Part shown: in pieces, positions 1 to 64,000 of the stretch | Position numbering within the stretch: position 1 is the stretch's first letter | Layout of the letters: the number at the start of each line of letters is the position of its first letter | Position numbers and translations under genes: made by a program | Notes under the pieces: generated by a model | Seen by the model: the letters and a program-made list of their open reading frames with translations, nothing else | Databases searched by the model: none | Told to the model about the DNA's origin: nothing | Source: Campylobacterota bacterium | GTDB lineage: Bacteria; Campylobacterota; Campylobacteria; Campylobacterales; Thiovulaceae | Length of the DNA stretch: 64,000 nt | Reading direction: 5' to 3' | Assembly: GCA_030152305.1 (NCBI GenBank) | Contig: JASKOM010000001.1 | Location: forward strand, 265,174 to 329,173

Positions 1-545
1 ATTAAAAAATTTGACAATTCATTTTTATAATCAGGAAAACATTTATCACAGCCAAGCGAATTAATTTTTAATTTAGTCGAAATGCCCAAATTATCAAAAA
101 TCTCTTTTGCCATTAAAATAATCGAAACATCTTCAAATGATGAACTTTCGCCAAAACTTTCACAACCAAATTGATGAAAAAGTCGCAATCGCCCTTTTTG
201 TGGTCGTTCATAACGAAACATCGAGCCATAATAAAAAAACTTTTCGCGATCAGCTTTTTTGTCTAATTTGTGTTCAATAAAAGCTCGAACAACTCCAGCA
301 GTTCCTTCAGGTCGAAGCGAAATATCAGAACCGCCTTTATCAACAAATTGATACATTTCTTTACCGACTATATCGCTACTTTCACCTACACTTCGTTTAA
401 AAAGTGCGGTTTCTTCGACAAGTGGAGTTTCAATAAATTTAAAGCCGTAATTTTTTGCTATTCGTGAAGCTGTTTCGATGATATGCTGAAACTTATCAGA
501 GTCTTCACTTAAAATATCATTCATACCTCTAAGAGATTTGACCAT
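1..545 (-). CDS. hisS: histidine--tRNA ligase, N-terminal ~181 codons (3' end lies beyond window start)
   Basis: Reverse translation from the ATG at 543-545 gives MVKSLRGMNDILSEDSDKFQ... It contains class-II HisRS motifs (EMYQFVDKGGSDISLRPEGT, FRYERPQKGRLRLF). It is absent from the ORF track because it runs off the window. Confidence 0.9.
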   Translation of the reverse strand, partial: MVKSLRGMNDILSEDSDKFQHIIETASRIAKNYGFKFIETPLVEETALFKRSVGESSDIVGKEMYQFVDKGGSDISLRPEGTAGVVRAFIEHKLDKKADREKFFYYGSMFRYERPQKGRLRLFHQFGCESFGESSSFEDVSIILMAKEIFDNLGISTKLKINSLGCDKCFPDYKNELSNFL

Positions 546-737
546 TGATTTTTTTCCTATTTTTAATTTTATGTTTGTATTCTATCAAATCGAATATTTT
601 TATTTATATAATAAAAATCGTGTTATGTAATATAAAAAATAAAATAAAAATAAGTTTATATGAATTGTTATAATAAATGTAGAGAATTTATCTCCCCCGT
701 TGTTTTGCAGGGAAAATAAATTAATTTTTTTGAGTTT

Positions 738-1733
738 TTAAAATTCTGTAATTAATTTTGTTATAAAATAGCCACCTATTAAAAGCCAAATAAACATAAT
801 TCCAGCTGTGTATAACGGTGCAAAACCTACACCTTTGAATTTTTTAACTGTTGTTTCCATTCCGAGAGCCGTCATTGCCATTGTTAATAAAAATTGATCA
901 GCGATATTTATATATTCAACGATATCTTTTGGAATAATATTTAATGAATTAATTCCGCTCATAACGATAAACAAAACGGCAAACCATGGAATAACCAAAC
1001 TATTTTGTCCATTTGTTCCTTTTGATAAATTAGAAAGAATAATTCCTAAGATTATTAACATTGGAGCAATTAACATTACTCGAGTCATTTTTACGATAAT
1101 TGCACTGTTTGAAACATCTCCGCCGTAAGTTCCACCAACGGCAACAACTTGAGCAACTTCGTGAATTGTAGCACCGACATAAATACCGAATTGCGAATCA
1201 TTTAAATCTAAAATGCCAGTCGATTTAACGGCTGGATATAAAAACATTGCAATTGTTCCGAAAAATACAACAGTCGAAACAGCGATTGCACTTTTATAAG
1301 ATTCTGATTTTAAAACTGGTTCTGTTGCTAAAACAGCAGCAGCACCACAAACGGAACTTCCAGAAGCTGTTAGCATCGAAGTATCTCGATCTAATTTAAA
1401 AAATCTCATTCCGACATATGTTCCAATTGCGAAAGTTGAAATAACGATCAATATTGAAATAATTGCTCCGTCAAGACCAACATTATAAATTTCTCCAAAA
1501 GTAATTCTAAAACCGTAAAACACAATTGCAAATCTTAAAATTCGTTTTGCTGAAAATTTAATTCCATCTGTGAATCGATTGCCAAAATTATCGCCAATCG
1601 AATTAGCATAAATCATTCCAAGAACGATACCAACAACAAGAGGAGAAAAACCTAATTGCTTTACCTCATCGATATGAGAAATAAAAGTCGCAACTGTTGT
1701 TAAAACAAGAACAAGAATAACACCTTGGAGCAT
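738..1733 (-). CDS. YeiH/UPF0324-family integral membrane protein (putative exporter)
   Basis: 331-aa polytopic membrane ORF. The C-terminal ...TALGMETTVKKFKGVGFAPL... resembles the YeiH family. Confidence 0.6.
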   Translation of the reverse strand: MLQGVILVLVLTTVATFISHIDEVKQLGFSPLVVGIVLGMIYANSIGDNFGNRFTDGIKFSAKRILRFAIVFYGFRITFGEIYNVGLDGAIISILIVISTFAIGTYVGMRFFKLDRDTSMLTASGSSVCGAAAVLATEPVLKSESYKSAIAVSTVVFFGTIAMFLYPAVKSTGILDLNDSQFGIYVGATIHEVAQVVAVGGTYGGDVSNSAIIVKMTRVMLIAPMLIILGIILSNLSKGTNGQNSLVIPWFAVLFIVMSGINSLNIIPKDIVEYINIADQFLLTMAMTALGMETTVKKFKGVGFAPLYTAGIMFIWLLIGGYFITKLITEF

Positions 1734-1771
1734 AATAAAAAAATCCTAAAAAAATAATATGAGTTTTGATT

Positions 1772-2010
1772 AAAAAATGAAGAGTTTGACGGAAAAATAC
1801 CGTCAAATTTAGTTTAACTTTAGTAGCCGTCCCATTAGAAGTCTAGTTCGCATAGCAACACCAAACTCGACCATGAGAGAAACTTTAGGTAAAATCAACA
1901 GGGATTTCGCACACGGTTTCAACTACGAATAGTCTTACAAAACTTTGTTCGAACCGCAAAATATGGAGTATCGAACTACCAAGCCAAACTGAACGAAATT
2001 GTATCTAATT
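1772..2010 (-). ncRNA. candidate structured RNA or 5' leader ending in an intrinsic terminator (family not recognised)
   Basis: This 290-nt gap has no ORF. On the minus strand there is a TACAAT-like -10 near 2000, internal helices (GTTCGA...TCGAAC), and a terminator hairpin TTTGACGG-N7-CCGTCAAA (1785-1807) followed by CTCTTCATTTTTT. Confidence 0.25.
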
Positions 2011-2025
2011 TTATATATATTTTTT

Positions 2026-2886
2026 TTAAAGATTTTCTAAAGTTGAATCACTCCAAAAACTCTTTGGAATATCACGATTAATTTTAATAGTTTTTACAGG
2101 CATAAAAATTACTCGTTCTGTATTATTTACATGATCGATACTGTATCGATAATTCATGATAAATTCATTGTTTATTTCAGTAAAATCACGATAAACAGAC
2201 AATAATAATTTATTATTTTCATTAAAATATAAAGTTTTTCTTTCTAGATTTGTATCTCTTTGAACATAACTAATTCGTTTTTTATACCAATTTTCATATT
2301 TTGGAGTTGATTCGATTTCGATATATTTATCGCTAATTTTAATAACTTCAGAAGGCAAATTCTTTGAATATTTTCCAGTTGTAAAACTTCCTCGTTCGAT
2401 TTCTAAATCTATATATTGTTCAGACACAAATCGATGATTTTCATCGTCATATTTTCTAAGTTTTAATTCAAAAAGAAGACTTTTATCAAGAATACCGAAA
2501 CCATTATGATCAAGAGGATTTCCAATTGATCTTACTTTTCTAATTGCGGGTAACCATAAAAGATATTTTGGAGTTTCATAACGATTATAAAACATTGTTA
2601 TCATTCCGCCAACACCTTTTAATGCTCCACTTTTTATAAAAAACATATCTCTATTTTCAATATTTAAATCAAACTCGTTATATAAATGTCGTTCAAAAAA
2701 AAGTTCAATTTCTCGTCCATCGCTATTTTTTTGTAAAACAACTGGATAACTATTTCCGTTTTTTTCAAACGATATATTTTTAAAATGCGAATATTTATTA
2801 TATTCAAAATATTTTTCGATGATATTTAAATCAAAACTATTTAATTCAAACGAAACCAAAAAGATCAAAGCAAAAAGTTTATACAT
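2026..2886 (-). CDS. secreted LolA-like (outer-membrane lipoprotein-sorting family) protein, tentative
   Basis: 286 aa with an N-terminal signal peptide (MYKLFALIFLVSF). The motif LWLPAIRKVRSI is reminiscent of the LolA_like family. Confidence 0.4.
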   Translation of the reverse strand: MYKLFALIFLVSFELNSFDLNIIEKYFEYNKYSHFKNISFEKNGNSYPVVLQKNSDGREIELFFERHLYNEFDLNIENRDMFFIKSGALKGVGGMITMFYNRYETPKYLLWLPAIRKVRSIGNPLDHNGFGILDKSLLFELKLRKYDDENHRFVSEQYIDLEIERGSFTTGKYSKNLPSEVIKISDKYIEIESTPKYENWYKKRISYVQRDTNLERKTLYFNENNKLLLSVYRDFTEINNEFIMNYRYSIDHVNNTERVIFMPVKTIKINRDIPKSFWSDSTLENL

Positions 2887-2972
2887 ATTATCTCCTTATA
2901 ATTTTTATTTGGAAATTTTATCAAAACTTATTACTTTTATAATTTATATTTTATACATAATTTATTAATAAA

Positions 2973-3003
2973 CGAAACAGCTATATATTTTCAAGCTGTT
3001 TCG
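2973..3003 (-). terminator. intrinsic terminator
   Basis: Hairpin CGAAACAGC-N13-GCTGTTTCG, followed on the minus strand by TTTATT. It abuts one copy of the GATGAGGT motif. Confidence 0.55.
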
Positions 3004-3017
3004 ATGAGGTTAGTTTA

Positions 3018-3572
3018 TTATTTATCGTCCATATTTTTACCAGCTTCTGATAATTTTTTTGTTAATTCAGATGCTTTTTTTGGATCCATTTTTGAAAAAA
3101 TTTGAGAAATAACTTTTGGATTCATATTTAATAAAATTTTCACACCTTCATCAGTATCTAATTCATTTAAAATCGTAGCCGATGATTTTGGTTTCATCTT
3201 AGAAAAAGAATTTGATAATTTATCCATTTTAACTTTTTCGATATCTTCCAATAGCTTTTTATTTTCAGCGATTAAACTTTCTATTTTTTTCTCTTTTGCT
3301 TCGATATCAGCTAATTTTTTATTAACTCCAGCTTCTTGTTCATTTAATTGTTCATTTTTTTTATTTAATAATTTTGTTGTTGCTTCTCGAAGAGCTTCAA
3401 GCGAATTTTCTTTGTCATTTAATCTTTGAATTTCAAGAGCTAATTCACCTTTTCGTTCCTCAAAAATTTTATTACAAATTACTAATTCATCTTTACCAAA
3501 AAGCAAAGAAAAACTAAAAAGAACAAGCGGAACTATTTTTATGGTCATTTTATTTCTAAACCAGAAAGCCAT
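3018..3572 (-). CDS. MotE/MgtE_N-like coiled-coil protein
   Basis: 184 aa with an N-terminal hydrophobic segment and a long coiled coil. The C-terminal [41 protein letters not shown] is an MgtE_N-type repeat. An alternative ATG at 3548 overlaps the argH stop as ATGA. Confidence 0.45.
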
Positions 3573-4939
3573 AGTTCAAAAAATTCAATCTGTTTAATAG
3601 TCTGTTCTTGAGATGTTCCACCAAATGATTTTCGACTATTCATCGAATTTTTAAGCGAAAGAACCTCATCGACATCTGAACCAATTCGATCATCAATTTC
3701 TTGAAGTTTTTTATAACCCATTTCACTAAGATCAATATTTAATTTATCAGCTTCAGCAACCGCTCGACCAGTAATATGATGAGCCTCTCTAAAAGGAACA
3801 TTGCAAATTTTGACAAGATAATCAGCTAAATCTGTTGCTGTCAAATGTCCAGTTTTACAAGCTTTTGCCATATTTTCTCGATTAACTTTCAAAGTTGCAA
3901 TTGCTTTTTCAAGAATTTTCAACGAAATAATCGCAGTTTCGACAGAATCAAAAACACCTTCTTTGTCTTCTTGCATGTCTTTATTATAAGCAAGTGGCAG
4001 ACCTTTCATAACTGTTAAAAGCGAAATCATATTTCCAAAAACTCGACCACTTTTGCCTCGCAATAATTCAGCAACATCTGGATTTTTCTTTTGAGGCATA
4101 ATTGAACTTCCTGTCGAATATGCATCGCTAAAAGTTACGAATTTAAATTCATAACTGCTCCAAATTATTAATTCTTCGGCAAATCTCGAAATATGAACAA
4201 ACAAAGTCGAAATATTAAAAAGAATTTCAAGAGCAAAATCTCGATCGCTGACTGTGTCAAGACAATTTATCGATGGCGATTTAAAATCTAAAAGCGAAGC
4301 TGTTATATTTCGATCGATTCGATGAGGTGTTCCAGCAAGTGCTGCACAACCAATTGGCGAAATATTATTTCGTTCGATAGAGCTTTCGAATCGTTCGATA
4401 TCTCGTTTAAACATCGAAACATAGGCAAGAATATGATAAGCAAAATTAATCGGTTGAGCATGTTGCAAATGTGTCATTCCTGGTAAAAGAGTATCGATAT
4501 TATTTTTTGCCATGTCAATTAAAGTCTGTTGAAGTTTAATTAATAAATTTATAATTTTTCGATTATTTCTAAGAACATATAATCTAAAATCTAAAGCTAC
4601 TTGATCGTTTCGGCTTCGTGCAGTATGTAATTTTTTTCCAGCATCGCCAATAATTTCAGTAATTCGACTTTCGATAGCCATATGAATATCTTCGTCAGAT
4701 ATTTTAAATTCGAATTCGCCGTTATCGATTTCTTGTTCAACTTGTTTTAAAGCAACGATAATTTTCTCGACATCATCAGCTGATAAAATTCCAACTTCTC
4801 GCAACATTGTCGCATGAGCAATTGAACCAGCGATATCTTCGCGATATAACTTTTTATCAAAAGGCAAAGAGCCATTAAATTCTTCAAGCAGAGAGGAACT
4901 AGCCTCTTCAAATCGTCCAGACCACATTTTTTTAGTCAT
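3545..4939 (-). CDS. argH: argininosuccinate lyase
   Basis: 464 aa with a full-length ArgH-like sequence and the fumarate-lyase signature [12 protein letters not shown]. Confidence 0.95.
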
Positions 4940-5190
4940 CGGATTCCTTTTAATTCTATTTTTTGTAATTGTAATATTTTTGAATTTTTATTAATCGAAA
5001 AATAATCTAGACCTCATCGTTTTGTTGTCAAACTTAACAAAAAACAACATGTAACATATTTATAAAATATATTTTTGTTAATTTTATTAATTTAGAACTC
5101 GATTTGACAAAACCGTTTTTTTTTTACAATTTGACAGCTCGTTTTTCGATGGGTGAAATAAATTTCTTTTAAAAAACAGGAGTTTGAAAA

Positions 5191-5424
5191 ATGGAAATAA
5201 AAAAGTTAGCCTTTTTAGGCTTTGTTGCAATTGGATTAAGTTCTAACTTGTGGGGAAAAACAGCTGAAGGCACGGGCTATGCACAATCTTCTGCTTTAAA
5301 AGAAGCCCATGATAAAACAAGATGTTATAGTGATGAAATAAAACAATTAGTAGACAGAACTTGTGAAGAAACAATGAAAAATTATTGGACATGCATCGTT
5401 ATCTACGAGTGTGTTAAACGATAA
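5191..5424 (+). CDS. small secreted cysteine-containing protein, unknown function
   Basis: 77 aa with a signal peptide (MEIKKLAFLGFVAIGLSS), four Cys residues, and a GGAG RBS upstream. Confidence 0.5.
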   Translation: MEIKKLAFLGFVAIGLSSNLWGKTAEGTGYAQSSALKEAHDKTRCYSDEIKQLVDRTCEETMKNYWTCIVIYECVKR

Positions 5425-5427
5425 AGG

Positions 5428-5832
5428 GTGAAAATGGCGGAAAATTTTGATGTTGAATATGTTGTGTCTAAAATTGACACAAAAGACAATTCAATGCTTT
5501 CATGTGAATGTTTAAATAAAGTGCCTACTGAATGGCTATTTTCAGATTCAAAACAAAAAACAATGTTGTATTACATTAAATTTGAGTATGATAAAAAAAC
5601 ATACTATAAAATAGGCATTACAGAGTCTTTACGAGAAAGATTTAGCAGTGAAGATAAGGATAAGTTCAAATTAATTGATGGCTTTAGTCTGAAAAATATT
5701 AAAGATCCAAAAGCAGTTGAATCTAAAATTAAAGAACTTTGCTTAAAAAATAAGGCTATTACTCACGATATTCTCAAATCTGGTAATACTGAAGTTTCAA
5801 AAACAGATTTCTTGGGTTGTTTTTCAAACTAA
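5428..5832 (+). CDS. T5orf172/MUG113-like (GIY-YIG superfamily) domain protein
   Basis: 134 aa. MLYYIKFEYDKKTYYKIGITESLRERF matches the Y-x-Y...YKIG-x-T core of T5orf172-type domains. Confidence 0.5.
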   Translation: MKMAENFDVEYVVSKIDTKDNSMLSCECLNKVPTEWLFSDSKQKTMLYYIKFEYDKKTYYKIGITESLRERFSSEDKDKFKLIDGFSLKNIKDPKAVESKIKELCLKNKAITHDILKSGNTEVSKTDFLGCFSN

Positions 5833-5845
5833 CTACTTTCTCAAA

Positions 5846-5887
5846 ACCTCATCGCAAAAATATAAAACTTTTCTTCATCGATGAGGT
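5846..5887 (+). terminator. intrinsic terminator formed by an inverted pair of the ACCTCATCG/CGATGAGGT motif
   Basis: AAACCTCATCG-N24-CGATGAGGTTT followed by TCCCTCTTTTT, immediately after the stop at 5832. Confidence 0.6.
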
Positions 5888-5910
5888 TTTCCCTCTTTTT
5901 AACAAACTAC

Positions 5911-5953
5911 AAAACTAAAACAAACATGAGTCCCGAAATAAATTCGGGATGAC
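5911..5953 (+). repeat. palindromic repeat element, copy E1 (AAAACTAAAACAAACATGAG + TCCCGAAATAAATTCGGGATGAC)
   Basis: Near-identical to 6998-7041. Core hairpin is CCCGAA-ATAAA-TTCGGG. Confidence 0.85.
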
Positions 5954-6125
5954 GAAAATCTTCTTTTTTTTTAAATTCCACAAACATATTTTTATTATTT
6001 TTTATTAACTTATTTAATTTTAATTTATTTGAAAATGAGGCATTGAGTTATAATTCGACAAGATCATTCCTCACGAACTTGCAAATGTGAGAAATGAAAA
6101 ATTCCAAAAAGAAAGCGGTGAAATT

Positions 6126-6998
6126 ATGGCATACAAATATGAATCTGTGCTGAAATCGTTCCAATACTCGACAGAGAGTTATCAAGTTATTTCTGATTTT
6201 TTATTATCAGGTGATAAAACAAATCCAAAAGTCATGTTAAAAGTAACAGAAATTTCTAAACATTTCAACAAACGACCTAATGATTGGTTTGCAAATCCTA
6301 CGGTTATAGACTTTATTAGAACTTTGATTTTAGTCAAATTAGAAAATAAAGATACAAAATTAATAAAAGCTTTTAAAAAATGGGCTAAGGAAGAAAAAGC
6401 AATTACCAGAAAATCTGGTAATTGGCAACACAGCGATTTTATCGATGTTATCAACAAGTTAGAACACAAAGCTATTATTGATTTTGCAAAGTCGATTGAA
6501 CTTATTATTGTCAAACGAGGTAATGCAGAATTAACAGGGGCTTCATCTGGAACTTGGATTAATCGAGACTTAGCTGTTAAATATGCTGAATGGCTTGATC
6601 CTAAGTTTTCAATTTGGGTTTCTCAAAAAATCTTAGAACTTGTTAATGACGGTGTTGCTTGGAATGAAATTCGAAATAAGACCAAAAAAGATTATTTGCC
6701 TCTCACAAGTGCAATTAAAAAATATGTTGTTCCAGCAAATACGAAAACAAAAGCGGATATTATTTACGGACAAATAGCAAACTTTATAAATTTGCGAGTT
6801 ACTCAACAAAAAGCAAAAGACATTCGCGAAGAACGACATATTCAAGCAAACGAATTAACTCGAGATTATTTCGAAAAACTTGAATTAGATCGAATTGCAA
6901 AACTTCAAATCTTCGCTGAAATGATCATTGCTCAATTAAATATAACTTATCTAATAAAATTATCAAATATGATCGCAAACTACAAATATCAAGACTAA
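6126..6998 (+). CDS. KilA-N domain DNA-binding protein with P63C-like C-terminal half
   Basis: SGTWINRDLAVKYAEWLDPKFSIWVSQKI is the KilA-N signature. The ORF track starts at 6087. The ATG at 6126 is preferred because of a purine-rich RBS. Confidence 0.7.
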   Translation: MAYKYESVLKSFQYSTESYQVISDFLLSGDKTNPKVMLKVTEISKHFNKRPNDWFANPTVIDFIRTLILVKLENKDTKLIKAFKKWAKEEKAITRKSGNWQHSDFIDVINKLEHKAIIDFAKSIELIIVKRGNAELTGASSGTWINRDLAVKYAEWLDPKFSIWVSQKILELVNDGVAWNEIRNKTKKDYLPLTSAIKKYVVPANTKTKADIIYGQIANFINLRVTQQKAKDIREERHIQANELTRDYFEKLELDRIAKLQIFAEMIIAQLNITYLIKLSNMIANYKYQD

Positions 6999-7041
6999 AA
7001 ACTAAAACAAACATGAGATCCCGAAATAAATTCGGGATGAC
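6998..7041 (+). repeat. palindromic repeat element, copy E2
   Basis: Direct repeat of 5911-5953. The two copies bracket the KilA-N gene. Confidence 0.85.
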
Positions 7042-7116
7042 ATATTTCGCTTAATAAACGCCCGATAAATATGTTTTTTTTAATTCCACGATATGTATAA
7101 ATAAAATTTTTAAAAA

Positions 7117-7524
7117 TTAATTGTAAGAAATATTTTTAATTCTTTGTAGATATTGTTCTAAGATAATTTTTGCAGATAATGAATCTATTCGACCATCGCG
7201 AGAATGCCTGATTTCGTTTCCAAGAATTTGTTCGGCTTCAAAAGAAGTTAGTTCTTCATTTTCGTAAATAATTTCGTTATCAAATTTTAATAACGATACA
7301 AAATGTTTAAATCTTCGTTCCATTTCATCTCGATTCGAACCGTTTGGAATACCAACAATTAATTTATTAATATTCCAATTTTTGATAATTTGACGAACAT
7401 CATTACTTGCAATATCTCTATTTTTACGAATGACTGCCCGTAAAGGAATTGCAATTTTGCCATCTTGAGAAATAGCAATACCTATTCGTTTTAAGCCAAT
7501 ATCAATAGACAAGATGTTGTTCAT
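7117..7524 (-). CDS. ruvX: Holliday-junction resolvase-like / pre-16S rRNA nuclease YqgF
   Basis: 135 aa with N-terminal ILSIDIGLKRIGIAIS. Size and pattern match the YqgF family. Confidence 0.85.
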   Translation of the reverse strand: MNNILSIDIGLKRIGIAISQDGKIAIPLRAVIRKNRDIASNDVRQIIKNWNINKLIVGIPNGSNRDEMERRFKHFVSLLKFDNEIIYENEELTSFEAEQILGNEIRHSRDGRIDSLSAKIILEQYLQRIKNISYN

Positions 7525-7536
7525 GTAAATTATAAA

Positions 7537-8064
7537 TTATTTTGAATTTTTAGCTTTTAAAATTGATTCATCAAGAATTTTAATTGCTTCATCGACACCA
7601 ACAAAACTTTTAATTTTGACCCATTTATTTGGTTCAAGCATCTTATAAGTTTCAAAGAAATTTTTAATTTTGTTAATAACAGCTGAAGATAAATCTTCAT
7701 ATGATTTTACTTTTTCAAAAGTAGGATCGACTTTTGTAACAGGAACAGCGATAAGTTTTTCATCCATACCAGATTCGTCTTCCATGATTAAAGCACCGAT
7801 TAATCGACATTTAATAACACTGCCAACGGCAAAAGAATGATCTGAAAGAACAAGAATATCAGCTGGATCGCCATCATTTGCAAGAGTATTAGGAATAAAA
7901 CCATAATTTGCAGGATAAAACATTGCAGAATATAAAACTCTATCTACAAAAATAGCACCACTGTCTTTATCAAGTTCATATTTAATACTTGAACCAAAAG
8001 GTATTTCAATGACAGCATGTAATTTATTAGGGATTTCACCGTAACCGACTTTTTCTAAATCCAT
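7537..8064 (-). CDS. ppa: inorganic pyrophosphatase (family I)
   Basis: YELDKDSGAIFVDRVL, PANYGFIPNTL and DGDPADILVL motifs. The start is placed at ATG 8062-8064 behind an AAAGGA RBS. The 24 extra N-terminal codons in the ORF track are unsupported. Confidence 0.9.
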   Translation of the reverse strand: MDLEKVGYGEIPNKLHAVIEIPFGSSIKYELDKDSGAIFVDRVLYSAMFYPANYGFIPNTLANDGDPADILVLSDHSFAVGSVIKCRLIGALIMEDESGMDEKLIAVPVTKVDPTFEKVKSYEDLSSAVINKIKNFFETYKMLEPNKWVKIKSFVGVDEAIKILDESILKAKNSK

Positions 8065-8207
8065 TTTAATTCCTTTAAGAAAATACAAGGGTTTCATTAT
8101 TTTAATAGAAGTAAAGAAAAAAATCAAGATAAACATCTTTTAGAAATATTAAAAAATCAATGCTTTTGAAATATTAGTTTCTAATCATTAAATTAAAAAA
8201 TTGTCTC

Positions 8208-8236
8208 TTGACTTTTTTTATTTTTATAATTATAAT
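8208..8236 (+). promoter_or_regulatory. sigma70-type promoter of the tRNA cluster
   Basis: TTGACT (8208-8213), a 17-nt spacer, and TATAAT (8231-8236), 23 nt upstream of tRNA-Gly. Confidence 0.6.
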
Positions 8237-8259
8237 TCCGCACAGATTTTTAATTGAAT

Positions 8260-8334
8260 GCGGGAATAGCTCAGTGGTAGAGCACAACCTTGCCAAGGTT
8301 GGGGTCGCGGGTTCGAATCCCGTTTCCCGCTCCA
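8260..8334 (+). tRNA. tRNA-Gly (anticodon GCC)
   Basis: 75 nt. Acceptor GCGGGAA/TTCCCGC, anticodon loop TTGCCAA, T-loop GGTTCGAATCC, encoded CCA. Confidence 0.95.
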
Positions 8335-8349
8335 ATTTAAGTTTTTGTT

Positions 8350-8437
8350 GCCCGGGTGGCGGAATAGGTAGACGCAAGGGACTTAAAATCCCTCGATAGT
8401 TTTTATCGTACCGGTTCGATTCCGGTTTCGGGCACCA
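8350..8437 (+). tRNA. tRNA-Leu (anticodon TAA)
   Basis: 88 nt with a long variable arm. Anticodon loop CTTAAAA, T-loop GGTTCGATTCC, encoded CCA. Confidence 0.95.
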
Positions 8438-8454
8438 CTACTAGTCAAACAGTT

Positions 8455-8529
8455 GGCGACATAGCCAAGTGGTAAGGCAGAAGCCTGCAAAGCTTTTATG
8501 CCCCAGTTCGAATCTGGGTGTCGCCTCCA
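8455..8529 (+). tRNA. tRNA-Cys (anticodon GCA)
   Basis: 75 nt. Acceptor GGCGACA/TGTCGCC, anticodon loop CTGCAAA, T-loop AGTTCGAATCT, encoded CCA. Confidence 0.95.
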
Positions 8530-8562
8530 TAGTTAACTGATGACTAATATATTATATTTCAC

Positions 8563-8652
8563 GGGGCGATGGCAGAGTTGGTTGATTGCACCGGTCTTGA
8601 AAACCGGCGAGGCTAATAACCTCCCAGGGTTCGAATCCCTGTCTCCCCGCCA
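8563..8652 (+). tRNA. tRNA-Ser (anticodon TGA)
   Basis: 90 nt with a long variable arm. Anticodon stem CCGGT/ACCGG with loop CTTGAAA, T-loop GGTTCGAATCC, encoded CCA. There is one C/T mismatch in the acceptor stem. Confidence 0.9.
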
Positions 8653-8658
8653 CAAATT

Positions 8659-9036
8659 CTAAATTTTACTTCCAATCCAAACCATTAAAATAGTTCCAAA
8701 AACATTTAAAATAATATTTATTAATGCTAATTTAATATTTCCTGCTTGTATAAACAAAAAAGTTTCATATGAGAATGTTGAAAAAGTTGTTAAACCACCT
8801 AATAAACCTGTTGTTAAAAAACTTTTGATTGTTGGATCAATTTGAATTGTATGAAAAAAAGAAAATAAAACTCCAATTAAAAAACTACCAAGTAAATTTA
8901 CAAATAAAGTGCCCAGCGGAATTGATAATAAATATAAATTATTATTTATTATTGCATTAAAATATAATCTCGATATAGATCCGATAAATCCACCAATGCC
9001 AACAGCTAAAATTGTTCCAATTGAAATATAGATCAT
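8659..9036 (-). CDS. crcB: fluoride ion channel CrcB/FluC
   Basis: 125 aa with 4 TM segments. GIGGFIGSISRLY and LGGLTTFSTFS motifs. Confidence 0.9.
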   Translation of the reverse strand: MIYISIGTILAVGIGGFIGSISRLYFNAIINNNLYLLSIPLGTLFVNLLGSFLIGVLFSFFHTIQIDPTIKSFLTTGLLGGLTTFSTFSYETFLFIQAGNIKLALINIILNVFGTILMVWIGSKI

Positions 9037-9042
9037 TTATTT

Positions 9043-9837
9043 TTATATTCTTTTTAATATTAAAATAGATATTAATATAATTACAGATGTTGCAATTATT
9101 GAAGCACCGCTTGGAATTGCAAAATAAAATGATAATAAAAGCCCCATTGTTGTTGATATTGTTGAAATTAAAATTGCTATTAATAATGTGTTCAAAAAGC
9201 CCGTTTTGAGTTGCAAAGCAGAAATCACTGGAATTACGATCATTGCTCCAATTAGTAATGAGCCGATAATATGAATTGAAAGTGCAACCAATAATCCAAC
9301 CATCGTAATTAATAAAAAATTTAAATAATCTATTTTTACACCGCTGACTTTTGCGACATTTTCATCTAATGATAAATATATAAAATCTCGCCAATAATAT
9401 GACATGATTATTAATATTGTTACGGCTAATATCGATAAATAAATAAGATCTTGATTTGTAATTGATAAAATTGAACCAAATAAATATGATAATAATGATG
9501 AATTAAAATTGTTGCTTAAACTAACTAAAATTATCGAAAGTGCTAACGAAGTTGATAATATTATTGCTAATAACGAATCAGAATAAATTTGATATTTAAA
9601 TCTTAAATATTCGATTAGCAGAGATAATATTAAGACTGTTATAATTGTTGAAATCGTTGGTGAAATTCCAGTTATTATTCCAATTGAAACACCTAACAGT
9701 GCAACATGTGCAAGAGTATCTGAAACCATCGCATATCTTTTTAAAACAATAAATATTCCAACTAATGGAGTTAATAACGATAAAATCGCTCCACCAATAA
9801 AAGCACGAATCATAAAATCATATTGAAATATTTCCAT
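9043..9837 (-). CDS. ABC-3 family metal (Zn/Mn) transporter permease
   Basis: 264-aa polytopic membrane protein with ZnuB/MntB/TroD-like sequence throughout. Confidence 0.75.
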   Translation of the reverse strand: MEIFQYDFMIRAFIGGAILSLLTPLVGIFIVLKRYAMVSDTLAHVALLGVSIGIITGISPTISTIITVLILSLLIEYLRFKYQIYSDSLLAIILSTSLALSIILVSLSNNFNSSLLSYLFGSILSITNQDLIYLSILAVTILIIMSYYWRDFIYLSLDENVAKVSGVKIDYLNFLLITMVGLLVALSIHIIGSLLIGAMIVIPVISALQLKTGFLNTLLIAILISTISTTMGLLLSFYFAIPSGASIIATSVIILISILILKRI

Positions 9838-9844
9838 TGTATAA

Positions 9845-10111
9845 TCAAACTCCGTTATTTTCTTGTTCTATTCGTATCTTGCCTAATTTACAAGTTGCTC
9901 CAACATGATTATGATCGTGTTTATGTCGTTCGTCAATAAAATCTAAATCGCTTTTTGCCTGTTTTAATATTCTTTTTTGTTGAACCAATGGCAAAATACA
10001 GCTATCTTTTTCTGGAAGTGAAAGAGAAGAATCACCAATAACTTTTTGAACTTCTTTTGTTATTTCAGCAATTGCTAAATCTATATATTCTTGAACTTTG
10101 TGCATTAGCAA
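9845..10111 (-). CDS. hypothetical protein with a His-rich segment (HKHDHNH)
   Basis: 88-aa ORF between hldE and the metal permease, overlapping the hldE stop by 7 nt. No recognisable family. Confidence 0.4.
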   Translation of the reverse strand: MLMHKVQEYIDLAIAEITKEVQKVIGDSSLSLPEKDSCILPLVQQKRILKQAKSDLDFIDERHKHDHNHVGATCKLGKIRIEQENNGV

Positions 10112-11544
10112 TTACACTCAATTTTTTTTATAATATTTGTCGTGCTTCGACCTTCAAGAAAATTTATTAATTCAACTTTTTTTACAAGATCAGAACCGAC
10201 GACTTCTTTATTTTTATAATCAGCACCTTTGACAAGAACATCAGGTTTAATAATTTTTATTAATTCATACGGTGTATCTTCTTCGAAAATCACGACATAA
10301 TCAACAGCTCTTAATCCCGATAAAATTATTGCTCGGTCATTTTCGTTATTAATTGGTCGTGTTTGACCTTTTAATTTTTTAACAGAACTATCAGAATTCA
10401 ATCCGACGATTAAAATATCTCCCAATTCTCGAGCTTTATTTAAATAAGAAACATGACCAGCATGTAAAATATCAAAACAGCCATTCGTGAAAATTACTTT
10501 TTTGCCACTATTTTTTAAATTTGAACTAATTTTTTCGACCTCATCGCGAGATAATATTCGTTTATCTGGATTTAACTTTTCACCATCTTCTAAATATAAA
10601 ATCTCATCGAATGAAGCCGTTGCAGTTCCAACTTTGCTAATTACAACCGCGGCGGCACTGTTGGCAAAATGAATCGCACTATGAAGATCTAACTTGCTAT
10701 TTAACGAAACAGCAATCGATGCCAAAACAGTATCACCAGCTCCTGTAACATCAAAAACTTCTTTGCCTTTTGTTGGAAAACTAGATAATTCTCCGTTTTT
10801 GTCAAATAATTTCATTCCGTCTTCTGACAAAGTAATTATCGATTTATCAAAATCAAATTTATTAATTAATTCAAAACCTAATTTATTTATATCGCTAATT
10901 TCACCGTTGAATGCTTCAATTGCCTCTTTTTTATTTGGTTTAATTAAAAAAGCTCCACGATATTTTTCGTAATTTTTACCTTTTGGATCAACAAGAACAG
11001 GAATATTGAATTTTTTAGCCAAATTAATTATTGATCTAGCTAAATAATAAGAAACTACACCTTTACCATAATCAGAAATAAGAATCGATTTATATTTATG
11101 AATATTCGATTTTAATATTTCGCAAATGTGATCAGCAACCTCATCGCTGATATCTTTTTTACTTTCAAGATCAAAACGAGAAATTTGTTGATGTCTTGCG
11201 ATAATTCGACTTTTTAAAGTTGTTGGTCTGTCATTCGAAACGATAATTCCAAATGAGCCAATATTCGAACGAGCGAGTTCATTTTTTAATAATTCGCCGT
11301 TTGAATCATTGCCAATTACACCGAATAAATCAACATTATGTTCAAAACTTTTGATATTAAAAGCTACATTTGCTGAACCACCTAAACGAAAAGTTTCCGA
11401 AGATAGTTCAACGATTTGAATTGGTGCTTCAGGTGATATTCGATTTGTTTCGCCGATGAGGTAGCGATCGATCATAATATCACCGATAACAGCTGTGTAA
11501 CTTTTTGTCGATGAATTTTTAATAGCTTCAATGATTTCTCTCAA
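10105..11544 (-). CDS. hldE: bifunctional D-beta-D-heptose 7-phosphate kinase / D-beta-D-heptose 1-phosphate adenylyltransferase
   Basis: 479 aa. N-terminal ribokinase-like domain (DVTGAGDT) plus C-terminal cytidylyltransferase-like domain (FTNGCFDILHAGHVSYL). TTG start. Confidence 0.92.
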   Translation of the reverse strand: MREIIEAIKNSSTKSYTAVIGDIMIDRYLIGETNRISPEAPIQIVELSSETFRLGGSANVAFNIKSFEHNVDLFGVIGNDSNGELLKNELARSNIGSFGIIVSNDRPTTLKSRIIARHQQISRFDLESKKDISDEVADHICEILKSNIHKYKSILISDYGKGVVSYYLARSIINLAKKFNIPVLVDPKGKNYEKYRGAFLIKPNKKEAIEAFNGEISDINKLGFELINKFDFDKSIITLSEDGMKLFDKNGELSSFPTKGKEVFDVTGAGDTVLASIAVSLNSKLDLHSAIHFANSAAAVVISKVGTATASFDEILYLEDGEKLNPDKRILSRDEVEKISSNLKNSGKKVIFTNGCFDILHAGHVSYLNKARELGDILIVGLNSDSSVKKLKGQTRPINNENDRAIILSGLRAVDYVVIFEEDTPYELIKIIKPDVLVKGADYKNKEVVGSDLVKKVELINFLEGRSTTNIIKKIECNC

Positions 11545-12276
11545 TCTTTATTCCTTTCATGTTCTAATAAATCAGAATAAAGAGTAAATCTACCTCGACC
11601 ATTTTTCTTAGAATGATACATAGCGATATCAGAACTTTTTAATAATTCAGAAATATTATTGCCATCATGCTGATAAATAAAATGTTAAACTCATATCAAG
11701 AACGATTTTATTGGCAAATTCACGAACGATAGATAATTCGTTAATATTTGGCAAAATAACAACAAATTCATCACCACCAAGTCTTGAAACAAAATTATTG
11801 TCGCCAATAATATTTTTTATTCGACCAACAGCTCCGATAAGAATTTCGTCTCCAGCATCGTGTCCCATAGTGTCATTAATATGTTTAAATTTATCAAGAT
11901 CAATAAACATAATGGCAAATTTATTACCATTGTCTCGACTTGCTTTAATAATTTCGGGAAACATTTCGTTGAACATTCCACGATTTGGAATCTTTGTTAA
12001 AGGATCAAGTTTTGCATCTAATAATTCTCTAACTTTTTCATTAACTTTTTCTTCAAGTTTCATTCGATATTCGTCAAGTTCAGCATAAGAATCTTGAAGT
12101 TGTTTATGCAAAGTTATAAGCTGTTTATGTTGTGAATCACTTTGTTTAAGAACTTTTTCTAATCGTCTTTGAGTTCGATCATATTCTTTTTCAAGTTTAT
12201 CTACCTCTTTTTGCAAAAGAGCAATTACATTATTAGAAAATTCTTTAAGAGAATCTTGAAAACTACCTAAACTCAA
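11541..12276 (-). pseudogene. GGDEF diguanylate cyclase (SiaD-like), frameshifted near the 3' end
   Basis: The ORF at 11665-12276 has a coiled coil plus a GGDEF domain (RLGGDEFVVIL) and stops at ...LTFYLSA*. The missing domain end (IYQHDGNNISELLKSSDIAMYHSKKNGRGRFTLY...) continues in another frame down to the TGA at 11541-11543. Deleting 1 nt from the T-run at about 11672-11687 restores it. Confidence 0.7.
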
Positions 12277-12278
12277 AG

Positions 12279-12662
12279 TTAATCTTTCGTGATCATTGCA
12301 ATATTTAAATTACGATATTCAGCGACAAAATCTTCACCAGCTTCTTCAGCACTGCTATTATCAGGACTATAAATCCATCGAACTTCGATTATATGACCAT
12401 CTTCAGAAGAATCAGACAAAATATCAAAAAGTTGAAAAAACAGTTGAGAACTACTTGAATTAAAATAATTAATTTCCATTTCAACGATAGTTTTTAATTC
12501 TGATTCTTCTTGAAAAAATTTCTTTAACCAGTTTAAAACATTTTTATAAAAATCAAAAGTATTTTCAGGAAAAGAGTTACCTCGAACTGAAAAAATTCTT
12601 GTTGTTACATTAAAAGATATTTCTGGTGTATATTCAGTAGCTCTAATTTCTAAGTTTTCCAT
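12279..12662 (-). CDS. SiaC-like DUF1987 regulatory protein
   Basis: 127 aa. Starts MENLEIRATEYTPEISFN...; FPENTFDFYKNVLNWLKKF and NYFNSSSSQLFFQLFDIL are typical of DUF1987. Confidence 0.7.
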   Translation of the reverse strand: MENLEIRATEYTPEISFNVTTRIFSVRGNSFPENTFDFYKNVLNWLKKFFQEESELKTIVEMEINYFNSSSSQLFFQLFDILSDSSEDGHIIEVRWIYSPDNSSAEEAGEDFVAEYRNLNIAMITKD

Positions 12663-12680
12663 TTTTTAACTCCTATTGTT

Positions 12681-13232
12681 TTAAATTATAACTTTTAACG
12701 AAAAAAACATACTTTCGTGATCTAGTTCTACGAATTTGTATTCTAATTTTTCGCTAGATTTTCTGGCTAAATCGATTAAACCTAAACCAGCACCGCGACT
12801 ATGAACATCTTGACGACCTCGTCTTCGTTCTCGATATAAATCTTTTAAAGCTTCAGCATCAAGTGTATTTAAATTATTAATTTTTGCTGTTAAATTAGTT
12901 TTTTTGCCTTTTGCAATTCGATTACCACTCATAATAAAATATTTATTAATTTCTTGATTTAATCCAACAACGACAATTCCACTACTTTCAAACATGTTTT
13001 GTCCAATATCTCGACTATCATAAGAATAATTAAGAACATTTTGCATCATTTCGATTAAGACTTCAAATATAGTTCTAACAACTCGTGTTTCAACACCTAA
13101 ATTTGCAAGTTTAATTTCCATGCCTTTTGCAAAACCAGAAAGAACAGGTTGGGATATTGCACCACTAAAAGCAAGAAGAATTCCGTTTGAATCAAAATTA
13201 TGTTTTAATTCAAGAGTTTGATCCAATAACAT
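12681..13232 (-). CDS. SiaB-like small ATPase/kinase-fold protein
   Basis: 183 aa. Size, position between the PP2C and DUF1987 genes, and C-terminal GAGLGLIDLARKS (HATPase-like G-box) fit SiaB. Confidence 0.55.
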   Translation of the reverse strand: MLLDQTLELKHNFDSNGILLAFSGAISQPVLSGFAKGMEIKLANLGVETRVVRTIFEVLIEMMQNVLNYSYDSRDIGQNMFESSGIVVVGLNQEINKYFIMSGNRIAKGKKTNLTAKINNLNTLDAEALKDLYRERRRGRQDVHSRGAGLGLIDLARKSSEKLEYKFVELDHESMFFSLKVII

Positions 13233-13259
13233 ATAAAAATTATCCTTTTAATTTTATTT

Positions 13260-14575
13260 TTAAAACTCGATGCCTATAACAGAAACATCATCATTTCTTT
13301 TTACAGAACCGCTATATTTCTTAAGAGTATCAAGAAAAGCATTTTTTGAATTTCCATGCTATTTTTTTGTTGATCTATTATCAGATTATAAAAATTTTTA
13401 CTGCCAAAAGGCAAATATTTTTCGCCACCCATTTGATCAGTAAAACCATCAGTCGTTAAATATATTTTATCATTACTTTCTAAATTAATAGATATTTCAT
13501 TAAATTTATAATCAAGAGCTGTTCGATTATAACCAATAGAAAAACGATCGCCTTTAAACATATCAATTTTGCCATTTCTAATAAAATATAAATTTAATTT
13601 TGCTCCTGAATAATTTAAAACATGATTTTTATAATCTATAAATAAAACTGCTCCATCAAATCCAGATTGATTTAATAAAGTTTCTCGTAATTTGCTATTA
13701 AACATTTGTAAAATCATAGAGGGAGATAAATAATTATTTTTTTTAATTTGATCAACAATTTGTCTATGAATAGCTTTTATGAGCATTGTTAAAAAAGCTC
13801 CTGGCACTCCATGACCTGTGCAATCAATAAGCATTAAAAAAATAGTATTCATCTCTTCGATATCCTCAATAAAATATATATCCCCACCAACAATATCACG
13901 AGGTTCCCAAATTATAAAATAATCTTTAAATCTTTTATTTAAAATATCTTGATTAGATAAAAGGGACTTTTGAATCAGAGATGCATACTCTATTGAAGAT
14001 TTCATATCTCGATGCAAACGACTTAATTCTTCTTCTCGTTGTTTCTGTTTTGTTATATCCGTAACCATTCCAAGAAAAGCAGGTTCGCCGTAAAAATCGA
14101 TTTCGACAAGCGAAAGAAGAGCATCAAATTCATGATCATCAAAAGCTTTAAATCGCAATTCCATACCATAAAGAGCATTATCACAAGCCTTTAAAGCATC
14201 ACGAATTTTAAAAGCATCGTTTTGATCAACATATATTCGTTCAATAGAACTACCAATTAATTCATTTAAACTTGTTCTATATTGAGCAGATGCTTCAGGA
14301 TTTGCATAAATAATTTTTCGTGTCCTTTTTGATGTTATTAACATAGGCGAGACTATATTAGACAAAATTAATTCTGTTTGCTCTTTTTGTTTCAAGAGCA
14401 TTTCAGTTCTCTTTTGAATAATTTTATCTAGCCCTGCATTGAGCGAATGTAATTCTTCGGTTGCTTTATAAAGATCTAAAGCTTTTTTTTCAAGGAGATT
14501 TTCAGCCTCTTTTCTGGCTTTTCGTTCTCGCTCAAACCGTTTTTTCCATCGCTCTATCTCTTCTTCGTTTGCCAA
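13260..14575 (-). CDS. PAS + PP2C/SpoIIE-type phosphatase (SiaA-like), C-terminal frameshift
   Basis: Coiled coil, PAS-like segment and SpoIIE domain (GDIYFIED..., LMLIDCTGHGVPGAFL, TDGFTDQ). The ORF-track model ends at 13301. The canonical domain end NAFLDTLKKYSGSVKRNDDVSVIGIEF* is in the +1 frame after the A6 run (plus-strand T6 at 13342-13347). Confidence 0.7.
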
Positions 14576-14587
14576 TTATTTACCTTT

Positions 14588-15661
14588 TTATTGATTTGAT
14601 GAGGTATTATTTGTTGAACTTTTTATTTTTTGACCATCGTTTTTCATATCAACCCAAATATTTGGAGTTGAACCACCTGGTGTTAAAAATATTTTTGCAT
14701 CTGTATTAGTTTGTAAAGCTTTATTAAACTCATTTTGAACTTTTAACTGTTCAAGTGCTAATAAACTTTGATTTAAACTATCTGAAATTAATTTATTTGC
14801 TTTTGCTTGTGATTCAGCTTCAATTAAAACAGAATCAGCAATACCTTGCGATTGAATTTTTCTAGCTTCAGCTTCACCACGAGCAAGTTCAGCTTTTTGA
14901 AATGCTGTTTGCTTTGCTTTTTCGACTTCTTGTTGAGCTCGTTCGACTTCTTGTTTTGCAACTTGAACTTTCTCGATTTGCTCTTTTACTTTTATAGGAA
15001 GAATAATTTCTCGTAAATTAACAGACTCTAATTTTGCAGGTGAATTTTCAAGATTTTCAATTCGTTCTCGGATTTTCATATCAATTTCTGTTGCTATTTC
15101 ATTTCGTTTAATTGGCAAAATTTCAGCTTCATAATTTCCGACAACATTTCGAACGATGTCTCGAACAACTGGATTGATAATTTTTTCTTCCCATGAAATG
15201 CCCCAAGTCGAAATCGTTTTTGCAACATTAAACTGATTTAATTTATATTGAACTGTTAATTCGATCGTTACAGGAAGACCTCGTTTATCAAGAACTGTAA
15301 TCGGTTCTCGAGTTTGAAGACCTTCATCTTTTTTACTATCACCAAATAAATCAGTAGATTTATAATGAACAAGTCGAACTTTTGTATCAACGACCATAAC
15401 TTGTTGAACAACTGGAATAACAAAATGAATCCCCGGTTCAAGAGGAATTTGCTCATATTTTCCAAGAGTAATTTTTATGCCTCGTTCGCCTTCGCTAATT
15501 ATCGTAAAAGGTTTTGCAAAAAAGAAAAAACCTCCAACAATAAGAACAAGATAAACCAACCAAGATTTTTCACCAAGATTTTTTATAAATTCTGGTGGTT
15601 CTGGCATTTGCCCATTTCCACCGCCACTACCTCGTTGAAAGTCTCTCATATCAGCTGGCAT
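14588..15661 (-). CDS. SPFH/band-7 (prohibitin-like) membrane protein
   Basis: 357 aa with an N-terminal TM segment, an SPFH domain, and a C-terminal coiled coil rich in A/E/Q. Confidence 0.8.
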   Translation of the reverse strand: MPADMRDFQRGSGGGNGQMPEPPEFIKNLGEKSWLVYLVLIVGGFFFFAKPFTIISEGERGIKITLGKYEQIPLEPGIHFVIPVVQQVMVVDTKVRLVHYKSTDLFGDSKKDEGLQTREPITVLDKRGLPVTIELTVQYKLNQFNVAKTISTWGISWEEKIINPVVRDIVRNVVGNYEAEILPIKRNEIATEIDMKIRERIENLENSPAKLESVNLREIILPIKVKEQIEKVQVAKQEVERAQQEVEKAKQTAFQKAELARGEAEARKIQSQGIADSVLIEAESQAKANKLISDSLNQSLLALEQLKVQNEFNKALQTNTDAKIFLTPGGSTPNIWVDMKNDGQKIKSSTNNTSSNQ

Positions 15662-15665
15662 TTAT

Positions 15666-16592
15666 TTACCTCTCTTCATTTATATAAGTTAGCATATGGC
15701 TATATTTTTCATTTCGTCCATAAACAACATCGAAATATGCTTTTTGAATTCGTTCAGTAATTTCACCTCGACCGCCATTTCCGATAATTCGGCTATCAAC
15801 ATCTTTAATCGGTGTAATTTCTGCTGCTGTGCCTGCAAAAAATGCTTCGTCTGCAATATAGACCTCATCACGAGTAATTCGTCGTCGTTCAACAGGAATA
15901 TTTAAATCTTTTGCGATTAATAAAACAGTATCTTGAGTAATACCTTCGAGAGCATTATCATTTGGAGGACAGATAATTTTGCCATTTCGAACGATAAAAA
16001 ATATTTCACCGCTACCTTCAGCGATAAAACCTTCGCTATCTAATAATAAACCTTCTTGATAACCTGCTTCGATTGCTTCGTATTTAGCCATTTGAGAATT
16101 TATATAATTTGCAACTGCTTTAGCTTTACCCATTGTTGATCGAACTGAATTTCGCATAAATGAAGAAATTTTTACTCGAATGCCATTTTTTAAGCCTTCA
16201 TCACCTAAATAGCTACCCCATTCCCAAGAAGCAATTGCTGATTTAACAGGAGCTTTCATGTGATAAACACCCATAACACCGTAACCTAAATAAATAATAG
16301 GTCGAATATAAACATTCTTTTTAAATTCATTTCGTTTTAATAATTCGATTTGAGCATATTCGAGTTGTTCAATATTAAAATTAGGTTTAATCATAGTGAT
16401 TTTTGCTGAATTAAGTAATCTTTGAGTATGTTCTCGAAGTCTAAAAATTGCAAGTCCTCGATCAGTTTGATAAGCTCGAACACCTTCAAAAACACCGTTA
16501 CCATAATGCAAAGTATGAGTTAATATATGTGTTGTTGCATCAGCCCAATTGACGAATTCACCGTCCATCCAGATATATTTTGCTGGTTCCAT
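15666..16592 (-). CDS. ilvE: branched-chain amino acid aminotransferase
   Basis: 308 aa with class-IV aminotransferase sequence throughout (HYGNGVFEGVRAY, EGSGEIFFIV). Confidence 0.92.
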   Translation of the reverse strand: MEPAKYIWMDGEFVNWADATTHILTHTLHYGNGVFEGVRAYQTDRGLAIFRLREHTQRLLNSAKITMIKPNFNIEQLEYAQIELLKRNEFKKNVYIRPIIYLGYGVMGVYHMKAPVKSAIASWEWGSYLGDEGLKNGIRVKISSFMRNSVRSTMGKAKAVANYINSQMAKYEAIEAGYQEGLLLDSEGFIAEGSGEIFFIVRNGKIICPPNDNALEGITQDTVLLIAKDLNIPVERRRITRDEVYIADEAFFAGTAAEITPIKDVDSRIIGNGGRGEITERIQKAYFDVVYGRNEKYSHMLTYINEER

Positions 16593-16593
16593 T

Positions 16594-17037
16594 TTAATTT
16601 TCCTCTTCTGTGTTTATCATCCAAATTGAGAATACATTTATATAATTCCAGAAGATTTCAATAAGAGCTTGTGGCACTCGATTTTCTAAAGATTTTAAAA
16701 TTGGAATATATAATTCAAGCCAAACTCGTCTAGCTTTTGGAGTTATTCTAAAAGGTGCATGTCTACCTACCATTCGCGGAGCTCCTCGACTTTCAGTGAA
16801 ATAAGGTTTTCCGCCTAAAACTTGAATAAAAAAATCAGAAGCTCGTTTTTTTGCTTCTTCAAATTCATCTTCATCAACGGGAAACAGATTACGAATTTCG
16901 CTATTTTTTATAGCTTCATAATGCTGATCAACAATTTCTCTCATTCCAGTTTCGCCAATAAATTTAAAAAAATCTGGATGAGGTGCTGTTACAGGTGGTC
17001 TTTCACCAAATGGAACTTCTCTAATAACAAGATTCAT
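16594..17037 (-). CDS. truncated-haemoglobin-like globin family protein
   Basis: 147 aa. FFIQVLGGKPYFTESRGAPRMVGRHAPFRI matches the bacterial-globin core pattern. Confidence 0.5.
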   Translation of the reverse strand: MNLVIREVPFGERPPVTAPHPDFFKFIGETGMREIVDQHYEAIKNSEIRNLFPVDEDEFEEAKKRASDFFIQVLGGKPYFTESRGAPRMVGRHAPFRITPKARRVWLELYIPILKSLENRVPQALIEIFWNYINVFSIWMINTEEEN

Positions 17038-17144
17038 ATTAAAAAATCCTTTCTATAAGTTATGTATTCTCTTTTTTGATTTAAGAGAAATTTTATCAAA
17101 TTAACGAAATTTAATAGTTAAAATAAATAAACACTTTTTAAATT

Positions 17145-18908
17145 TTATTTTGTTGTTGTCATCATTTGAATTAAAGCTTTTAATTCTAGACTTTCGTTTA
17201 AAGTTTCTAACTTATCTTTTTTTAATAAATAACTTTGATCGCCTTCTCTTAAAAATGCAAAACTATTTTTTTCATTTTCGTTGAGCAACGAATTGCCATA
17301 TAAATTATATTTTTTATTATTTTTTAAAATTTTAATAATCGTTGGAAAAATATCAGATTGAGAAGCAATTTTATCGATTTGATGAGGTTCAAAAATATCA
17401 GGAGCATAAATATATAACGGGATTCTATGTCGTTCAATTATAGATTCACTTTTAAATAAATTATTTCCAACAACATGATCAGCCGTAATTATACAAATCG
17501 TGTTTTGAAACCAACTTTGTTTTTTACACGATTCGAGAAATTCACCTAATTTATTATCAAAATAATATAAATTATTTAAATAACCGTTTAGTCCAGTTTC
17601 ATCGTGAGAATAAATTTCATATTTTTTATTTGGTAATTTAAAAGGCATGTGCATTGTAGCCGTAAAACCAAATAATAAAAATGGCTGATTCGAATTTAAT
17701 TCTAAATGATTAATAAATTTTAATAAATTGCCATCCCAAACACTGCCAAAAGGCAATTTAATATTTACCTCATCGACATTTAAATTTTGCATATCTTCAG
17801 CACCAAAAACATTATCAAAACCAGCAATCGTCAAAGCTTGATCAATTCGAAAACTAGATCGTTTTGACCCTTGAATTCCAAAAGTTTTATAATTTAAATC
17901 TTTGACAAATTTGCCAAGATAATTGATATTTTTATTCATTTCTCGACCGTAACCTAAATCAGGAAAAGCAGGAACAGACGGAATACCCGTTAAAATAGAA
18001 GTTATTCCTTCGATGCTTCGCTGACCATTTGCAAAAAAATTATTAAAATAAATAGACGAATTTTTTAAATTATATAAATTTGGAGTCAAATTTTGATCGA
18101 TAAATTGCGGTGTCAAACTTTCAACTAATAAAATAATAATATTTGGTGTTTCGATATTTTTTTTATATTTTATATTTGACGAAAAATTATTATCTAATAA
18201 ATTATTAATTATATTTTCAGCTTCGTTATTTGGCACAAAATTATAAATTGTTCTCTTTTTGCTTTTTAAAATCGAGAAAGTTCCAGAAACTGCAAGATGA
18301 GCCGTTTGGATTTTGCCGTTAATAAAATTATCAGAAAATGACAACGGTTTGCCTGAAATTTTGCCACGAATGCCTAAAAATAATAAAATAATCGCGATAA
18401 AAATAATTATTATTTTTTCGATTAATTTTGAATTATTTATAAATTTTGTTTCGTCTATTTTTGTTAAATTAAGCCATATTTTCCAAATTAATAACATGCC
18501 TAAAGCATAAAGCGAAATAAAATTCGCATAAATTATAAATAAATCAAAAATAAAATTTAAATCATTGCCGATTAAAAAAACTTCATTTTCGAGATGACGA
18601 CCAACTTGAGGAAAATAGCCAATGCTAATTAAATTAACCGAAAAAATTATATATAAAATAATAAATAAACTTCGATTTCCAAATTTCCAAAAGCCAAAAA
18701 GCATAGCCAAAATAGAAACCGCTCCAAATGTTGAAATTGTTAAAAAATCAACACGAAGACCATTTATAAACGATAAAAAAATTTCGTTAAAACTTAATTT
18801 AGCAAAATTATCTAAGTTTAAAAAATAAAATAAAAATCTTTCAAGTGAAAGAACGAATAACGAAAAAACAACCAGTTTTGAACTCTGTTTAAATTTGTAA
18901 ATTGTCAA
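17145..18908 (-). CDS. LTA-synthase-family sulfatase-type transferase (phosphoglycerol/phosphoethanolamine transferase-like)
   Basis: 587 aa. N-terminal TM helices plus an extracytoplasmic alkaline-phosphatase/sulfatase domain (LLVESLTPQF, ITADHV). TTG start. Confidence 0.7.
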   Translation of the reverse strand: MTIYKFKQSSKLVVFSLFVLSLERFLFYFLNLDNFAKLSFNEIFLSFINGLRVDFLTISTFGAVSILAMLFGFWKFGNRSLFIILYIIFSVNLISIGYFPQVGRHLENEVFLIGNDLNFIFDLFIIYANFISLYALGMLLIWKIWLNLTKIDETKFINNSKLIEKIIIIFIAIILLFLGIRGKISGKPLSFSDNFINGKIQTAHLAVSGTFSILKSKKRTIYNFVPNNEAENIINNLLDNNFSSNIKYKKNIETPNIIILLVESLTPQFIDQNLTPNLYNLKNSSIYFNNFFANGQRSIEGITSILTGIPSVPAFPDLGYGREMNKNINYLGKFVKDLNYKTFGIQGSKRSSFRIDQALTIAGFDNVFGAEDMQNLNVDEVNIKLPFGSVWDGNLLKFINHLELNSNQPFLLFGFTATMHMPFKLPNKKYEIYSHDETGLNGYLNNLYYFDNKLGEFLESCKKQSWFQNTICIITADHVVGNNLFKSESIIERHRIPLYIYAPDIFEPHQIDKIASQSDIFPTIIKILKNNKKYNLYGNSLLNENEKNSFAFLREGDQSYLLKKDKLETLNESLELKALIQMMTTTK

Positions 18909-18981
18909 TAATAAAACTCCCGTAATGTTTTGTTTATTTTATTATATATTCAATGATTTTATTTTCACCGCTTTCCAAACC

Positions 18982-19006
18982 GTCATTTCGAATTTATTTC
19001 GGGATC
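18982..19006 (+). repeat. palindromic repeat element, copy E3 (degenerate left arm)
   Basis: GTCATTTCGAATTTATTTCGGGATC, followed by the conserved TAATTAATTTGAAAAAG. Confidence 0.7.
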
Positions 19007-19059
19007 TATCTAATTAATTTGAAAAAGATAAAGATGATTTAAATGTTGATTTTGTTGAT

Positions 19060-19272
19060 TTATTGTAATTTCAACGAAACACTTTCATAAAGTTTTGCTT
19101 TTTTGTAAGCTTCTATATATAGCTTAATAATTTTTGGCACTTCAATATCACCAAGCACCCATCGATTAATAGTATTGGCGGTTTTATCGATATGTTCTGC
19201 GAAATCTTTTTGGGTCATTCCAATAGCTTTTAATTCGGCTTTCAAATCAAACTCTTTTTTTATTTCCTCCAT
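19060..19272 (-). CDS. XRE/Cro-type helix-turn-helix protein (H6, orphan)
   Basis: 70 aa. GMTQKDFAEHIDKTANTINRWVLG is an HTH_3 pattern. The first 25 aa are near-identical to H5 (20275-20499). Confidence 0.8.
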   Translation of the reverse strand: MEEIKKEFDLKAELKAIGMTQKDFAEHIDKTANTINRWVLGDIEVPKIIKLYIEAYKKAKLYESVSLKLQ

Positions 19273-19337
19273 TTAACACCTTTCACAATTTTTCGTAATT
19301 TTAATATTTTTGGCTTTTCGATTGTCATCCCAAACCA

Positions 19338-19404
19338 GTCATCCCGAATTTATTTCGGGATCTAATTAATTTGAAAAAAGATTCTAAAATGAATTCATGG
19401 CGAC
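19338..19404 (+). repeat. palindromic repeat element, copy E4 plus an inverted partner
   Basis: GTCATCCCGAATTTATTTCGGGATC (19338-19362), the spacer TAATTAATTTGAAAAAA, and an inverted degenerate copy GATTCTAAAATGAATTCATGGCGAC (19380-19404). Confidence 0.75.
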
Positions 19405-19414
19405 GAAAAGTTTA

Positions 19415-20167
19415 TTAAACAATCGTTTTTATTTTCCACTTGATTTGATTAAACTTACCAACGATCGCAATTCCAAATTCTTCACCCGATGAGGTCATTT
19501 TCCAAATTCCATTTTCTTTAACTTGAAAACCTTTATGAGCTAACATCAAATTAATTTCGACAGGACTTTTGTTAATCATTTTGCCTAATTCAGTCGGAAG
19601 AAAGAATTGCGAATCAAGCTCTATTTCAAAATATTCAAGAACTGAAAAGTTATGAAACTTTCGATAAAACTTATCAAGTCGAAATAAATCGATTGGATTT
19701 GCATTTCGTAAATTTGCGAGTAAGTTTGTTGTTGCTGTGAAATTGTTATCAAGTTCGATTATCTGTTCAGTTGAATTTCCAATTTCTGGAAGTTGAGAAG
19801 TTTGAATTTGCGGTTTCTGATTTTGTAAAAGCTCTCGCATTCTAAAGAATTCCCCAACTAAACGGACTTTAAAATCTAAAACGATGTCGTTATTTCTCAT
19901 CATTGAAATTAGTAAAGTTGCTTGTTGCTCGTTGAGATAGAAAGTTTTAGCAGGTCTATAATTTGGATTAAGTTTTTGCTGTTCTTTTATTTCAAATTCG
20001 CCCTCGATTTTAAATCGCATCCGATCAAAAAGCTCGAATTTATCGATATTTGAAGTAATTAATTTAGGAATACTTCGCTCTAAGTTTTGTGTTTGTTCAG
20101 CGATAACTCGATGAGAAATTTGTGGTTCGTTGTCGATGAGTTCGACTAAGTTTGTTATAATTTCCAT
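19415..20167 (-). CDS. Rha-type N-terminal domain + KilAC/ANT-type C-terminal domain protein (R5)
   Basis: 250 aa. LVELIDNEPQISHRVIAEQT...TFYLNEQQATLLISMMRNNDIVLDFKVRLVGEFFRMRE is Rha-like. The C-terminal FFLPTELGKMINKSPVEINLMLAHKGFQVKENGIWKMTSSGEEFG is KilAC-like. Confidence 0.75.
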   Translation of the reverse strand: MEIITNLVELIDNEPQISHRVIAEQTQNLERSIPKLITSNIDKFELFDRMRFKIEGEFEIKEQQKLNPNYRPAKTFYLNEQQATLLISMMRNNDIVLDFKVRLVGEFFRMRELLQNQKPQIQTSQLPEIGNSTEQIIELDNNFTATTNLLANLRNANPIDLFRLDKFYRKFHNFSVLEYFEIELDSQFFLPTELGKMINKSPVEINLMLAHKGFQVKENGIWKMTSSGEEFGIAIVGKFNQIKWKIKTIV

Positions 20168-20274
20168 TGATGTTTCCTAATCTGGAGATCTAAATTTGAA
20201 TTGAGTGTGTTTTGAAAGCCTAGCTCAATTCTAATGAAAATTATAGCCTAAAAAGATAAAAAAAAATCCTTTAA

Positions 20275-20499
20275 TTATACTTTAATGAAAAACTGTTGTT
20301 TTATAATTTCGTCAAGTGTTTTTGCTTTTTTGTAATTTTCAATTAATCGCTCGACCCATTTTGGCATTAATAAATCGCCTGTAATCCATCTACTGACTGT
20401 ATTATGATTAATTTCTGTATATTTTGCGAAATCTTTTTGAGTCATTCCAAGAGCTTTTAATTCGGCTTTCAAATCAAACTCTTTTTTTATTTCCTCCAT
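20275..20499 (-). CDS. XRE/Cro-type helix-turn-helix protein (H5)
   Basis: 74 aa. GMTQKDFAKYTEINHNTVSRWITG. Lies immediately upstream of R5 on the same strand. Confidence 0.8.
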   Translation of the reverse strand: MEEIKKEFDLKAELKALGMTQKDFAKYTEINHNTVSRWITGDLLMPKWVERLIENYKKAKTLDEIIKQQFFIKV

Positions 20500-20550
20500 T
20501 TAACACCTTTCCCAATTTTTCGTAATTTTAATATTTTTGGTTTTTCGATT

Positions 20551-20591
20551 ATCATCCCGAAGCGATAGCTCCTGTAATTCATTTCAGGATC
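20551..20591 (+). repeat. palindromic repeat element, long variant E5
   Basis: ATCATCCCGAAGCGATAGCTCCTGTAATTCATTTCAGGATC. Outer arms ATCCCGAA/TTCAGGAT enclose a small internal hairpin. Confidence 0.75.
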
Positions 20592-20650
20592 TAAAAAAAT
20601 TTTGCTACAATTCAAATCAAAAAATCTTAAATTATTTGTTTTAAATTTAT

Positions 20651-20760
20651 TTCAATAAGGCTTACCAAGTGCCTACAGCATAACTCAAGCTTTCTAAGTC
20701 ATTCGGCTTGAAAGCCTTATTGAAGTAAATTTTGAAGAGTTATGCTGTGAAACTTGGTAA
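20651..20760 (+). ncRNA. candidate structured leader / c4-like antisense element upstream of AntA paralog P1
   Basis: Helix TTACCAAGT (20662-20670) / ACTTGGTAA (20752-20760) is extended by the copy-specific ACAGCATAACTC (20675-20686) / GAGTTATGCTGT (20737-20748). A competing outer helix pairs 20651-20663 with 20712-20724. Confidence 0.45.
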
Positions 20761-20821
20761 CTTTCTTAGCAACTCTTCAGCAAAAAAATTTATTTTAATT
20801 CAATAATTTACCAAGTAAAAA

Positions 20822-21754
20822 ATGATGGAAATCGTAAAAATTGTGCCTCAAAAAATTGGGGAAGAGAATTCTCAAGCTGTGTCAGCGAGAGATTTACATA
20901 AATTCTTAGGTGTCAAAAGACAATTTGCAAACTGGATTAAGGATCAGCTTAATAGAGGTAGATTTATAGAAAATATCGATTATATAGTAGCTTCAACCGT
21001 TAACATAAATGTTAACGGCAAAAATGTAACAGCCGAAGCTAATTCTACACAGCGAGATCAATCTGGTAAATTTACATCGATTGAATATTTCTTAACTCTT
21101 GAAACTGCTAAACATGTATCTTTAATGAGTGAAACAGAAAAAGGTTATGAAGTTCGAAACTATTTTATTCGGATTGAAAAAGAGTATTCAAACTTAAAAA
21201 CTCAACAAGCTATTCATGAAGCCGTTGAGCAAGAACGAAAAAATCAAAATCCAAAACTTGAGTTAATCAAAGTTCGCGGAAATGGAAAAATTATTCGAAG
21301 ATCTTTCACGGATGCAGTTAAAGATTTTGTTGTTTATGCAAAATCGCAAGGTAGTCAAAATGCTGATCGTTATTATTTAATTTTCACAATTGAAATTTAT
21401 AGAAAACTTGGCTTAATCAAAACGAATAAAGATTTTGGCAAATTAAAAAATGCGATTTCTGAAATCAAATTAAATGAACAAGATCTTAAAAAACTAGATA
21501 AGCAATTTAATTTTCGCGATGAATTAGATGTTGAAAACTTAACAGTTGTTAGTTCGTGTGAAATTATTGTTCAGCGAATTATTGAAGATGAAATGACAAA
21601 ACAGACACCTTACAAACAAATTTTTAAAATTGCAAAAGCTCAACTTTCGACAATTCAAATCGCATTCGAGCCTTATATCGCAACCGCAAAACAGCAACTT
21701 GAATTCAAAGGGACTTTGTTTGAGTTTTTATTACTTGAAAATAAAGAATCTTAG
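20822..21754 (+). CDS. AntA-type N-terminal domain + P63C-like C-terminal domain protein (P1)
   Basis: 310 aa. AVSARDLHKFLGVKRQFANWIKDQ...EYFLTLETAKHVSLMSETEKGYEVRNYFIRIEKEY is AntA/AntB-like. GKIIRRSFTDAVKDFVVYAKSQGSQNADRYYLIFTIEIYRKLG...NFRDEL is P63C-like. Confidence 0.7.
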   Translation: MMEIVKIVPQKIGEENSQAVSARDLHKFLGVKRQFANWIKDQLNRGRFIENIDYIVASTVNINVNGKNVTAEANSTQRDQSGKFTSIEYFLTLETAKHVSLMSETEKGYEVRNYFIRIEKEYSNLKTQQAIHEAVEQERKNQNPKLELIKVRGNGKIIRRSFTDAVKDFVVYAKSQGSQNADRYYLIFTIEIYRKLGLIKTNKDFGKLKNAISEIKLNEQDLKKLDKQFNFRDELDVENLTVVSSCEIIVQRIIEDEMTKQTPYKQIFKIAKAQLSTIQIAFEPYIATAKQQLEFKGTLFEFLLLENKES

Positions 21755-21759
21755 TTTCC

Positions 21760-21800
21760 GTCATCCTGAAGCGAAAGCTCCTGTAACTTGTTTCGGGATC
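21760..21800 (+). repeat. palindromic repeat element, long variant E6
   Basis: GTCATCCTGAAGCGAAAGCTCCTGTAACTTGTTTCGGGATC with an internal GC-GAAA-GC hairpin. Confidence 0.8.
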
Positions 21801-21859
21801 TAAAAAAATTTTGCTACAATTCAAATCAAAAAATTTTAAATTATTTGTTTTAAGTTTAT

Positions 21860-21967
21860 TTCAACAAGGCTTACCAGTGCCTGTCACGAACTCTTCGCTT
21901 TCTGGTCATCTTGATTGGAAAGCCTTTTTGAAGTAAATTTTGAAGATGTTTGTGACGAAACTGGTAA
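21860..21967 (+). ncRNA. candidate structured leader / c4-like element upstream of P2
   Basis: TTACCAGT (21871-21878) / ACTGGTAA (21960-21967), plus the copy-specific GTCACGAACTCTTC (21883-21896) / GAAGATGTTTGTGAC (21942-21956). Confidence 0.45.
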
Positions 21968-22027
21968 CTTCTTAGCAACTCTTCAGCCAAAAAATTTATT
22001 TTAATTCTATAATTTACCAAGTAAAAA

Positions 22028-22906
22028 ATGATGGAAATCGTAAAAATTGTGCCTCAAAAAATTGGGGAAGAGAATTCTCAAGCTGTTTCAGCGAGAGATT
22101 TATATAAATTCTTAGGTGTAAAAAGACAGTTTTCAGACTGGATCAAGGATCAAATTAACAGAGGTTTGTTTGAGGAAAACATCGATTTTATCACGAGTTC
22201 ACAAAAAAGTGAAGTCGGCCCAGTTGTCAAAGAAGTAAAAGAATATTATTTGACAATTGAAACCGCGAAGTATATTGCTTTAATGAGTAGAACAGAAAAA
22301 GGTAAAGAAGTAAAAAGATATTTTCTCAAAATCGAAAAAGAGTATTTCAATTTGAAAGTTCATGAAGCCGTTGAGCAAGAACGAAAAAATCAAAATCCAA
22401 AACTTGAGTTAATCAAAGTTCGCGGAAATGGAAAAATTATTCGAAGATCTTTCACGGATACAGTTAAAGATTTTATCGTTTATGCAAAATCGCAAGGTAG
22501 TCAAAATGCTGATCGTTATTATTTAATTTTCACAATTGAAATTTATCGAAAACTTGGCTTAATAAAAACGAATAAAGATTTTGGCAAATTGAAAAATGCG
22601 ATTTCTGAAATAAAATTAAACGATGAAGATCTTAAAAAACTAGATAAGCAATTTAATTTTCGCGATGAATTAGATGTTGAAAACTTAACCGTTGTTAGTT
22701 CGTGTGAAATTATTGTTCAGCGAATTATCGAAGACGAAATGACAAAACAGACACCTTACAAACAAATTTTTCAAATTGCAAAAGCTCAACTTGCAACAAT
22801 TTCAATCGCATTCGAGCCTTATATTGTAACCGCAAAACAGCAACTTGAATTTAAAAATACACTTTTTGAGTTTTTATTACTTGAAAATAATCCTGTTGTG
22901 AATTAA
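22028..22906 (+). CDS. AntA-type + P63C-like protein (P2)
   Basis: 292 aa. Paralog of P1 with a different segment between ENIDF and EYYLT. C-terminus is ...LLLENNPVVN, as in P4. Confidence 0.7.
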   Translation: MMEIVKIVPQKIGEENSQAVSARDLYKFLGVKRQFSDWIKDQINRGLFEENIDFITSSQKSEVGPVVKEVKEYYLTIETAKYIALMSRTEKGKEVKRYFLKIEKEYFNLKVHEAVEQERKNQNPKLELIKVRGNGKIIRRSFTDTVKDFIVYAKSQGSQNADRYYLIFTIEIYRKLGLIKTNKDFGKLKNAISEIKLNDEDLKKLDKQFNFRDELDVENLTVVSSCEIIVQRIIEDEMTKQTPYKQIFQIAKAQLATISIAFEPYIVTAKQQLEFKNTLFEFLLLENNPVVN

Positions 22907-23012
22907 TTCGTAGATTCTAAAACGAGAAGTTATTTGAAACTTGATAATTCATGACTTTATTAATCGTGTTTATCTGATAAAATTATCTAAAGTTTTATTA
23001 AAGGAGTTTTTT

Positions 23013-23351
23013 TTGAAATTATTTTCAATTGTGTTGATTTCAAGTTCTTTTTTGTTTGCTGATTTTCAGGATGAATTAGATAATGATCCTCGTGAGGCTA
23101 ACAAAAAATATATTGACAAATATAACCGTGAGTTTAATGCAAATCATTCAAAGATCAAAAAATTGTTAGATCGTAATTTAAAATGTTTGGAAGGAACTGA
23201 AAAAATTGCGAGTAATCTTAAATGCTATTCGGTTTATTTATCGATTACGGAGTTAAAAGAGAAAAAGCATGTTGATCAAGCTTTGATAGATCAACTTGAA
23301 ACACATTGTCCAGATTGGAAAGATTATCAAGTCGAGGAGTGCGAAAAATGA
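23013..23351 (+). CDS. small secreted protein, unknown function
   Basis: TTG start at 23013 lies 7 nt after AAAGGAG and gives MKLFSIVLISSSFLFADF (signal peptide). The ORF-track start at 22941 has no RBS. Confidence 0.5.
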   Translation: MKLFSIVLISSSFLFADFQDELDNDPREANKKYIDKYNREFNANHSKIKKLLDRNLKCLEGTEKIASNLKCYSVYLSITELKEKKHVDQALIDQLETHCPDWKDYQVEECEK

Positions 23352-23920
23352 AAAAAATATTTTTAGCGATGTCGTTGCCAATTTCACTTTTGGCTACGGA
23401 TATTAGCAATTATAAACAGCCTGAACGAGTAGAATCTCAACAAGAAAAGTTAAATAAAGCTAAACAACAAAAAGAAGAAATTCGTAGAAAATTAAGCGAG
23501 ATTCCGGGGCTTCAAAAAAAGATAATTGCAATGCAAGAAACTATAAAAAGAGCTTCAGATCATCAGCGAAAATTAGCTGACACATATGCAAAAGCTAATA
23601 AATTTTGCGAAGAACAAAAGGCAAAAAACGAGCTAAAAGGCATGAAATATACTCATATAGAAAAAATTTATAAAGATTGTCAAGAAGAAATGAAATTAGA
23701 TGATATTTTTTCGTCAGATCAACATAATCAGTTAATGACTGATATAAAGTCGTTTAAACAAGCTATTCAGACACATATTGAAGAAAGTGATGCTCTTGTT
23801 AATAAAAAAGAGGCTCTTGAAATGAAAGAGACTTATATAAGTGAAGCTATTTTAATGCTTGAAGAATCTGTTAATAATCCTGATGGTAGTAAATCAGACA
23901 ATGAAAAAGAATCAAAATAA
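23348..23920 (+). CDS. secreted coiled-coil protein
   Basis: The ATG at 23348 overlaps the previous stop as ATGA. MKKIFLAMSLPISLLATD is a signal peptide. The sequence is homologous to the N-terminal ~150 aa of the 27078-28703 product (KLS.IPGL, KKE.LEM.E.Y.SEA..MLE). Confidence 0.6.
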   Translation: MKKIFLAMSLPISLLATDISNYKQPERVESQQEKLNKAKQQKEEIRRKLSEIPGLQKKIIAMQETIKRASDHQRKLADTYAKANKFCEEQKAKNELKGMKYTHIEKIYKDCQEEMKLDDIFSSDQHNQLMTDIKSFKQAIQTHIEESDALVNKKEALEMKETYISEAILMLEESVNNPDGSKSDNEKESK

Positions 23921-23923
23921 TAG

Positions 23924-24999
23924 ATGAGGTATTTAATGAAATTCAATAAAATAAAAATTGCGGTTATATTTAGTGTATTATCAGCAATTGAATTAAGCGG
24001 TGGAAATTATAATTTAAGTTGTGGCAATGTTCCAGATGATGCTATTGAGGAACTTAATAATTTAATAACAGATGAAAAAACAGCACCAATGGAAATGGTG
24101 TTTTTGGTGTGGATGTTGGTTTTAAAAAAACTGGTGATTTATATATTGGTTTCTTTTCTTTAAATCAAAACAACATAGCTGAATATAAACAACATGTTTT
24201 TAACGGACGAGAAAACAAAGAACCTCATCGTGTTGAATATGCTTTGTCAGATAAATATTCAACAACGGTTGAAAAATATTATTATTCAAAAGATCCGCTT
24301 TCTATTATTGTGTTTGCTAACGATCAAGTTTTTGATGTTCCTGTTGCAAAACTTGGACTAAACAATAAAGATTCAATTTTTGTTCTTGGCAATGAAATAG
24401 CTTTAAAGCTTGATATTGGCGGTAACAATAAAAAAGCACCTGATTATGAAAATTATTTAAATTCAGAAGAAATCAAAACTGCTCAAAATCAAGCAAAAGC
24501 ACGAGCTGATGAAGCCGAAGCAAATGAAAAACGAGAAAAAGCAAAAATTCAAGCTACAAAAATAAGTTCTGGTGGTGGAAAATCAGATGCTGGTTCAGGT
24601 TCAAATAATCATCCAACTGATTACGACACGGTTAAACAGCCAAAAGAAGACGAATATCGAGAAAAAGGAAATAAAAAAGCTGAAAGTGAAGAACAAGAAC
24701 AATCTCCTCAATCTTAAAAACCTGACTGCACAACCCCAATAAATGTGGCTATAAAAAACATTAACGGTAATAAAACTTGTGCTACTACAAAGTGGGAAGA
24801 TTTTAAAAAAGGTTTTAATGATAATTTTGAATTTGATTCGAATAAACAAGCATATAAAGTAAAAAAAGCTGAAGCACTAAGCTCACCTAACTGTAAAAAT
24901 GATGATTATGTGCAATTTTTTGATGGTAGTAAAGGTAGTAAAGGTTGCCAACTTTCAAATGCACAAATTGCTGAAGCTATAAATTTTAGCAAAAAATAA
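23924..24999 (+). pseudogene. disrupted secreted-protein gene (1 frameshift + 1 in-frame TAA)
   Basis: The signal-peptide ORF (23924-) changes frame at the A6 run 24075-24080; an A7 would join it to ...NSTNGNGVFGVDVGFKKTG. An in-frame TAA at 24715-24717 separates 24109-24717 from 24745-24999. The paralog 27078-28703 reads straight through the equivalent point. Confidence 0.65.
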
Positions 25000-25934
25000 T
25001 GAACATATTTATTAAAAAGTTTTTTACACTTAGCATAAGTTTATCAACGATGCTATTTGCTGATTTTTCTGAAGAATCAAATAAAAAAGAACAAGATCAA
25101 GATGTTGAAACTTTGATTAAAGAATATCAAAAATATAAAAATAGTGATGTTCAAGAAGTTCAAGATAATCAAAACGAAAACGAGCCTGTCGAAGAATTGC
25201 CAAAAGCTAAAAAGCCACAAACTAAAACTTCGTCAAATCCAGAAATTCAAGCTCTAAAAGATGAATATACAAAATATAAAAATGCAGTCGAATCTGATAT
25301 TAACATAGTTAAAAATGGTCAAATTAACGAATTGCCTGAATTAAAAAAATTGGCAATAAAACCTGATTTGCAAATTACTATCGATGCAATCGAAGAAGGA
25401 GCTCAAAAAAAAGCTCTTCAATCTGATGCCTATTTATATTTAAAACGATGGTTTTTACTTGCTGATGAGGTCGATAGTGAAGATAAAGAGACTTTATTTT
25501 ATTTAATACTCGATTCTCATTTTAAACAAAACATGGCTGAAGTCGAATCTTTGACAATTAATGAAGATTTTATTTCAGATCAAGAATTCATGGATTTTAT
25601 TAAATTGGGCTATGACGAATATATGGAATATTTAACAATGATCGCGGAAGATTTCGGTGATATCGATGAAAAATATTACAACAAAATAAAATATCGAGTT
25701 ACATCAAAAGGTGGTTTGAGTGTTCAAAAAGATCCATTAACAGGAATTGAACTCAAAAGCAAAAAAGTTATTCCAAATAAAGCAATAGTTTATGTCAAAT
25801 ATTCAACTCGAGGATCTGATAAAAATTTCAAAAATTCATTTAATAAAAAGTTTGCCAAAATCGAATATGAAACCGACGATGAAAAAATAATTGGTTGGGT
25901 TGATTTCAAATCGTTAGTCAAAAAAAACAGATAA
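24999..25934 (+). CDS. secreted protein with possible C-terminal SH3b-like domain
   Basis: 311 aa. Signal peptide MNIFIKKFFTLSISLSTMLFA, an acidic/Q-rich N-terminal region, and C-terminal ...AKIEYETDDEKIIGWVDFKSLVKK. Confidence 0.5.
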   Translation: MNIFIKKFFTLSISLSTMLFADFSEESNKKEQDQDVETLIKEYQKYKNSDVQEVQDNQNENEPVEELPKAKKPQTKTSSNPEIQALKDEYTKYKNAVESDINIVKNGQINELPELKKLAIKPDLQITIDAIEEGAQKKALQSDAYLYLKRWFLLADEVDSEDKETLFYLILDSHFKQNMAEVESLTINEDFISDQEFMDFIKLGYDEYMEYLTMIAEDFGDIDEKYYNKIKYRVTSKGGLSVQKDPLTGIELKSKKVIPNKAIVYVKYSTRGSDKNFKNSFNKKFAKIEYETDDEKIIGWVDFKSLVKKNR

Positions 25935-25970
25935 AACACAAAACAAAAATCCAAAACTAAAAGAATATAA

Positions 25971-27071
25971 ATGATATTAAAAACAAAATCTTTTATATTT
26001 TTCGCTATTTTTTTGACCTCATCGGTATTATTAAATGCCGAAGGTTCTCATTTTATTTTTAATTCTAATGTTGTTGAAAAAAGAAAAACTTTACAACAAG
26101 AATTAAAAATACTCGATGAAAAAGTCGTCAAATTATTTAATCTCGAAAAAGAATTAAATAATAAACAGCTATTAAACAAACATGAAATAAGCGAAAAACA
26201 GGCTGAACAAAAAGAACTTTTGTCTCAAATTAAATTTTACGATATAAAAAAATTATCTATCGATTATCTTAACGAACATATAAACATCGAACTTTTAAAA
26301 TCAAAAAGTTTTGAAAAACAATTAAATAATTTTTCTTTCTACGACACGAAATATAATAATTTATTTAATTTTTATATGAACGAAAATCAAGACGGCATGA
26401 CAAAATGTCTCAAATTCGAAAAATCTTTTAATTTTAAAGTTTCTCAAGATTATCGAGATTTAGAATCAACTAAACAAATAAAAGACACTTTTTTATATTT
26501 TGAAAATTTAATTTATTACACAAATATAAAAATTCGCAAATTAGATCGTGGAGATTATTATGATCGTTATGACGAATTACCTTCGAAAGCTATTTTAAAA
26601 GAATTTGTAAATTATATAAATAGCAAACAAAAAGAATTAATCTCATTTTTATATACTCAATTTTATGAACTTGCCTTTTTAAAACATCGAAATATTTCAT
26701 TTTTATTTGGCTTAAATATTTATTTAAACAGCGATAAAAATTTAATAATCGAATATTACGGCATCGATTCTGAACAAAATTACAAAACTGATCATATTTA
26801 TATTCCCGCTGAATCTATTGGTAAAGATATAAAAAATAATTTAGTCATGAAAACAGTTTATACAGCAAATCGAAAAGAACCTACAAATGTTATTATGACT
26901 TATCAAAATTATGAATATTGGCTTCCTGTAACTCTTTTTGCTAATCATACTTCAGCTCAAATTATCAAAAATGAACTTGATTTTTGGATTTTTAAAAATA
27001 ATATTAGTCCAGCTCGAAGTTTCATTCGAGAGCAATATATACAACTGTTCAAAAATAAAGTCGAGGATTAA
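25971..27071 (+). CDS. secreted protein, unknown function
   Basis: 366 aa with a signal peptide (FIFFAIFLTSSVLLNAEG) and an N-terminal coiled coil. Confidence 0.5.
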   Translation: MILKTKSFIFFAIFLTSSVLLNAEGSHFIFNSNVVEKRKTLQQELKILDEKVVKLFNLEKELNNKQLLNKHEISEKQAEQKELLSQIKFYDIKKLSIDYLNEHINIELLKSKSFEKQLNNFSFYDTKYNNLFNFYMNENQDGMTKCLKFEKSFNFKVSQDYRDLESTKQIKDTFLYFENLIYYTNIKIRKLDRGDYYDRYDELPSKAILKEFVNYINSKQKELISFLYTQFYELAFLKHRNISFLFGLNIYLNSDKNLIIEYYGIDSEQNYKTDHIYIPAESIGKDIKNNLVMKTVYTANRKEPTNVIMTYQNYEYWLPVTLFANHTSAQIIKNELDFWIFKNNISPARSFIREQYIQLFKNKVED

Positions 27072-27077
27072 ACTTTT

Positions 27078-28703
27078 ATGAAAATCATATTTTCGTTTTT
27101 TATATTTATTGGTCTATTATTTAGTGAAGATATTAATCAAAATAAAACAAAATTAAATCAACTCAAAACTAAACGAGATGAAATTCGCGGAAAATTAAGT
27201 CAAATTCCAGGTTTGGAACAAAAAATGAAAGAAATGAAAGCTAAGATCGAAAAGGTTTCAAAAAGTGCTCAAAAAATGCAGGAAATTAAAGCCAGATTAG
27301 ATAAATTAGAACATTCAACATCTTTTGATAATCAACACGAAGAATATATGTTATCAGCTGAAAATTTCAAAGATAGCTTAAAACAACATATTCAAAAAAA
27401 TGCAGTGATTTTTAATGAACTTATGGATAAAAAAGAATCTTTAGAAATGGTTGAACAATATACAAGTGAAGCCGTTGCAATGCTTGAAGATATGATAAAT
27501 AAACCTTATGAAAAAATTGATTATGAACAAGCAAGAAAAGAATCTGAAGCTAAAGCCGAACGATCAAAAAAACAAGCCGAAGCAAAAGCACGAGCTGAAG
27601 CCGAAGAAAATGAAAAACGAGAAAAAGCAAAAATTCAAGCTACAAAAATAGGTTCTGGTGGTGTAAAATCAGATGCTAGTTGTAGTTTGAATCATCCAAC
27701 TGATTATGACACAGTTAAACAACAAAAAGAAGATGAATATCGTGAACAACCAAAAGAAGACGAATATCGAGAAAAAGGAAATAAAGAAGCTGAAAACGAA
27801 GCAAATCAACATTCTTCTCAATCTCCTAATGATTGTAAAGAAACCCCAAAAAATGTGGCTATAAAAAATATTAACGGTAATAAAACTTGTGCTACTACAA
27901 ATTGGAAAAATTTTAAAGAAGGTTTTAATTCTGTTTTTGAATTTGATTCGAATAAACAAGCATATCAAGTAAAAAAAGCTGAAGCACTTTCTTCACCTAA
28001 CTGTCGAAATGGTGATTATGTGCAATTTTTTGATAACAGTAATATTTGCCAACTTTCAAATGAACAAATTAGCGAGGCAATAAATAGTAATTATCGTAGT
28101 TTGAATCATCCAACTGATTACGACACGGTTAAAGCTACAAAAATAGGTTCTGATGGTGAAAAATCAAATGCTGGTTCAAATTCACCAAATTATTCAACTA
28201 ATTACGACACAGTTAAAGCTACAAAAATAGGTTCTGGTGGTGAAAAATCAAATGCTGGTTCAAATTCACCAAATTATTCAACTAATTACGACACAGTTAA
28301 AGCTACAAAAATAGGTTCTGGTGGTGAAAAATCATATGCTGGTTCAAATAATTATTCATATGATTATGACACTGTTAAACAGCCAAAAGAAGACGAATAT
28401 CGCGAACAAGGAAATAAAGAAGCTGAAACATATTCTAACGATTGTAAAGAATTCCCAAGAAAAATTGCAATCAAACATCTTGACGGTGAGAAATGTGCAA
28501 CTGTTGTTACAAAACTATCTTTTCAAGAAAATTTCAATCTTGATTTCGAAGCTGTTCGTGGAAAACAAAGAACATATCGAGTCAAAAATCAACAAACAGA
28601 TTGTAAAGTCGGTGAGCAAATTCAATTTTTTGATGCTAACAAAGATTGCCAACTTTCAAATGATCAAATAGCTGAAATTATAAATTTTAGCAAAAATAAA
28701 TAA
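27078..28703 (+). CDS. secreted modular repeat protein
   Basis: 541 aa: signal peptide, coiled coil, a charged AKARAEAEENEKREKAK segment, NHPTDYDTVK motifs, two copies of a ~80-aa Cys-containing module (...KTCATTNWKNFKEGFN...CQLSNEQISEAIN), and three 28-aa tandem repeats. Confidence 0.6.
   Translation: MKIIFSFFIFIGLLFSEDINQNKTKLNQLKTKRDEIRGKLSQIPGLEQKMKEMKAKIEKVSKSAQKMQEIKARLDKLEHSTSFDNQHEEYMLSAENFKDSLKQHIQKNAVIFNELMDKKESLEMVEQYTSEAVAMLEDMINKPYEKIDYEQARKESEAKAERSKKQAEAKARAEAEENEKREKAKIQATKIGSGGVKSDASCSLNHPTDYDTVKQQKEDEYREQPKEDEYREKGNKEAENEANQHSSQSPNDCKETPKNVAIKNINGNKTCATTNWKNFKEGFNSVFEFDSNKQAYQVKKAEALSSPNCRNGDYVQFFDNSNICQLSNEQISEAINSNYRSLNHPTDYDTVKATKIGSDGEKSNAGSNSPNYSTNYDTVKATKIGSGGEKSNAGSNSPNYSTNYDTVKATKIGSGGEKSYAGSNNYSYDYDTVKQPKEDEYREQGNKEAETYSNDCKEFPRKIAIKHLDGEKCATVVTKLSFQENFNLDFEAVRGKQRTYRVKNQQTDCKVGEQIQFFDANKDCQLSNDQIAEIINFSKNK
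28134..28379 (+). repeat. 84-nt tandem coding repeat, about 3 units
   Basis: Units start at 28134, 28218 and 28302 and encode ATKIGSGGEKSNAGSNSPNYSTNYDTVK. The first two units are near-identical at the DNA level. Confidence 0.9.
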
Positions 28704-28783
28704 CTAACACAATTCACGACTTTATCGATAATTTATTTTTTTCGATGAGGTCCGTTTCTTCGAAACAAAATAAAATAATTAAA

Positions 28784-29701
28784 ATGGAACATAAATATAT
28801 GGGTGATCAAGCAACGGTTTTCTTAAATCAAACATCAGCAACAAACAGATCTAATAATCAATCAAATCAGTCAAATAAATTTTTCAATAAGTATCTCAAA
28901 GCTTTTCTATTTATTATATTAATAATTATTGCTAGTTCAATAACTTATTATTACGATTATCAATCAGCAAAAACTAAAGAACAGGAACAAAAAAAAGAAT
29001 CTGAACTTGAATCAGAAAAGTTAAAAAAAATCGAAGCTGAAAAATTGCAAAAATACGAATTAGAGTTAAAAAGAATCGAAGCCGAAGAATTACAAAAAGC
29101 TGAACTCGAACGACAAAGAATCGAAGCTGAAAAATTACAAAAAGCTGAACTTGAACAACAACGACTCGATGCTGAAAAATTACAACAATACGAATTAGAG
29201 TTAAAAAGAATGGAAGCCGAAGATTTTCAAAAAGCTCAACTCGAGAAACAAAGAATCGAAGCTGAAAAATTACAAAAAGCTGAACTCGAACGACAACGAA
29301 TCGAAGCTGAAAAATTAAAAAAAGCTAAACTTGAAAAACAACGAATCGAAGCTGAAAAAACCACACAACCTAAACCATCAAATAAAAATGGCATTGTTGT
29401 AATTAACGATTTAATGTTTCAAGATCAACAATTGCCAAATCAAATGAGTTGGACTGAAGCAGTAAGTTATTGCAAAAATCTAACATTTAAAGGTTATTCC
29501 GATTGGAAATTACCAGATCTTGAAGATTTAACAATTGCTTTTCAAAATAAGTCAAAATTCAAAAACTTACAACAAAGTTGGTATTGGAGCAGAACAAATC
29601 ACGATAATTTTGGTGCGAAATTCATAGATTTTCACAGCGGATTAACCGATTGGGATGTTCAAACAGCAAACGGTTTTGCTTTTTGCTCAAGAGATTTGTG
29701 A
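28784..29701 (+). CDS. membrane-anchored coiled-coil repeat protein with C-terminal DUF1566 (Lcl-C-like) domain
   Basis: One TM segment (FLFIILIIIASSITYYY), repeats of the AEKLQKAELERQRIE type, and C-terminal MSWTEAVSYCKNL...YSDWKLPDLEDL...WYWSRT. The start is uncertain. The ORF-track ATG at 28745 lies inside a GATGAGGT motif. Confidence 0.6.
   Translation: MEHKYMGDQATVFLNQTSATNRSNNQSNQSNKFFNKYLKAFLFIILIIIASSITYYYDYQSAKTKEQEQKKESELESEKLKKIEAEKLQKYELELKRIEAEELQKAELERQRIEAEKLQKAELEQQRLDAEKLQQYELELKRMEAEDFQKAQLEKQRIEAEKLQKAELERQRIEAEKLKKAKLEKQRIEAEKTTQPKPSNKNGIVVINDLMFQDQQLPNQMSWTEAVSYCKNLTFKGYSDWKLPDLEDLTIAFQNKSKFKNLQQSWYWSRTNHDNFGAKFIDFHSGLTDWDVQTANGFAFCSRDL
29040..29358 (+). repeat. 45-nt periodic coding repeat (IEAEKLQKAELERQR heptad-like units)
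   Basis: About 7 diverged units of ATCGAAGCTGAAAAATTACAAAAAGCTGAACTCGAACGACAAAGA. Confidence 0.8.
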
Positions 29702-29723
29702 AATTCAAAAAAACAGTTTTTCC

Positions 29724-29764
29724 GTCATCCTGAAGCGAAAGCTCCTGTAACTTGTTTCGGGATC
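29724..29764 (+). repeat. palindromic repeat element, long variant E7
   Basis: Identical to E6: GTCATCCTGAAGCGAAAGCTCCTGTAACTTGTTTCGGGATC. Confidence 0.8.
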
Positions 29765-29825
29765 TAATTAAAAATTTTGCTACAATTCAAATCAAAAAAT
29801 CTTAAATTATTTGTTTTAAATTTAT

Positions 29826-29946
29826 TTCAACAAGGCTTACCAGTGCCTAAGATTCAATCTTTCATACCTTCTTGCTTATCTTGAAGGTATTCTGATACAA
29901 GCCTTTTTGAAGTAAATTTTGAAGAGATTGAATCTGAAACTGGTAA
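29826..29946 (+). ncRNA. candidate structured leader / c4-like element upstream of P3
   Basis: TTACCAGT (29837-29844) / ACTGGTAA (29939-29946), copy-specific AGATTCAATCTTTC (29850-29863) / GAAGAGATTGAATCT (29921-29935), and a copy-specific inner hairpin ATACCTTC (29864-29871) / GAAGGTAT (29883-29890). Confidence 0.45.
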
Positions 29947-30005
29947 CTTCTTAGCAACTCTTCAGCCAAAAAATTTATTTTAATTCTATAATTTACCAAG
30001 TAAAA

Positions 30006-30917
30006 ATGACAGAAATCGTTCAAATTGTGCCTCAAAAAATTGGGGACGAGAATTCTCAAGTTGTGTCAGCGAGAGATTTACATAAATTCTTAGGTGTCAA
30101 AAGACAATTTGCAAACTGGATAAAAGATCAAGTGAGACGAGGTCGCTTTAAAGAGAATATCGATTATATCGTTACTCAAGAGGTTGTTAACATTAATGTT
30201 AACAACCTCAATTTAGGTGGAAGACCTTCAATTGAATATTTCTTAACTCTTGAAACTGCTAAACATGTATCTTTAATGAGTGAGACAGAAAAAGGTTATG
30301 AAGTTCGAAACTATTTTATTCGGATTGAAAAAGAGTATTTCAATTTAAAAGCTCAAGAGTTTGCTAATCAAGAATTAGAAAAATATAAACAATCTCAATC
30401 GCAAAGTCAAAATCCAAAACTTGAGTTAATCAAAGTTCGTGGAAATGGAAAAATTATTCGAAGATCTTTCACGGATGTAGTTAAAGATTTTATCGTTAAT
30501 GCAAAATCGCAAGGTAGTCAAAATGCTGATCGTTATTATTTAATTTTCACGATTGAAATTTATCGAAAACTTGGCTTGATAAAAACGAATAAAGATTTTG
30601 GCAAATTAAAAAATGCTATTTCTGAAATCAAATTGAATGAAGGCGATCTTAAACAATTAGATAAGCAATTTAACTTTCGAGATGAATTAGATGTTGAAAA
30701 CTTAACCGTTGTTAGTTCGTGTGAAATTATTGTTCAGCGAATTATCGAAACTGAAATGACAAAACAGACACCTTACAAACAAATTTTTCAAATTGCAAAA
30801 GCTCAACTTGCAACAATTTCAATCGCTTTTGAACCTTATATCGCAACTGCAAAACAGCAACTTGAATTTAAAAATACACTTTTTGAGTTTTTATTACTTG
30901 AAAATAAAGAATCTTAG
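30006..30917 (+). CDS. AntA-type + P63C-like protein (P3)
   Basis: 303 aa. Closest to P1: same FANWIKDQ and EYFLTLETAKHVSLMSETEKGYEVRNYFIRIEKEY, and the same ...ENKES end. Confidence 0.7.
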   Translation: MTEIVQIVPQKIGDENSQVVSARDLHKFLGVKRQFANWIKDQVRRGRFKENIDYIVTQEVVNINVNNLNLGGRPSIEYFLTLETAKHVSLMSETEKGYEVRNYFIRIEKEYFNLKAQEFANQELEKYKQSQSQSQNPKLELIKVRGNGKIIRRSFTDVVKDFIVNAKSQGSQNADRYYLIFTIEIYRKLGLIKTNKDFGKLKNAISEIKLNEGDLKQLDKQFNFRDELDVENLTVVSSCEIIVQRIIETEMTKQTPYKQIFQIAKAQLATISIAFEPYIATAKQQLEFKNTLFEFLLLENKES

Positions 30918-30922
30918 TTTTC

Positions 30923-30966
30923 GTCATCCTGAAGCAAACCCGTCATCCCGAATTCATTTCAGGATC
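30923..30966 (+). repeat. palindromic repeat element E8 (partial copy + full copy)
   Basis: GTCATCCTGAAGCAAACCC followed by GTCATCCCGAATTCATTTCAGGATC. Confidence 0.75.
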
Positions 30967-31027
30967 TAATTAAAAATTTTGCTACAATTCAAATCAAAAA
31001 ATTTTAAATTATTTGTTTTAAGTTTAT

Positions 31028-31148
31028 TTCAACAAGGCTTACCAAGTGCCTGTAACATAGCTCACAAGCTTTCTAGTCATTTGACTTGAAAGCCTTTTTG
31101 AAGTAAATTTTGAAGAGCCATGTTACGAAACTTGGTAACTTTCTAGCA
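31028..31148 (+). ncRNA. candidate structured leader / c4-like element upstream of P4
   Basis: TTACCAAGT (31039-31047) / ACTTGGTAA (31140-31148), plus the copy-specific GTAACATAGCTC (31052-31063) / GAGCCATGTTAC (31125-31136) with one A/C mismatch. Confidence 0.45.
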
Positions 31149-31198
31149 ACTCTTCAGCAAAAAAATTTATTTTAATTCAATAATTTACCAAGTAAAAA

Positions 31199-32116
31199 AT
31201 GATGGAAATCGTGAAAATATTGCCTCAAAAAATTGGGGAAGAGAATTCTCAAGCTGTTTCAGCGAGAGATTTACATAAGTTTTTAGGTGTAAAAAAGAAG
31301 TTTGCAGACTGGATCAAAGATCAATTTGAGAGAGGTCGTTTCGAAGAAAATATCGACTATTCCACTGTTCCCCTAAAAGGGAAGAGTGAAAAAGTAACAC
31401 TTTTTGATAATGGTTTATACCGTAACCAACACGGTCAAGTTGTAACTGTTGATTATTTTTTAACAGTTGAGACAGCTAAATTAATTGCTTTTATTAGCGA
31501 AACTGAAAAAGGTCACGAAATAAAAAAGTATTTTCTCAAAGTTGAACGAGAATATTGGGAATTAAAAATTCAGGAAGCCGTTGAGCAAGATCGAAAAAAT
31601 CACAATCCAAAACTTGAGTTAATCAAAGTTCGCGGAAATGGAAAAATTATTCGAAGATCTTTCACGGATACAGTTAAAGATTTTATCGTTTATGCAAAAT
31701 CGCAAGGTAGTCAAAATGCTGATCGTTATTATTTAATTTTCACGATTGAGATTTATAGAAAACTTGGCTTAATAAAAACGAATAAAGATTTTGGCAAATT
31801 AAAAAATGCGATTTCTGAAATAAAACTAAATGATGAAGATCTTAAAAAACTAGATAAACAATTTAACTTTCGAGATGAATTAGATGTTGAAAACTTAACA
31901 GTTGTTAGTTCATGTGAAATTATTGTTCAGCGAATTATCGAAGATGAAATGTCAAAACAAACTCACTACAAAACAATTTTTCAAATTGCAAAAGCTCAAC
32001 TTTCAACAATTCAAATCGCATTCGAGCCTTATATCGCAACTGCAAAACAGCAACTTGAATTTAAAGGGACTTTGTTTGAGTTTTTATTACTTGAAAATAA
32101 TCCTGTTGTGAATTAA
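31199..32116 (+). CDS. AntA-type + P63C-like protein (P4)
   Basis: 305 aa. C-terminal two-thirds are near-identical to P2 (...ENNPVVN end). The segment between ENIDY and DYFLT is unique. Confidence 0.7.
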   Translation: MMEIVKILPQKIGEENSQAVSARDLHKFLGVKKKFADWIKDQFERGRFEENIDYSTVPLKGKSEKVTLFDNGLYRNQHGQVVTVDYFLTVETAKLIAFISETEKGHEIKKYFLKVEREYWELKIQEAVEQDRKNHNPKLELIKVRGNGKIIRRSFTDTVKDFIVYAKSQGSQNADRYYLIFTIEIYRKLGLIKTNKDFGKLKNAISEIKLNDEDLKKLDKQFNFRDELDVENLTVVSSCEIIVQRIIEDEMSKQTHYKTIFQIAKAQLSTIQIAFEPYIATAKQQLEFKGTLFEFLLLENNPVVN

Positions 32117-32199
32117 TTCAGAATGACAAACTTCTTCGTCATTCCAGTTTAAACCTCATCGCTAAGCTATAATTTCCAGTAAAAAAATGGATATTTATA

Positions 32200-34632
32200 A
32201 TGGAATATAAAGCTAAAGAAATAGAAAGTTTTTGGCAAAAACATTGGTTAGATAACCGACTTTTTGAACCTGAAGAAAACAGCTTAAAATCTAAAAAATA
32301 TGTTTTGAGCATGTTTCCGTATCCGTCGGGACGAATTCATATGGGACATGTCCGAAATTACACGATTGGCGATGCTTTTGCTCGATATTATCGTAAAAGC
32401 GGTTTTAATGTTCTTCATCCAATTGGTTGGGACAGTTTTGGTATGCCAGCTGAAAATGCGGCAATAAAACATGCTGTTCATCCAAAAAAATGGACTTACG
32501 AAAATATAAGTTATATGCGAAATGAATTAAGATCTCTCGGTTTATCTTTTTCGTCTGAACGAGAATTTGCAACTTCTGATCCAGATTATACGAAATTTGA
32601 ACAAGAATTTATTATCGATTTATGGAATCGTGGGCTTTTATATAAAAAGAAATCTCATTTAAATTGGTGTCCAAATGATCAAACGATTCTTGCAAATGAA
32701 CAAGTTATCGAAGGTCATTGTTGGCGATGTGATACTGAAATCGAACAAAAAGAGATGGAGCAATATTATTTAAAAATTACTGATTATGCTGATGAACTTT
32801 TGTCTGATCTTAAAAAATTAGATCAATGGCCAAATCAAGTTAAATTAATGCAAGAAAACTGGATTGGCAAAAGTCGAGGTTTAAAATTTAATTTTAAATT
32901 AGATAATTCGACCTCATCGCAAATAAATAATATCGAAGTTTTCACAACTCGACCAGACACGATTTATGGAGTTTCGTATATTGCCGTTGCTCCTGAACAT
33001 AAACTTGTTGATGAGGTCTTAGAATCTGATCTTATTTCTCAAGATGATAAAGATCAAATTTTGGCAATCAGAAAAACTTCGCCTCGAGATCGAGCAACTC
33101 ACGAAAAAAGCGGAATTAATTTAAATATTTTCGCAATTCATCCATTGACAAACGAAAAAATTCCAGTTTGGACAGCTAATTTTGTTCTTGTTGATTACGG
33201 TTCAGGTGCAGTTATGTCAGTTCCAGCTCATGACGAACGAGATTTTTTATTTTCGCAAAAATATAATTTGCCAATTAAAATTTCTGTTCAGCCAAAAAAT
33301 AATTCGAATAATATAAATTTGCCATTTGTTGATGATGGTGTTTTAATTAATTCGGATAAGTTTTCTGGTTTAGAATCAGCTGAAGCTCGTGAAGCGATAA
33401 TTAACGAATTTGAAAATTTAAATTTAGGCAAAGCTGTTATTAATTATAAATTGCGAGATTGGGGAATTTCTCGTCAGCGATATTGGGGTGCACCAATTCC
33501 ATTAATTCATTGTTCGACATGCGGAACTGTTCCAGAAAAAATAGACAATTTACCTGTTGCACTTCCTGATGATGTTCAAATTACTGGCGAAGGTAATCCG
33601 CTTGATCATCATCCGAATTGGAAATATTGCAAATGTCCAGTTTGTGGCAAAGATGCAATTCGAGAGACTGACACACTTGATACTTTTGTTCAATCATCTT
33701 GGTATCACTTGCATTATACGGCTCAAAATCCAAAAAAAGATGCTTTCGGAAATATCGATTATTGGCTTCCAGTTGATCATTATATTGGCGGAATCGAACA
33801 TGCGATTCTTCATCTTTTATATTCGCGATTTTTTACAAAAGTTCTAAGAGATCTTGGCAAAATCAAAATTGACGAACCATTTACACATCTTTTGACTCAA
33901 GGCATGGTTTTAAAAGATGGTGCAAAAATGAGCAAATCAAAAGGTAATGTCGTTGATCCAGATGAAATAATCGAAAAATATGGTGCTGATACAGCTAGAT
34001 TATTTATTTTATTTACAGCTCCACCAACAAAAGAGCTTGAATGGAATGACAGTGCCGTTGAAGGAGCTTATAAATTTGTTCGTCGATTAGCTTTAAAAAG
34101 CGAATTTGCAAATCAATCTGTTTTAATTAATCAGCCAATTATTGATCATTCGTCGTTAAGCAAAGAAGAAAAATTCGCTCGTCGAAAAGTATTCGAAGCA
34201 TTAATGAGAAGTCGTGAAGTTTTCACAAAAACTTATACTTTTAATACTTTGATTGCTGGTGTAATGGAAGCAATGAATGCTCTTGAAGATCAAAATAATA
34301 TAAATATTTGGTCTGAAGGCTATTGGATTTTATTAAATATTCTTGAGCCAATTGTTCCTCATATTTCTTGGGAATTATCTAAAAATTTATTCGATTTAAA
34401 TAATTTAAATAACGAAATAAATATTTATGATGAGGTTTTTCAACTTGATCAAATTACTCTTGGAGTTAGTGTCAATGGCAAAAATCGAGCGGAAATTTCT
34501 GTTTCGCCTGATTCAACAGAAAATGAAATTATTGCAGTTGCAAAAAATAGTGTTTCAAAATGGCTTGACGGTAAAACGATAGTCAAAGAAATTCTTGTTC
34601 AGCGAAAACTCGTAAATCTCGTAATTAAATAA
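32200..34632 (+). CDS. leuS: leucine--tRNA ligase
   Basis: 810 aa with the HIGH-type [10 protein letters not shown] and KMSKS motifs and a CP1 editing domain. Confidence 0.95.
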
Positions 34633-34638
34633 TAAATT

Positions 34639-35850
34639 TTGATAGATAAAAATTCGTCAAATATTAAAAATTCAGTTCATGGATTTTTTTTATCTGTTGG
34701 AACAACTGTTGCTGAACCTTCTACGATTTTGCCTTTAATTGTTCATCATTTTTCTGGTAGTTCAATTTTAGTTGGCATTTTTGCCTCGCTTTTAAAAGGC
34801 GGTGCAATCTTCGTTCAAATGATCGCCGCATTTAAAGCTCAATCGTATAAATATATGATGCCATCGTTAAGATGGGTTTTTTTAATTAGATTTTTATCAT
34901 GGTTTGGCATCGGTTTAATTATTTATTTTGTCGGCAATATTAGCAATTTTTGGACATTGTTTGGAATTGCTTTTATGCTTTTTATTTTTTCGTTTTCATC
35001 GGGATTTGGAGCTGTATATTTTAAAGATATAATAGGCAAAATTTTTACTCGAAAATATCGGGCAAAAAGCATGGCTTCAAGACAATTTTTTTCTGGATTG
35101 GGAGCTATTTTGTCGGGAACTACCGCAGGTTGGTTTTTGGCAAGTTTCAATCCACCTGAAAGTTTTGCATATTTATTTATGTCAAGTGCAATTTTAATGG
35201 CAATCGGTTTAATCGCTTTTAGTTCAATTCCTGAACCCGTTAAACAAAAAATCGAAGAACCAAAAAGTAATTTTTTAGATTTTTTAAAAGAAAGTCATGA
35301 TTTTTTTAAAAATGATAAAAGATTGAGATTTAATATATTTGCAAATTTATATTCTTATGGCTACCTCATCGGATTACCGTTTATTATTTTAGATGCTCAA
35401 AATTATATAAAATTAGATGGTCATTTAATTGGTTTATTATTATCGAGTCAAATGACTGGAAGCATGTTAAGTAATATTTTATGGGGTTGGATTGCATCGA
35501 AAAATAATGGCGATGAGGTCGTAATTTATATTGCAACATTTTTAGGCATTTTAGCTTTTTTATTAGCTTTAATATTTCATGATATTTATATTTATGCAAT
35601 TATATTTTTTATATTAGGAGCTTCAATCGACGGAACAAGATTATCTTTTGGAAATTTAATAATCGAAATTTCACCAGAAGAACATCGACCGACTTATATC
35701 GCGATGAATTCTAATATTTCGTCTATTGGGCTATTTTTCCCGATTTTGGGCGGATTAATCGTCTCATTTAGTAATTATCAAATCGTTTATTTAATATCAA
35801 TTGCGATTTTATTATTATCTATTTTTTATCACAAAATATCTTTAAAATAA
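34639..35850 (+). CDS. MFS-type transporter
   Basis: 403 aa with about 12 TM segments. TTG start. Confidence 0.65.
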   Translation: MIDKNSSNIKNSVHGFFLSVGTTVAEPSTILPLIVHHFSGSSILVGIFASLLKGGAIFVQMIAAFKAQSYKYMMPSLRWVFLIRFLSWFGIGLIIYFVGNISNFWTLFGIAFMLFIFSFSSGFGAVYFKDIIGKIFTRKYRAKSMASRQFFSGLGAILSGTTAGWFLASFNPPESFAYLFMSSAILMAIGLIAFSSIPEPVKQKIEEPKSNFLDFLKESHDFFKNDKRLRFNIFANLYSYGYLIGLPFIILDAQNYIKLDGHLIGLLLSSQMTGSMLSNILWGWIASKNNGDEVVIYIATFLGILAFLLALIFHDIYIYAIIFFILGASIDGTRLSFGNLIIEISPEEHRPTYIAMNSNISSIGLFFPILGGLIVSFSNYQIVYLISIAILLLSIFYHKISLK

Positions 35851-35857
35851 AATACTC

Positions 35858-35890
35858 AAATAAGTTTAGTCTAGTTGGCTAAACTTATTT
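35858..35890 (+). promoter_or_regulatory. 12-bp perfect inverted repeat with 9-nt spacer abutting the groES -10 box (candidate heat-shock operator and/or terminator of the MFS gene)
   Basis: AAATAAGTTTAG-TCTAGTTGG-CTAAACTTATTT, with TATAAT at 35893-35898. The geometry is like CIRCE (9-nt spacer), but the sequence differs from TTAGCACTC-N9-GAGTGCTAA. Confidence 0.4.
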
Positions 35891-35964
35891 AATATAATTT
35901 TAAGAAATTGTTTTTTAAGATTTCAATCAAAATTTTAAAAATTAAAAAAATAAAAGGTCAATTT

Positions 35965-37865
<1,901 letters not shown>

Positions 37866-37911
37866 TAAATAATAAAATAAACAAATCTTCCAAACTAAAA
37901 TATAAAAAATA

Positions 37912-37948
37912 ACCTCATCGAATAAATAAAAAATATTCTCGATGAGGT
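37912..37948. terminator. bidirectional intrinsic terminator built from an inverted ACCTCATCG/CGATGAGGT pair
   Basis: ACCTCATCG-N19-CGATGAGGT flanked by A-runs and T-runs on both sides, between convergent groEL (+) and R4 (-). Confidence 0.6.
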
Positions 37949-37956
37949 TTTGCTTT

Positions 37957-38712
37957 TTACAAAACAGCTTTAATCTTCCACTTTAATTGACTAAACTTAC
38001 CATTTATCTCAATTCCAAAATCACGACCAGATTTTGTTAATTTCCAAACACCATTTTCACGAATTTGAAAACCTTTATGTTCGAGCATCAAATTAATCTC
38101 GACCGCTGATTTGTTGATCATTTTGCCTAATTCAGTTGGTAAGAAAAATTGATTTTCGAGATCAATCTCAAAATGTTCAAGCGGTGAAAAGTTATGAAAC
38201 TTGCGATAAAACTTATCGAGTCGGTAAAGAGTTGTTGGATTCATATTTTGTAAATTTGCAATTAACTTTTCGGTTGCCGTTAAATTATTATCAAGTTCAA
38301 TAATTTTTTCAGTTTCATTTCCAATTTCTGGAAGTTGTAGGTTTTGAGTTTGCGATTTCTTATTTTGCAAAAGTTCTCGCATTCGAAAGAATTCGCTAAC
38401 TAATCGAACTTTGAAATCTAAAACAATGTCGTTATTTCTCATCATCGAAATTAGTAAAGTTGCTTGTGCTTCGTTTAAATAGAAAGTTTTTTGTTCAACT
38501 TGCCCTCTATCTTTACCATTTTTTGTTGTTCTATCTAAACCCTCATTTTTAAAATGAATGTTTCCAAAAAACTCGAATTTATCGATGTGTTTGTTGATCA
38601 TGTTTGCGATTGAAACAGCTAAGTTTTCTGTTTTTTCTGCGATAACTCGATGAGAAATTCGAGGTTCGTTGTCGATGAGTTCGACGATATTTGTGTTAAA
38701 ATTTGAGTCCAT
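37957..38712 (-). CDS. Rha-type + KilAC-type protein (R4)
   Basis: 251 aa. IVELIDNEPRISHRVIAEKTENLAVSIANMINKHIDKFEFF... The C-terminal ~130 aa are near-identical to R1, R2 and B3. Confidence 0.75.
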   Translation of the reverse strand: MDSNFNTNIVELIDNEPRISHRVIAEKTENLAVSIANMINKHIDKFEFFGNIHFKNEGLDRTTKNGKDRGQVEQKTFYLNEAQATLLISMMRNNDIVLDFKVRLVSEFFRMRELLQNKKSQTQNLQLPEIGNETEKIIELDNNLTATEKLIANLQNMNPTTLYRLDKFYRKFHNFSPLEHFEIDLENQFFLPTELGKMINKSAVEINLMLEHKGFQIRENGVWKLTKSGRDFGIEINGKFSQLKWKIKAVL

Positions 38713-38828
38713 TTTTTATCTTTCGTAAAAAATTAAAGTTCAAGATGGAAGAGTTCCAAAAATCCGTCTTGACTGGACAATTATACTATTTTAAAATATC
38801 ATTTTCAATTTTAAGCATATAAAAATAT

Positions 38829-39083
38829 TTATCTTGTTTGAATTGCGATTAACTGACTCATGCTATTTTTAAAATTTTTAAACTCTTGCTCTTTTAGTAA
38901 TAAATTTAATGTTGTTTCAACTAAAAGTGAAATTGGTGTTTTATTATTTGCCCAATCAGAAACAGTATTTTTATTGACCCCTATTCTTTCCGCCAATTCT
39001 TTTTGAGTTATGCCCAATTCACGGCAGGTTTTTTTAACTAAGTTTTCTTGTTTGTCTTGTTCGGTTTTTTCAATTTTACTCAC
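38829..39083 (-). CDS. XRE/Cro-type HTH protein (H4)
   Basis: A GTG start at 39081-39083 follows AAAGGA and gives MSKIEKTEQDKQENLVKKTCRELGITQKELAERIGVNKNTVSDWANN... The ORF-track ATG at 39140 lies inside the last codons (KWKIKTII*) of the upstream gene. Confidence 0.7.
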   Translation of the reverse strand: MSKIEKTEQDKQENLVKKTCRELGITQKELAERIGVNKNTVSDWANNKTPISLLVETTLNLLLKEQEFKNFKNSMSQLIAIQTR

Positions 39084-39115
39084 GAATAAATCCTTTTGAT
39101 TTTCCGTAATTTTAA

Positions 39116-39874
39116 TTAAATTATCGTTTTTATCTTCCATTTTATTTGACTAAACTTACCAACGATCTCAATTCCAAATTCATTCCCCGATTTTGTTAAT
39201 TTCCAAACACCATTTTCACGAATTTGAAAACCTTTATGTTCGAGCATCAAATTAATCTCGACGGGACTTTTGTTAATCATTTTGCCTAATTCAGTTGGAA
39301 GGAAAAATTGCGAATCGAGATTAATCTCAAAATGTTCAAGCGGTGAAAAGTTATGAAACTTGCGATAAAACTTATCGAGTCGGTAAAGAGTTGTTGGCTT
39401 TTTTGATTCGAGGATTTCAATTAAATTTGAAGTTTCGAGAACATCGTTTTTTAATTCGATCATTTTGTCAGTTTCATTTCCAATTTCTGGAAGTTGTAGG
39501 TTTTGAGTTTGTGGCTGTTGAATTGAATAATTTCCAGTTTTGCGAATTGACGGAAGAACTTCACCAGCGATCCATTTTTGAAAAGGTAAAGCTTTCGGTT
39601 TATCTGAACGACCTATAAAAAAATATAATCCTTGTTCTGATAAAACAAGCATATTTCGGGTTATATTATTCATACGAATCGGTTTCGTATGAACCCATTC
39701 GTTAGGCACATTAGCAATTAAATTGCTATCAAATCGTTGATATTCTAAAGCAGTTGCAACATCTTTTGCGACAAACCAAATTGTCTCATTTGCAAAAATT
39801 GTCCTGATTTGATTACGATCTTCGAATAAAAATTGCGATTCAGAAGAGTTTTCTGATAAAATAGAGGAAGTCAT
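39116..39874 (-). CDS. Bro-N domain + KilAC-type protein (B3)
   Basis: 252 aa. IRTIFANETIWFVAKDVATALEY...LSEQGLYFFIGRSDKPKALPFQKWIAGEVLPSIRKTG is Bro-N. From QTQNLQLPEIGNET onward it is near-identical to the Rha-type paralogs. Confidence 0.8.
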   Translation of the reverse strand: MTSSILSENSSESQFLFEDRNQIRTIFANETIWFVAKDVATALEYQRFDSNLIANVPNEWVHTKPIRMNNITRNMLVLSEQGLYFFIGRSDKPKALPFQKWIAGEVLPSIRKTGNYSIQQPQTQNLQLPEIGNETDKMIELKNDVLETSNLIEILESKKPTTLYRLDKFYRKFHNFSPLEHFEINLDSQFFLPTELGKMINKSPVEINLMLEHKGFQIRENGVWKLTKSGNEFGIEIVGKFSQIKWKIKTII

Positions 39875-39946
39875 TTTGACCTTTAAAAATAAAATGATTA
39901 AGAAAGAAATATTTGCTGTGGTAGGTTGAATTTTCTTTCTGTTTTA

Positions 39947-40216
39947 TTATAATTGATTTAAAATCAAATTGTCAAGTTTATTTCTAAAATTTATTAATTC
40001 TGATTCAATATTTGACATTCTATTAATTTTTAATAATGCTTGAAATAATGTTTCTACTGTTTTAGGTATTTTTTGACCATTGCTCCATCGTGATAAAGCT
40101 TCTTGACTTACCCCTATTCGTTCCGCCAATTCCTTTTGAGTAATGCCTAATTCACGGCAGGTTTTTTTAACTAAGTTTTCTTGTTTGTCTTGTTCGGTTT
40201 TTTCAATTTTACTCAC
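39947..40216 (-). CDS. XRE/Cro-type HTH protein (H3)
   Basis: A GTG start at 40214-40216 follows AAAGGA and gives MSKIEKTEQDKQENLVKKTCRELGITQKELAERIGVSQEALSRWSNG... The ORF-track model (to 40366) reads through a palindromic repeat element. Confidence 0.7.
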   Translation of the reverse strand: MSKIEKTEQDKQENLVKKTCRELGITQKELAERIGVSQEALSRWSNGQKIPKTVETLFQALLKINRMSNIESELINFRNKLDNLILNQL

Positions 40217-40255
40217 GAATAAATCCTTTTGATTTTCCGTAATTTTAATATTTTT

Positions 40256-40332
40256 GGATTCTGAAACAAGTTGCAGGATGACAAGTTTTTTGTCATCCCG
40301 AAGCGATAGCTCCTGTAACTTGTTTCTGGATC
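40256..40332 (+). repeat. palindromic repeat element E10: inverted partner + long variant (MITE-like composite)
   Basis: GGATTCTGAAACAAGTTGCAGGATGAC (40256-40282), the spacer AAGTTTTTT, and GTCATCCCGAAGCGATAGCTCCTGTAACTTGTTTCTGGATC (40292-40332). AATTTTAAT is present on both sides. Confidence 0.75.
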
Positions 40333-40341
40333 TAATTTTAA

Positions 40342-41070
40342 TTAAATTATCGTTTTCATCTTCCACTTCAATTGACTAAACTTACCAACGATCTCAATTC
40401 CAAAATCACGACCAGATTTTGTTAATTTCCAAACACCATTTTCACGAATTTGAAAACCTTTATGTTCGAGCATCAAATTAATCTCGACCGCTGATTTGTT
40501 GATCATTTTGCCTAATTCAGTTGGTAAGAAAAATTGATTTTCGAGATCAATCTCAAAATGTTCAAGCGGTGAAAAGTTATGAAACTTGCGATAAAACTTA
40601 TCGAGTCGGTAAAGAGTTGTTGGATTCATATTTTGTAAATTTGCAATTAACTTTTCGGTTGCCGTTAAATTATTATCAAGTTCAATAATTTTTTCAGTTA
40701 AGTTTCCAATTTCTGGAAGTTGAAAGTTTTTAGTTTGCGATTTTTGATTTTGTAAGATTTCTCGCATTCGAAAGAATTCGCTAACTAAACGGACTTTAAA
40801 ATCTAAAACGATGTCGTTATTTCTCATCATCGAAATTAGTAAAGTTGCTTGTTGCTCGTTTAAATAGAAAGTTTTTTGTTCGTTAGTCCGATTTTTCGAG
40901 TTTTTAATAGCCTCCGTTTTAAACGGAACCATTCCAAAATGTTCGATTTTACTGATTAGTTCAACGACATTTTTTTGTTGAATTTCTGTTTGTTCTGCGA
41001 TAACTCGATGAGAAATTCGCGGTTCATTTTCGATGAGTTCGACGATATTTGTGTTAAAATTTGACTGCAT
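40342..41070 (-). CDS. Rha-type + KilAC-type protein (R2)
   Basis: 242 aa. The N-terminal Rha segment has a distinct middle (AEQTEIQQKNVVELISKIEHFGMVPFKTEAIKNSKNRTNEQ). The C-terminal half is near-identical to R1 and R4. Confidence 0.75.
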   Translation of the reverse strand: MQSNFNTNIVELIENEPRISHRVIAEQTEIQQKNVVELISKIEHFGMVPFKTEAIKNSKNRTNEQKTFYLNEQQATLLISMMRNNDIVLDFKVRLVSEFFRMREILQNQKSQTKNFQLPEIGNLTEKIIELDNNLTATEKLIANLQNMNPTTLYRLDKFYRKFHNFSPLEHFEIDLENQFFLPTELGKMINKSAVEINLMLEHKGFQIRENGVWKLTKSGRDFGIEIVGKFSQLKWKMKTII

Positions 41071-41072
41071 GT

Positions 41073-41151
41073 ATCTCCAATTATTTGACTAAAATAGAAA
41101 TTGCCGTTTCTAAGATAGTTGGAGATAATTATATAGAATATATTCTATATA
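41073..41151 (-). promoter_or_regulatory. candidate operator + promoter + RBS-sequestering 5'UTR hairpin of R2
   Basis: Perfect 22-bp palindrome TATATAGAATATATTCTATATA (41130-41151) overlaps a TATAAT. In the transcript, ATCTCCAA (41126-41119) can pair with TTGGAGAT (41080-41073), which contains the GGAG 2 nt before the ATG. Confidence 0.45.
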
Positions 41152-41161
41152 ATCAAGAATA

Positions 41162-41404
41162 TCATCTATTTAAAATAGCTATAGTTTTTTTTAAAATTTC
41201 TAATTCTTCTTCTTTTTTCAAAAGTTCGATTGTTCTATAAAAACTTTTCGGAGGTTTTAATTTATTATTCGCCCAATTTGTAATCGCTCTTTCACTTACC
41301 CCAATTCGTTCCGCCAATTCCTTTTGAGTTATGCCCAATTCTCGGCATGTTTTTTTAACTAAGTTTTCTTGTTTGTCTTTTTCGGTTTTTTCGACTTCGC
41401 TCAA
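41162..41404 (-). CDS. XRE/Cro-type HTH protein (H2)
   Basis: 80 aa with a TTG start after AAAGGA. MSEVEKTEKDKQENLVKKTCRELGITQKELAERIGVSERAITNWANN... Confidence 0.75.
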   Translation of the reverse strand: MSEVEKTEKDKQENLVKKTCRELGITQKELAERIGVSERAITNWANNKLKPPKSFYRTIELLKKEEELEILKKTIAILNR

Positions 41405-41463
41405 GTTTAGTCCTTTTTTGAATTAATTTGTTTTTCCGCAATTTTAATATTTTTGGATTGATC

Positions 41464-41530
41464 GTCATCCCGAATTGATTTATAGATCTAATTAATTTGA
41501 AACAAGACCCTGAAATCAATTCATTGAGAC
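41464..41530 (+). repeat. palindromic repeat element E11 (degenerate) plus an inverted partner
   Basis: GTCATCCCGAATTGATTTATAGATC (41464-41488), then TAATTAATTTGAAACAA, then GACCCTGAAATCAATTCATTGAGAC (41506-41530). Confidence 0.65.
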
Positions 41531-41538
41531 GAAAAAAT

Positions 41539-42297
41539 TTACAAAACAGCTTTCATCTTCCACTTTAATTGACTAAACTTACCGTTTATCTCAATTCCAA
41601 ATTCATTCCCAGATTTTGTTAATTTCCAAACACCATTTTCTCTAATTTGAAAACCTTTATGTTCGAGCATCAAATTAATCTCGACGGGACTTTTGTTAAT
41701 CATTTTGCCTAATTCAGTTGGTAAGAAAAATTGCGAATCGAGATCAATCTCAAAATGTTCAAGCGGTGAAAAGTTATGAAATTTGCGATAAAACTTATCG
41801 AGTCGGTAAAGAGTTGTCGGATTCATATTTTGTAAATTTGCAATTAACTTTTCGGTTGCCGTTAAATTATTGTCAAGTTCGATTATTTTTTCAGTTGAGT
41901 TTCCAATTTCTGGAAGTTGTAGGTTTTGAGTTTGCGATTTCTGATTTTGCAAAAGTTCTCGCATTCGAAAGAATTCGCTAACTAAACGGACTTTAAAATC
42001 TAAAACGATGTCGTTATTTCTCATCATCGAAATTAGTAAAGTTGCTTGTTGCTCGTTTAAATAGAAAGTTTTTTGTTCAACTTGCCCTCTATCTTTACCA
42101 TTTTTTGTTGTTCTATCTAAACCCTCATTTTTAAAATGAATGTTTCCAAAAAACTCGAACTTATCGATATTTTTGTTGATTAAATTTGCGATTGAAACAG
42201 CTAAGTTTTCTGTTTTTTCAGCGATAACTCGATGAGAAATTCGCGGTTCGTTGTCGATGAGTTCTATTAAGAATTCGGTAAAATTCTTTTCGTTCAT
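41539..42297 (-). CDS. Rha-type + KilAC-type protein (R1)
   Basis: 252 aa. The Rha segment is almost identical to R4. Confidence 0.75.
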   Translation of the reverse strand: MNEKNFTEFLIELIDNEPRISHRVIAEKTENLAVSIANLINKNIDKFEFFGNIHFKNEGLDRTTKNGKDRGQVEQKTFYLNEQQATLLISMMRNNDIVLDFKVRLVSEFFRMRELLQNQKSQTQNLQLPEIGNSTEKIIELDNNLTATEKLIANLQNMNPTTLYRLDKFYRKFHNFSPLEHFEIDLDSQFFLPTELGKMINKSPVEINLMLEHKGFQIRENGVWKLTKSGNEFGIEINGKFSQLKWKMKAVL

Positions 42298-42409
42298 TTA
42301 ATTTTGCTCCAGATATTTTTCTAAAATAGAAATGCCAGTTTCTAAAATAGTTGGGGCAAATTTTAGCATATTTTTCTATTATATGGCTACTTAAATCTAC
42401 TATTTTCTA

Positions 42410-42667
42410 TTAAATATATTTTTGAACTTCTTGAATAGAATTTTTTAGATTTTGAAAACTTGTTGTCTTATTTAAACTTTCTACTAATAAATTAATATGA
42501 TTAATAATATTTTTAGGAATATTATTACTTGTTGCATATTTTGATAATGTTCGATCAGTTAAGCCTATTCTTTCTGCCAACTCTTTTTGAGTTATGCCCA
42601 ATTCTCGGCATGTTTTTTTAACTAAGTTTTCTTGTTTGTCTTTTTCGGTAATTTTGACCTCATCCAT
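42410..42667 (-). CDS. XRE/Cro-type HTH protein (H1)
   Basis: The ATG at 42665-42667 lies 10 nt after GGAG and gives MDEVKITEKDKQENLVKKTCRELGITQKELAERIGLTDRTLSKYATS... The ORF-track TTG at 42682 contains that RBS. Confidence 0.75.
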   Translation of the reverse strand: MDEVKITEKDKQENLVKKTCRELGITQKELAERIGLTDRTLSKYATSNNIPKNIINHINLLVESLNKTTSFQNLKNSIQEVQKYI

Positions 42668-42720
42668 TTTTATTATCTCCAATTCCCAATTTTTTGTAAT
42701 TTTAATATTTTTTGCTTTTT

Positions 42721-42745
42721 GTCATCCCGAATTTATTTCGGGATC
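42721..42745 (+). repeat. palindromic repeat element, copy E12
   Basis: GTCATCCCGAATTTATTTCGGGATC, identical to the E4 core. Confidence 0.85.
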
Positions 42746-42754
42746 TAAATTTAT

Positions 42755-43076
42755 TTAATTATATTTACCTAATTCAGTTGGTAAATATAGTTCACGACCA
42801 ATTCTATTTTGAAGTTTTTGAGCGATGAGTATTTATTGCTGTCGTAAATGTATTTCTCAAGTCCATAAAGATTAAATAGATTAATCTTGAAGCTTCAAGA
42901 AAAAGATCTATTAGTTTAAGAATTTTTTGTGTTAAGTTGTCAGTTGCTGGAATGAGCAGTTGTGATTTTTGATTTTCTATAATAATATCTATTTTTCTAG
43001 CTAAATATAAATCTGATGTTCTGACATCAACACTAACACTTCCATTTAAAAGTGCCTCTTCTGTTTGTCCTATCAT
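42755..43076 (-). pseudogene. decayed remnant of a sixth KilAC-type cassette gene
   Basis: Homology to the paralogs is spread over three frames: ENQKSQLLIPATDNLTQKILKLID (cf NQKSQTQNLQLPEIGNETEKIIELD), LYGLEKYIYDSNKYSSLKNFKIEL (cf LYRLDKFYRKFHNFSPLEHFEIDL), and LYLPTELGKYN* (cf FFLPTELGKMINKS). Confidence 0.6.
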
Positions 43077-43222
43077 TTTTTATGACCTTTTTATAAAATT
43101 TTATTCCTCTATCTTTTTCGATGAGGTAATGAAATTTTAAAATAGTTTATTGCCATAAAAATATTTTTATTTCAATCGTTATTCCGTGTTATGATATGGA
43201 ATCAAATAATTAAAATTGGAAT

Positions 43223-44941
43223 TTGAAAATGAATAAATTAATTCTTGGCGATAATTTAGATTCGTTGAAAAAATTAGAAAGTGAATCGGTTGATCTTATA
43301 TATTTAGATCCGCCGTTTTTCTCGAATCGAAGTTATGAAGTCATTTGGGGCGACAAAGGTGAAATTCGAAGTTTTGAAGATCGCTGGAGTGGTGGAATGG
43401 ATCATTATATTAGCTGGTTAAAAGATCGTGTTGAACAAATGCACAGAGTTCTGAAGCCGACAGGCTCGATATTTCTTCATTGTGATTATCATGCAAATGC
43501 ACATATTCGTGTTTTTATTCTCGATAAAATTTTTGGTGAAGATAATTTCAGAAATGATATTACATGGCAAAGAACAAATAATCCAAAAGGTTCTCAATAT
43601 AAAAAAAAGAATTTAGGAATAGCAACAGATACTATTTTTTGGTATTCAAAATCAAACAAATATTTTTTCGATGATACTAGAATAAGAACTGAACTTGAAG
43701 CGGAATTAGTGGCTGATAAATATCCAAAAATTGACGAATATGGTAGATATTATGAATATCCTATATTAAGATCCGCTTCTAAAGGAGCAAGACCAAACCT
43801 TGTTTATGAATATAAAGGTTTTACTCCACCTTTTTATGGTTGGGTTGTTAGCAAAGAAAAACTAATTGAAATTGACTTACGAGGTGATTTAGGTTGGAGA
43901 AAAAATGGTCAACCTTTTAGAAAGTTTAGACCTCATGAAGATCCAGGCAAATTAGTTAATAACATGTGGGACGATATTTTACGAATTCAATCAAACTCCA
44001 AAGAAGCAATCGGCTATCCAACTCAAAAACCAGAAGCTCTTCTTGAACGAATAATTAAAATGGCAAGTAATTAAAATGATGTTGTTCTTGATCCTTTTGT
44101 TGGCGGTGGAACAACTGTTTCAGTTGCAAATAAATTAAATCGCAAATGGATCGGAATCGATCAATCTCCAATGGCTATTAAAGTTTCTGAATTGCGACTC
44201 GAACGAAATAAAAATTTGTTTTCTGAACCGTTTATCGTGCAATTGCATAAATATGATTTCGACTTTTTGCGAAATTCGGATGCTTTTCAGTTTGAAAGTT
44301 TTATCGTCGAACAATTCGGCGGAATTCCAAATGTCAAACAGCGAGGCGATTCAGGAATTGATGGCAAAACTCGAGACGGATTAGCAATTCAAGTCAAACG
44401 ATCAGATAATATTGGCAGAAATGTCGTTGATAATTTTTTATCAGCAATCAATCGTTTTGACAAAAAATTATTCGAAACTCAAAAAACTAATAAATCTGAA
44501 GTCGGCTATATTATCGCTTTCTCATTTGGCAAAGGTGCAATCGGCGAAGTTGCAAGATTAAAACATGAAGAAAATATAAATATAAAATTAGTGCGAGTCG
44601 ATGAAATCGTTCCAATGGCAACAAAACCAAAATTAAATTTAATAATTTCAGAAAAAAATATTGGCGAAATTGATTCAAAAGGGAATCGAGAATTTATATT
44701 AAAAGCAAAAGCCGAATCGGAATCTGGAATTGAATTTTTTGCTTGGAATTTTAATTATGATGAAAATTTAGGTTTTCAAGCTGAAATTATGATCGATAAA
44801 ACAGGCGAACAGAATTATAAATTTGGAATCGGTGAACACAAAATAGCTGTAAAAGCAATTGACAACGACGGACTTGAGTCAATCGAAATCGTCAAATTAA
44901 AAATCAATGGCAAAATCGAAATAATTTCAACTTCGAAATAA
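43223..44941 (+). pseudogene. beta-class N6A/N4C DNA methyltransferase fused to an Mrr-like nuclease domain and a PKD/Ig-like tail, interrupted by one in-frame TAA
   Basis: Motif IV is DLIYLDPPFFSN (ORF 43223-44074). A TAA lies at 44072-44074. Motif I, VLDPFVGGGTT, is in the same frame at 44084-44116 between the two ORF-track models. Downstream are GDSGIDGKTRDGLAIQVKRS (restriction-endonuclease-like) and FFAWNFNYDE...KAIDNDGLESIEIVKLKING. Confidence 0.7.
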
Positions 44942-45070
44942 GATTTAATTTTTTTGATGAGGTTCGTTTATATAATAAATAATTAACAAAGATATTTATC
45001 TCGTTTATATTTCATTAACAATCATCTTGTAGAATGTCATGAAATTTAAAAATACAAATAAGGATAAATT

Positions 45071-46084
45071 ATGTTAAATAACAATAAAATTATAGCATCA
45101 GCTATATTTATAGCAATGAGTTTATTATCATCAGGCTGTAATGAATCAAATACAAATGACAACAATGCTTCAAATGGAAATAGTTCAACCGCTGGAAATA
45201 ATGCTTCGAACGGAAACGGCTCGACTGTTGAAAATAGTTCTTCAAATGGCAACAGCTCAACTGCTGGAAATAATGCTTCGAACGGAAACGGTTCATCTAA
45301 TATTCAAGTTGATGAAAACGGAACAACAACAGTTAATGGAACTTCAATAATTAGCAATATTCCAGAAGAAAATTTATCAGAAGCCGAAACAAAATCGCTT
45401 TTATTTGTTCGAGAAGAGGAAAAACTAGCACGAGATGTATATTTAGGTTTAAATATTCTTTGGGGTGATCAAGTTAAAAACTTTTTAAATATATCAAAAG
45501 CTGAACAAACTCACACAGATTCTGTTAAAGCTCTTCTCGATCGTTATAACTTAACAGATCCAGTTACAGAAAGCGAAGATCAAAATTTAGGTGTTTTTCA
45601 AGATTTAGAGTTACAAAGTTTATATGACAGTTTAATGGCAAAAGGAAAAATAAGTCTTGTTGATGCTCTTCAAGTTGGAGCAACTGTCGAAGATTACGAT
45701 ATTTTTGATATTGAAGAACATATGAAAAATGTTGATAATGCTGATATTCTCGCTGTTTATGATGGTTTAGTTAAAGGTTCTGAAAACCATTTACGAGCTT
45801 TCTCAAAAAAATTAGCTGAACAAAACTCTAGTTACACAACTTCATATATTTCTGCTGAACGATACGAATTAATTCTTTCATCATCAAATAGTGGCGGAGA
45901 TCATAACGATACAAACACAACTGACACTGTTGCAACAAATACAACAACAGATTCTACTTCTACTAATGGTAACTCATCTAATGGTAATGGAACTGCAACA
46001 GGTTCTGGCACAGGTAACGGAAGTGGATCTGGAAATGGTAACGGTAACGGAACAGGATTAGGTTCTGGAAATGGCAATAATTAA
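45071..46084 (+). CDS. DUF2202 (ferritin-like) lipoprotein with N/G/S/T-rich low-complexity ends
   Basis: Lipobox LLSSGC. REEEKLARDVYLGLNILWGDQVKNFLNISKAEQTHTDSVKALLDRY is the DUF2202 core. N-terminal ASNGNSSTAGNN repeats and a C-terminal GNG tract. Confidence 0.65.
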   Translation: MLNNNKIIASAIFIAMSLLSSGCNESNTNDNNASNGNSSTAGNNASNGNGSTVENSSSNGNSSTAGNNASNGNGSSNIQVDENGTTTVNGTSIISNIPEENLSEAETKSLLFVREEEKLARDVYLGLNILWGDQVKNFLNISKAEQTHTDSVKALLDRYNLTDPVTESEDQNLGVFQDLELQSLYDSLMAKGKISLVDALQVGATVEDYDIFDIEEHMKNVDNADILAVYDGLVKGSENHLRAFSKKLAEQNSSYTTSYISAERYELILSSSNSGGDHNDTNTTDTVATNTTTDSTSTNGNSSNGNGTATGSGTGNGSGSGNGNGNGTGLGSGNGNN

Positions 46085-46120
46085 TATTTTAAAAATTATA
46101 TAAAATAATCAACATTCAAA

Positions 46121-46156
46121 ACCTCATCAACATTAACAAAATCAAAGCGATGAGGT
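46121..46156. terminator. bidirectional terminator from an inverted ACCTCATC/GATGAGGT pair
   Basis: AAAACCTCATC-N20-GATGAGGTTTATTT between the convergent DUF2202 gene (+) and purL (-). Confidence 0.55.
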
Positions 46157-46171
46157 TTATTTATTTAATTA

Positions 46172-48400
46172 TTAATCTTCTTGTTCGATGATTTTTTTAA
46201 AGCCGTTGAAATAAATATCTCGCATTTTATTAAGACTTTCGTCAATGTCATTTAATTTAAATCGATCGCCTTTTGATAAAACACCAATTTTTATAACTGG
46301 AATATTTAAACTTGTTGCTAAATTTTCAAAAGCAGTTTCGTTATCTTTTTTGACTTCGAAAATTGCTCGTGAAAAACTTTCTGAAAAAATATCAAAACTA
46401 TTTGCTAATTCGATTTTTGCATCAACGACTAAACCGCTTTTGATACTTGATTTTGCTAAAGCAATTGCGATTCCGCCGACATTTATATCTTTTGCTGAAG
46501 CTAATAAATTATTTTCGTTGCCTTTAATTGCAAGTTCCCAAAGAGCTTTTTCTCGTGAGAAATTTATTTCAGGTAATTTTCCAGCGACTAAATTAAAAAT
46601 TGCTTTTAATAATAAACTTCCGCCAAATTCTGATTTTGTTTCACCAGCTAAATAAATTATATTTTCGCTATTTTGAAAAACAGACGGTAAAACTTTATTT
46701 TGATCAGGATTAACTCCGACCATTGCAATACTTGGAGTTGGAAAAACAGACTTGCCATTTGTTTCGTTATAAAGCGACACATTGCCACTAATTACAGGTG
46801 TAACAAGATTTGAACAAGCATCTTTAATTCCATATGTCGATTCAGCAAATTGCCACATAACTTCAGGATTTAACGGATTACCGAAATTTAAACAGTCTGT
46901 AATTGCTTTTGGAGTTGCTCCACTCATTGCAACATTTCTACCACTTTCCATAACTGCTGAAGCTGAACCGCCTCGTGGATCAATATAACAAAATCGTGGA
47001 TTACAGTCAGCACTCATCGAAAGAGCAACACCTGTTTCTTTAATTCGAACAACTGAAGCATCGAGATCACCACCTCGTTTAATCGTATTTGTCTGAACCA
47101 TCGAATCATATTGCTCATAAATCCATGATTTATCAACGACTTCAACATTTGATAATAATTTATTAAAAATTTCACCGTTCGATAAATTAGCTGAATTTAT
47201 TTCAGGAATTTCTTCGATATTTTCGAGATATTTCGGTTTTGAAATTGGTCGGTCATAAATTGGACATTCACTCGCAATTGGTTTAATTGGCATATCAACA
47301 ACTTTATCACCATTAAAATAAATTTCCATTCGACCTGTTTCTGTAACTTCACCGATTACAACAGCATCAAGTTCCCATTTATGAAAAATCTCGATAACTT
47401 TATCTTCAAAGCCTTTTTTTGCACAGATTAACATTCGTTCTTGAGATTCTGAAAGCATAAATTCATAAGGTTGCATTCCATCTTCTCGAGCAGGAACGGA
47501 TGATAAATCCATTTTCATGCCATTTCCAGCACGGTCAGCCATTTCAAAACTCGATGAGGTCAAACCCGCCGCACCCATATCTTGAATTCCGACGATCCAA
47601 TCAGTTTTAAAAACTTCGAGACAAGCTTCTAATAATAATTTTTCAGTAAATGGATCTCCAACTTGAACGGTTGGTCGTAATTTTTTGCTTTCTTCGTTGA
47701 AACCGTCAGAACTCATAACAGCTCCACCGAGACCGTCTCGTCCAGTTTTTGAACCAACATAAATTACTGGATTTCCGATTCCTTCGGCTCGTCCGTAAAA
47801 TATTTCATCATTTTTAACAAGACCTAAATTAAAAGCATTGACTAAAATATTGCCGTTATAACAATCATCAAATGATGTTTCGCCTCCAATTGTTGGCACA
47901 CCCATTGAATTTCCATAACCTGAAATACCACCGACGACACCTTTGACTAAATATCGGTGATGTTTGCCGACCTCATCATTTCGAGTTACATCACCAAATC
48001 GCAATGAATTTAAACTTGCAATTGGTCTAGCTCCCATTGTGAAAACATCTCGCATGATTCCGCCAACACCAGTTGCTGCACCTTGATAAGGTTCAATATA
48101 AGAAGGATGATTATGTGATTCCATTTTGAAAACAGCACCATAACCACCGCCGATATCGATAATTCCAGCATTTTCACCTGGACCTTGAATAACCCAAGGA
48201 GCTTTTGTCGGAAAACCAGAAAGATATTTTTTAGAAGATTTATAAGAACAATGCTCACTCCACATAGCCGAAAAAATTCCAAGTTCGACTAAATTTGGAT
48301 GACGATTTAAAATTTTTAATATCTGTTCGTAATCTCGATCAGTTAATTTGTGCTTTTTTAATAAAGCCTCGAGATTATTAAGAGGTTGATTTTGATCCAA
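46172..48400 (-). CDS. purL: phosphoribosylformylglycinamidine synthase subunit PurL
   Basis: 742 aa with full-length small-PurL (FGAM synthase II) sequence ([20 protein letters not shown]). Confidence 0.95.
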
Positions 48401-48458
48401 AATATGATCCTTATTTTTTTATATTGTAGTTATTAGAATTTTAACAGAATTAATAAAA

Positions 48459-48474
48459 CCCCGACTTAACGGGG
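48459..48474 (-). terminator. intrinsic terminator after galU
   Basis: CCCCG-ACTTAA-CGGGG, followed on the minus strand by TTTTATT. Confidence 0.55.
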
Positions 48475-48524
48475 ATATTTTAAAATAAAAAGAAGAGAAT
48501 AAAAAGTTTTGTTGAATTTAAAAG

Positions 48525-49349
48525 TTATTTATTATAAAAGCCGTTGATTGCTTCGACATAACCTTCGACTGAACCGCAATCGTATCGTTTGCCTTTAAAT
48601 TTATAAGCAATTACTTTACCTTGTTCGGCTAATTTTTGAAGTGCATCTGTAATTTGAATTTCACCACCAGCACCAGGTTTTGTGTCAGCTAACATAAAAA
48701 AAATATCAGAAGTTAAAATATATCTTCCGATAATTGCAAGATTTGTTGGAGCATCAGCAGGTTTTGGTTTTTCAATCATTTTACTAACTCGATAAACATC
48801 ATTTTCGATTTGAGTTCCTTCGATGATTCCGTAACTATCACTTTTTTCGATTGGAACTTCCATAATAGCAACAACTGAACAGTCATATTTTTTATATATT
48901 TGAACCATTTGAGTCATAACAGATTCGTAACGACCAGAATCACAAACATCATCGGCAAGAATAACACCAAAAGATTCGTTTCCGATCATCGTTTTAGCTT
49001 TATAAATTGCATCGCCTAAACCTAACATTGCACCTTGGCGACGAAAAGTAAAAGTTCCTCGAGAAATTAATTTATTAATAGGATCAAGTAATTTTAATTT
49101 TTTTGGTTTATCAGCAAGTTCTGTTTCAAGTTCGTAATTTTTATCAAAATAGTCTTCGATTGCACTTTTGCCTCGACCGAGAATAATATTAATTTCGTTC
49201 AAACCAGCATCAATAGCTTCTTCGACTCCATAATGAATAAGTGGTTTATCTAAAACTGGCAACATTTCTTTTGGAATTGATTTTGTTGCAGGTAAAAATC
49301 GTGTGCCATAACCAGCAGCGGGGAAAAGACATTTTTTTAATTTTGACAT
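48525..49349 (-). CDS. galU: UTP--glucose-1-phosphate uridylyltransferase
   Basis: LFPAAGYGTRFLPATKSIPKEMLPV. The ATG at 49347-49349 follows GGAG. The ORF-track TTG at 49361 includes the RBS. Confidence 0.92.
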   Translation of the reverse strand: MSKLKKCLFPAAGYGTRFLPATKSIPKEMLPVLDKPLIHYGVEEAIDAGLNEINIILGRGKSAIEDYFDKNYELETELADKPKKLKLLDPINKLISRGTFTFRRQGAMLGLGDAIYKAKTMIGNESFGVILADDVCDSGRYESVMTQMVQIYKKYDCSVVAIMEVPIEKSDSYGIIEGTQIENDVYRVSKMIEKPKPADAPTNLAIIGRYILTSDIFFMLADTKPGAGGEIQITDALQKLAEQGKVIAYKFKGKRYDCGSVEGYVEAINGFYNK

Positions 49350-49472
49350 ATAGTTCTCCAAAAAATTAATGAAAATCTATTATATCATTTTAAGATAAAA
49401 GTTATTTTAAGTTTTTATTAGCTTAAAATAACTTTTTTAGATAAATTATAAAAAAAAATAATTTAAATTGAT

Positions 49473-50948
<1,476 letters not shown>

Positions 50949-51100
50949 CTATCATGAGACATGACGGACTTGTTTTATTTTATTTAATATTAAAATTATT
51001 AATAATAATTATATTAATGCTTATTTTTAAATAAAATATCGAAATTAGATAAAATTAATAGTTAAAACTTAACTAATTACAGAAAGGAAAGGGACTTTTA

Positions 51101-53281
51101 ATGAAAAGACTCTTACACATCGAAGAAAGCGAATGGAGCATATCGAGAATATCGATAGCTATCATTTTGACTTTTATTTTTTCAGTATCACTCCGTTATA
51201 TTTGGGTTGATCAATTCAAGGATGTCGATAGCTTCAAATGGCTTGGACAAATCATGATCAATACAAATGATGGCTACTTTTTTGCCGAAGGAGCAAGAGA
51301 CATTTTGGCTGGTTTTCATCAAGAAAATGATAATTCTCCAATTTATGAACCAGCTTCACAACTAACTGCATTGTTTGCAAAAATTCTTCCATTTTCGTTT
51401 GAAACGATTATTTTATGGCTTCCTGCATATTTAGGATCGTTATTAGTTATTCCGTTAATTTTAATTGGACAAAGTTTAAAACAGCCGTTAATGGGTGTAA
51501 TCGGTGCATTAATTGGTTCGATTGCCTATAGCTATTATAATAGAACAATGGTCGGTTATTATGATACAGATATGCTTTCGATAGTTTTACCAACTTTTTT
51601 CTTATGGGGAATAATCGCATATTTACGATCTCGTGAAAATCGTTTTTTAATAATCGCACCGATTTTTCTTGTTTTATATTTAGTCTGGTATGGTCAAGGT
51701 GTTTCATTAGCTCTTGCAACTGTTGGCTTTTTGTTTTTATATACTTTGATTTTTCATAGACGAGATTTCGAAAATTATAAATTATTAGCTCTTTTATTTG
51801 TTGCTTTAACACCATTAAATCCTGTTATAAAAATATTAGCTATTTTATTTATATTTGGTATTTTTACTTATCTTGAAAGTTCGAGAAATTTTGGTATTAA
51901 AAATGACAAAGATGAAAATGTTCCGACAGTTGTTTTAAAAGAAAACAGCGGAAAACTTGATCCTAAAATTCTTCATCGAATTACGATTGCTATTTTTATA
52001 GTTTCTGGAATTGCTCTTTTATTTTCAGGCTCTTTTGACTTTGTTTATGCTTTATTAAAAGGTTATGTTTTTAGAGAAGAAAGTGCCGTTGCTGAAGGCA
52101 ATTTACATTTTTATAATGTTGCTCAAACTGTGCGAGAAGCTGGAGCGATTCCGTTTGATGTTTTTGCTGAACGAATTAGCGGACACATGATTACATTTTG
52201 GTTAGCAACAATTGGAACAATTTTAATGATGTTCAAATATCGAGAAACAATGATTGCAATTCCAATGATTGGTTTAGGATATTTGGCATATAAAAGTGGA
52301 TTACGATTTACGATTTATGCTGTTCCGTTTTATGCTCTTGGACTTGGATATATTATTTCGTTAATTATTCGAGATATTAGTCCAAAATATGTAAAATATG
52401 CAATTGCTTTATTATTTACAGCTTTGGCTATATATCCAAACTATACACATATTCAAGAATATAAAGTTCCAGTTGTGTTTAATAAAAATGAAATCGAAGT
52501 TCTTGATCAATTAAAATATCAGGCAAAACGAGAAGATTATGCTGTTGCTTGGTGGGATTACGGTTATCCAATTCGATTTTATTCAGATGTTAAAACTCTT
52601 GTTGATGGTGGAGCTCACAGTGGAGATATTAATTATCCTGTAAGTTATGCATTGATGAGAAAACCGCTTGAATCTGCAAATATGAGCCGTTTTGCTGTCG
52701 AATATCGAGAAATGGGTAAATTTTCAATTGATGCAATGATGAAAGATTTAAATATTTCTAATTCTGATCAGTTTTTAAGAGAGATTGAAACTAATATTTC
52801 ATTGCCAAATAAGACTCGAGATGTTTATTATTATTTGCCTTTACGAATGTTAGATATTCTTCCGACTGTTGCTCTTTTCTCGAATATCGATTTAAAAAGT
52901 GGAAATCAAGTTATTAAACCTTTCTTTTATCAAACTGGTAATTTTGCTGATCGTGGAAATGAAATCGATTTAGGCGGTGGAATAAGTTTTGATAAAGTTA
53001 ATGCTGTTTTAAAAATTGGTGGAGTTCAACGACCAATCGATTCGTTTTATATAACTCAATATGATAATAACGGAAAATTATTAACTCATCGTTTGCAAAG
53101 TCGAGCTGGAGCAAATTTAAATATTATTTATATGAAAAATTATAATCGTATTTTAGTTGTTGATAATTTTACTTTGAATTCGACATATTTTCAGCTTTTT
53201 GTTCTTGAAACATATTCGAGAGATCTGTTCGAACCTGTTATTATGACACCTATTGCAAAAGTATTTAAACTCAAAAAATAA
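51101..53281 (+). CDS. pglB: undecaprenyl-diphosphooligosaccharide--protein glycotransferase (STT3/PglB family)
   Basis: 726 aa with a polytopic N-terminal domain, TNDGYFFAEGARD, and the WWDYG motif (AVAWWDYGYP). Confidence 0.88.
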   Translation: MKRLLHIEESEWSISRISIAIILTFIFSVSLRYIWVDQFKDVDSFKWLGQIMINTNDGYFFAEGARDILAGFHQENDNSPIYEPASQLTALFAKILPFSFETIILWLPAYLGSLLVIPLILIGQSLKQPLMGVIGALIGSIAYSYYNRTMVGYYDTDMLSIVLPTFFLWGIIAYLRSRENRFLIIAPIFLVLYLVWYGQGVSLALATVGFLFLYTLIFHRRDFENYKLLALLFVALTPLNPVIKILAILFIFGIFTYLESSRNFGIKNDKDENVPTVVLKENSGKLDPKILHRITIAIFIVSGIALLFSGSFDFVYALLKGYVFREESAVAEGNLHFYNVAQTVREAGAIPFDVFAERISGHMITFWLATIGTILMMFKYRETMIAIPMIGLGYLAYKSGLRFTIYAVPFYALGLGYIISLIIRDISPKYVKYAIALLFTALAIYPNYTHIQEYKVPVVFNKNEIEVLDQLKYQAKREDYAVAWWDYGYPIRFYSDVKTLVDGGAHSGDINYPVSYALMRKPLESANMSRFAVEYREMGKFSIDAMMKDLNISNSDQFLREIETNISLPNKTRDVYYYLPLRMLDILPTVALFSNIDLKSGNQVIKPFFYQTGNFADRGNEIDLGGGISFDKVNAVLKIGGVQRPIDSFYITQYDNNGKLLTHRLQSRAGANLNIIYMKNYNRILVVDNFTLNSTYFQLFVLETYSRDLFEPVIMTPIAKVFKLKK

Positions 53282-53814
53282 TGTTTGGCAAAAACTTCGC
53301 CATTTTTTTAGCTTCTAGCCTATTTTTATTAATGGGCTGTGGCTATAAACCTTCTTCATATTACACTGAAGAAGTGTTAGGCTCAAAAATATATGCTTCT
53401 GTTTTAACATCAATTGAAGAACCTGAAACATCAATTTTAATTGAAGATGCATTAAAAGATGCTCTTCGAGTTAGATTAAATGTCTCGTTTTCTAATAAAA
53501 ATGATGCCGATTCTTTTTTGCAATTGTCTATTAAACGATTGGAATTCAAACCTTTACAAACTGATGGCGGTTATACAGTTTTATATCGAAGTGAATTAAT
53601 TTTAAAAGCCCAATTTACTTTTATAAAAAACGGTGTCAAAGAAATTATAAATTATGATCTTGAAGGTTTTTATGAATTTCCTGTTCGCTCAAATGCTTCG
53701 TTATCAGTTGCTTTAAAATTAGAAGCTGTAAAAATTTCAGCTTTAAAAGCTCTTGATACTTTGATTCCAAAATTAGCTCTTCGTGGAAGTATGGAAGTTG
53801 ATAATAAAAAGTGA
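53281..53814 (+). CDS. lipoprotein, possibly LptE-like
   Basis: 177 aa with lipobox LLMGCGYKPS. The size and the CGY start resemble LptE. The call is weak. Confidence 0.35.
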   Translation: MFGKNFAIFLASSLFLLMGCGYKPSSYYTEEVLGSKIYASVLTSIEEPETSILIEDALKDALRVRLNVSFSNKNDADSFLQLSIKRLEFKPLQTDGGYTVLYRSELILKAQFTFIKNGVKEIINYDLEGFYEFPVRSNASLSVALKLEAVKISALKALDTLIPKLALRGSMEVDNKK

Positions 53815-54314
53815 AAACTAATTATCAAAAAAGAATTTCTGAACTCGAAGAAAGAGTTTCGGCTCTCGAGAATATTATCAACGAATTAAAAAATCAAAAT
53901 TCTCAAATACCTCATCAACAACAAACAATTATAAATAAAATAAAATATTTTGTTGAATTTGGAGAAATTTATATCGAATTAAGAAATCAAATTCAAATAG
54001 AAGATTTATTTAATTTCGATGAGGCAATTAACAGAATCGATAATTTAAATAAAATAAAATATGGCAATTTAAATAATTGGCGGTTGCCTTTTCGAGATGA
54101 ATTGCAAAAAATAATGAACTTATTAATTATCGAACAAGATAATAATTTAATAAAAGAGTTCGTTTTGCCAAATAAATTTCAACCAATTTTTTGGTCTTCA
54201 ACTGAAGAACAAGATTCGCCAAAAGTTTGGATTGCAAATTTTAAACATGGTTTTGGCAATTTTGCATATAAACGACATAATTATTATTCGTTCGCTGTGG
54301 CTAATAAATTATAA
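53811..54314 (+). CDS. DUF1566 (Lcl-C-like) domain protein
   Basis: 167 aa with an N-terminal coiled coil. NNWRLPFRDELQKIMNL...IFWSSTEEQDSPKVWIANF. Confidence 0.6.
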   Translation: MKTNYQKRISELEERVSALENIINELKNQNSQIPHQQQTIINKIKYFVEFGEIYIELRNQIQIEDLFNFDEAINRIDNLNKIKYGNLNNWRLPFRDELQKIMNLLIIEQDNNLIKEFVLPNKFQPIFWSSTEEQDSPKVWIANFKHGFGNFAYKRHNYYSFAVANKL

Positions 54315-54340
54315 AATAAAAAATAAAAATAGGAGGAATA

Positions 54341-54979
54341 TTGTTAGAAGTTAATAACTTAAAATTATCTTTCGGTGAAAGAGAAGTTTTAAAAGGTATT
54401 TCGTTTGAAATTAGACTTGGTCAAATTGTTGGACTTTTTGGCAAAACATCTTCAGGAAAAAGTCAAATCTTTGAAACTGTTTTAAATTTGAAAAATTTCA
54501 CAGCTGGAACAGTTATTTATGAAAATAAAAAAGTTGCTTATAACATTAATGAACATATCGTTAATTTACGACAACAAATAGGCTATGTTCCACAATATAA
54601 AAATTTTCTTGATTTTGGCAATTTGTTTGAAAATCTAACATTTATCAGCAATAAAAAATCTGATCAAATTATTTATATTGCTTCTCTTTTGGAATTTACA
54701 GATTCGTTATATAAAAATATCGATGAGGTCGAAAGTGAAGATTTATTTCGAGCAAAAATTGGTCTCGCTCTTTTAAAATCACCAAAAATTATTTTAATTG
54801 ATGAACCTCTCGCATATTTAAATGAAGACAGAATCGAAACTGTTTTGAAATTTATCGAGAAAATATTTCGAGATAAAAAAATTGGTGTTTTAATCTCTTC
54901 GCAAAGTGAAAATTTATCAAAATTAGAAATATTTGATAAAAAATTATTTTTAAATAATGGAGTTATTAATGAACTTTAG
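54341..54979 (+). CDS. ABC transporter ATP-binding protein, divergent (FtsE-like size)
   Basis: 212 aa. Walker A is GKTSSGKS, Walker B is ILIDEP. TTG start after GGAGG. Confidence 0.55.
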   Translation: MLEVNNLKLSFGEREVLKGISFEIRLGQIVGLFGKTSSGKSQIFETVLNLKNFTAGTVIYENKKVAYNINEHIVNLRQQIGYVPQYKNFLDFGNLFENLTFISNKKSDQIIYIASLLEFTDSLYKNIDEVESEDLFRAKIGLALLKSPKIILIDEPLAYLNEDRIETVLKFIEKIFRDKKIGVLISSQSENLSKLEIFDKKLFLNNGVINEL

Positions 54980-56006
54980 TTTTAAACTAATTCGAGAAAA
55001 TTTAGATATATATCTTTCGACTTTTTTATATATGTCAATTTTTTCGTTTTTTATATTAAAAGATCTGGTTTTTAATATTAATCAAAATATAGAAAATATT
55101 TCTCATGTTCAAAAAGAAGAATTTATTCCTGTCAATGGAATTAAAGTTGTAAAAAATGATGGCAAATTTGAAATTGATAATTTGCAGGAATTTGAAAAAG
55201 TTGTTGGTGAATTTGACCAAATAATTAAACAAACTTTATATAGAATAGAATTCTCGGCTCTTATTAAAAATGGTGAAAATATCAGCGAAGTTAGAGGAAT
55301 CGGTTTAGATATTCAAGCTGAAAATAATAATTTAGAATATAAATTAAAAAATTTAATTGGATCGTTTCATGGTTTTTCTGTTAGTAAATCGATTGCTGAT
55401 AGTTTAGCAAATAAAGATCAAAATAATAGTTTTGAAATGTATCTATTTGGCAAAGATTCAGTTGATTCAGCGATTTCACTTTTTCCAATAAAAATTGGCG
55501 GTGTTTTTGATGGAATTCAAGATAAATTAATTTTAGTTCCTTTAAAAATGGCAAAACCTTTATTAAAAAGCGATCAATATGATTATGCAATTATCGAATT
55601 TAATAATATTCAAGATTTCATAAAAAATGAGAAAATGATTAATGAAAGTTTAGAAAAAATAGGCTATAAAATTATAAATAATATAATTAAAAATGAACAA
55701 AATTTAAATATATTCACGAATATTTATTTATTAATTATGTTCGCAGTTTCGTTTTTGGCTTTAAGAGATAGTGCAATTTTGCATGAACGAATTAAACGAA
55801 CAAAAGAGATAATATTATTATATGGCTGGAAAAAAACAGATGTGTTAAAAATATTTTTTATGCAAAATATATTACCAATAATTTTATATATATTAATATG
55901 GTTAGCAATTTCTTTTTATATAAATTATCAATTCTGGTATATATTAATGCCTGTTTTTATTTTATATTTATCTGTTATTTTAATATTTTTTGTTATATAT
56001 TTATAA
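54957..56006 (+). CDS. FtsX-like ABC permease, divergent
   Basis: 349 aa with an N-terminal TM segment, a large extracytoplasmic domain, and a C-terminal FtsX-type TM bundle (RTKEIILLYGWKKTDVLKIFF). Confidence 0.45.
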   Translation: MELLMNFSFKLIRENLDIYLSTFLYMSIFSFFILKDLVFNINQNIENISHVQKEEFIPVNGIKVVKNDGKFEIDNLQEFEKVVGEFDQIIKQTLYRIEFSALIKNGENISEVRGIGLDIQAENNNLEYKLKNLIGSFHGFSVSKSIADSLANKDQNNSFEMYLFGKDSVDSAISLFPIKIGGVFDGIQDKLILVPLKMAKPLLKSDQYDYAIIEFNNIQDFIKNEKMINESLEKIGYKIINNIIKNEQNLNIFTNIYLLIMFAVSFLALRDSAILHERIKRTKEIILLYGWKKTDVLKIFFMQNILPIILYILIWLAISFYINYQFWYILMPVFILYLSVILIFFVIYL

Positions 56007-56051
56007 AAATTAGATATTTGACTTTGATATAATTCTTAAACGGAGATAACA

Positions 56052-56870
56052 ATGAAATTTGATACCCTTTTTCCTATGAATAATTTAAAGAGAATTAATC
56101 AAAGCGAAGCTGAACAAAATAGCAAAGCAGGATTAATAAAATATGGTTCTAATATACCATTTACGATGGAAATCTTAGAAAGATTAGATCCTTTAAATTA
56201 TCTTTTACAGATGGACGGCAAAAAGGCATTTGCAGAAAGTGAAAAATTACTTGAGCCAGGAATGAAATATTGGGGCGAAGCTCTTCATAAACGAGGTGAA
56301 AAATATGTAATTAATAATTTAATTAAACAACCTCAAATTTTTCAACAGGTTCAAGATCATGCTTTCGTTGATGCAAGAAAAGTTCTTGAAGCTTTCTCGA
56401 ATAATTCAAGAACACCTTTTGAAAGTCAATTTAAACAAGAGATTATTTCCCAAATGGCAAATAGCAACGATAGAAATGAATTTATATTTTTAAATCAACT
56501 TTTATTGTCAATGGAAAATAATGTCATTACGATTCCAATTAATTATCAAGATAGAAGTATGCTTTTTCAATATAAATATGGTGATAAAGAAAAACATGAA
56601 AAAAATTTAGAAACTGATGAAATTAAAACATTAGATTTTTATGCTATTTTTGAACTTCTTGGTCCAATGAAAGGAAAAGTTATTTATCTTAACGGAAATA
56701 TTTCTCTTAGTTTGGATGTTAATTTTGAAAAAAGCAAAAAATTTCTTCAAAGAAATATAATGAATAATGAAACAATTAGTTCAATGAACATAGTTATTAA
56801 AGTTGTAAAAGAAGAAATACAACCTTTATATTCGTTCACTCAAAACAACTTATTAGATGTAAGAACATAG
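56052..56870 (+). CDS. hypothetical protein
   Basis: 272-aa ORF with a GGAG RBS. No family recognised. Confidence 0.5.
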   Translation: MKFDTLFPMNNLKRINQSEAEQNSKAGLIKYGSNIPFTMEILERLDPLNYLLQMDGKKAFAESEKLLEPGMKYWGEALHKRGEKYVINNLIKQPQIFQQVQDHAFVDARKVLEAFSNNSRTPFESQFKQEIISQMANSNDRNEFIFLNQLLLSMENNVITIPINYQDRSMLFQYKYGDKEKHEKNLETDEIKTLDFYAIFELLGPMKGKVIYLNGNISLSLDVNFEKSKKFLQRNIMNNETISSMNIVIKVVKEEIQPLYSFTQNNLLDVRT

Positions 56871-56972
56871 TTTTCAACTTTTAGCTTATGCTTATAAAAA
56901 TTATCTTAAAACGGTTTTAATAGCATACAGATTATAATTTTGAAAGAAAATTTTTTAGGAGAATAAAATAAA

Positions 56973-58424
56973 ATGATTAGCTGGATGCAAGAAAATAGAA
57001 AATATCTAGTCGTTACACTGTGGATTAGTGCCTTTGCTTTTATTGGTGCTGGTTTTGTCGGCTGGGGCAGTTATCAATATGGTAGCAAAGCAACCTCAAT
57101 AGCAAAAGTCGGTTCCGTTGATATTAAATTGTCAGAACTTCAAATGGCTTATAGTAATTTATATGCTTATTATAATCAAATGTTTGGTGGCAAACTTGAT
57201 CAAGAAATCGCAAAAGAATTAAAACTTGAAGAAAGTGCTTTTAATATTTTAAAACGAGAAGCTCTTTTGTTAAATTTAGCCGAAGAATTTGGCTTAAAAG
57301 TTTTAGACCAAGAAATCGCTGATAATATAATTAAAAACGAAAGTTTTTTTAACAATGGCAAATTTGACAGAAATCAATATGAATTAATTTTAAAAAATAA
57401 TCGAATATCTCTTAAAGATTATGAACATAGATTAGCAAAATCTATTTTGATTTCTAAGATTCGAGAACTTTTTCCTGCTACTCCAACAAATTTCGAAAAA
57501 GAATTATTTAGTTCTGTTTTAACTTTAAAAGACAAAATCGAATATAAAATATTATCAATCGAAGATATTAATGTATCTATTTCTGATAATGAAATTTCTG
57601 CTTTTTGGGAACTTAATAAAAATAAATTTTTAACTGAACAAGAATTTAAAATTAGTTTTATTGAAACTAATATTGCTGATCGAAATTACAGCGATGCGGA
57701 ACAACAAGAATTTTATAATACAAATGGTTTAAAATATGAGTCATCTTTTGAAGATTCTAGAAATGACATTCTTAAAGATATGCGAGAACGAGATTCAAAA
57801 CGAGATGCTATGCGAGATTATTTATCATTTAAAAAAGGTGAATATAATGGCTCAATTCAACAATCTCAAATTTTATCTTTAAATAATTTAGTTTTATCTA
57901 CTGTTGATGAAGATTTATCCGAATTAAAAATTGCTAAAATAAATGATATTTTTAAACCTCAAATTTCTAAAGATCGAAGTGCTTTCTTAACTATTCGAAT
58001 TGATGAAATTATTCAACCTCGAGAAAAAACTTTTGATGAGGTCAAAAATGATATCGAAATTGAATTAAAAGCTCAAAAAAGTAAAGAAGCAATTTTAAAT
58101 ATGGCAAAAGAAACTTATACTAATTTTTCAGGTAAACAAACTGAATTTTTATCAGTAGCTGATGGTAGTAAAATCGAAGGACTTTTTCCTCAAGATGGTT
58201 CTGAATTTTTATCTTCTATTTTCACAACTGGAACAAATAAAGGCTTTATTCCATTAGGTTCAAAAGTTGTTTTATATAAAATTATTGAACAAATGATTGA
58301 TAACAATCAACAAGAACAAGATTTATCAACTCAAATATTAGAAGTTAAAGAAAGAGTTTTTGAAGATAATTTAATTAAAAAATTAGAATATTACTATCCA
58401 GTTCAAACATACTTTAAAGGATAA
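56973..58424 (+). CDS. PpiD/SurA-N-like periplasmic chaperone
   Basis: 483 aa. The N-terminal anchor MISWMQENRKYLVVTLWISAFAFIGAGFVGWG is typical of PpiD-like proteins. It lies directly upstream of ftsA, as in Campylobacter. Confidence 0.6.
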   Translation: MISWMQENRKYLVVTLWISAFAFIGAGFVGWGSYQYGSKATSIAKVGSVDIKLSELQMAYSNLYAYYNQMFGGKLDQEIAKELKLEESAFNILKREALLLNLAEEFGLKVLDQEIADNIIKNESFFNNGKFDRNQYELILKNNRISLKDYEHRLAKSILISKIRELFPATPTNFEKELFSSVLTLKDKIEYKILSIEDINVSISDNEISAFWELNKNKFLTEQEFKISFIETNIADRNYSDAEQQEFYNTNGLKYESSFEDSRNDILKDMRERDSKRDAMRDYLSFKKGEYNGSIQQSQILSLNNLVLSTVDEDLSELKIAKINDIFKPQISKDRSAFLTIRIDEIIQPREKTFDEVKNDIEIELKAQKSKEAILNMAKETYTNFSGKQTEFLSVADGSKIEGLFPQDGSEFLSSIFTTGTNKGFIPLGSKVVLYKIIEQMIDNNQQEQDLSTQILEVKERVFEDNLIKKLEYYYPVQTYFKG

Positions 58425-58428
58425 TAAT

Positions 58429-60000
58429 TTGGAAAACAACGGCAGATATATTTTAGCTCTTGATGTAGGTTCTACGAAAATATGTGCAATCATTGCTGAA
58501 ATTAGAGGTATTAACGATGTTCGAATCATCGGAGCTGGTGTCGAAAAATCTCAAGGATTAAAACGAGGATCAATTACAAATATTGATCTTGCTTCAAAAT
58601 CTATTAAAAGTGCTGTCGAAGATGCAAGACGAGTCGCTGGAGGCACAGAAAGTGAAGTTATTGTTTCTATTTCTGGTGCCTATGTTAAAAGTGTTGATAG
58701 TAGCGGTATTATAAATGTTCCAAGTGGTGAAGTTGGCATCGGTGAAATCAATCGAGTCATGCAAACTGCTAGATATAATGCAAATATACCTTCTGATTAT
58801 GACATATTACATATATTGCCTTATAATTTTAAAGTTGATGAACAAGATTTCGTTGAAGATCCTCTTGGCATGAATGCTTCTCGTCTTGAAGTTTTTACTC
58901 ATTTAATTATCACAACAAAATCTAATTTTAATAATTTAAAAAGATCTGTTGAATTAGCAGGTCTAAAAGTTGTTAATATTGTCTTAAATAGTTATGCATC
59001 GTATATTGCAACTGTTAATAATGACGAAAAAAGCCTCGGAATAGGTATTATTGACATGGGTGGGAATACAAGTAGTTTTGTTATTCATGCTGGTGGAAAT
59101 GCTGTTCGTTATCAAGGTTTCATAGGTGTCGGATCTAATCATATTACAAATGATCTTTCTATGGCTCTTCATACTCCTGTTACGATCGCTGAAAATGTCA
59201 AAATTACTTATGGAAATTTAACTTATCTTAGCGATGACCTCATCGAATTACCAGTTATTGGTGATGAAAATACAACACATGAAGTTTCTCTTGATATTGT
59301 TGGTCAAGTTATCCGTGCAAGAGTTTCTGAAACTCTTGAATTAGTTTCTAAACAAATCGATGATAGCGGTTTAAAAAGAGAAGTTGGCGGAGGTTTTGTT
59401 TTAACAGGTGGTTTGACAAAATTGGAAGGTATTCGAGAACTTGCAATGAGTATATTAAATGCACCAGTTCGATTAGCTAAACCTAAACCAATTAGTGGTT
59501 TATTCGAATCTTTAAGAGATCCAGCTTTTTCGACATCTATCGGTTTAATTATGCACACAACTGGAAGTTATGCTCTTTATGAAATCGATTCTAACGGAAT
59601 CATGCGATATAATCAGGGTTTGGTTGGACAAACAAAACAACCAATTCTTGATAATATAAATATGAATAATAATAATTATTCATCAACGACTCCGCAAATG
59701 CAAAATACTAAACCTGATACAACAAGAAGTCAGTTTGGTAATTCAAATCAACAATATAATAACAGTAGTTTTGGTAATAATTATAATCAAGCTCCTGCTC
59801 AAACAATTGGAGCAATGAGTCAAACATCTCAACAAGATAAAACATTGCAAAATACTGTTGTTAAAACTCAACCCATAGAATCTGAATTAAAATCTTCTCA
59901 ATATTATAATAGAAGCAATGAATTACAAATTAATCAGGGTCCTAATAATCAAAATAGTGGTTTAAACAAGGCTTGGCAGTGGATTACTCAATTATTCTAA
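58429..60000 (+). CDS. ftsA: cell division protein FtsA with a long Q/N-rich C-terminal linker
   Basis: Actin-fold motifs (ILALDVGSTKICA, IGIIDMGGNTSSF), about 115 aa of N/Q/S-rich low complexity, then the amphipathic tail LNKAWQWITQLF. TTG start. Confidence 0.92.
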   Translation: MENNGRYILALDVGSTKICAIIAEIRGINDVRIIGAGVEKSQGLKRGSITNIDLASKSIKSAVEDARRVAGGTESEVIVSISGAYVKSVDSSGIINVPSGEVGIGEINRVMQTARYNANIPSDYDILHILPYNFKVDEQDFVEDPLGMNASRLEVFTHLIITTKSNFNNLKRSVELAGLKVVNIVLNSYASYIATVNNDEKSLGIGIIDMGGNTSSFVIHAGGNAVRYQGFIGVGSNHITNDLSMALHTPVTIAENVKITYGNLTYLSDDLIELPVIGDENTTHEVSLDIVGQVIRARVSETLELVSKQIDDSGLKREVGGGFVLTGGLTKLEGIRELAMSILNAPVRLAKPKPISGLFESLRDPAFSTSIGLIMHTTGSYALYEIDSNGIMRYNQGLVGQTKQPILDNINMNNNNYSSTTPQMQNTKPDTTRSQFGNSNQQYNNSSFGNNYNQAPAQTIGAMSQTSQQDKTLQNTVVKTQPIESELKSSQYYNRSNELQINQGPNNQNSGLNKAWQWITQLF

Positions 60001-60059
60001 TTAAATTAAGTTAAAATTAGCTGATATTAATCATAACATTAAAAAAAAAGTAAAGAGAA

Positions 60060-61724
60060 ATGAAAATGGGATATAGTATAGAAGAAGTTCTTCAAGAAGA
60101 ACTTAGCGGTGCAAAAATAAAAGTTATTGGTGTCGGTGGTGGCGGTGGCAATATGGTTAATCACATGATTAAAACTGGTGTTCAAGGCATTGAAATGATT
60201 GTTGCTAATACTGATGCTCAAGTATTAGAAAAATCTCTCTGTGAAAATCGAATTCAGTTAGGCACTAAATTAACTAAAGGTCTTGGTGCTGGAATGGTTC
60301 CTGAAATTGGTCGCGAATCGGCTATGGAAAATGCAGATGAAATAAAAAAACAGTTAGACGGTGCTGATATCGTATTTATTGCAGCTGGATTAGGTGGTGG
60401 CACAGGCACAGGTGCTTCTCCTGTTATTGCTCAAATTGCTCGTGAATTAGGTGCTTTAACTATTTCTGTTGTTACAAAACCTTTTTCTTTTGAAGGTGGC
60501 AAACGAGAACGATTAGCTAGACAAGGTTTAGAAGAACTTAAAAAAGAAAGTGATTCTATTGTTGTTATTCCGAATGATAAATTATTAGCTATCGTTGATA
60601 GAAATCTAGGTTTAAAAGAAAGTTTTAAAATAGTTGATGAGGTTCTTGCAAGAGCTGTAACAGGAACAAGTGGAATTATTTTATCAAGTGGTGATAACGA
60701 TATTAATCTTGACTTTGCAGATTTGCGAACAGTCATGAGTCATAAAGGCTTAGCTCTTATGGGTATGGGTGAAGCAGAAGGCGAAAAATCAGCTTACGAA
60801 GCTATAAAAAATGCCATTGAATCACCATTATTAGATGATGTTTCTATCAAAGGAGCTATGGGAGTTCTTGTTCATTTTAATTTACATCCAAATTATCCAT
60901 TAATTGAAATTACTAATGCAATGGAAGTTGTTAGAGATAATGCTGATGCCGATGCTTCGGTTATTATGGGAACAACTACAGATTCGTCATTACCAGAAAC
61001 ATTTGTAAAAATTACTTTAATTGCAACTGGTTTTGAAAGACAAGAAGATGGACATAAAAAAGGAATTACAGCAAAAGAAAGTGATGGAACTAATTTGAAT
61101 GTTTATCAAAGAAGAACAGCACAAGCACCACAAAGTAATAATCAAGCTCAATCATCGCAGTCTGTTAATAATAATTCATCAAAATATAATTCAGCAACAT
61201 CGTCATCATCACAAATGAGTCAGCAACAAGTAAAAACAGTTGAACAACCTCAACATGTTATGAATAGAATGCAACAGCCTCAATCATTTCAAAATGATTA
61301 TCAAGCACAAGTTAGCGAACCTCAATATCAACCTCAAATACAACCACAACCACAACCACAACCACAACCACAAACAATAGTTACACCGCAAACAACACAA
61401 CGAATTCAACCGTCTCAATCAATACCATCAATTCAAAGCGAGTATCAACCTCCTGTTCAAACAGCAACACCACAGTTTAATTATCAACAAACGGGCTCTA
61501 GTTCGATTCAGCAACAACAACAAAGAAATAATTTTGGTGGAGGAGGAAATGTTGGTCAAAAATATTCACAACCTCCGAGACCAAATGCAACTCCAACAGC
61601 TGGAACAAACGGTAATTTTGAAAGTGGTCCAAAAAGAACACCAAATGTAAAACATCAATCTGGAACGATTAGTGATGAATATCTTGATGTTCCTACTTGG
61701 TTAAGACAAAGAGGAAATAAATAA
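60060..61724 (+). CDS. ftsZ: cell division protein FtsZ with a ~200-aa Q/P-rich linker
   Basis: [13 protein letters not shown] and [15 protein letters not shown] tubulin motifs, a long Q/P/S-rich linker that includes the (CAACCA)5 repeat at 61341-61370, and the conserved C-terminal peptide [13 protein letters not shown]. Confidence 0.95.
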
Positions 61725-61726
61725 CT

Positions 61727-62374
61727 CTATCTCATAGAGAAAAATCTCTCTCCATTTATAGTTATCGAGCCATCATTATTTAATATGGCTTGTGAGAGAG
61801 AAATTTTTTCTGAACTATTATTTATATTAAAAAATAAATTTCTTGATTTCTCAAATTCTAATTTATACTCTTCAAATAATTCAATCCAACTTAATTTTTC
61901 ATGTAATTTATTTAAAATAGCTTGAATAATATTTTTATTATTTTTGTTATCGCAATTTACATAACCGAAATCTTCAGTTTTATAAATATTAATTCCAATA
62001 CCGATTATTGCAAAACTACCAATTACATTCGTAATAATTCCACCAAATTTTATATCTTGATTATATAAATCGTTTGGCCATTTAAGCCAGATATTTTCAT
62101 TGCTACATTTTTTTAAAACTTGCAACGAAACTAAAGCAAAATATACCGAAAGTGATTGAAGAGGTAAATCTTTTGGTAATTCATTAATTTTAATTGCAAC
62201 CGAAAAAAAAATATTATTTCGAGTGTTCAACCAATTATTGCCTCGACTTCCTATTCCAGAAGTTTGGGAATCTGTATAAACAGCTAAATTATTTATTAAT
62301 TTTTTTTCACGAATTAAATTTAATAAATATAACTGTGTAGATTCTAATTCATTAAAATATATTAATTCGAGAAT
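61727..62374 (-). CDS. birA: biotin--[acetyl-CoA-carboxylase] ligase, start codon uncertain
   Basis: KWPNDLYNQDIKFGGIITN lies in the ORF-track model (start TTG 62230). The conserved upstream part (ELESTQLYLLN..., DSQTSGIGSRGNNW) is in the same open frame with no ATG/GTG/TTG. A possible ATT start lies at 62372-62374. Confidence 0.7.
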   Translation of the reverse strand: MLELIYFNELESTQLYLLNLIREKKLINNLAVYTDSQTSGIGSRGNNWLNTRNNIFFSVAIKINELPKDLPLQSLSVYFALVSLQVLKKCSNENIWLKWPNDLYNQDIKFGGIITNVIGSFAIIGIGINIYKTEDFGYVNCDNKNNKNIIQAILNKLHEKLSWIELFEEYKLEFEKSRNLFFNINNSSEKISLSQAILNNDGSITINGERFFSMR

Positions 62375-63513
62375 TTGTAACCCTTTGGAATAAGCATATA
62401 AAATTCGCCATCTCGTTTTGTTTTACCAGCTAATTCACCAGCTTCTTTTCCAAAACCAAAAAATAAATCAGCTCGAATAACTCCTTTGATTGCACCACCG
62501 CGATCTTGAGCCATAAATAAATGATTTAATATTTTATCTTTTGGTTGATCTGGTGATTTTATAAAAATAGGCATACCCAAAGGAATATATTTTGTATCAA
62601 CGGCAATTGTGCTTTTTGGAACTAGATTTGTTGCCATAGCACCAAAAGCCCGACCACTTGGCTGTTCGCTAAAAAATACAAAACTTTTATTAGAATGCAA
62701 TACCTCATCAGCTTCATTAGGATGATCTTTAACCCATTTGCTAATAAATTCAGCTGATAATTTATAAATAGGTATTCCATAATGTTTATTTATATATCCA
62801 CCGACAGAAGTATAATCGTAACCATTTTTAGCAGAAAAGCCAACACCAATAATTGAGCCATCGTCAAGACGAACAGAACCTGAACCCTGAACTTGCAAAA
62901 AGAGTCGTTCAACTCGATCTTCAACCCAGCAAATTACTTTAGCAGGAGGCGGATCTTTATCAATTTCTTCATGAGTTTTATAAGGCAATTTGAAATCTTT
63001 TGGTTTTTCATATAATGGATATTGAAATTGTTCAGTTTTTTTTCGACTGCCATTTAACAATGGAACATAATAACCTGTAACAGTTCCTGTCCATCTTAAA
63101 TTTTTATTATCAGCTATAAAATATGGAACAAAATTTTCTTCAAAAAATTGTGTAATTTGTTCGTTATTTGGATCAATACCCCAAAGTTCTCGACCTTTAT
63201 CACAAATCGAAGGAATATTAACAGATCGAGGTTTTTCGCAACCTCGTAAAAATGCTTCGAAACTGCCAAGTTTTTTGTCGTTTTGCCAACCGCGAATTTC
63301 GACATAATCAGTAGATATTAATTCCATATCTCCAATAGTTATAATATTTCTTGATTGAAAGTTTGGCAAAAATTTTTTTATTTGAAGTCTAAACTGTTCT
63401 TTACTAGAAGTCAATTGTTCTTCAGGTTCATTATCAAATCTACTACTACAACCAGAAATATAAAATATCGTAGAAACAGATAAAAATAGTTTAGTTATTA
63501 GAATTTTTTTCAT
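62362..63513 (-). CDS. mltA: membrane-bound lytic murein transglycosylase A
   Basis: 383 aa with lipobox ISGCSS. MltA and 3D-domain sequence: AQDRGGAIKGVIRADLFFGFGKEAGELAG. Confidence 0.8.
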   Translation of the reverse strand: MKKILITKLFLSVSTIFYISGCSSRFDNEPEEQLTSSKEQFRLQIKKFLPNFQSRNIITIGDMELISTDYVEIRGWQNDKKLGSFEAFLRGCEKPRSVNIPSICDKGRELWGIDPNNEQITQFFEENFVPYFIADNKNLRWTGTVTGYYVPLLNGSRKKTEQFQYPLYEKPKDFKLPYKTHEEIDKDPPPAKVICWVEDRVERLFLQVQGSGSVRLDDGSIIGVGFSAKNGYDYTSVGGYINKHYGIPIYKLSAEFISKWVKDHPNEADEVLHSNKSFVFFSEQPSGRAFGAMATNLVPKSTIAVDTKYIPLGMPIFIKSPDQPKDKILNHLFMAQDRGGAIKGVIRADLFFGFGKEAGELAGKTKRDGEFYMLIPKGYKFSN

Positions 63514-63560
63514 TTATAATTTCAAGATGTTAATTTATTAAAAACATATATTAATAAATA

Positions 63561-64000
63561 TTACTGTTTTAAATATTCTGTTAATGGTTGTTTATTGAAC
63601 ATATCATAAAAAGATTCATTAATATCATCTTCTTGTGATTCTATACTAAAACCCCAACCGCTATTATTATTAGTAGAAAAACTATCTGCGAAACCGTTAT
63701 TATCACCCCAACCACTATTTTCATTATTGGCTGATTTAAAATATTTTGGATTAGGTTTAAGTTGAATATTTAAATCACCTTTGCTTTTATGTCTAAATAA
63801 AAACTGGAAACTTTCGGGCATATTCTTTTTTTGAGAAGATAAATATTGCTTAACATCAAGTTCATTTTTCATATCAACATCATTTATACTAATTAATCGA
63901 TATGTTGGTCTTAAGCCTTTTTGAGAAAAAGAACTTTGATTATGAACATTGGCAACAAATAAGCCATCATCAAACCAGATACCAAGATTTTCCATAAAAG
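63561..64000 (-). CDS. hypothetical protein (possible PDZ-like segment), probably 5'-truncated by the window end
   Basis: The open frame runs to the window edge. GLFVANVHNQSSFSQKGLRPTYRLISINDVDM is PDZ-like. There is a C-terminal N/G/W-rich tract. Confidence 0.4.
   Translation of the reverse strand, partial: FMENLGIWFDDGLFVANVHNQSSFSQKGLRPTYRLISINDVDMKNELDVKQYLSSQKKNMPESFQFLFRHKSKGDLNIQLKPNPKYFKSANNENSGWGDNNGFADSFSTNNNSGWGFSIESQEDDINESFYDMFNKQPLTEYLKQ

Follow-up and report, generated by a model that had tools for sequence, protein, structure and literature searches.

The closest described counterparts of the locus analysed here come from temperate phages, in which a cro gene is arranged with an ant gene; Gordonia phage Holliday, with the order repressor, HTH and antirepressor, serves as the phage prototype. 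The combination of an Xre regulator with an antirepressor (Bro-N plus Ant/KilA-C) has been listed as a toxin-antitoxin-like (TA-like) pair, and some Ant-domain proteins are toxic (Makarova et al. 2009). Moreover, overexpression of P1 KilA kills the host, phage ant is under dedicated control according to the literature on P1 KilA/ant, and BstA, which acts in abortive infection and belongs to the KilA-N type, has a cognate DNA element. We examined a 64-kb stretch of the chromosome of Thiovulum, a giant sulfur bacterium (hereafter the window), in which a comparable two-gene unit is repeated in tandem. A sequence-only reading had held that no described system has this organisation. This does not apply to the two-gene unit itself, which has the cro-ant arrangement and corresponds to the TA-like pair of Makarova et al. 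(2009); the new aspects are the number of copies, their chromosomal arrays and their apparent orthogonality.

The array (37957-43076, minus strand) comprises four complete cassettes together with a decayed relic, in the minus-strand order relic, H1-R1, H2-R2, H3-B3 and H4-R4. In each cassette, a small gene for an Xre/Cro-type HTH protein (H) is followed by a spacer, which carries a TATAAT promoter of its own and a palindrome, and then by a gene for a protein of ~250 aa (R). A second locus on the same strand (19060-20499) comprises H5 (20275-20499), R5 (19415-20167; Rha plus KilAC-like domains) and an orphan H6 (19060-19272). This layout, as well as the flanking of the array by groEL and an R-M-type gene, had been recognized correctly from the sequence. 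The first neighbour, which we take to be groEL from its own sequence, lay outside the domain scan; an inverted repeat at its convergent junction with R4, at the end of the array (37901-37959, no strand assigned), is likely a two-way terminator for both genes. The R-M gene (43223-44941, plus strand) encodes a fusion of an N6/N4 methylase with an Mrr-like nuclease and is split by a single in-frame TAA (44072-44074); its ortholog in Ca. T. stygium is intact (565 aa) and also adjoins an R gene. PADLOC gave no convincing defence match, and the association with R-M, TA and helicase genes was seen at a small number of loci and does not amount to a statistic. Integrase, terminase, capsid, tail and lysis families were absent from the window ORFs of at least 100 aa judged to be real genes (ORFs nested in or overlapping longer ORFs were excluded), in agreement with the earlier claim that phage context is missing.

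The predicted domain assignments were largely confirmed by Pfam, with matches above the gathering score to Phage_pRha in R1, R2, R4 and R5, to Bro-N in B3 and to HTH_3 in H1-H6. R1 (41539-42297, minus strand, 252 aa) consists of a Rha N-domain (Phage_pRha, E=2e-10), a helical linker and a KilAC-like C-domain, and its AlphaFold model (pLDDT 85.7) matched phage antirepressor and KilA proteins in BFVD. R4 (37957-38712, minus strand, 251 aa; Rha plus KilAC-like) is 92% identical to R1; the Rha segments of the two had been noted as about the same. R2 (40342-41070, minus strand, 242 aa), which has a variant Rha N-domain (Phage_pRha, E=2.4e-13) and a KilAC-like C-domain, is 82-85% identical to R1 and R4, and R5 is 70-72% identical to R1, R2 and R4. 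B3 (39116-39874, minus strand, 252 aa) carries Bro-N (E=6e-21), matches the PHROG anti-repressor Ant (E=6e-36 over residues 11-234) and resembles the R proteins only over the C-terminal ~130 aa, the KilAC-like domain common to them all. This shared C-terminus had been called KilAC; the common ~130 aa held, but no window protein matched KilAC in Pfam. A C-domain profile search retrieved 1521 proteins, and Pfam ANT was present in 22 of 68 distant matches, whose N-domains were Bro-N, AntA, Rha, KilA-N or P22_AR_N. A homolog from Thiovulum sp. ES gave a sub-threshold ANT match, structural comparison matched phage antirepressor, KilAC and KilA proteins with E values of 1e-8 to 1e-4, and COG3645 KilAC labels are present in a published table. 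The C-domain is thus predicted, by remote homology only, to be a divergent KilAC/ANT domain. In the R proteins, the DNA-binding N-domain is exchangeable, being Rha or Bro-N within the window and, elsewhere in the genus, also KilA-N or AntA; it is connected to the C-domain by a helical linker. Both domains are predicted DNA-binding folds, and no recognisable toxin or enzyme domain was found in R. The dN/dS of R (0.2-0.6) indicates purifying selection, and the R2-R4 comparison, with a dS of 0.43 for the N half against 0.076 for the C half, indicates that the R2 gene is a mosaic. Because synonymous divergence is uneven along R and different N-domains occur on one C-domain, we conclude that the cassettes recombine.

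The H genes evolve differently along their length. On the minus strand lie H1 (42410-42682; Xre/Cro-type, HTH_3 E=4e-7; likely start ATG at 42667, giving an 85-aa translation), H2 (41162-41404, 80 aa), H3 (39947-40216, 89 aa with GTG at 40216 as the likely start) and H4 (38829-39083, 84 aa with GTG at 39083 as the likely start). For H3 and H4, longer N-termini, including that of the H3 ORF listed to 40366, were rejected as artefacts made up of the 3' end of the upstream gene and a repeat element in another frame. In the alignment, H1-H4 are identical through ...KQENLVKKTCRELGITQKELAERIG and diverge thereafter, their recognition-helix regions being LTDRTLSKYATS, VSERAITNWANN, VSQEALSRWSNG and VNKNTVSDWANN, respectively. 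The AlphaFold model of H2 has helices at 15-23, 27-34, 38-45, 53-63 and 65-79, and since helix 3 spans 38-45 after helices 1 (15-23) and 2 (27-34), the divergence begins at the recognition helix, as the sequence alone had suggested. The conserved N-motif has a dN/dS of 0.00-0.09 at a dS of 0.36-0.92, while that of the variable part is 0.43-1.75. This synonymous divergence argues for selection on the protein and against the swapping of segments that had been proposed for H. An identical peptide occurs in 29 H genes from four lineages despite synonymous DNA differences (20 distinct loci, as L023-L025 repeat L022). By these rates, helices 1 and 2 are frozen by strong purifying selection, with free divergence of the recognition helix and the tail. 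H5 and H6 form a second subfamily, FDLKAELKA[LI]GMTQKDFA, also found in Ca. T. stygium (L002 9642-9893).

An exact TATAAT is present in all five H-to-R spacers, against an expectation of ~0.17 per spacer by our own estimate, and lies in a strong -35/-10 match in three of them; promoter-like matches as a class were not enriched in this AT-rich DNA (26 versus 25 in shuffles). All spacer features below are on the minus strand. The H1-R1 spacer (42298-42409) holds TATAAT and TGcTAAAAT -10 elements, two copies of the direct repeat CTATTTTAGAAA and the inverted repeat TAGAAA-N6-TTTCTA. Overlapping the R2 promoter (41128-41156, TTGATT-17-TATAAT) lies a perfect palindrome of 26 bp, ATTATATAGAATA/TATTCTATATAAT (41128-41153), unique in the window and a candidate H2 operator by position and symmetry only. 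The B3 promoter (39946-39975, TTGACA-18-TATAAT, 12/12 match) overlaps the end of H3, and the R4 promoter (38780-38808, TTGAAA-17-TATAAT) has the palindrome TATTTTAAAATA in its spacer (38787-38798). Thus, each R gene has a predicted sigma-70-like promoter of its own in a cassette-specific spacer. The earlier reading had assigned every spacer its own TATAAT and a different hairpin or palindrome; each R does have a promoter and a palindrome to itself, a long perfect palindrome being present only in cassette 2. In another organism, at a different genomic place (L027), an H2 ortholog of 91% identity keeps the recognition helix and has the palindrome adjacent with one mismatch, so a conserved recognition helix seems to travel with a conserved putative operator. 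With their own promoters, fast-evolving recognition helices and this retained pair, the cassettes do look like switches of differing specificity, every copy apparently being set to recognise itself alone.

We consider it about an even chance that the cassettes are copies of the phage cro-ant module (a Cro-like Xre repressor plus an antirepressor/KilA-class protein) that stand alone, are mutually orthogonal and reside on the chromosome without a phage. H, made from a conserved promoter, would bind a private palindrome overlying the promoter of its own R gene and keep R off, which would make the cassettes mutually orthogonal. Once H control fails, R would act as the effector by binding DNA or a repressor, by analogy with P1 KilA, BstA and phage antirepressors. 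The cassettes probably have a role in genetic conflict, the likeliest being interference with phages or other elements combined with addiction-like behaviour, and the arrays may have grown by tandem duplication and recombination via the conserved R 3' half. Against this explanation stand the restriction of a long perfect palindrome to cassette 2, the lack of enrichment of promoter-like matches as a class, the R-type genes at other loci that have no co-directional H (about half of them), the PADLOC result and the absence from R of a recognisable toxin or enzyme domain; in addition, simple operator binding leaves the invariance of H helices 1 and 2 unaccounted for.

The H-R cassette also occurs, single or arrayed, in three other Thiovulum lineages, with R following H in 25 of 32 H genes and arrays in L001, L002, L005, L010 and L022. 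In a published Thiovulum pangenome of four genomes, H and R rank as clusters 1 and 2 (106 and 101 genes), the two largest, on which the text of that paper is silent. The present genome has ~52 paralogs, assuming that the contigs counted form one assembly. Such a family, core in four genomes, with R under purifying selection and containing two predicted DNA-binding folds, and with cassettes among housekeeping genes, might be a phage-derived expansion of transcription factors regulating Thiovulum's own genes, with H as a paired co-regulator. KilA-N is ancestral to the fungal APSES factors. However, cassette positions differ between species, and the C-domains group with others of their own genome, not with those of orthologous loci (mean identity 68% within a genome, at most 57% between species). 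Many copies are truncated, frameshifted or relics, which indicates birth-and-death turnover of the family in at least four Thiovulum lineages. Each R moreover has a dedicated private regulator, a feature that characterises selfish or conflict modules and not a host regulon, and we regard domestication as doubtful.

Pure addiction, in which R is a Kil-type toxin, H its transcriptional and/or protein antidote, and the cassettes spread selfishly with no anti-phage role, is rather unlikely. It would fit the TA-like listing and the Ant-domain and P1 KilA toxicity cited above, the antitoxin-like HTH coming first, and the weak matches of H to the MqsA, YdaS and Xre antitoxin families. A PemK TA pair adjoins the array in L022, and an ORF that we take by eye to be RHH-like adjoins that in L001. 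However, R has its own promoter instead of forming a tight operon with H and is without a known toxin domain. Many R genes have no H of this family beside them, and about half of the R-type genes at other loci are without a co-directional H; the other small, divergent ORFs that they have instead gained no Pfam support.

That the array is inert debris of immunity regions from several decayed prophages is highly improbable: the domains are typical of such regions, and the relic and the broken R-M gene indicate local decay, but ORFs and promoters are intact in all four cassettes, purifying selection is strong, the unit is kept across four lineages, no other phage gene is left in the 64 kb, and adjacent copies are mutual paralogs whose C halves are 80-99% identical, which argues for local duplication and not independent prophage insertions. 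Equally remote is the idea of a small mobile element, such as one of homing type or associated with REP, that has the cassettes as its regulatory or targeting part, the cassettes copying themselves around the polyploid chromosome; an H2-type cassette does lie in another context elsewhere, REP-like hairpins flank the cassettes, close Rha-domain relatives in metagenomes are fused to HNH nucleases (P0101, P0109, P0112) and a T5orf172 gene adjoins a KilA-N gene (5428-6998), but no nuclease, transposase or recombinase was found in or beside the cassettes within the window, no target-site duplications were seen, and the REP element is genome-wide.

The hairpin TTAGATCCCGAAATAAATTCGGGATGAC (42721-42748, minus strand) lies just upstream of the H1 promoter region, with variants before H2 (about 41464-41491) and H3 (about 40255-40335), all positions being estimated from motifs. 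Its motif TTCGGGATGA, allowing at most one mismatch, has 19 sites in the window against 3.4 expected, some away from the cassettes (5943 and 7031). The relic R0, a truncated R gene that terminates at a REP-like hairpin, had been placed at 42755-43076 as a decayed fifth large gene and was indeed detectable at about 42731-43025 on the minus strand (tblastn of R1, R2 and R5 against 42683-43230, E about 1e-4, two fragments); its linker/coiled-coil region and LPTELGK motif survive in two frames. In addition, the window holds five further Ant-like genes, one of KilA-N type and four of AntA type. The latter, which are outside the array finding, lie on the plus strand (20822-21754, 22028-22906, 30006-30917 and 31199-32116), each preceded by a structured leader of ~125 nt (20647-20773, 21856-21980, 29822-29959 and 31024-31151, plus strand), and this RNA leader shows covariation.

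The array consists of four minus-strand cassettes (37957-43076), each comprising a small Xre/Cro-type HTH gene (H), a spacer with a promoter, and a larger gene encoding an Rha N-domain (R1, R2 and R4) or its Bro-N counterpart (B3). ORF listing and alignment placed H1 and R1 at 42410-42682 and 41539-42297, H2 and R2 at 41162-41404 and 40342-41070, H3 and B3 at 39947-40216 and 39116-39874, and H4 and R4 at 38829-39083 and 37957-38712, which agrees with the layout given by the sequence-only reading. A decayed R relic (R0), recognisable in two frames, lies on the same strand at about 42731-43025 and stops at an LPTELGK motif, and a second locus (19060-20499) holds H5, R5 and H6. The N-terminal extensions that the ORF finder gave to H3 and H4 were rejected as non-coding; both correspond to out-of-frame translation of the upstream gene's end, joined in H3 by a repeat element translated likewise. 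The actual starts are the GTG codons at 40216 (H3) and 39083 (H4), and the start of H1 is likely the ATG at 42667.

Pfam assigned HTH_3 to H1-H6 above the gathering score. In the AlphaFold model of H2 (pLDDT 83), helices at 15-23, 27-34 and 38-45 are followed by two C-terminal helices. The identity among H1-H4 runs through ...QENLVKKTCRELGITQKELAERIG in the alignment and is replaced by divergence beyond it. Based on the helix positions in the H2 model, the invariant stretch corresponds to helix 1, the turn and helix 2, and the divergence begins at helix 3, the recognition helix in Xre/Cro-type domains of the HTH_3 fold. Alignment and model thus bear out the proposed shared N-terminus with divergence at the recognition helix. 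A fold search with the H model returned Xre-type matches only, none of them significant. H5 and H6 form a second H subfamily with a conserved N-terminus of its own.

The earlier explanation of this conservation by swapped segments was rejected. Within the 28 conserved codons, pairwise comparison of H1-H4 gave dS values of 0.36-0.92 and dN/dS of 0.00-0.09, and therefore the conservation does not reflect recent copying. The remainder of the H genes showed dN/dS of 0.43-1.75, but positive selection is not claimed for this part because it is saturated and poorly alignable. The invariant surface is ENLVKKTCRELGITQKELAE. The identical H peptide, with many synonymous differences, occurs in 29 H genes from four lineages, which amount to 20 distinct loci as L023-L025 repeat L022. 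The peptide is also present in most Thiovulum sp. ES members of a published table (Bizic et al. 2022, PMC9938260), and the motif further turned up in a word-indexed homolog search, a sample that is biased towards it. At the DNA level, no 20-mer of the motif is shared across species and the codons differ; therefore, protein-level selection is preferred, and a conserved DNA or recombination site behind the motif was discarded.

Among the large proteins, R1, R2, R4 and R5 matched Phage_pRha and B3 matched Bro-N, all above the Pfam gathering scores, and PHROGs labelled them as anti-repressor or Rha-like regulator. R1 and R4 are 92% identical, R2 shares 82-85% identity with these two, and R5 shares 70-72% with R1, R2 and R4, while the alignment of B3 with the R proteins is confined to the C-terminal ~130 residues. 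This reproduces the Rha mosaicism described by the sequence-only reading, and its expected HTH_3, Phage_pRha and Bro-N matches were also obtained; however, the C-domain that it called KilAC-type gave no Pfam ANT (PF03374) match in any window protein, also when the cut-off was relaxed to E<=10. In the AlphaFold model of R1 (pLDDT 86), a winged-helix-like N-domain is followed by long helices, and the C-terminus forms a small helix-plus-strand domain. A homolog in Thiovulum sp. ES matched ANT at E=0.0019, below the cut-off. A profile search with the C-domain recovered 1521 proteins among 1.84 billion, and Pfam ANT/KilAC was detected in 22 of 68 distant matches, whose N-domains were Bro-N, AntA, Rha, KilA-N, P22_AR_N or ORF6N. 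Moreover, full-length BFVD matches of the R1 model were phage proteins named 'antirepressor', 'KilAC domain' or 'KilA' (E 1e-8 to 1e-4). Because of the profile relatives with ANT and these structural matches, the R C-domain is probably a divergent member of KilAC.

The R genes showed dN/dS of 0.2-0.6, alike in the N and C halves. Between R2 and R4, dS drops from 0.43 (N half) to 0.076 (C half), and in B3 a non-homologous N-domain is joined to the shared C half (dS about 0.29). The uneven dS along the genes and the exchanged N-domain of B3 argue for recombination at the R linker. Three metagenome proteins (P0101, P0109 and P0112) have HNH nuclease domains fused to Rha, which is 49-57% identical to the R1 N-domain; these fusions suggest that the Rha module may also be the targeting domain of homing-type nucleases.

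Each H-to-R spacer contains an exact TATAAT, as had been noticed, and of the hairpins or palindromes also ascribed to the spacers, a long perfect palindrome is reported for the R2 promoter; it measures 26 bp, covers this promoter and occurs once in the window. The best sigma-70-like sites of the region fall inside or at the edge of spacers (minus strand, 39975-39946, 12/12 match; 38808-38780, 11/12; 41156-41128, 10/12), although, taken together, promoter-like matches show no enrichment in DNA this rich in AT. Upstream of each H, we found a conserved AAAAATATTAAAATTAC box and a REP-like hairpin, and a related upstream segment, seen in translated upstream frames, precedes the H genes of Ca. T. 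imperiosus. Since the upstream box and hairpin are shared and the R sites are each cassette's own, the H promoter appears to be common and the R promoter private. The REP-like palindromic element, TTAGATCCCGAAATAAATTCGGGATGAC, was located at 5943, 7031, 19339, 20552, 30943, 40293, 41465 and 42722, in addition to variants, with 19 sites in the window against 3.4 expected. It is distributed genome-wide, following many genes and preceding every H gene, and a longer variant carries an insert.

An H2 ortholog of 91% identity lies outside any array, downstream of a chemotaxis-receptor gene on a metagenome contig. Its upstream terminator differs and an R2-like start follows. It retains the recognition helix and, with one mismatch, the palindrome, and the remaining spacer has diverged; therefore, recognition helix and palindrome stay paired as the genomic context changes. 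The sequences carry signs that each copy may have been selected to recognise its own partner only.

The named homologs belong to Thiovulum sp. ES, and when one genome per species was scanned, the subfamily turned up in Ca. Thiovulum stygium and Ca. T. imperiosus alone. Comparison with related genomes showed that the cassette recurs with number and content differing by locus. There are five H-R units in L001 (some broken) and three in L002, both from Ca. T. stygium, and others in Ca. T. imperiosus (L005, L010 and further loci) and in a JGI metagenome organism (L022); housekeeping genes flank the units in these other Thiovulum loci. An R gene follows within 400 nt on the same strand for 25 of 32 H genes, with N-domains of Rha (9), Bro-N (9) or KilA-N (7) type; KilA-N and AntA types are also present at other places in this genome and in the genus. 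C-domain identity averages 68% within a genome and is at most 57% between species, and this greater likeness within genomes indicates concerted evolution or repeated within-genome shuffling. About 52 of the 120 best R1 homologs are on contigs that we assumed, from their lengths, to belong to the same assembly as the window. In the published four-genome Thiovulum pangenome, the H family is gene cluster GC_00000001, with 106 genes in 4 genomes and at most 34 in any one of them; the R family is GC_00000002, with 101 genes and a maximum of 29 (Bizic et al. 2022, PMC9938260 Supplementary dataset 7); the main text of that paper makes no mention of antirepressor, Rha or paralogs.

Next to R genes without a co-directional H lies a small, divergently transcribed ORF, for which two conserved types exist, the first at L001 11990-12175, L003 9694-9861, L007 9682-9861 and L017 9230-9412, and the second at L004 1739-1960, L014 9194-9415 and L015 9200-9406. 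One of the types has ...KKKGINTLTTLVNILLAEYIEKNRELL..., and the other begins MNY... and is weakly HTH-like. Neither had a significant Pfam match, and a by-eye assignment to ribbon-helix-helix proteins was dropped for want of Pfam support. Directly upstream of cassettes at several loci in two species are caspase-like (by eye) and DUF1566-like genes (L001 6147-8067; L015 6574-8775; L017 7623-8918; L007 8567-8989). The Thiovulum-like metagenome contig L022 carries a 1557-aa DEAD/UvrD-type helicase between cassettes (8844-13517) and a PemK toxin pair after them (16114-16624); L023, a sister sample, has this helicase divided into two parts.

Near the second locus, four AntA-domain paralogs of ~300 aa are encoded on the plus strand (20822-21754, 22028-22906, 30006-30917 and 31199-32116). 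They are 77-86% identical, the sole variable segment is an insert within the AntA domain, and their C-terminal half is unlike the KilAC-like one. Eleven AntA paralogs were found, apparently all in this genome, and a metagenome scan with N-terminal patterns from the AntA alignment yielded no relatives. Six consecutive plus-strand ORFs separate the two AntA pairs (22941-29701), five of them without a Pfam or PHROG match and the sixth (28745-29701) with an Lcl_C/DUF1566 domain.

Every intact AntA-domain gene seen is preceded by a leader of ~125 nt, with copies at 20647-20773, 21856-21980, 29822-29959 and 31024-31151 (plus strand) in the window and at L009 9109-9224 and L010 15605-15721 (minus strand) in Ca. 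T. imperiosus. The window copies are much more stably folded than shuffled sequence, with z from -3.7 to -5.6. The 17-bp outer stem is 97% paired over the six copies, with compensatory changes at four pairs, and invariant U·G pairs in it point to a sense-strand RNA. A 12-bp pseudoknot-type stem joins the hairpin loop to the downstream leader; its sequence is copy-specific, each copy being self-complementary, and 11 of its 12 pairs have changes on both sides. Pairing of the arms has energies of -11.7 to -19.9 kcal/mol for self and -1.1 to -11.6 kcal/mol for non-self combinations. The 3' arm is predicted to pair alternatively with a UUACC box directly before the start codon. The variable stem was missed by RNAalifold on the raw MAFFT alignment, in which the arms are misaligned, and single-sequence folds and pair counts were used. 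Rfam over the window gave no family at the gathering score and only generic hairpin (miRNA-precursor) matches at E<=10, the Rfam C4 covariance model did not match the leader, and a covariance model of the leader detected these six copies only in the DNA searched. By analogy, the leader may be a c4-like, copy-specific riboregulator, which strengthens the theme of each Ant-class gene having a private copy-specific regulator.

Among those window ORFs of at least 100 aa that were judged real genes, none matched an integrase, terminase, capsid, tail or lysis family, so the absence of phage genes that had been remarked on holds for this set of ORFs in the 64 kb. The window is ordinary chromosome with housekeeping genes, presumably including argH, ruvX, leuS, purL, guaB, pglB, ftsA and ftsZ (named from Pfam families) and a gene that we take from its sequence to be groEL. 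A plasmid DNA search gave no match and an IMG/VR pattern scan with the R alignment no relatives. Phage homologs are at most ~34% identical and stand in the classical setting of immunity repressor, HTH and antirepressor; the cassettes do not lie in such an immunity or early region beside a CI-type repressor, judging from the scanned window ORFs, the IMG/VR pattern scan and the housekeeping flanks at other Thiovulum loci. PADLOC reported no convincing defence family, with a sub-threshold non-BstA match for R1 and nothing for B3.

The two-gene unit is the phage 'cro-ant' pair. In both, a small Xre HTH gene is followed on the same strand by the gene of a two-domain Ant-class protein with exchangeable N-domains (Rha, Bro-N, KilA-N or AntA), and a KilAC-type C-domain is probably common to them too. 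Xre-antirepressor has been listed as a TA-like pair, in phage rather than bacterial genomes, and some Ant-domain proteins as toxic (Makarova, Wolf & Koonin 2009), so the earlier view that no such system had been described fails for the unit itself. However, the Thiovulum cassettes have no phage, CI repressor partner or integrase, occur tens of times per genome, both arrayed in tandem and singly among housekeeping genes, have an own promoter for each R, and possess a C-domain too divergent for Pfam ANT. New here are the detachment from phages, the copy number, the tandem arrays and the orthogonality signature.

The immI region is mnt and arc-ant in P22 and c4 antisense RNA-icd-ant in P1/P7, and heteroimmune variants differ in the regulator-target pair. 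As in the immI regions of P22, P1 and P7, an Ant-class gene held off by a dedicated small regulator alongside would be the arrangement in Thiovulum, but the regulators are Xre HTH proteins rather than the Arc/Mnt of P22, and Thiovulum is not known to have a target repressor for 'anti-repression'. The copy-specific complementary arms of the AntA leader recall the c4/target logic of P1/P7, although the leader has no sequence or Rfam match to c4. Families of bro genes in baculovirus and large DNA viruses, reportedly domain-shuffled Bro-N/KilA-N regulators (Iyer et al. 2002), are similar in their many copies per genome and shuffled N and C modules; they are viral and without paired repressors, whereas the Thiovulum expansion is bacterial, chromosomal and H-paired. 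R-M C proteins and Xre antitoxins are alike in logic only, with a small Xre HTH that acts through a palindromic operator at the promoter of a potentially harmful downstream gene, whereas the gene downstream of H is neither a nuclease nor a known toxin. BstA-aba consists of a KilA-N-type abortive-infection prophage protein and a short DNA element, cognate to it, where its own gene begins (Owen et al. 2021). The two-domain architecture, variants paired with a cognate DNA element and phage conflict are points of likeness, but BstA resides in prophages without a partner HTH gene, and the window array carries Rha/Bro-N instead of KilA-N and has no PADLOC match to BstA.

From the sequence features, H would bind and repress the promoter of its own R, and by analogy R would be the effector of the cassette. 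P1 KilA is lethal, and P1 ant is under dedicated control with kilA nearby. These features, together with BstA and the R-M, TA and helicase genes that adjoin some arrays (anecdotal as neighbourhood evidence), point by analogy to a conflict role. We give a probability of roughly one in five to the reading that 50-100 mutually orthogonal switches, each a private regulator with an Ant/KilA-class effector, constitute a chromosomal combinatorial system of sensing and interference against phages or other invading DNA in a giant, probably polyploid cell, and thus a new defence or conflict class made of phage immunity parts. Orthogonality would be achieved by at least two routes: through repressor proteins whose recognition helices have diversified and whose operators are private, and through RNA leaders with copy-specific complementary arms.

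The cassettes may alternatively be a domesticated regulator family. They may also be pure addiction modules; the gene order fits that of type II TA, but R has its own promoter in the spacer, and no toxic fold or activity was found in R, which has DNA-binding-type domains only. A mobile-element function may likewise be served, and inert prophage debris is unlikely because of the selection and conservation observed. If the cassettes act against phages, defence islands would have a further, new type of component. The Xre-antirepressor pair has so far been treated as a phage part, and here its members form the two most populous gene families in a bacterial genus. Nature thus provides dozens of related putative HTH-operator pairs in which to follow the diversification of DNA-binding specificity, together with a tractable route to the function of KilAC/Rha/Bro-class proteins, and the covarying AntA leader may be a new regulatory RNA that pairs in a paralog-specific way.

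Beside the array, the R-M gene (43223-44941, plus strand) proved to be one fused gene of methylase and Mrr-like nuclease, broken by a single in-frame TAA (44072-44074), with the AdoMet motif DPFVGGGTT within the apparent gap. Its Ca. T. stygium ortholog (L003 7694-9391) is intact, encodes 565 aa and adjoins an R-family gene. Elsewhere in the window, a T5orf172/GIY-YIG-like ORF with a marginal Pfam match (5428-5832, plus strand) precedes a gene for a 303-aa KilA-N protein (6087-6998, plus strand), which has a third kind of C-terminal region and REP elements on both sides, and a cluster of four tRNA genes is located at 8260-8649 on the plus strand.

Follow-up and report, generated by a model that had tools for sequence, protein, structure and literature searches.

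Patchwork exchange within the common C-terminal module of antirepressor-like genes, and a homology limit at the Bro-N head of one of them, in a chromosomal array of a Thiovulum

The window analyzed here, a stretch of 64,000 nucleotides from a Campylobacterota bacterium, holds a tandem array of four two-gene units on the minus strand, located between groEL (36243-37865, plus strand) and a DNA methyltransferase gene (43223-44074, plus strand). In each unit, a small Xre-type helix-turn-helix (HTH) gene precedes a larger gene of about 250 codons. Open reading frames (ORFs) and Pfam matches assign a Rha head and a common C-terminal module (C-module) to the larger genes R4 (37957-38712), R3 (40342-41070), and R2 (41539-42297); by BLASTN, R2 and R4 are 94% identical over 727 nt. 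A dispersed fifth paralog, X (19415-20167, minus strand), which is about 77% identical and likewise combines a Rha head with the C-module according to Pfam, lies 18 kb from the array and has its own upstream HTH gene at 20275-20499. The Rha domain (Phage_pRha, PF09669) was detected in R4, R3, R2, and X with E values of 1e-10 to 2e-13 and scores of 41.5 to 50.9 bits, against a cutoff of 29.9 bits. The other ~250-codon gene of the array, B3 (39116-39874, minus strand), encodes an antirepressor-like protein of 252 amino acids with a Bro-N head. The small genes, all on the minus strand, are HTH1 (42410-42667, upstream of R2), HTH2 (41162-41404, upstream of R3), HTH3 (39947-40216, upstream of B3), and HTH4 (38829-39083, upstream of R4; ORF, Pfam, and alignment). 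Pfam's HTH_3 was found in all four, with E values from 4e-7 to 5e-10, the latter for HTH3. The longest ORF of HTH3 reaches 40366, and its probable start is a GTG at 40216, judging from the alignment with HTH1 and HTH2; that of HTH4 reaches 39140, overlapping the stop codon of B3.

The genes around the array are leuS, an MFS transporter gene, groES/groEL, the methyltransferase gene, a DUF2202 gene, purL, and a nucleotidyltransferase gene. The GroEL encoded beside the array shares 96% identity with its counterpart in Candidatus Thiovulum stygium and 84% with the one in Thiovulum sp. ES, which places the window in a Thiovulum closely related to T. stygium. A Pfam scan of ORFs of at least 90 amino acids between about 32 and 49 kb revealed no phage structural or integration genes, so that the array does not have the nearby phage genes by which a prophage or a phage-borne immunity region would be recognized. 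The same scan, over the same interval, found neither a reverse transcriptase nor a site-specific recombinase gene, and the region accordingly does not classify as a diversity-generating retroelement (DGR) or as a system of programmed diversification of the shufflon/invertase type. The inverted repeats of the array are short AT-rich palindromes near promoters, and Rfam detected no RNA element in it, the sole Rfam matches being four tRNAs at 8.2 to 8.6 kb. A MITE insertion in HTH3 was considered as well and rejected, since the element in question is a spacer that regularly separates the units: three other unit boundaries have it, and the B3-HTH4 boundary has lost it.

B3 is built from a Bro-N head, a disordered linker, and a tail composed of a helical hairpin and a winged helix. 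The Bro-N domain (PF02498) covers amino acids 22 to 108 and the full profile (positions 1 to 96) with an E value of 6.4e-21, and its 75.2 bits against a cutoff of 25.6 bits place it firmly within that family; the fold matches of B3 in BFVD also include Bro-N proteins. The AlphaFold2 model, based on an alignment of 68 sequences, has a mean pLDDT of 86 and features two domains, with amino acids 115 to 131 predicted to be disordered. When modeled alone, the tail reaches a pLDDT of 92 and again forms the helical hairpin plus winged helix. A PDB fold search with the whole protein returned weak winged-helix matches alone (E of about 0.07), and PADLOC gave no significant defense-system match for either B3 or R4, the latter having a weak one at E=5.7e-4. 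The part of B3 that codes for the Bro-N head (39512-39874, minus strand; amino acids 1 to 121) shares 28 to 43% identity with the Rha paralogs in ungapped register, and there is no second copy of it in the window, as tblastn with the N-terminal half of B3 matches only itself.

The preliminary description of this DNA held that B3 and R4 are homologous from their 3' ends up to a common point and unrelated beyond it, and this boundary is borne out. On the plus strand, the shared sequence ...GGTTTTGAGTTTG terminates at 39511 in B3 and at 38352 in R4, after which B3 continues with TGGCTGTT and R4 with CGATTTC. BLASTN homology of B3 to R4, as well as to R2, spans exactly 39128-39511. In an ungapped comparison of B3 and R4, identity drops from 100% at 39468-39511 to 40% at 39512-39571 and 32% at 39572-39631, with 28% expected at random; the pairwise alignment hence shows a step rather than a gradual decay. 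In the protein, the junction is QTQNLQLPEIGNET, with amino acid 122 as its first residue; upstream of it, Pfam detects Bro-N in B3 where the paralogs carry Rha. Amino acid 122, where the homology of B3 to its paralogs begins, falls within the segment that AlphaFold2 predicts to be disordered. Nevertheless, any two genes that have one domain in common would show such a step, so that 39511/39512 taken by itself marks an edge of homology and not a crossover. The evidence for genuine exchange is found instead in the patchwork inside the common module. The earlier proposal of domain shuffling by recombination within the array therefore stands in so far as the paralogs do recombine and their heads are interchangeable, whereas the step on which it was based does not, on its own, mark a crossover.

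The shared region is far from uniform. B3 and R4 had been described as identical or near-identical from their 3' ends, which overstates their similarity: 61 mismatches over the 396 shared nt leave an identity of 84.6%, and the corresponding values are 85.1% for R3, 86.4% for R2, and 77.3% for X. Three segments, all on the minus strand, can be distinguished. The first, a junction island at 39468-39511 (amino acids 122 to 136, QTQNLQLPEIGNETD), is identical to R4 at 44 of 44 positions. Its 20-nt core, CAACTTCCAGAAATTGGAAA, is the same in all five window paralogs, the divergent X included, and since the core is kept even there, part of the identity of the island may reflect constraint rather than recent exchange. 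Searching with this 20-mer yielded 11 metagenome loci, of which two (L015 and L019) lack family homology and were discarded as chance matches; the other nine contigs code for family members headed by Bro-N or Rha. The second segment is a divergent block at 39387-39467 (KMIELKNDVLETSNLIEILESKK), which corresponds to the first long helix of the AlphaFold2 model. With 62% identity to R4, R3, and R2 and 53% to X, it is specific to B3 within the window; elsewhere, its allele is joined to heads of the Rha, KilA-N, and Bro-N types. The third, the winged-helix tail (39116-39386, 271 nt), is 89% identical to R4, 92% to R3, and 93% to R2, and mismatch-free tracts between B3 and the array paralogs reach 78 nt. 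The longest perfect tracts shared with R4 measure 75 nt (39323-39397, where B3 matches both R4 and R3 without mismatch), 74 nt (39189-39262), and 44 nt.

Across the five window copies (B3, R4, R3, R2, and X), on which all recombination statistics for the window rest, the 40 parsimony-informative sites are arranged in blocks that group B3 with different partners. From the junction toward the 3' end, the partner of B3 is R4 at 39474-39499 (and R2 as well at 39497-39499); across 39401-39461, B3 carries its own allele, with a few sites in common with X; thereafter its partners are R2 and X at 39263-39314, R4 and R3 at 39218-39220, R2 at 39179-39188, and R3 and X at 39119-39164. The PHI statistic was 0.208 compared to a permutation mean of 0.401 (p<0.0002), and six out of six triplet runs tests were significant (p<5e-5 to 0.033). 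Synonymous divergence is similarly uneven: dS between B3 and R2, R3, or R4 is 0.18 to 0.27 in the tail and about 0.96 in the linker, roughly a five-fold difference, and for R4 versus R3 it is 0.083 in the C-module and 0.484 in the Rha part. Recombination or gene conversion among the paralogs is thus well supported.

Could purifying selection produce this pattern without any recent exchange, the step being nothing but the boundary between a conserved and a nonhomologous domain? Protein sequence is indeed conserved between species, both in the C-module and in the N-terminal half of the HTH protein, and the junction core is preserved in every copy. Yet synonymous sites are near-identical within the tracts while dS changes about five-fold between adjacent segments, and the informative sites form clustered, mutually incompatible blocks. 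In addition, neighbors on the same contig have the most similar C-modules regardless of head type. Given the uneven dS, selection at the protein level alone is insufficient for the pattern and tract exchange is sufficient, and we consider selection without exchange highly improbable.

A second sharp boundary of the B3 unit lies within its HTH gene. The 5' parts of the HTH genes, 95 to 140 nt long, are nearly identical between units and this similarity ends abruptly just before the recognition helix; for the B3 unit, the conserved 5' anchor (40110-40249, 140 nt, minus strand) is 97% identical to 38977-39116 at HTH4. Because the HTH similarity stops there, the segment unique to the B3 unit, as defined by BLASTN, alignment, and identity, is 39512-40109 (598 nt, minus strand), with anchors on both sides. 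This cassette takes in the 3' half of HTH3, with its recognition helix, as well as the promoter region between the two genes and the Bro-N head. Directly upstream of B3, pattern matching identified a sigma-70-like consensus, TTGACA-18-TATAAT, at 39946-39975 (minus strand), with 12 of 12 matching positions. Such promoter-like sites also precede R4 and R3, the latter overlapping a 26-bp perfect palindrome at 41128-41153; in total, the region has no more promoter-pattern matches than expected from shuffled sequence.

The layout of the cassette invites a more literal reading, in which a recent double crossover or a long conversion tract placed a foreign HTH half, promoter, and Bro-N head, originating from elsewhere in the genome, into a Rha-type unit, with the HTH 5' anchor and the QLPEIGN island serving as homology arms. 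The 598-nt segment is flanked as this would require, by the 97% anchor and by the 44-nt island that is fully identical in R4. Furthermore, the variable half of HTH3 resembles that of the T. stygium HTH gene that likewise precedes a B3-type Bro-N gene, and these two cases suggest that the HTH half and the head travel together. What speaks against such a graft is the linker allele just downstream of the island: with a dS of about 0.96 to its neighbors, it implies that the recipient was not simply an R-type unit, and the graft would need additional events. Moreover, the window offers no donor copy, and a graft is topologically equivalent to conversion of the flanks, the difference being merely which part moved. 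Overall, we regard a literal graft as unlikely.

The comparison with T. stygium likewise bears on the suggestion that the Bro-N head was joined to the module inside this array, which is not supported as proposed. In this sister species, one locus (L001) features an Xre-HTH gene followed by a B3-type gene with Bro-N and C-module, whose product (P0026) is 50% identical to B3 over 94% of the query. The occurrence of HTH gene, Bro-N, and C-module in T. stygium, together with the far relatives and the reassortment of heads described below, indicates that the fusion of Bro-N and C-module is old; judging from these homologs, Bro-N was probably not newly grafted within the array. A second T. stygium locus (L002) has several HTH genes interleaved with four genes that bear Bro-N or KilA-N-like heads. 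These four share another common tail (…TPIFDTSSFSSEKLLDVQK…) at 90 to 96% nucleotide identity, and their homology starts abruptly downstream of the head. The preliminary description had called for a look at arrays in related strains, and here the same design with abrupt homology starts recurs.

To place B3 in its family, we turn to the 1549 relatives retrieved in a search with the protein. The top group numbers about 52 proteins, all of full length, encoded on nine large NCBI contigs and on short metagenome contigs. The same C-module is preceded in these proteins by Bro-N in 24, by Rha in 18, by KilA-N in eight, by AntA in one (P0083), and by an untyped head in another (P0040). Every linker allele occurs with two to three head types, the LKNDVLETS... 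allele of B3 being found with Bro-N, KilA-N, and Rha heads, and the alleles of the middle segment and of the tail reassort as well. For 34 of the 52 proteins, the nearest C-module is joined to another type of head, and the two genes frequently share a contig. This is exemplified by P0015 (Bro-N) and P0029 (Rha), with C-modules that are 99% identical, and by P0007 (Bro-N) and P0020 (Rha), with 96%. Dozens of further full-length relatives at 37 to 49% identity to B3 are present in other metagenomes.

The nine large contigs with family members add up to 1.74 Mb, compared to 1.72 Mb for the T. stygium genome, and a GroEL search yielded no other large-contig NCBI genome with a match at 84 to 100% identity. 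Taken together, contig total and GroEL suggest that the ~52 paralogs probably reside in one genome, which would amount to an expansion to at least 50 copies in 1.7 Mb. The comparative-genomics paper on Thiovulum makes no mention of the family.

The patchwork or the join of Bro-N and C-module might also be an artefact of assembly, a chimera of short reads from many near-identical paralogs or strains. The source appears to be a draft genome of an uncultured organism, perfect tracts of 44 to 78 nt could arise by chimeric assembly, and related metagenome contigs, 1 to 2 kb long, break at these genes. However, the same architecture of Bro-N, junction, and C-module is found in the independent assemblies of L016, L022, L017, and L024, and also on the T. 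stygium chromosome, which was reported as a nanopore assembly closed to a circle (PMC9938260); the L002 array, from this reportedly closed genome, argues against an artefact too. The ORFs are intact, the join is in frame, and the contig is 424 kb long. An assembly error is thus a very remote explanation.

The common module had been labeled KilAC, a label that failed when tested by sequence. None of the five window proteins matches the Pfam ANT domain (PF03374, cutoff 25.3 bits), even at E<=10 with the isolated tail, and only two of 68 family members match it at E<=0.01, the best at 0.0031. With hhalign, the C-module profile reached E=0.14 when compared with an alignment of bona fide ANT domains and E=0.37 when compared with a single such domain. 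The best bridging case, the distant member P0446, scored 22.7 bits (E=1.3e-4), below the cutoff. In five different tests, membership in KilAC by sequence was thus not established. The subthreshold ANT matches of P0036, P0026, and P0446 all align to the same core, at ANT positions of about 25 to 66. Foldseek searches of BFVD with the tail returned several entries annotated as "Antirepressor protein" (E=1.8e-3 to 1.4e-2, probability 0.99 to 1.00, with TM-scores of only 0.38 to 0.47), and the two best matches were an unnamed protein and a "Repressor domain protein" (E=5.5e-5 and 4e-4). A search with the tail alone also brought up distant members, whose heads are of the Bro-N, P22_AR_N, Rha, KilA-N, or AntA type. 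We therefore do not assign the tail to KilAC; going by the structural model, it is plausibly KilAC-like in fold and position. A PDB sequence search with the family profile gave nothing meaningful, tblastn of the tail against 50,697 GenBank phage records found no match, and a scan of IMG/VR with C-module patterns produced 80 pattern matches with none confirmed. At E<=1e-3 the tail family amounts to 91 clusters among 1.84 billion representatives, a small family outside Pfam coverage.

Several elements of this locus have been described in phages. Modular phage antirepressors of the BRO family likewise carry interchangeable DNA-binding heads on a common C-terminal domain (Iyer, Koonin and Aravind 2002, as cited in PMC6145125), and combinatorial domain shuffling has been suggested as the origin of that family (Iyer et al. 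2002, as relayed in PMC6145125). A replacement of Rha by Bro ahead of a KilA-C domain has been reported for Bacillus phages (PMC6145125). The Thiovulum family draws on the same head types, Bro-N, Rha, KilA-N, AntA, and P22_AR_N, and its tail plausibly resembles the C termini of these antirepressors in fold (BFVD, E=5.5e-5 to 1.4e-2). Unlike KilA-C/ANT tails, it stays below the Pfam ANT threshold, and the Thiovulum genes are chromosomal, with no phage structural or integration genes at about 32 to 49 kb. The gene pair has a counterpart as well: the Xre-Bro repressor/antirepressor pair, a toxin-antitoxin-like module (Makarova, Wolf and Koonin 2009; PMC2701414), was reported for many phages and not for bacterial genomes (PMC2701414). 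Thiovulum has the equivalent arrangement, an Xre/Cro-type HTH gene adjoining a co-oriented gene with Bro-N and an Ant-like tail, and the pairing recurs at T. stygium L001 and L002 and on metagenome contigs. In terms of gene order and conservation, the two-gene arrangement is that of the Xre-Bro module, and the HTH/B3-type pair may accordingly work as repressor and antirepressor. The Thiovulum pairs differ in being chromosomal, in forming tandem arrays, and in numbering probably dozens of copies. Modular antirepressor shuffling, the Rha-to-Bro swap, and the Xre-Bro pair are therefore already known, and this locus is one more case of them; what goes beyond the textbook case is its chromosomal, non-prophage setting among housekeeping genes and the apparent copy number.

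Concerted evolution by gene conversion typically leaves patchy tracts of identity and low dS between neighbors, with tracts that end where homology ends. The Thiovulum array shares all three features. It differs in that homogenization is limited to one module of a two-module gene, so that the diversity of heads and linkers persists rather than being erased.

In the reading that we favor and consider likely, the mosaic structure of B3 arose in an ordinary way, through gene conversion or homologous recombination confined to common segments, and the step is simply the limit of homology. B3 is a member of a modular, antirepressor-like multigene family, paired downstream of an Xre-type HTH gene, in which each protein combines an interchangeable DNA-binding head, a disordered linker, and the common hairpin and winged-helix C-module. 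Exchange between paralogs would take place where their sequences are alike, the two such places being the C-module and the HTH gene's 5' half. As such exchange is unable to enter the nonhomologous heads, 39511/39512 would be the edge of the convertible module, and the junction would come to lie in a disordered interdomain linker that presumably tolerates any join. The tail of B3 appears to have been overwritten patchwise by R2-, R3-, R4-, and X-like sequence while the linker helix retained an older allele. For the recent event, the simplest assumption would be that C-module tracts were converted from neighbors into B3, or the reverse, compared to which a recent graft of Bro-N onto a Rha gene is a less simple reading. 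Gene conversion as the molecular route, as well as the direction of exchange, we infer; five copies do not suffice to recover the direction and number of events.

A more far-reaching possibility, which we consider doubtful, is that the arrays constitute a Thiovulum-specific repertoire for cassette-style diversification, a 1.7-Mb genome holding roughly 50 Xre-HTH/antirepressor-like modules or more. Three short conserved stretches would then act as recombination arms, namely the QLPEIGN island, the winged-helix tail, and the 5' half of the HTH gene. Exchange through these arms would keep reassorting the parts that set specificity: the head that binds DNA, the linker helix, and the recognition helix of the HTH together with its operator. 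If true, such a repertoire would evolve repressor/antirepressor specificities, for instance, against temperate phages or other mobile elements.

Regardless of this, the locus is a clean, nucleotide-level case of how a modular regulator is rebuilt: since exchange is confined to the common module and ends in the disordered linker, heads stay diverse while tails are homogenized. The most notable aspect is the likely expansion, as the family seems to be present on every large contig of a small genome. If this scale is true, a free-living giant sulfur bacterium keeps dozens of phage-type repressor/antirepressor pairs outside any recognizable prophage, and these would call for a functional explanation.

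The boundaries between units of the array, each an HTH gene followed by an antirepressor-like gene, are marked by a dispersed short element with the sequence TTAGATCCnGAAA...TTCGGGATGAC..., copies of which lie at 40240-40349, 41432-41474, 42683-42756, and 19282-19372. Reverse-orientation copies (29715-29769, 20549-20594, and 21760-21803) are found immediately after unrelated genes, and the copy at 40274-40300 contains an 11-bp GC-containing hairpin, then a T-rich tail. The boundary between B3, the gene with the Bro-N head, and HTH4, the HTH gene of the next unit, lacks the element, which was apparently lost there by deletion between TTAAAATTA repeats; because it is missing, the HTH4 open reading frame (ORF) runs into the end of B3. 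Upstream of R3, a Rha-headed member of the array, a perfect 26-bp palindrome, ATTATATAGAATATATTCTATATAAT (41128-41153), overlaps a promoter-like site; the operator bound by the neighbouring HTH protein may lie in this palindrome.

The array is directly adjoined by a gene for a type II-like adenine/N4 DNA methyltransferase (43223-44074, plus strand); no restriction enzyme was identified, and the two ORFs flanking the methyltransferase gene (42804-43076, minus strand, and 44171-44941, plus strand) had no family match. Plus-strand ORFs antisense to the common C-terminal module (38136-38303, 39343-39618, 40521-40688, and 41718-41981) recur because the module itself is repeated, and nothing indicates that they are genes. 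Four tRNA genes are clustered at 8260-8649 (plus strand).

The dispersed paralogue X is surrounded by a second cluster of antirepressor-type genes, with two plus-strand AntA-domain genes (20822-21754 and 22028-22906; E about 1e-20), both with a C terminus of a different type. The cluster also contains two minus-strand HTH genes (19060-19272 and 20275-20499), which belong to another family (MEEIKKEFDLKAELKA.GMTQKDFA...).

In "Candidatus Thiovulum stygium" (CP091137, locus L002), an array at 5573-10228 combines HTH genes with four genes headed by a Bro-N or KilA-N-like domain; these four share a different common C-terminal module with 90-96% nucleotide identity among copies, and two members (5986-6558 and 9674-10228) appear truncated. 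Family members from the JGI metagenome samples Ga0114939 and Ga0209594 (L014, L016-L018, and L020-L024) lie on short contigs (1-1.8 kb) that terminate inside or beside family genes, a pattern that fits the family behaving as a repeat that breaks assemblies of natural Thiovulum-like populations.
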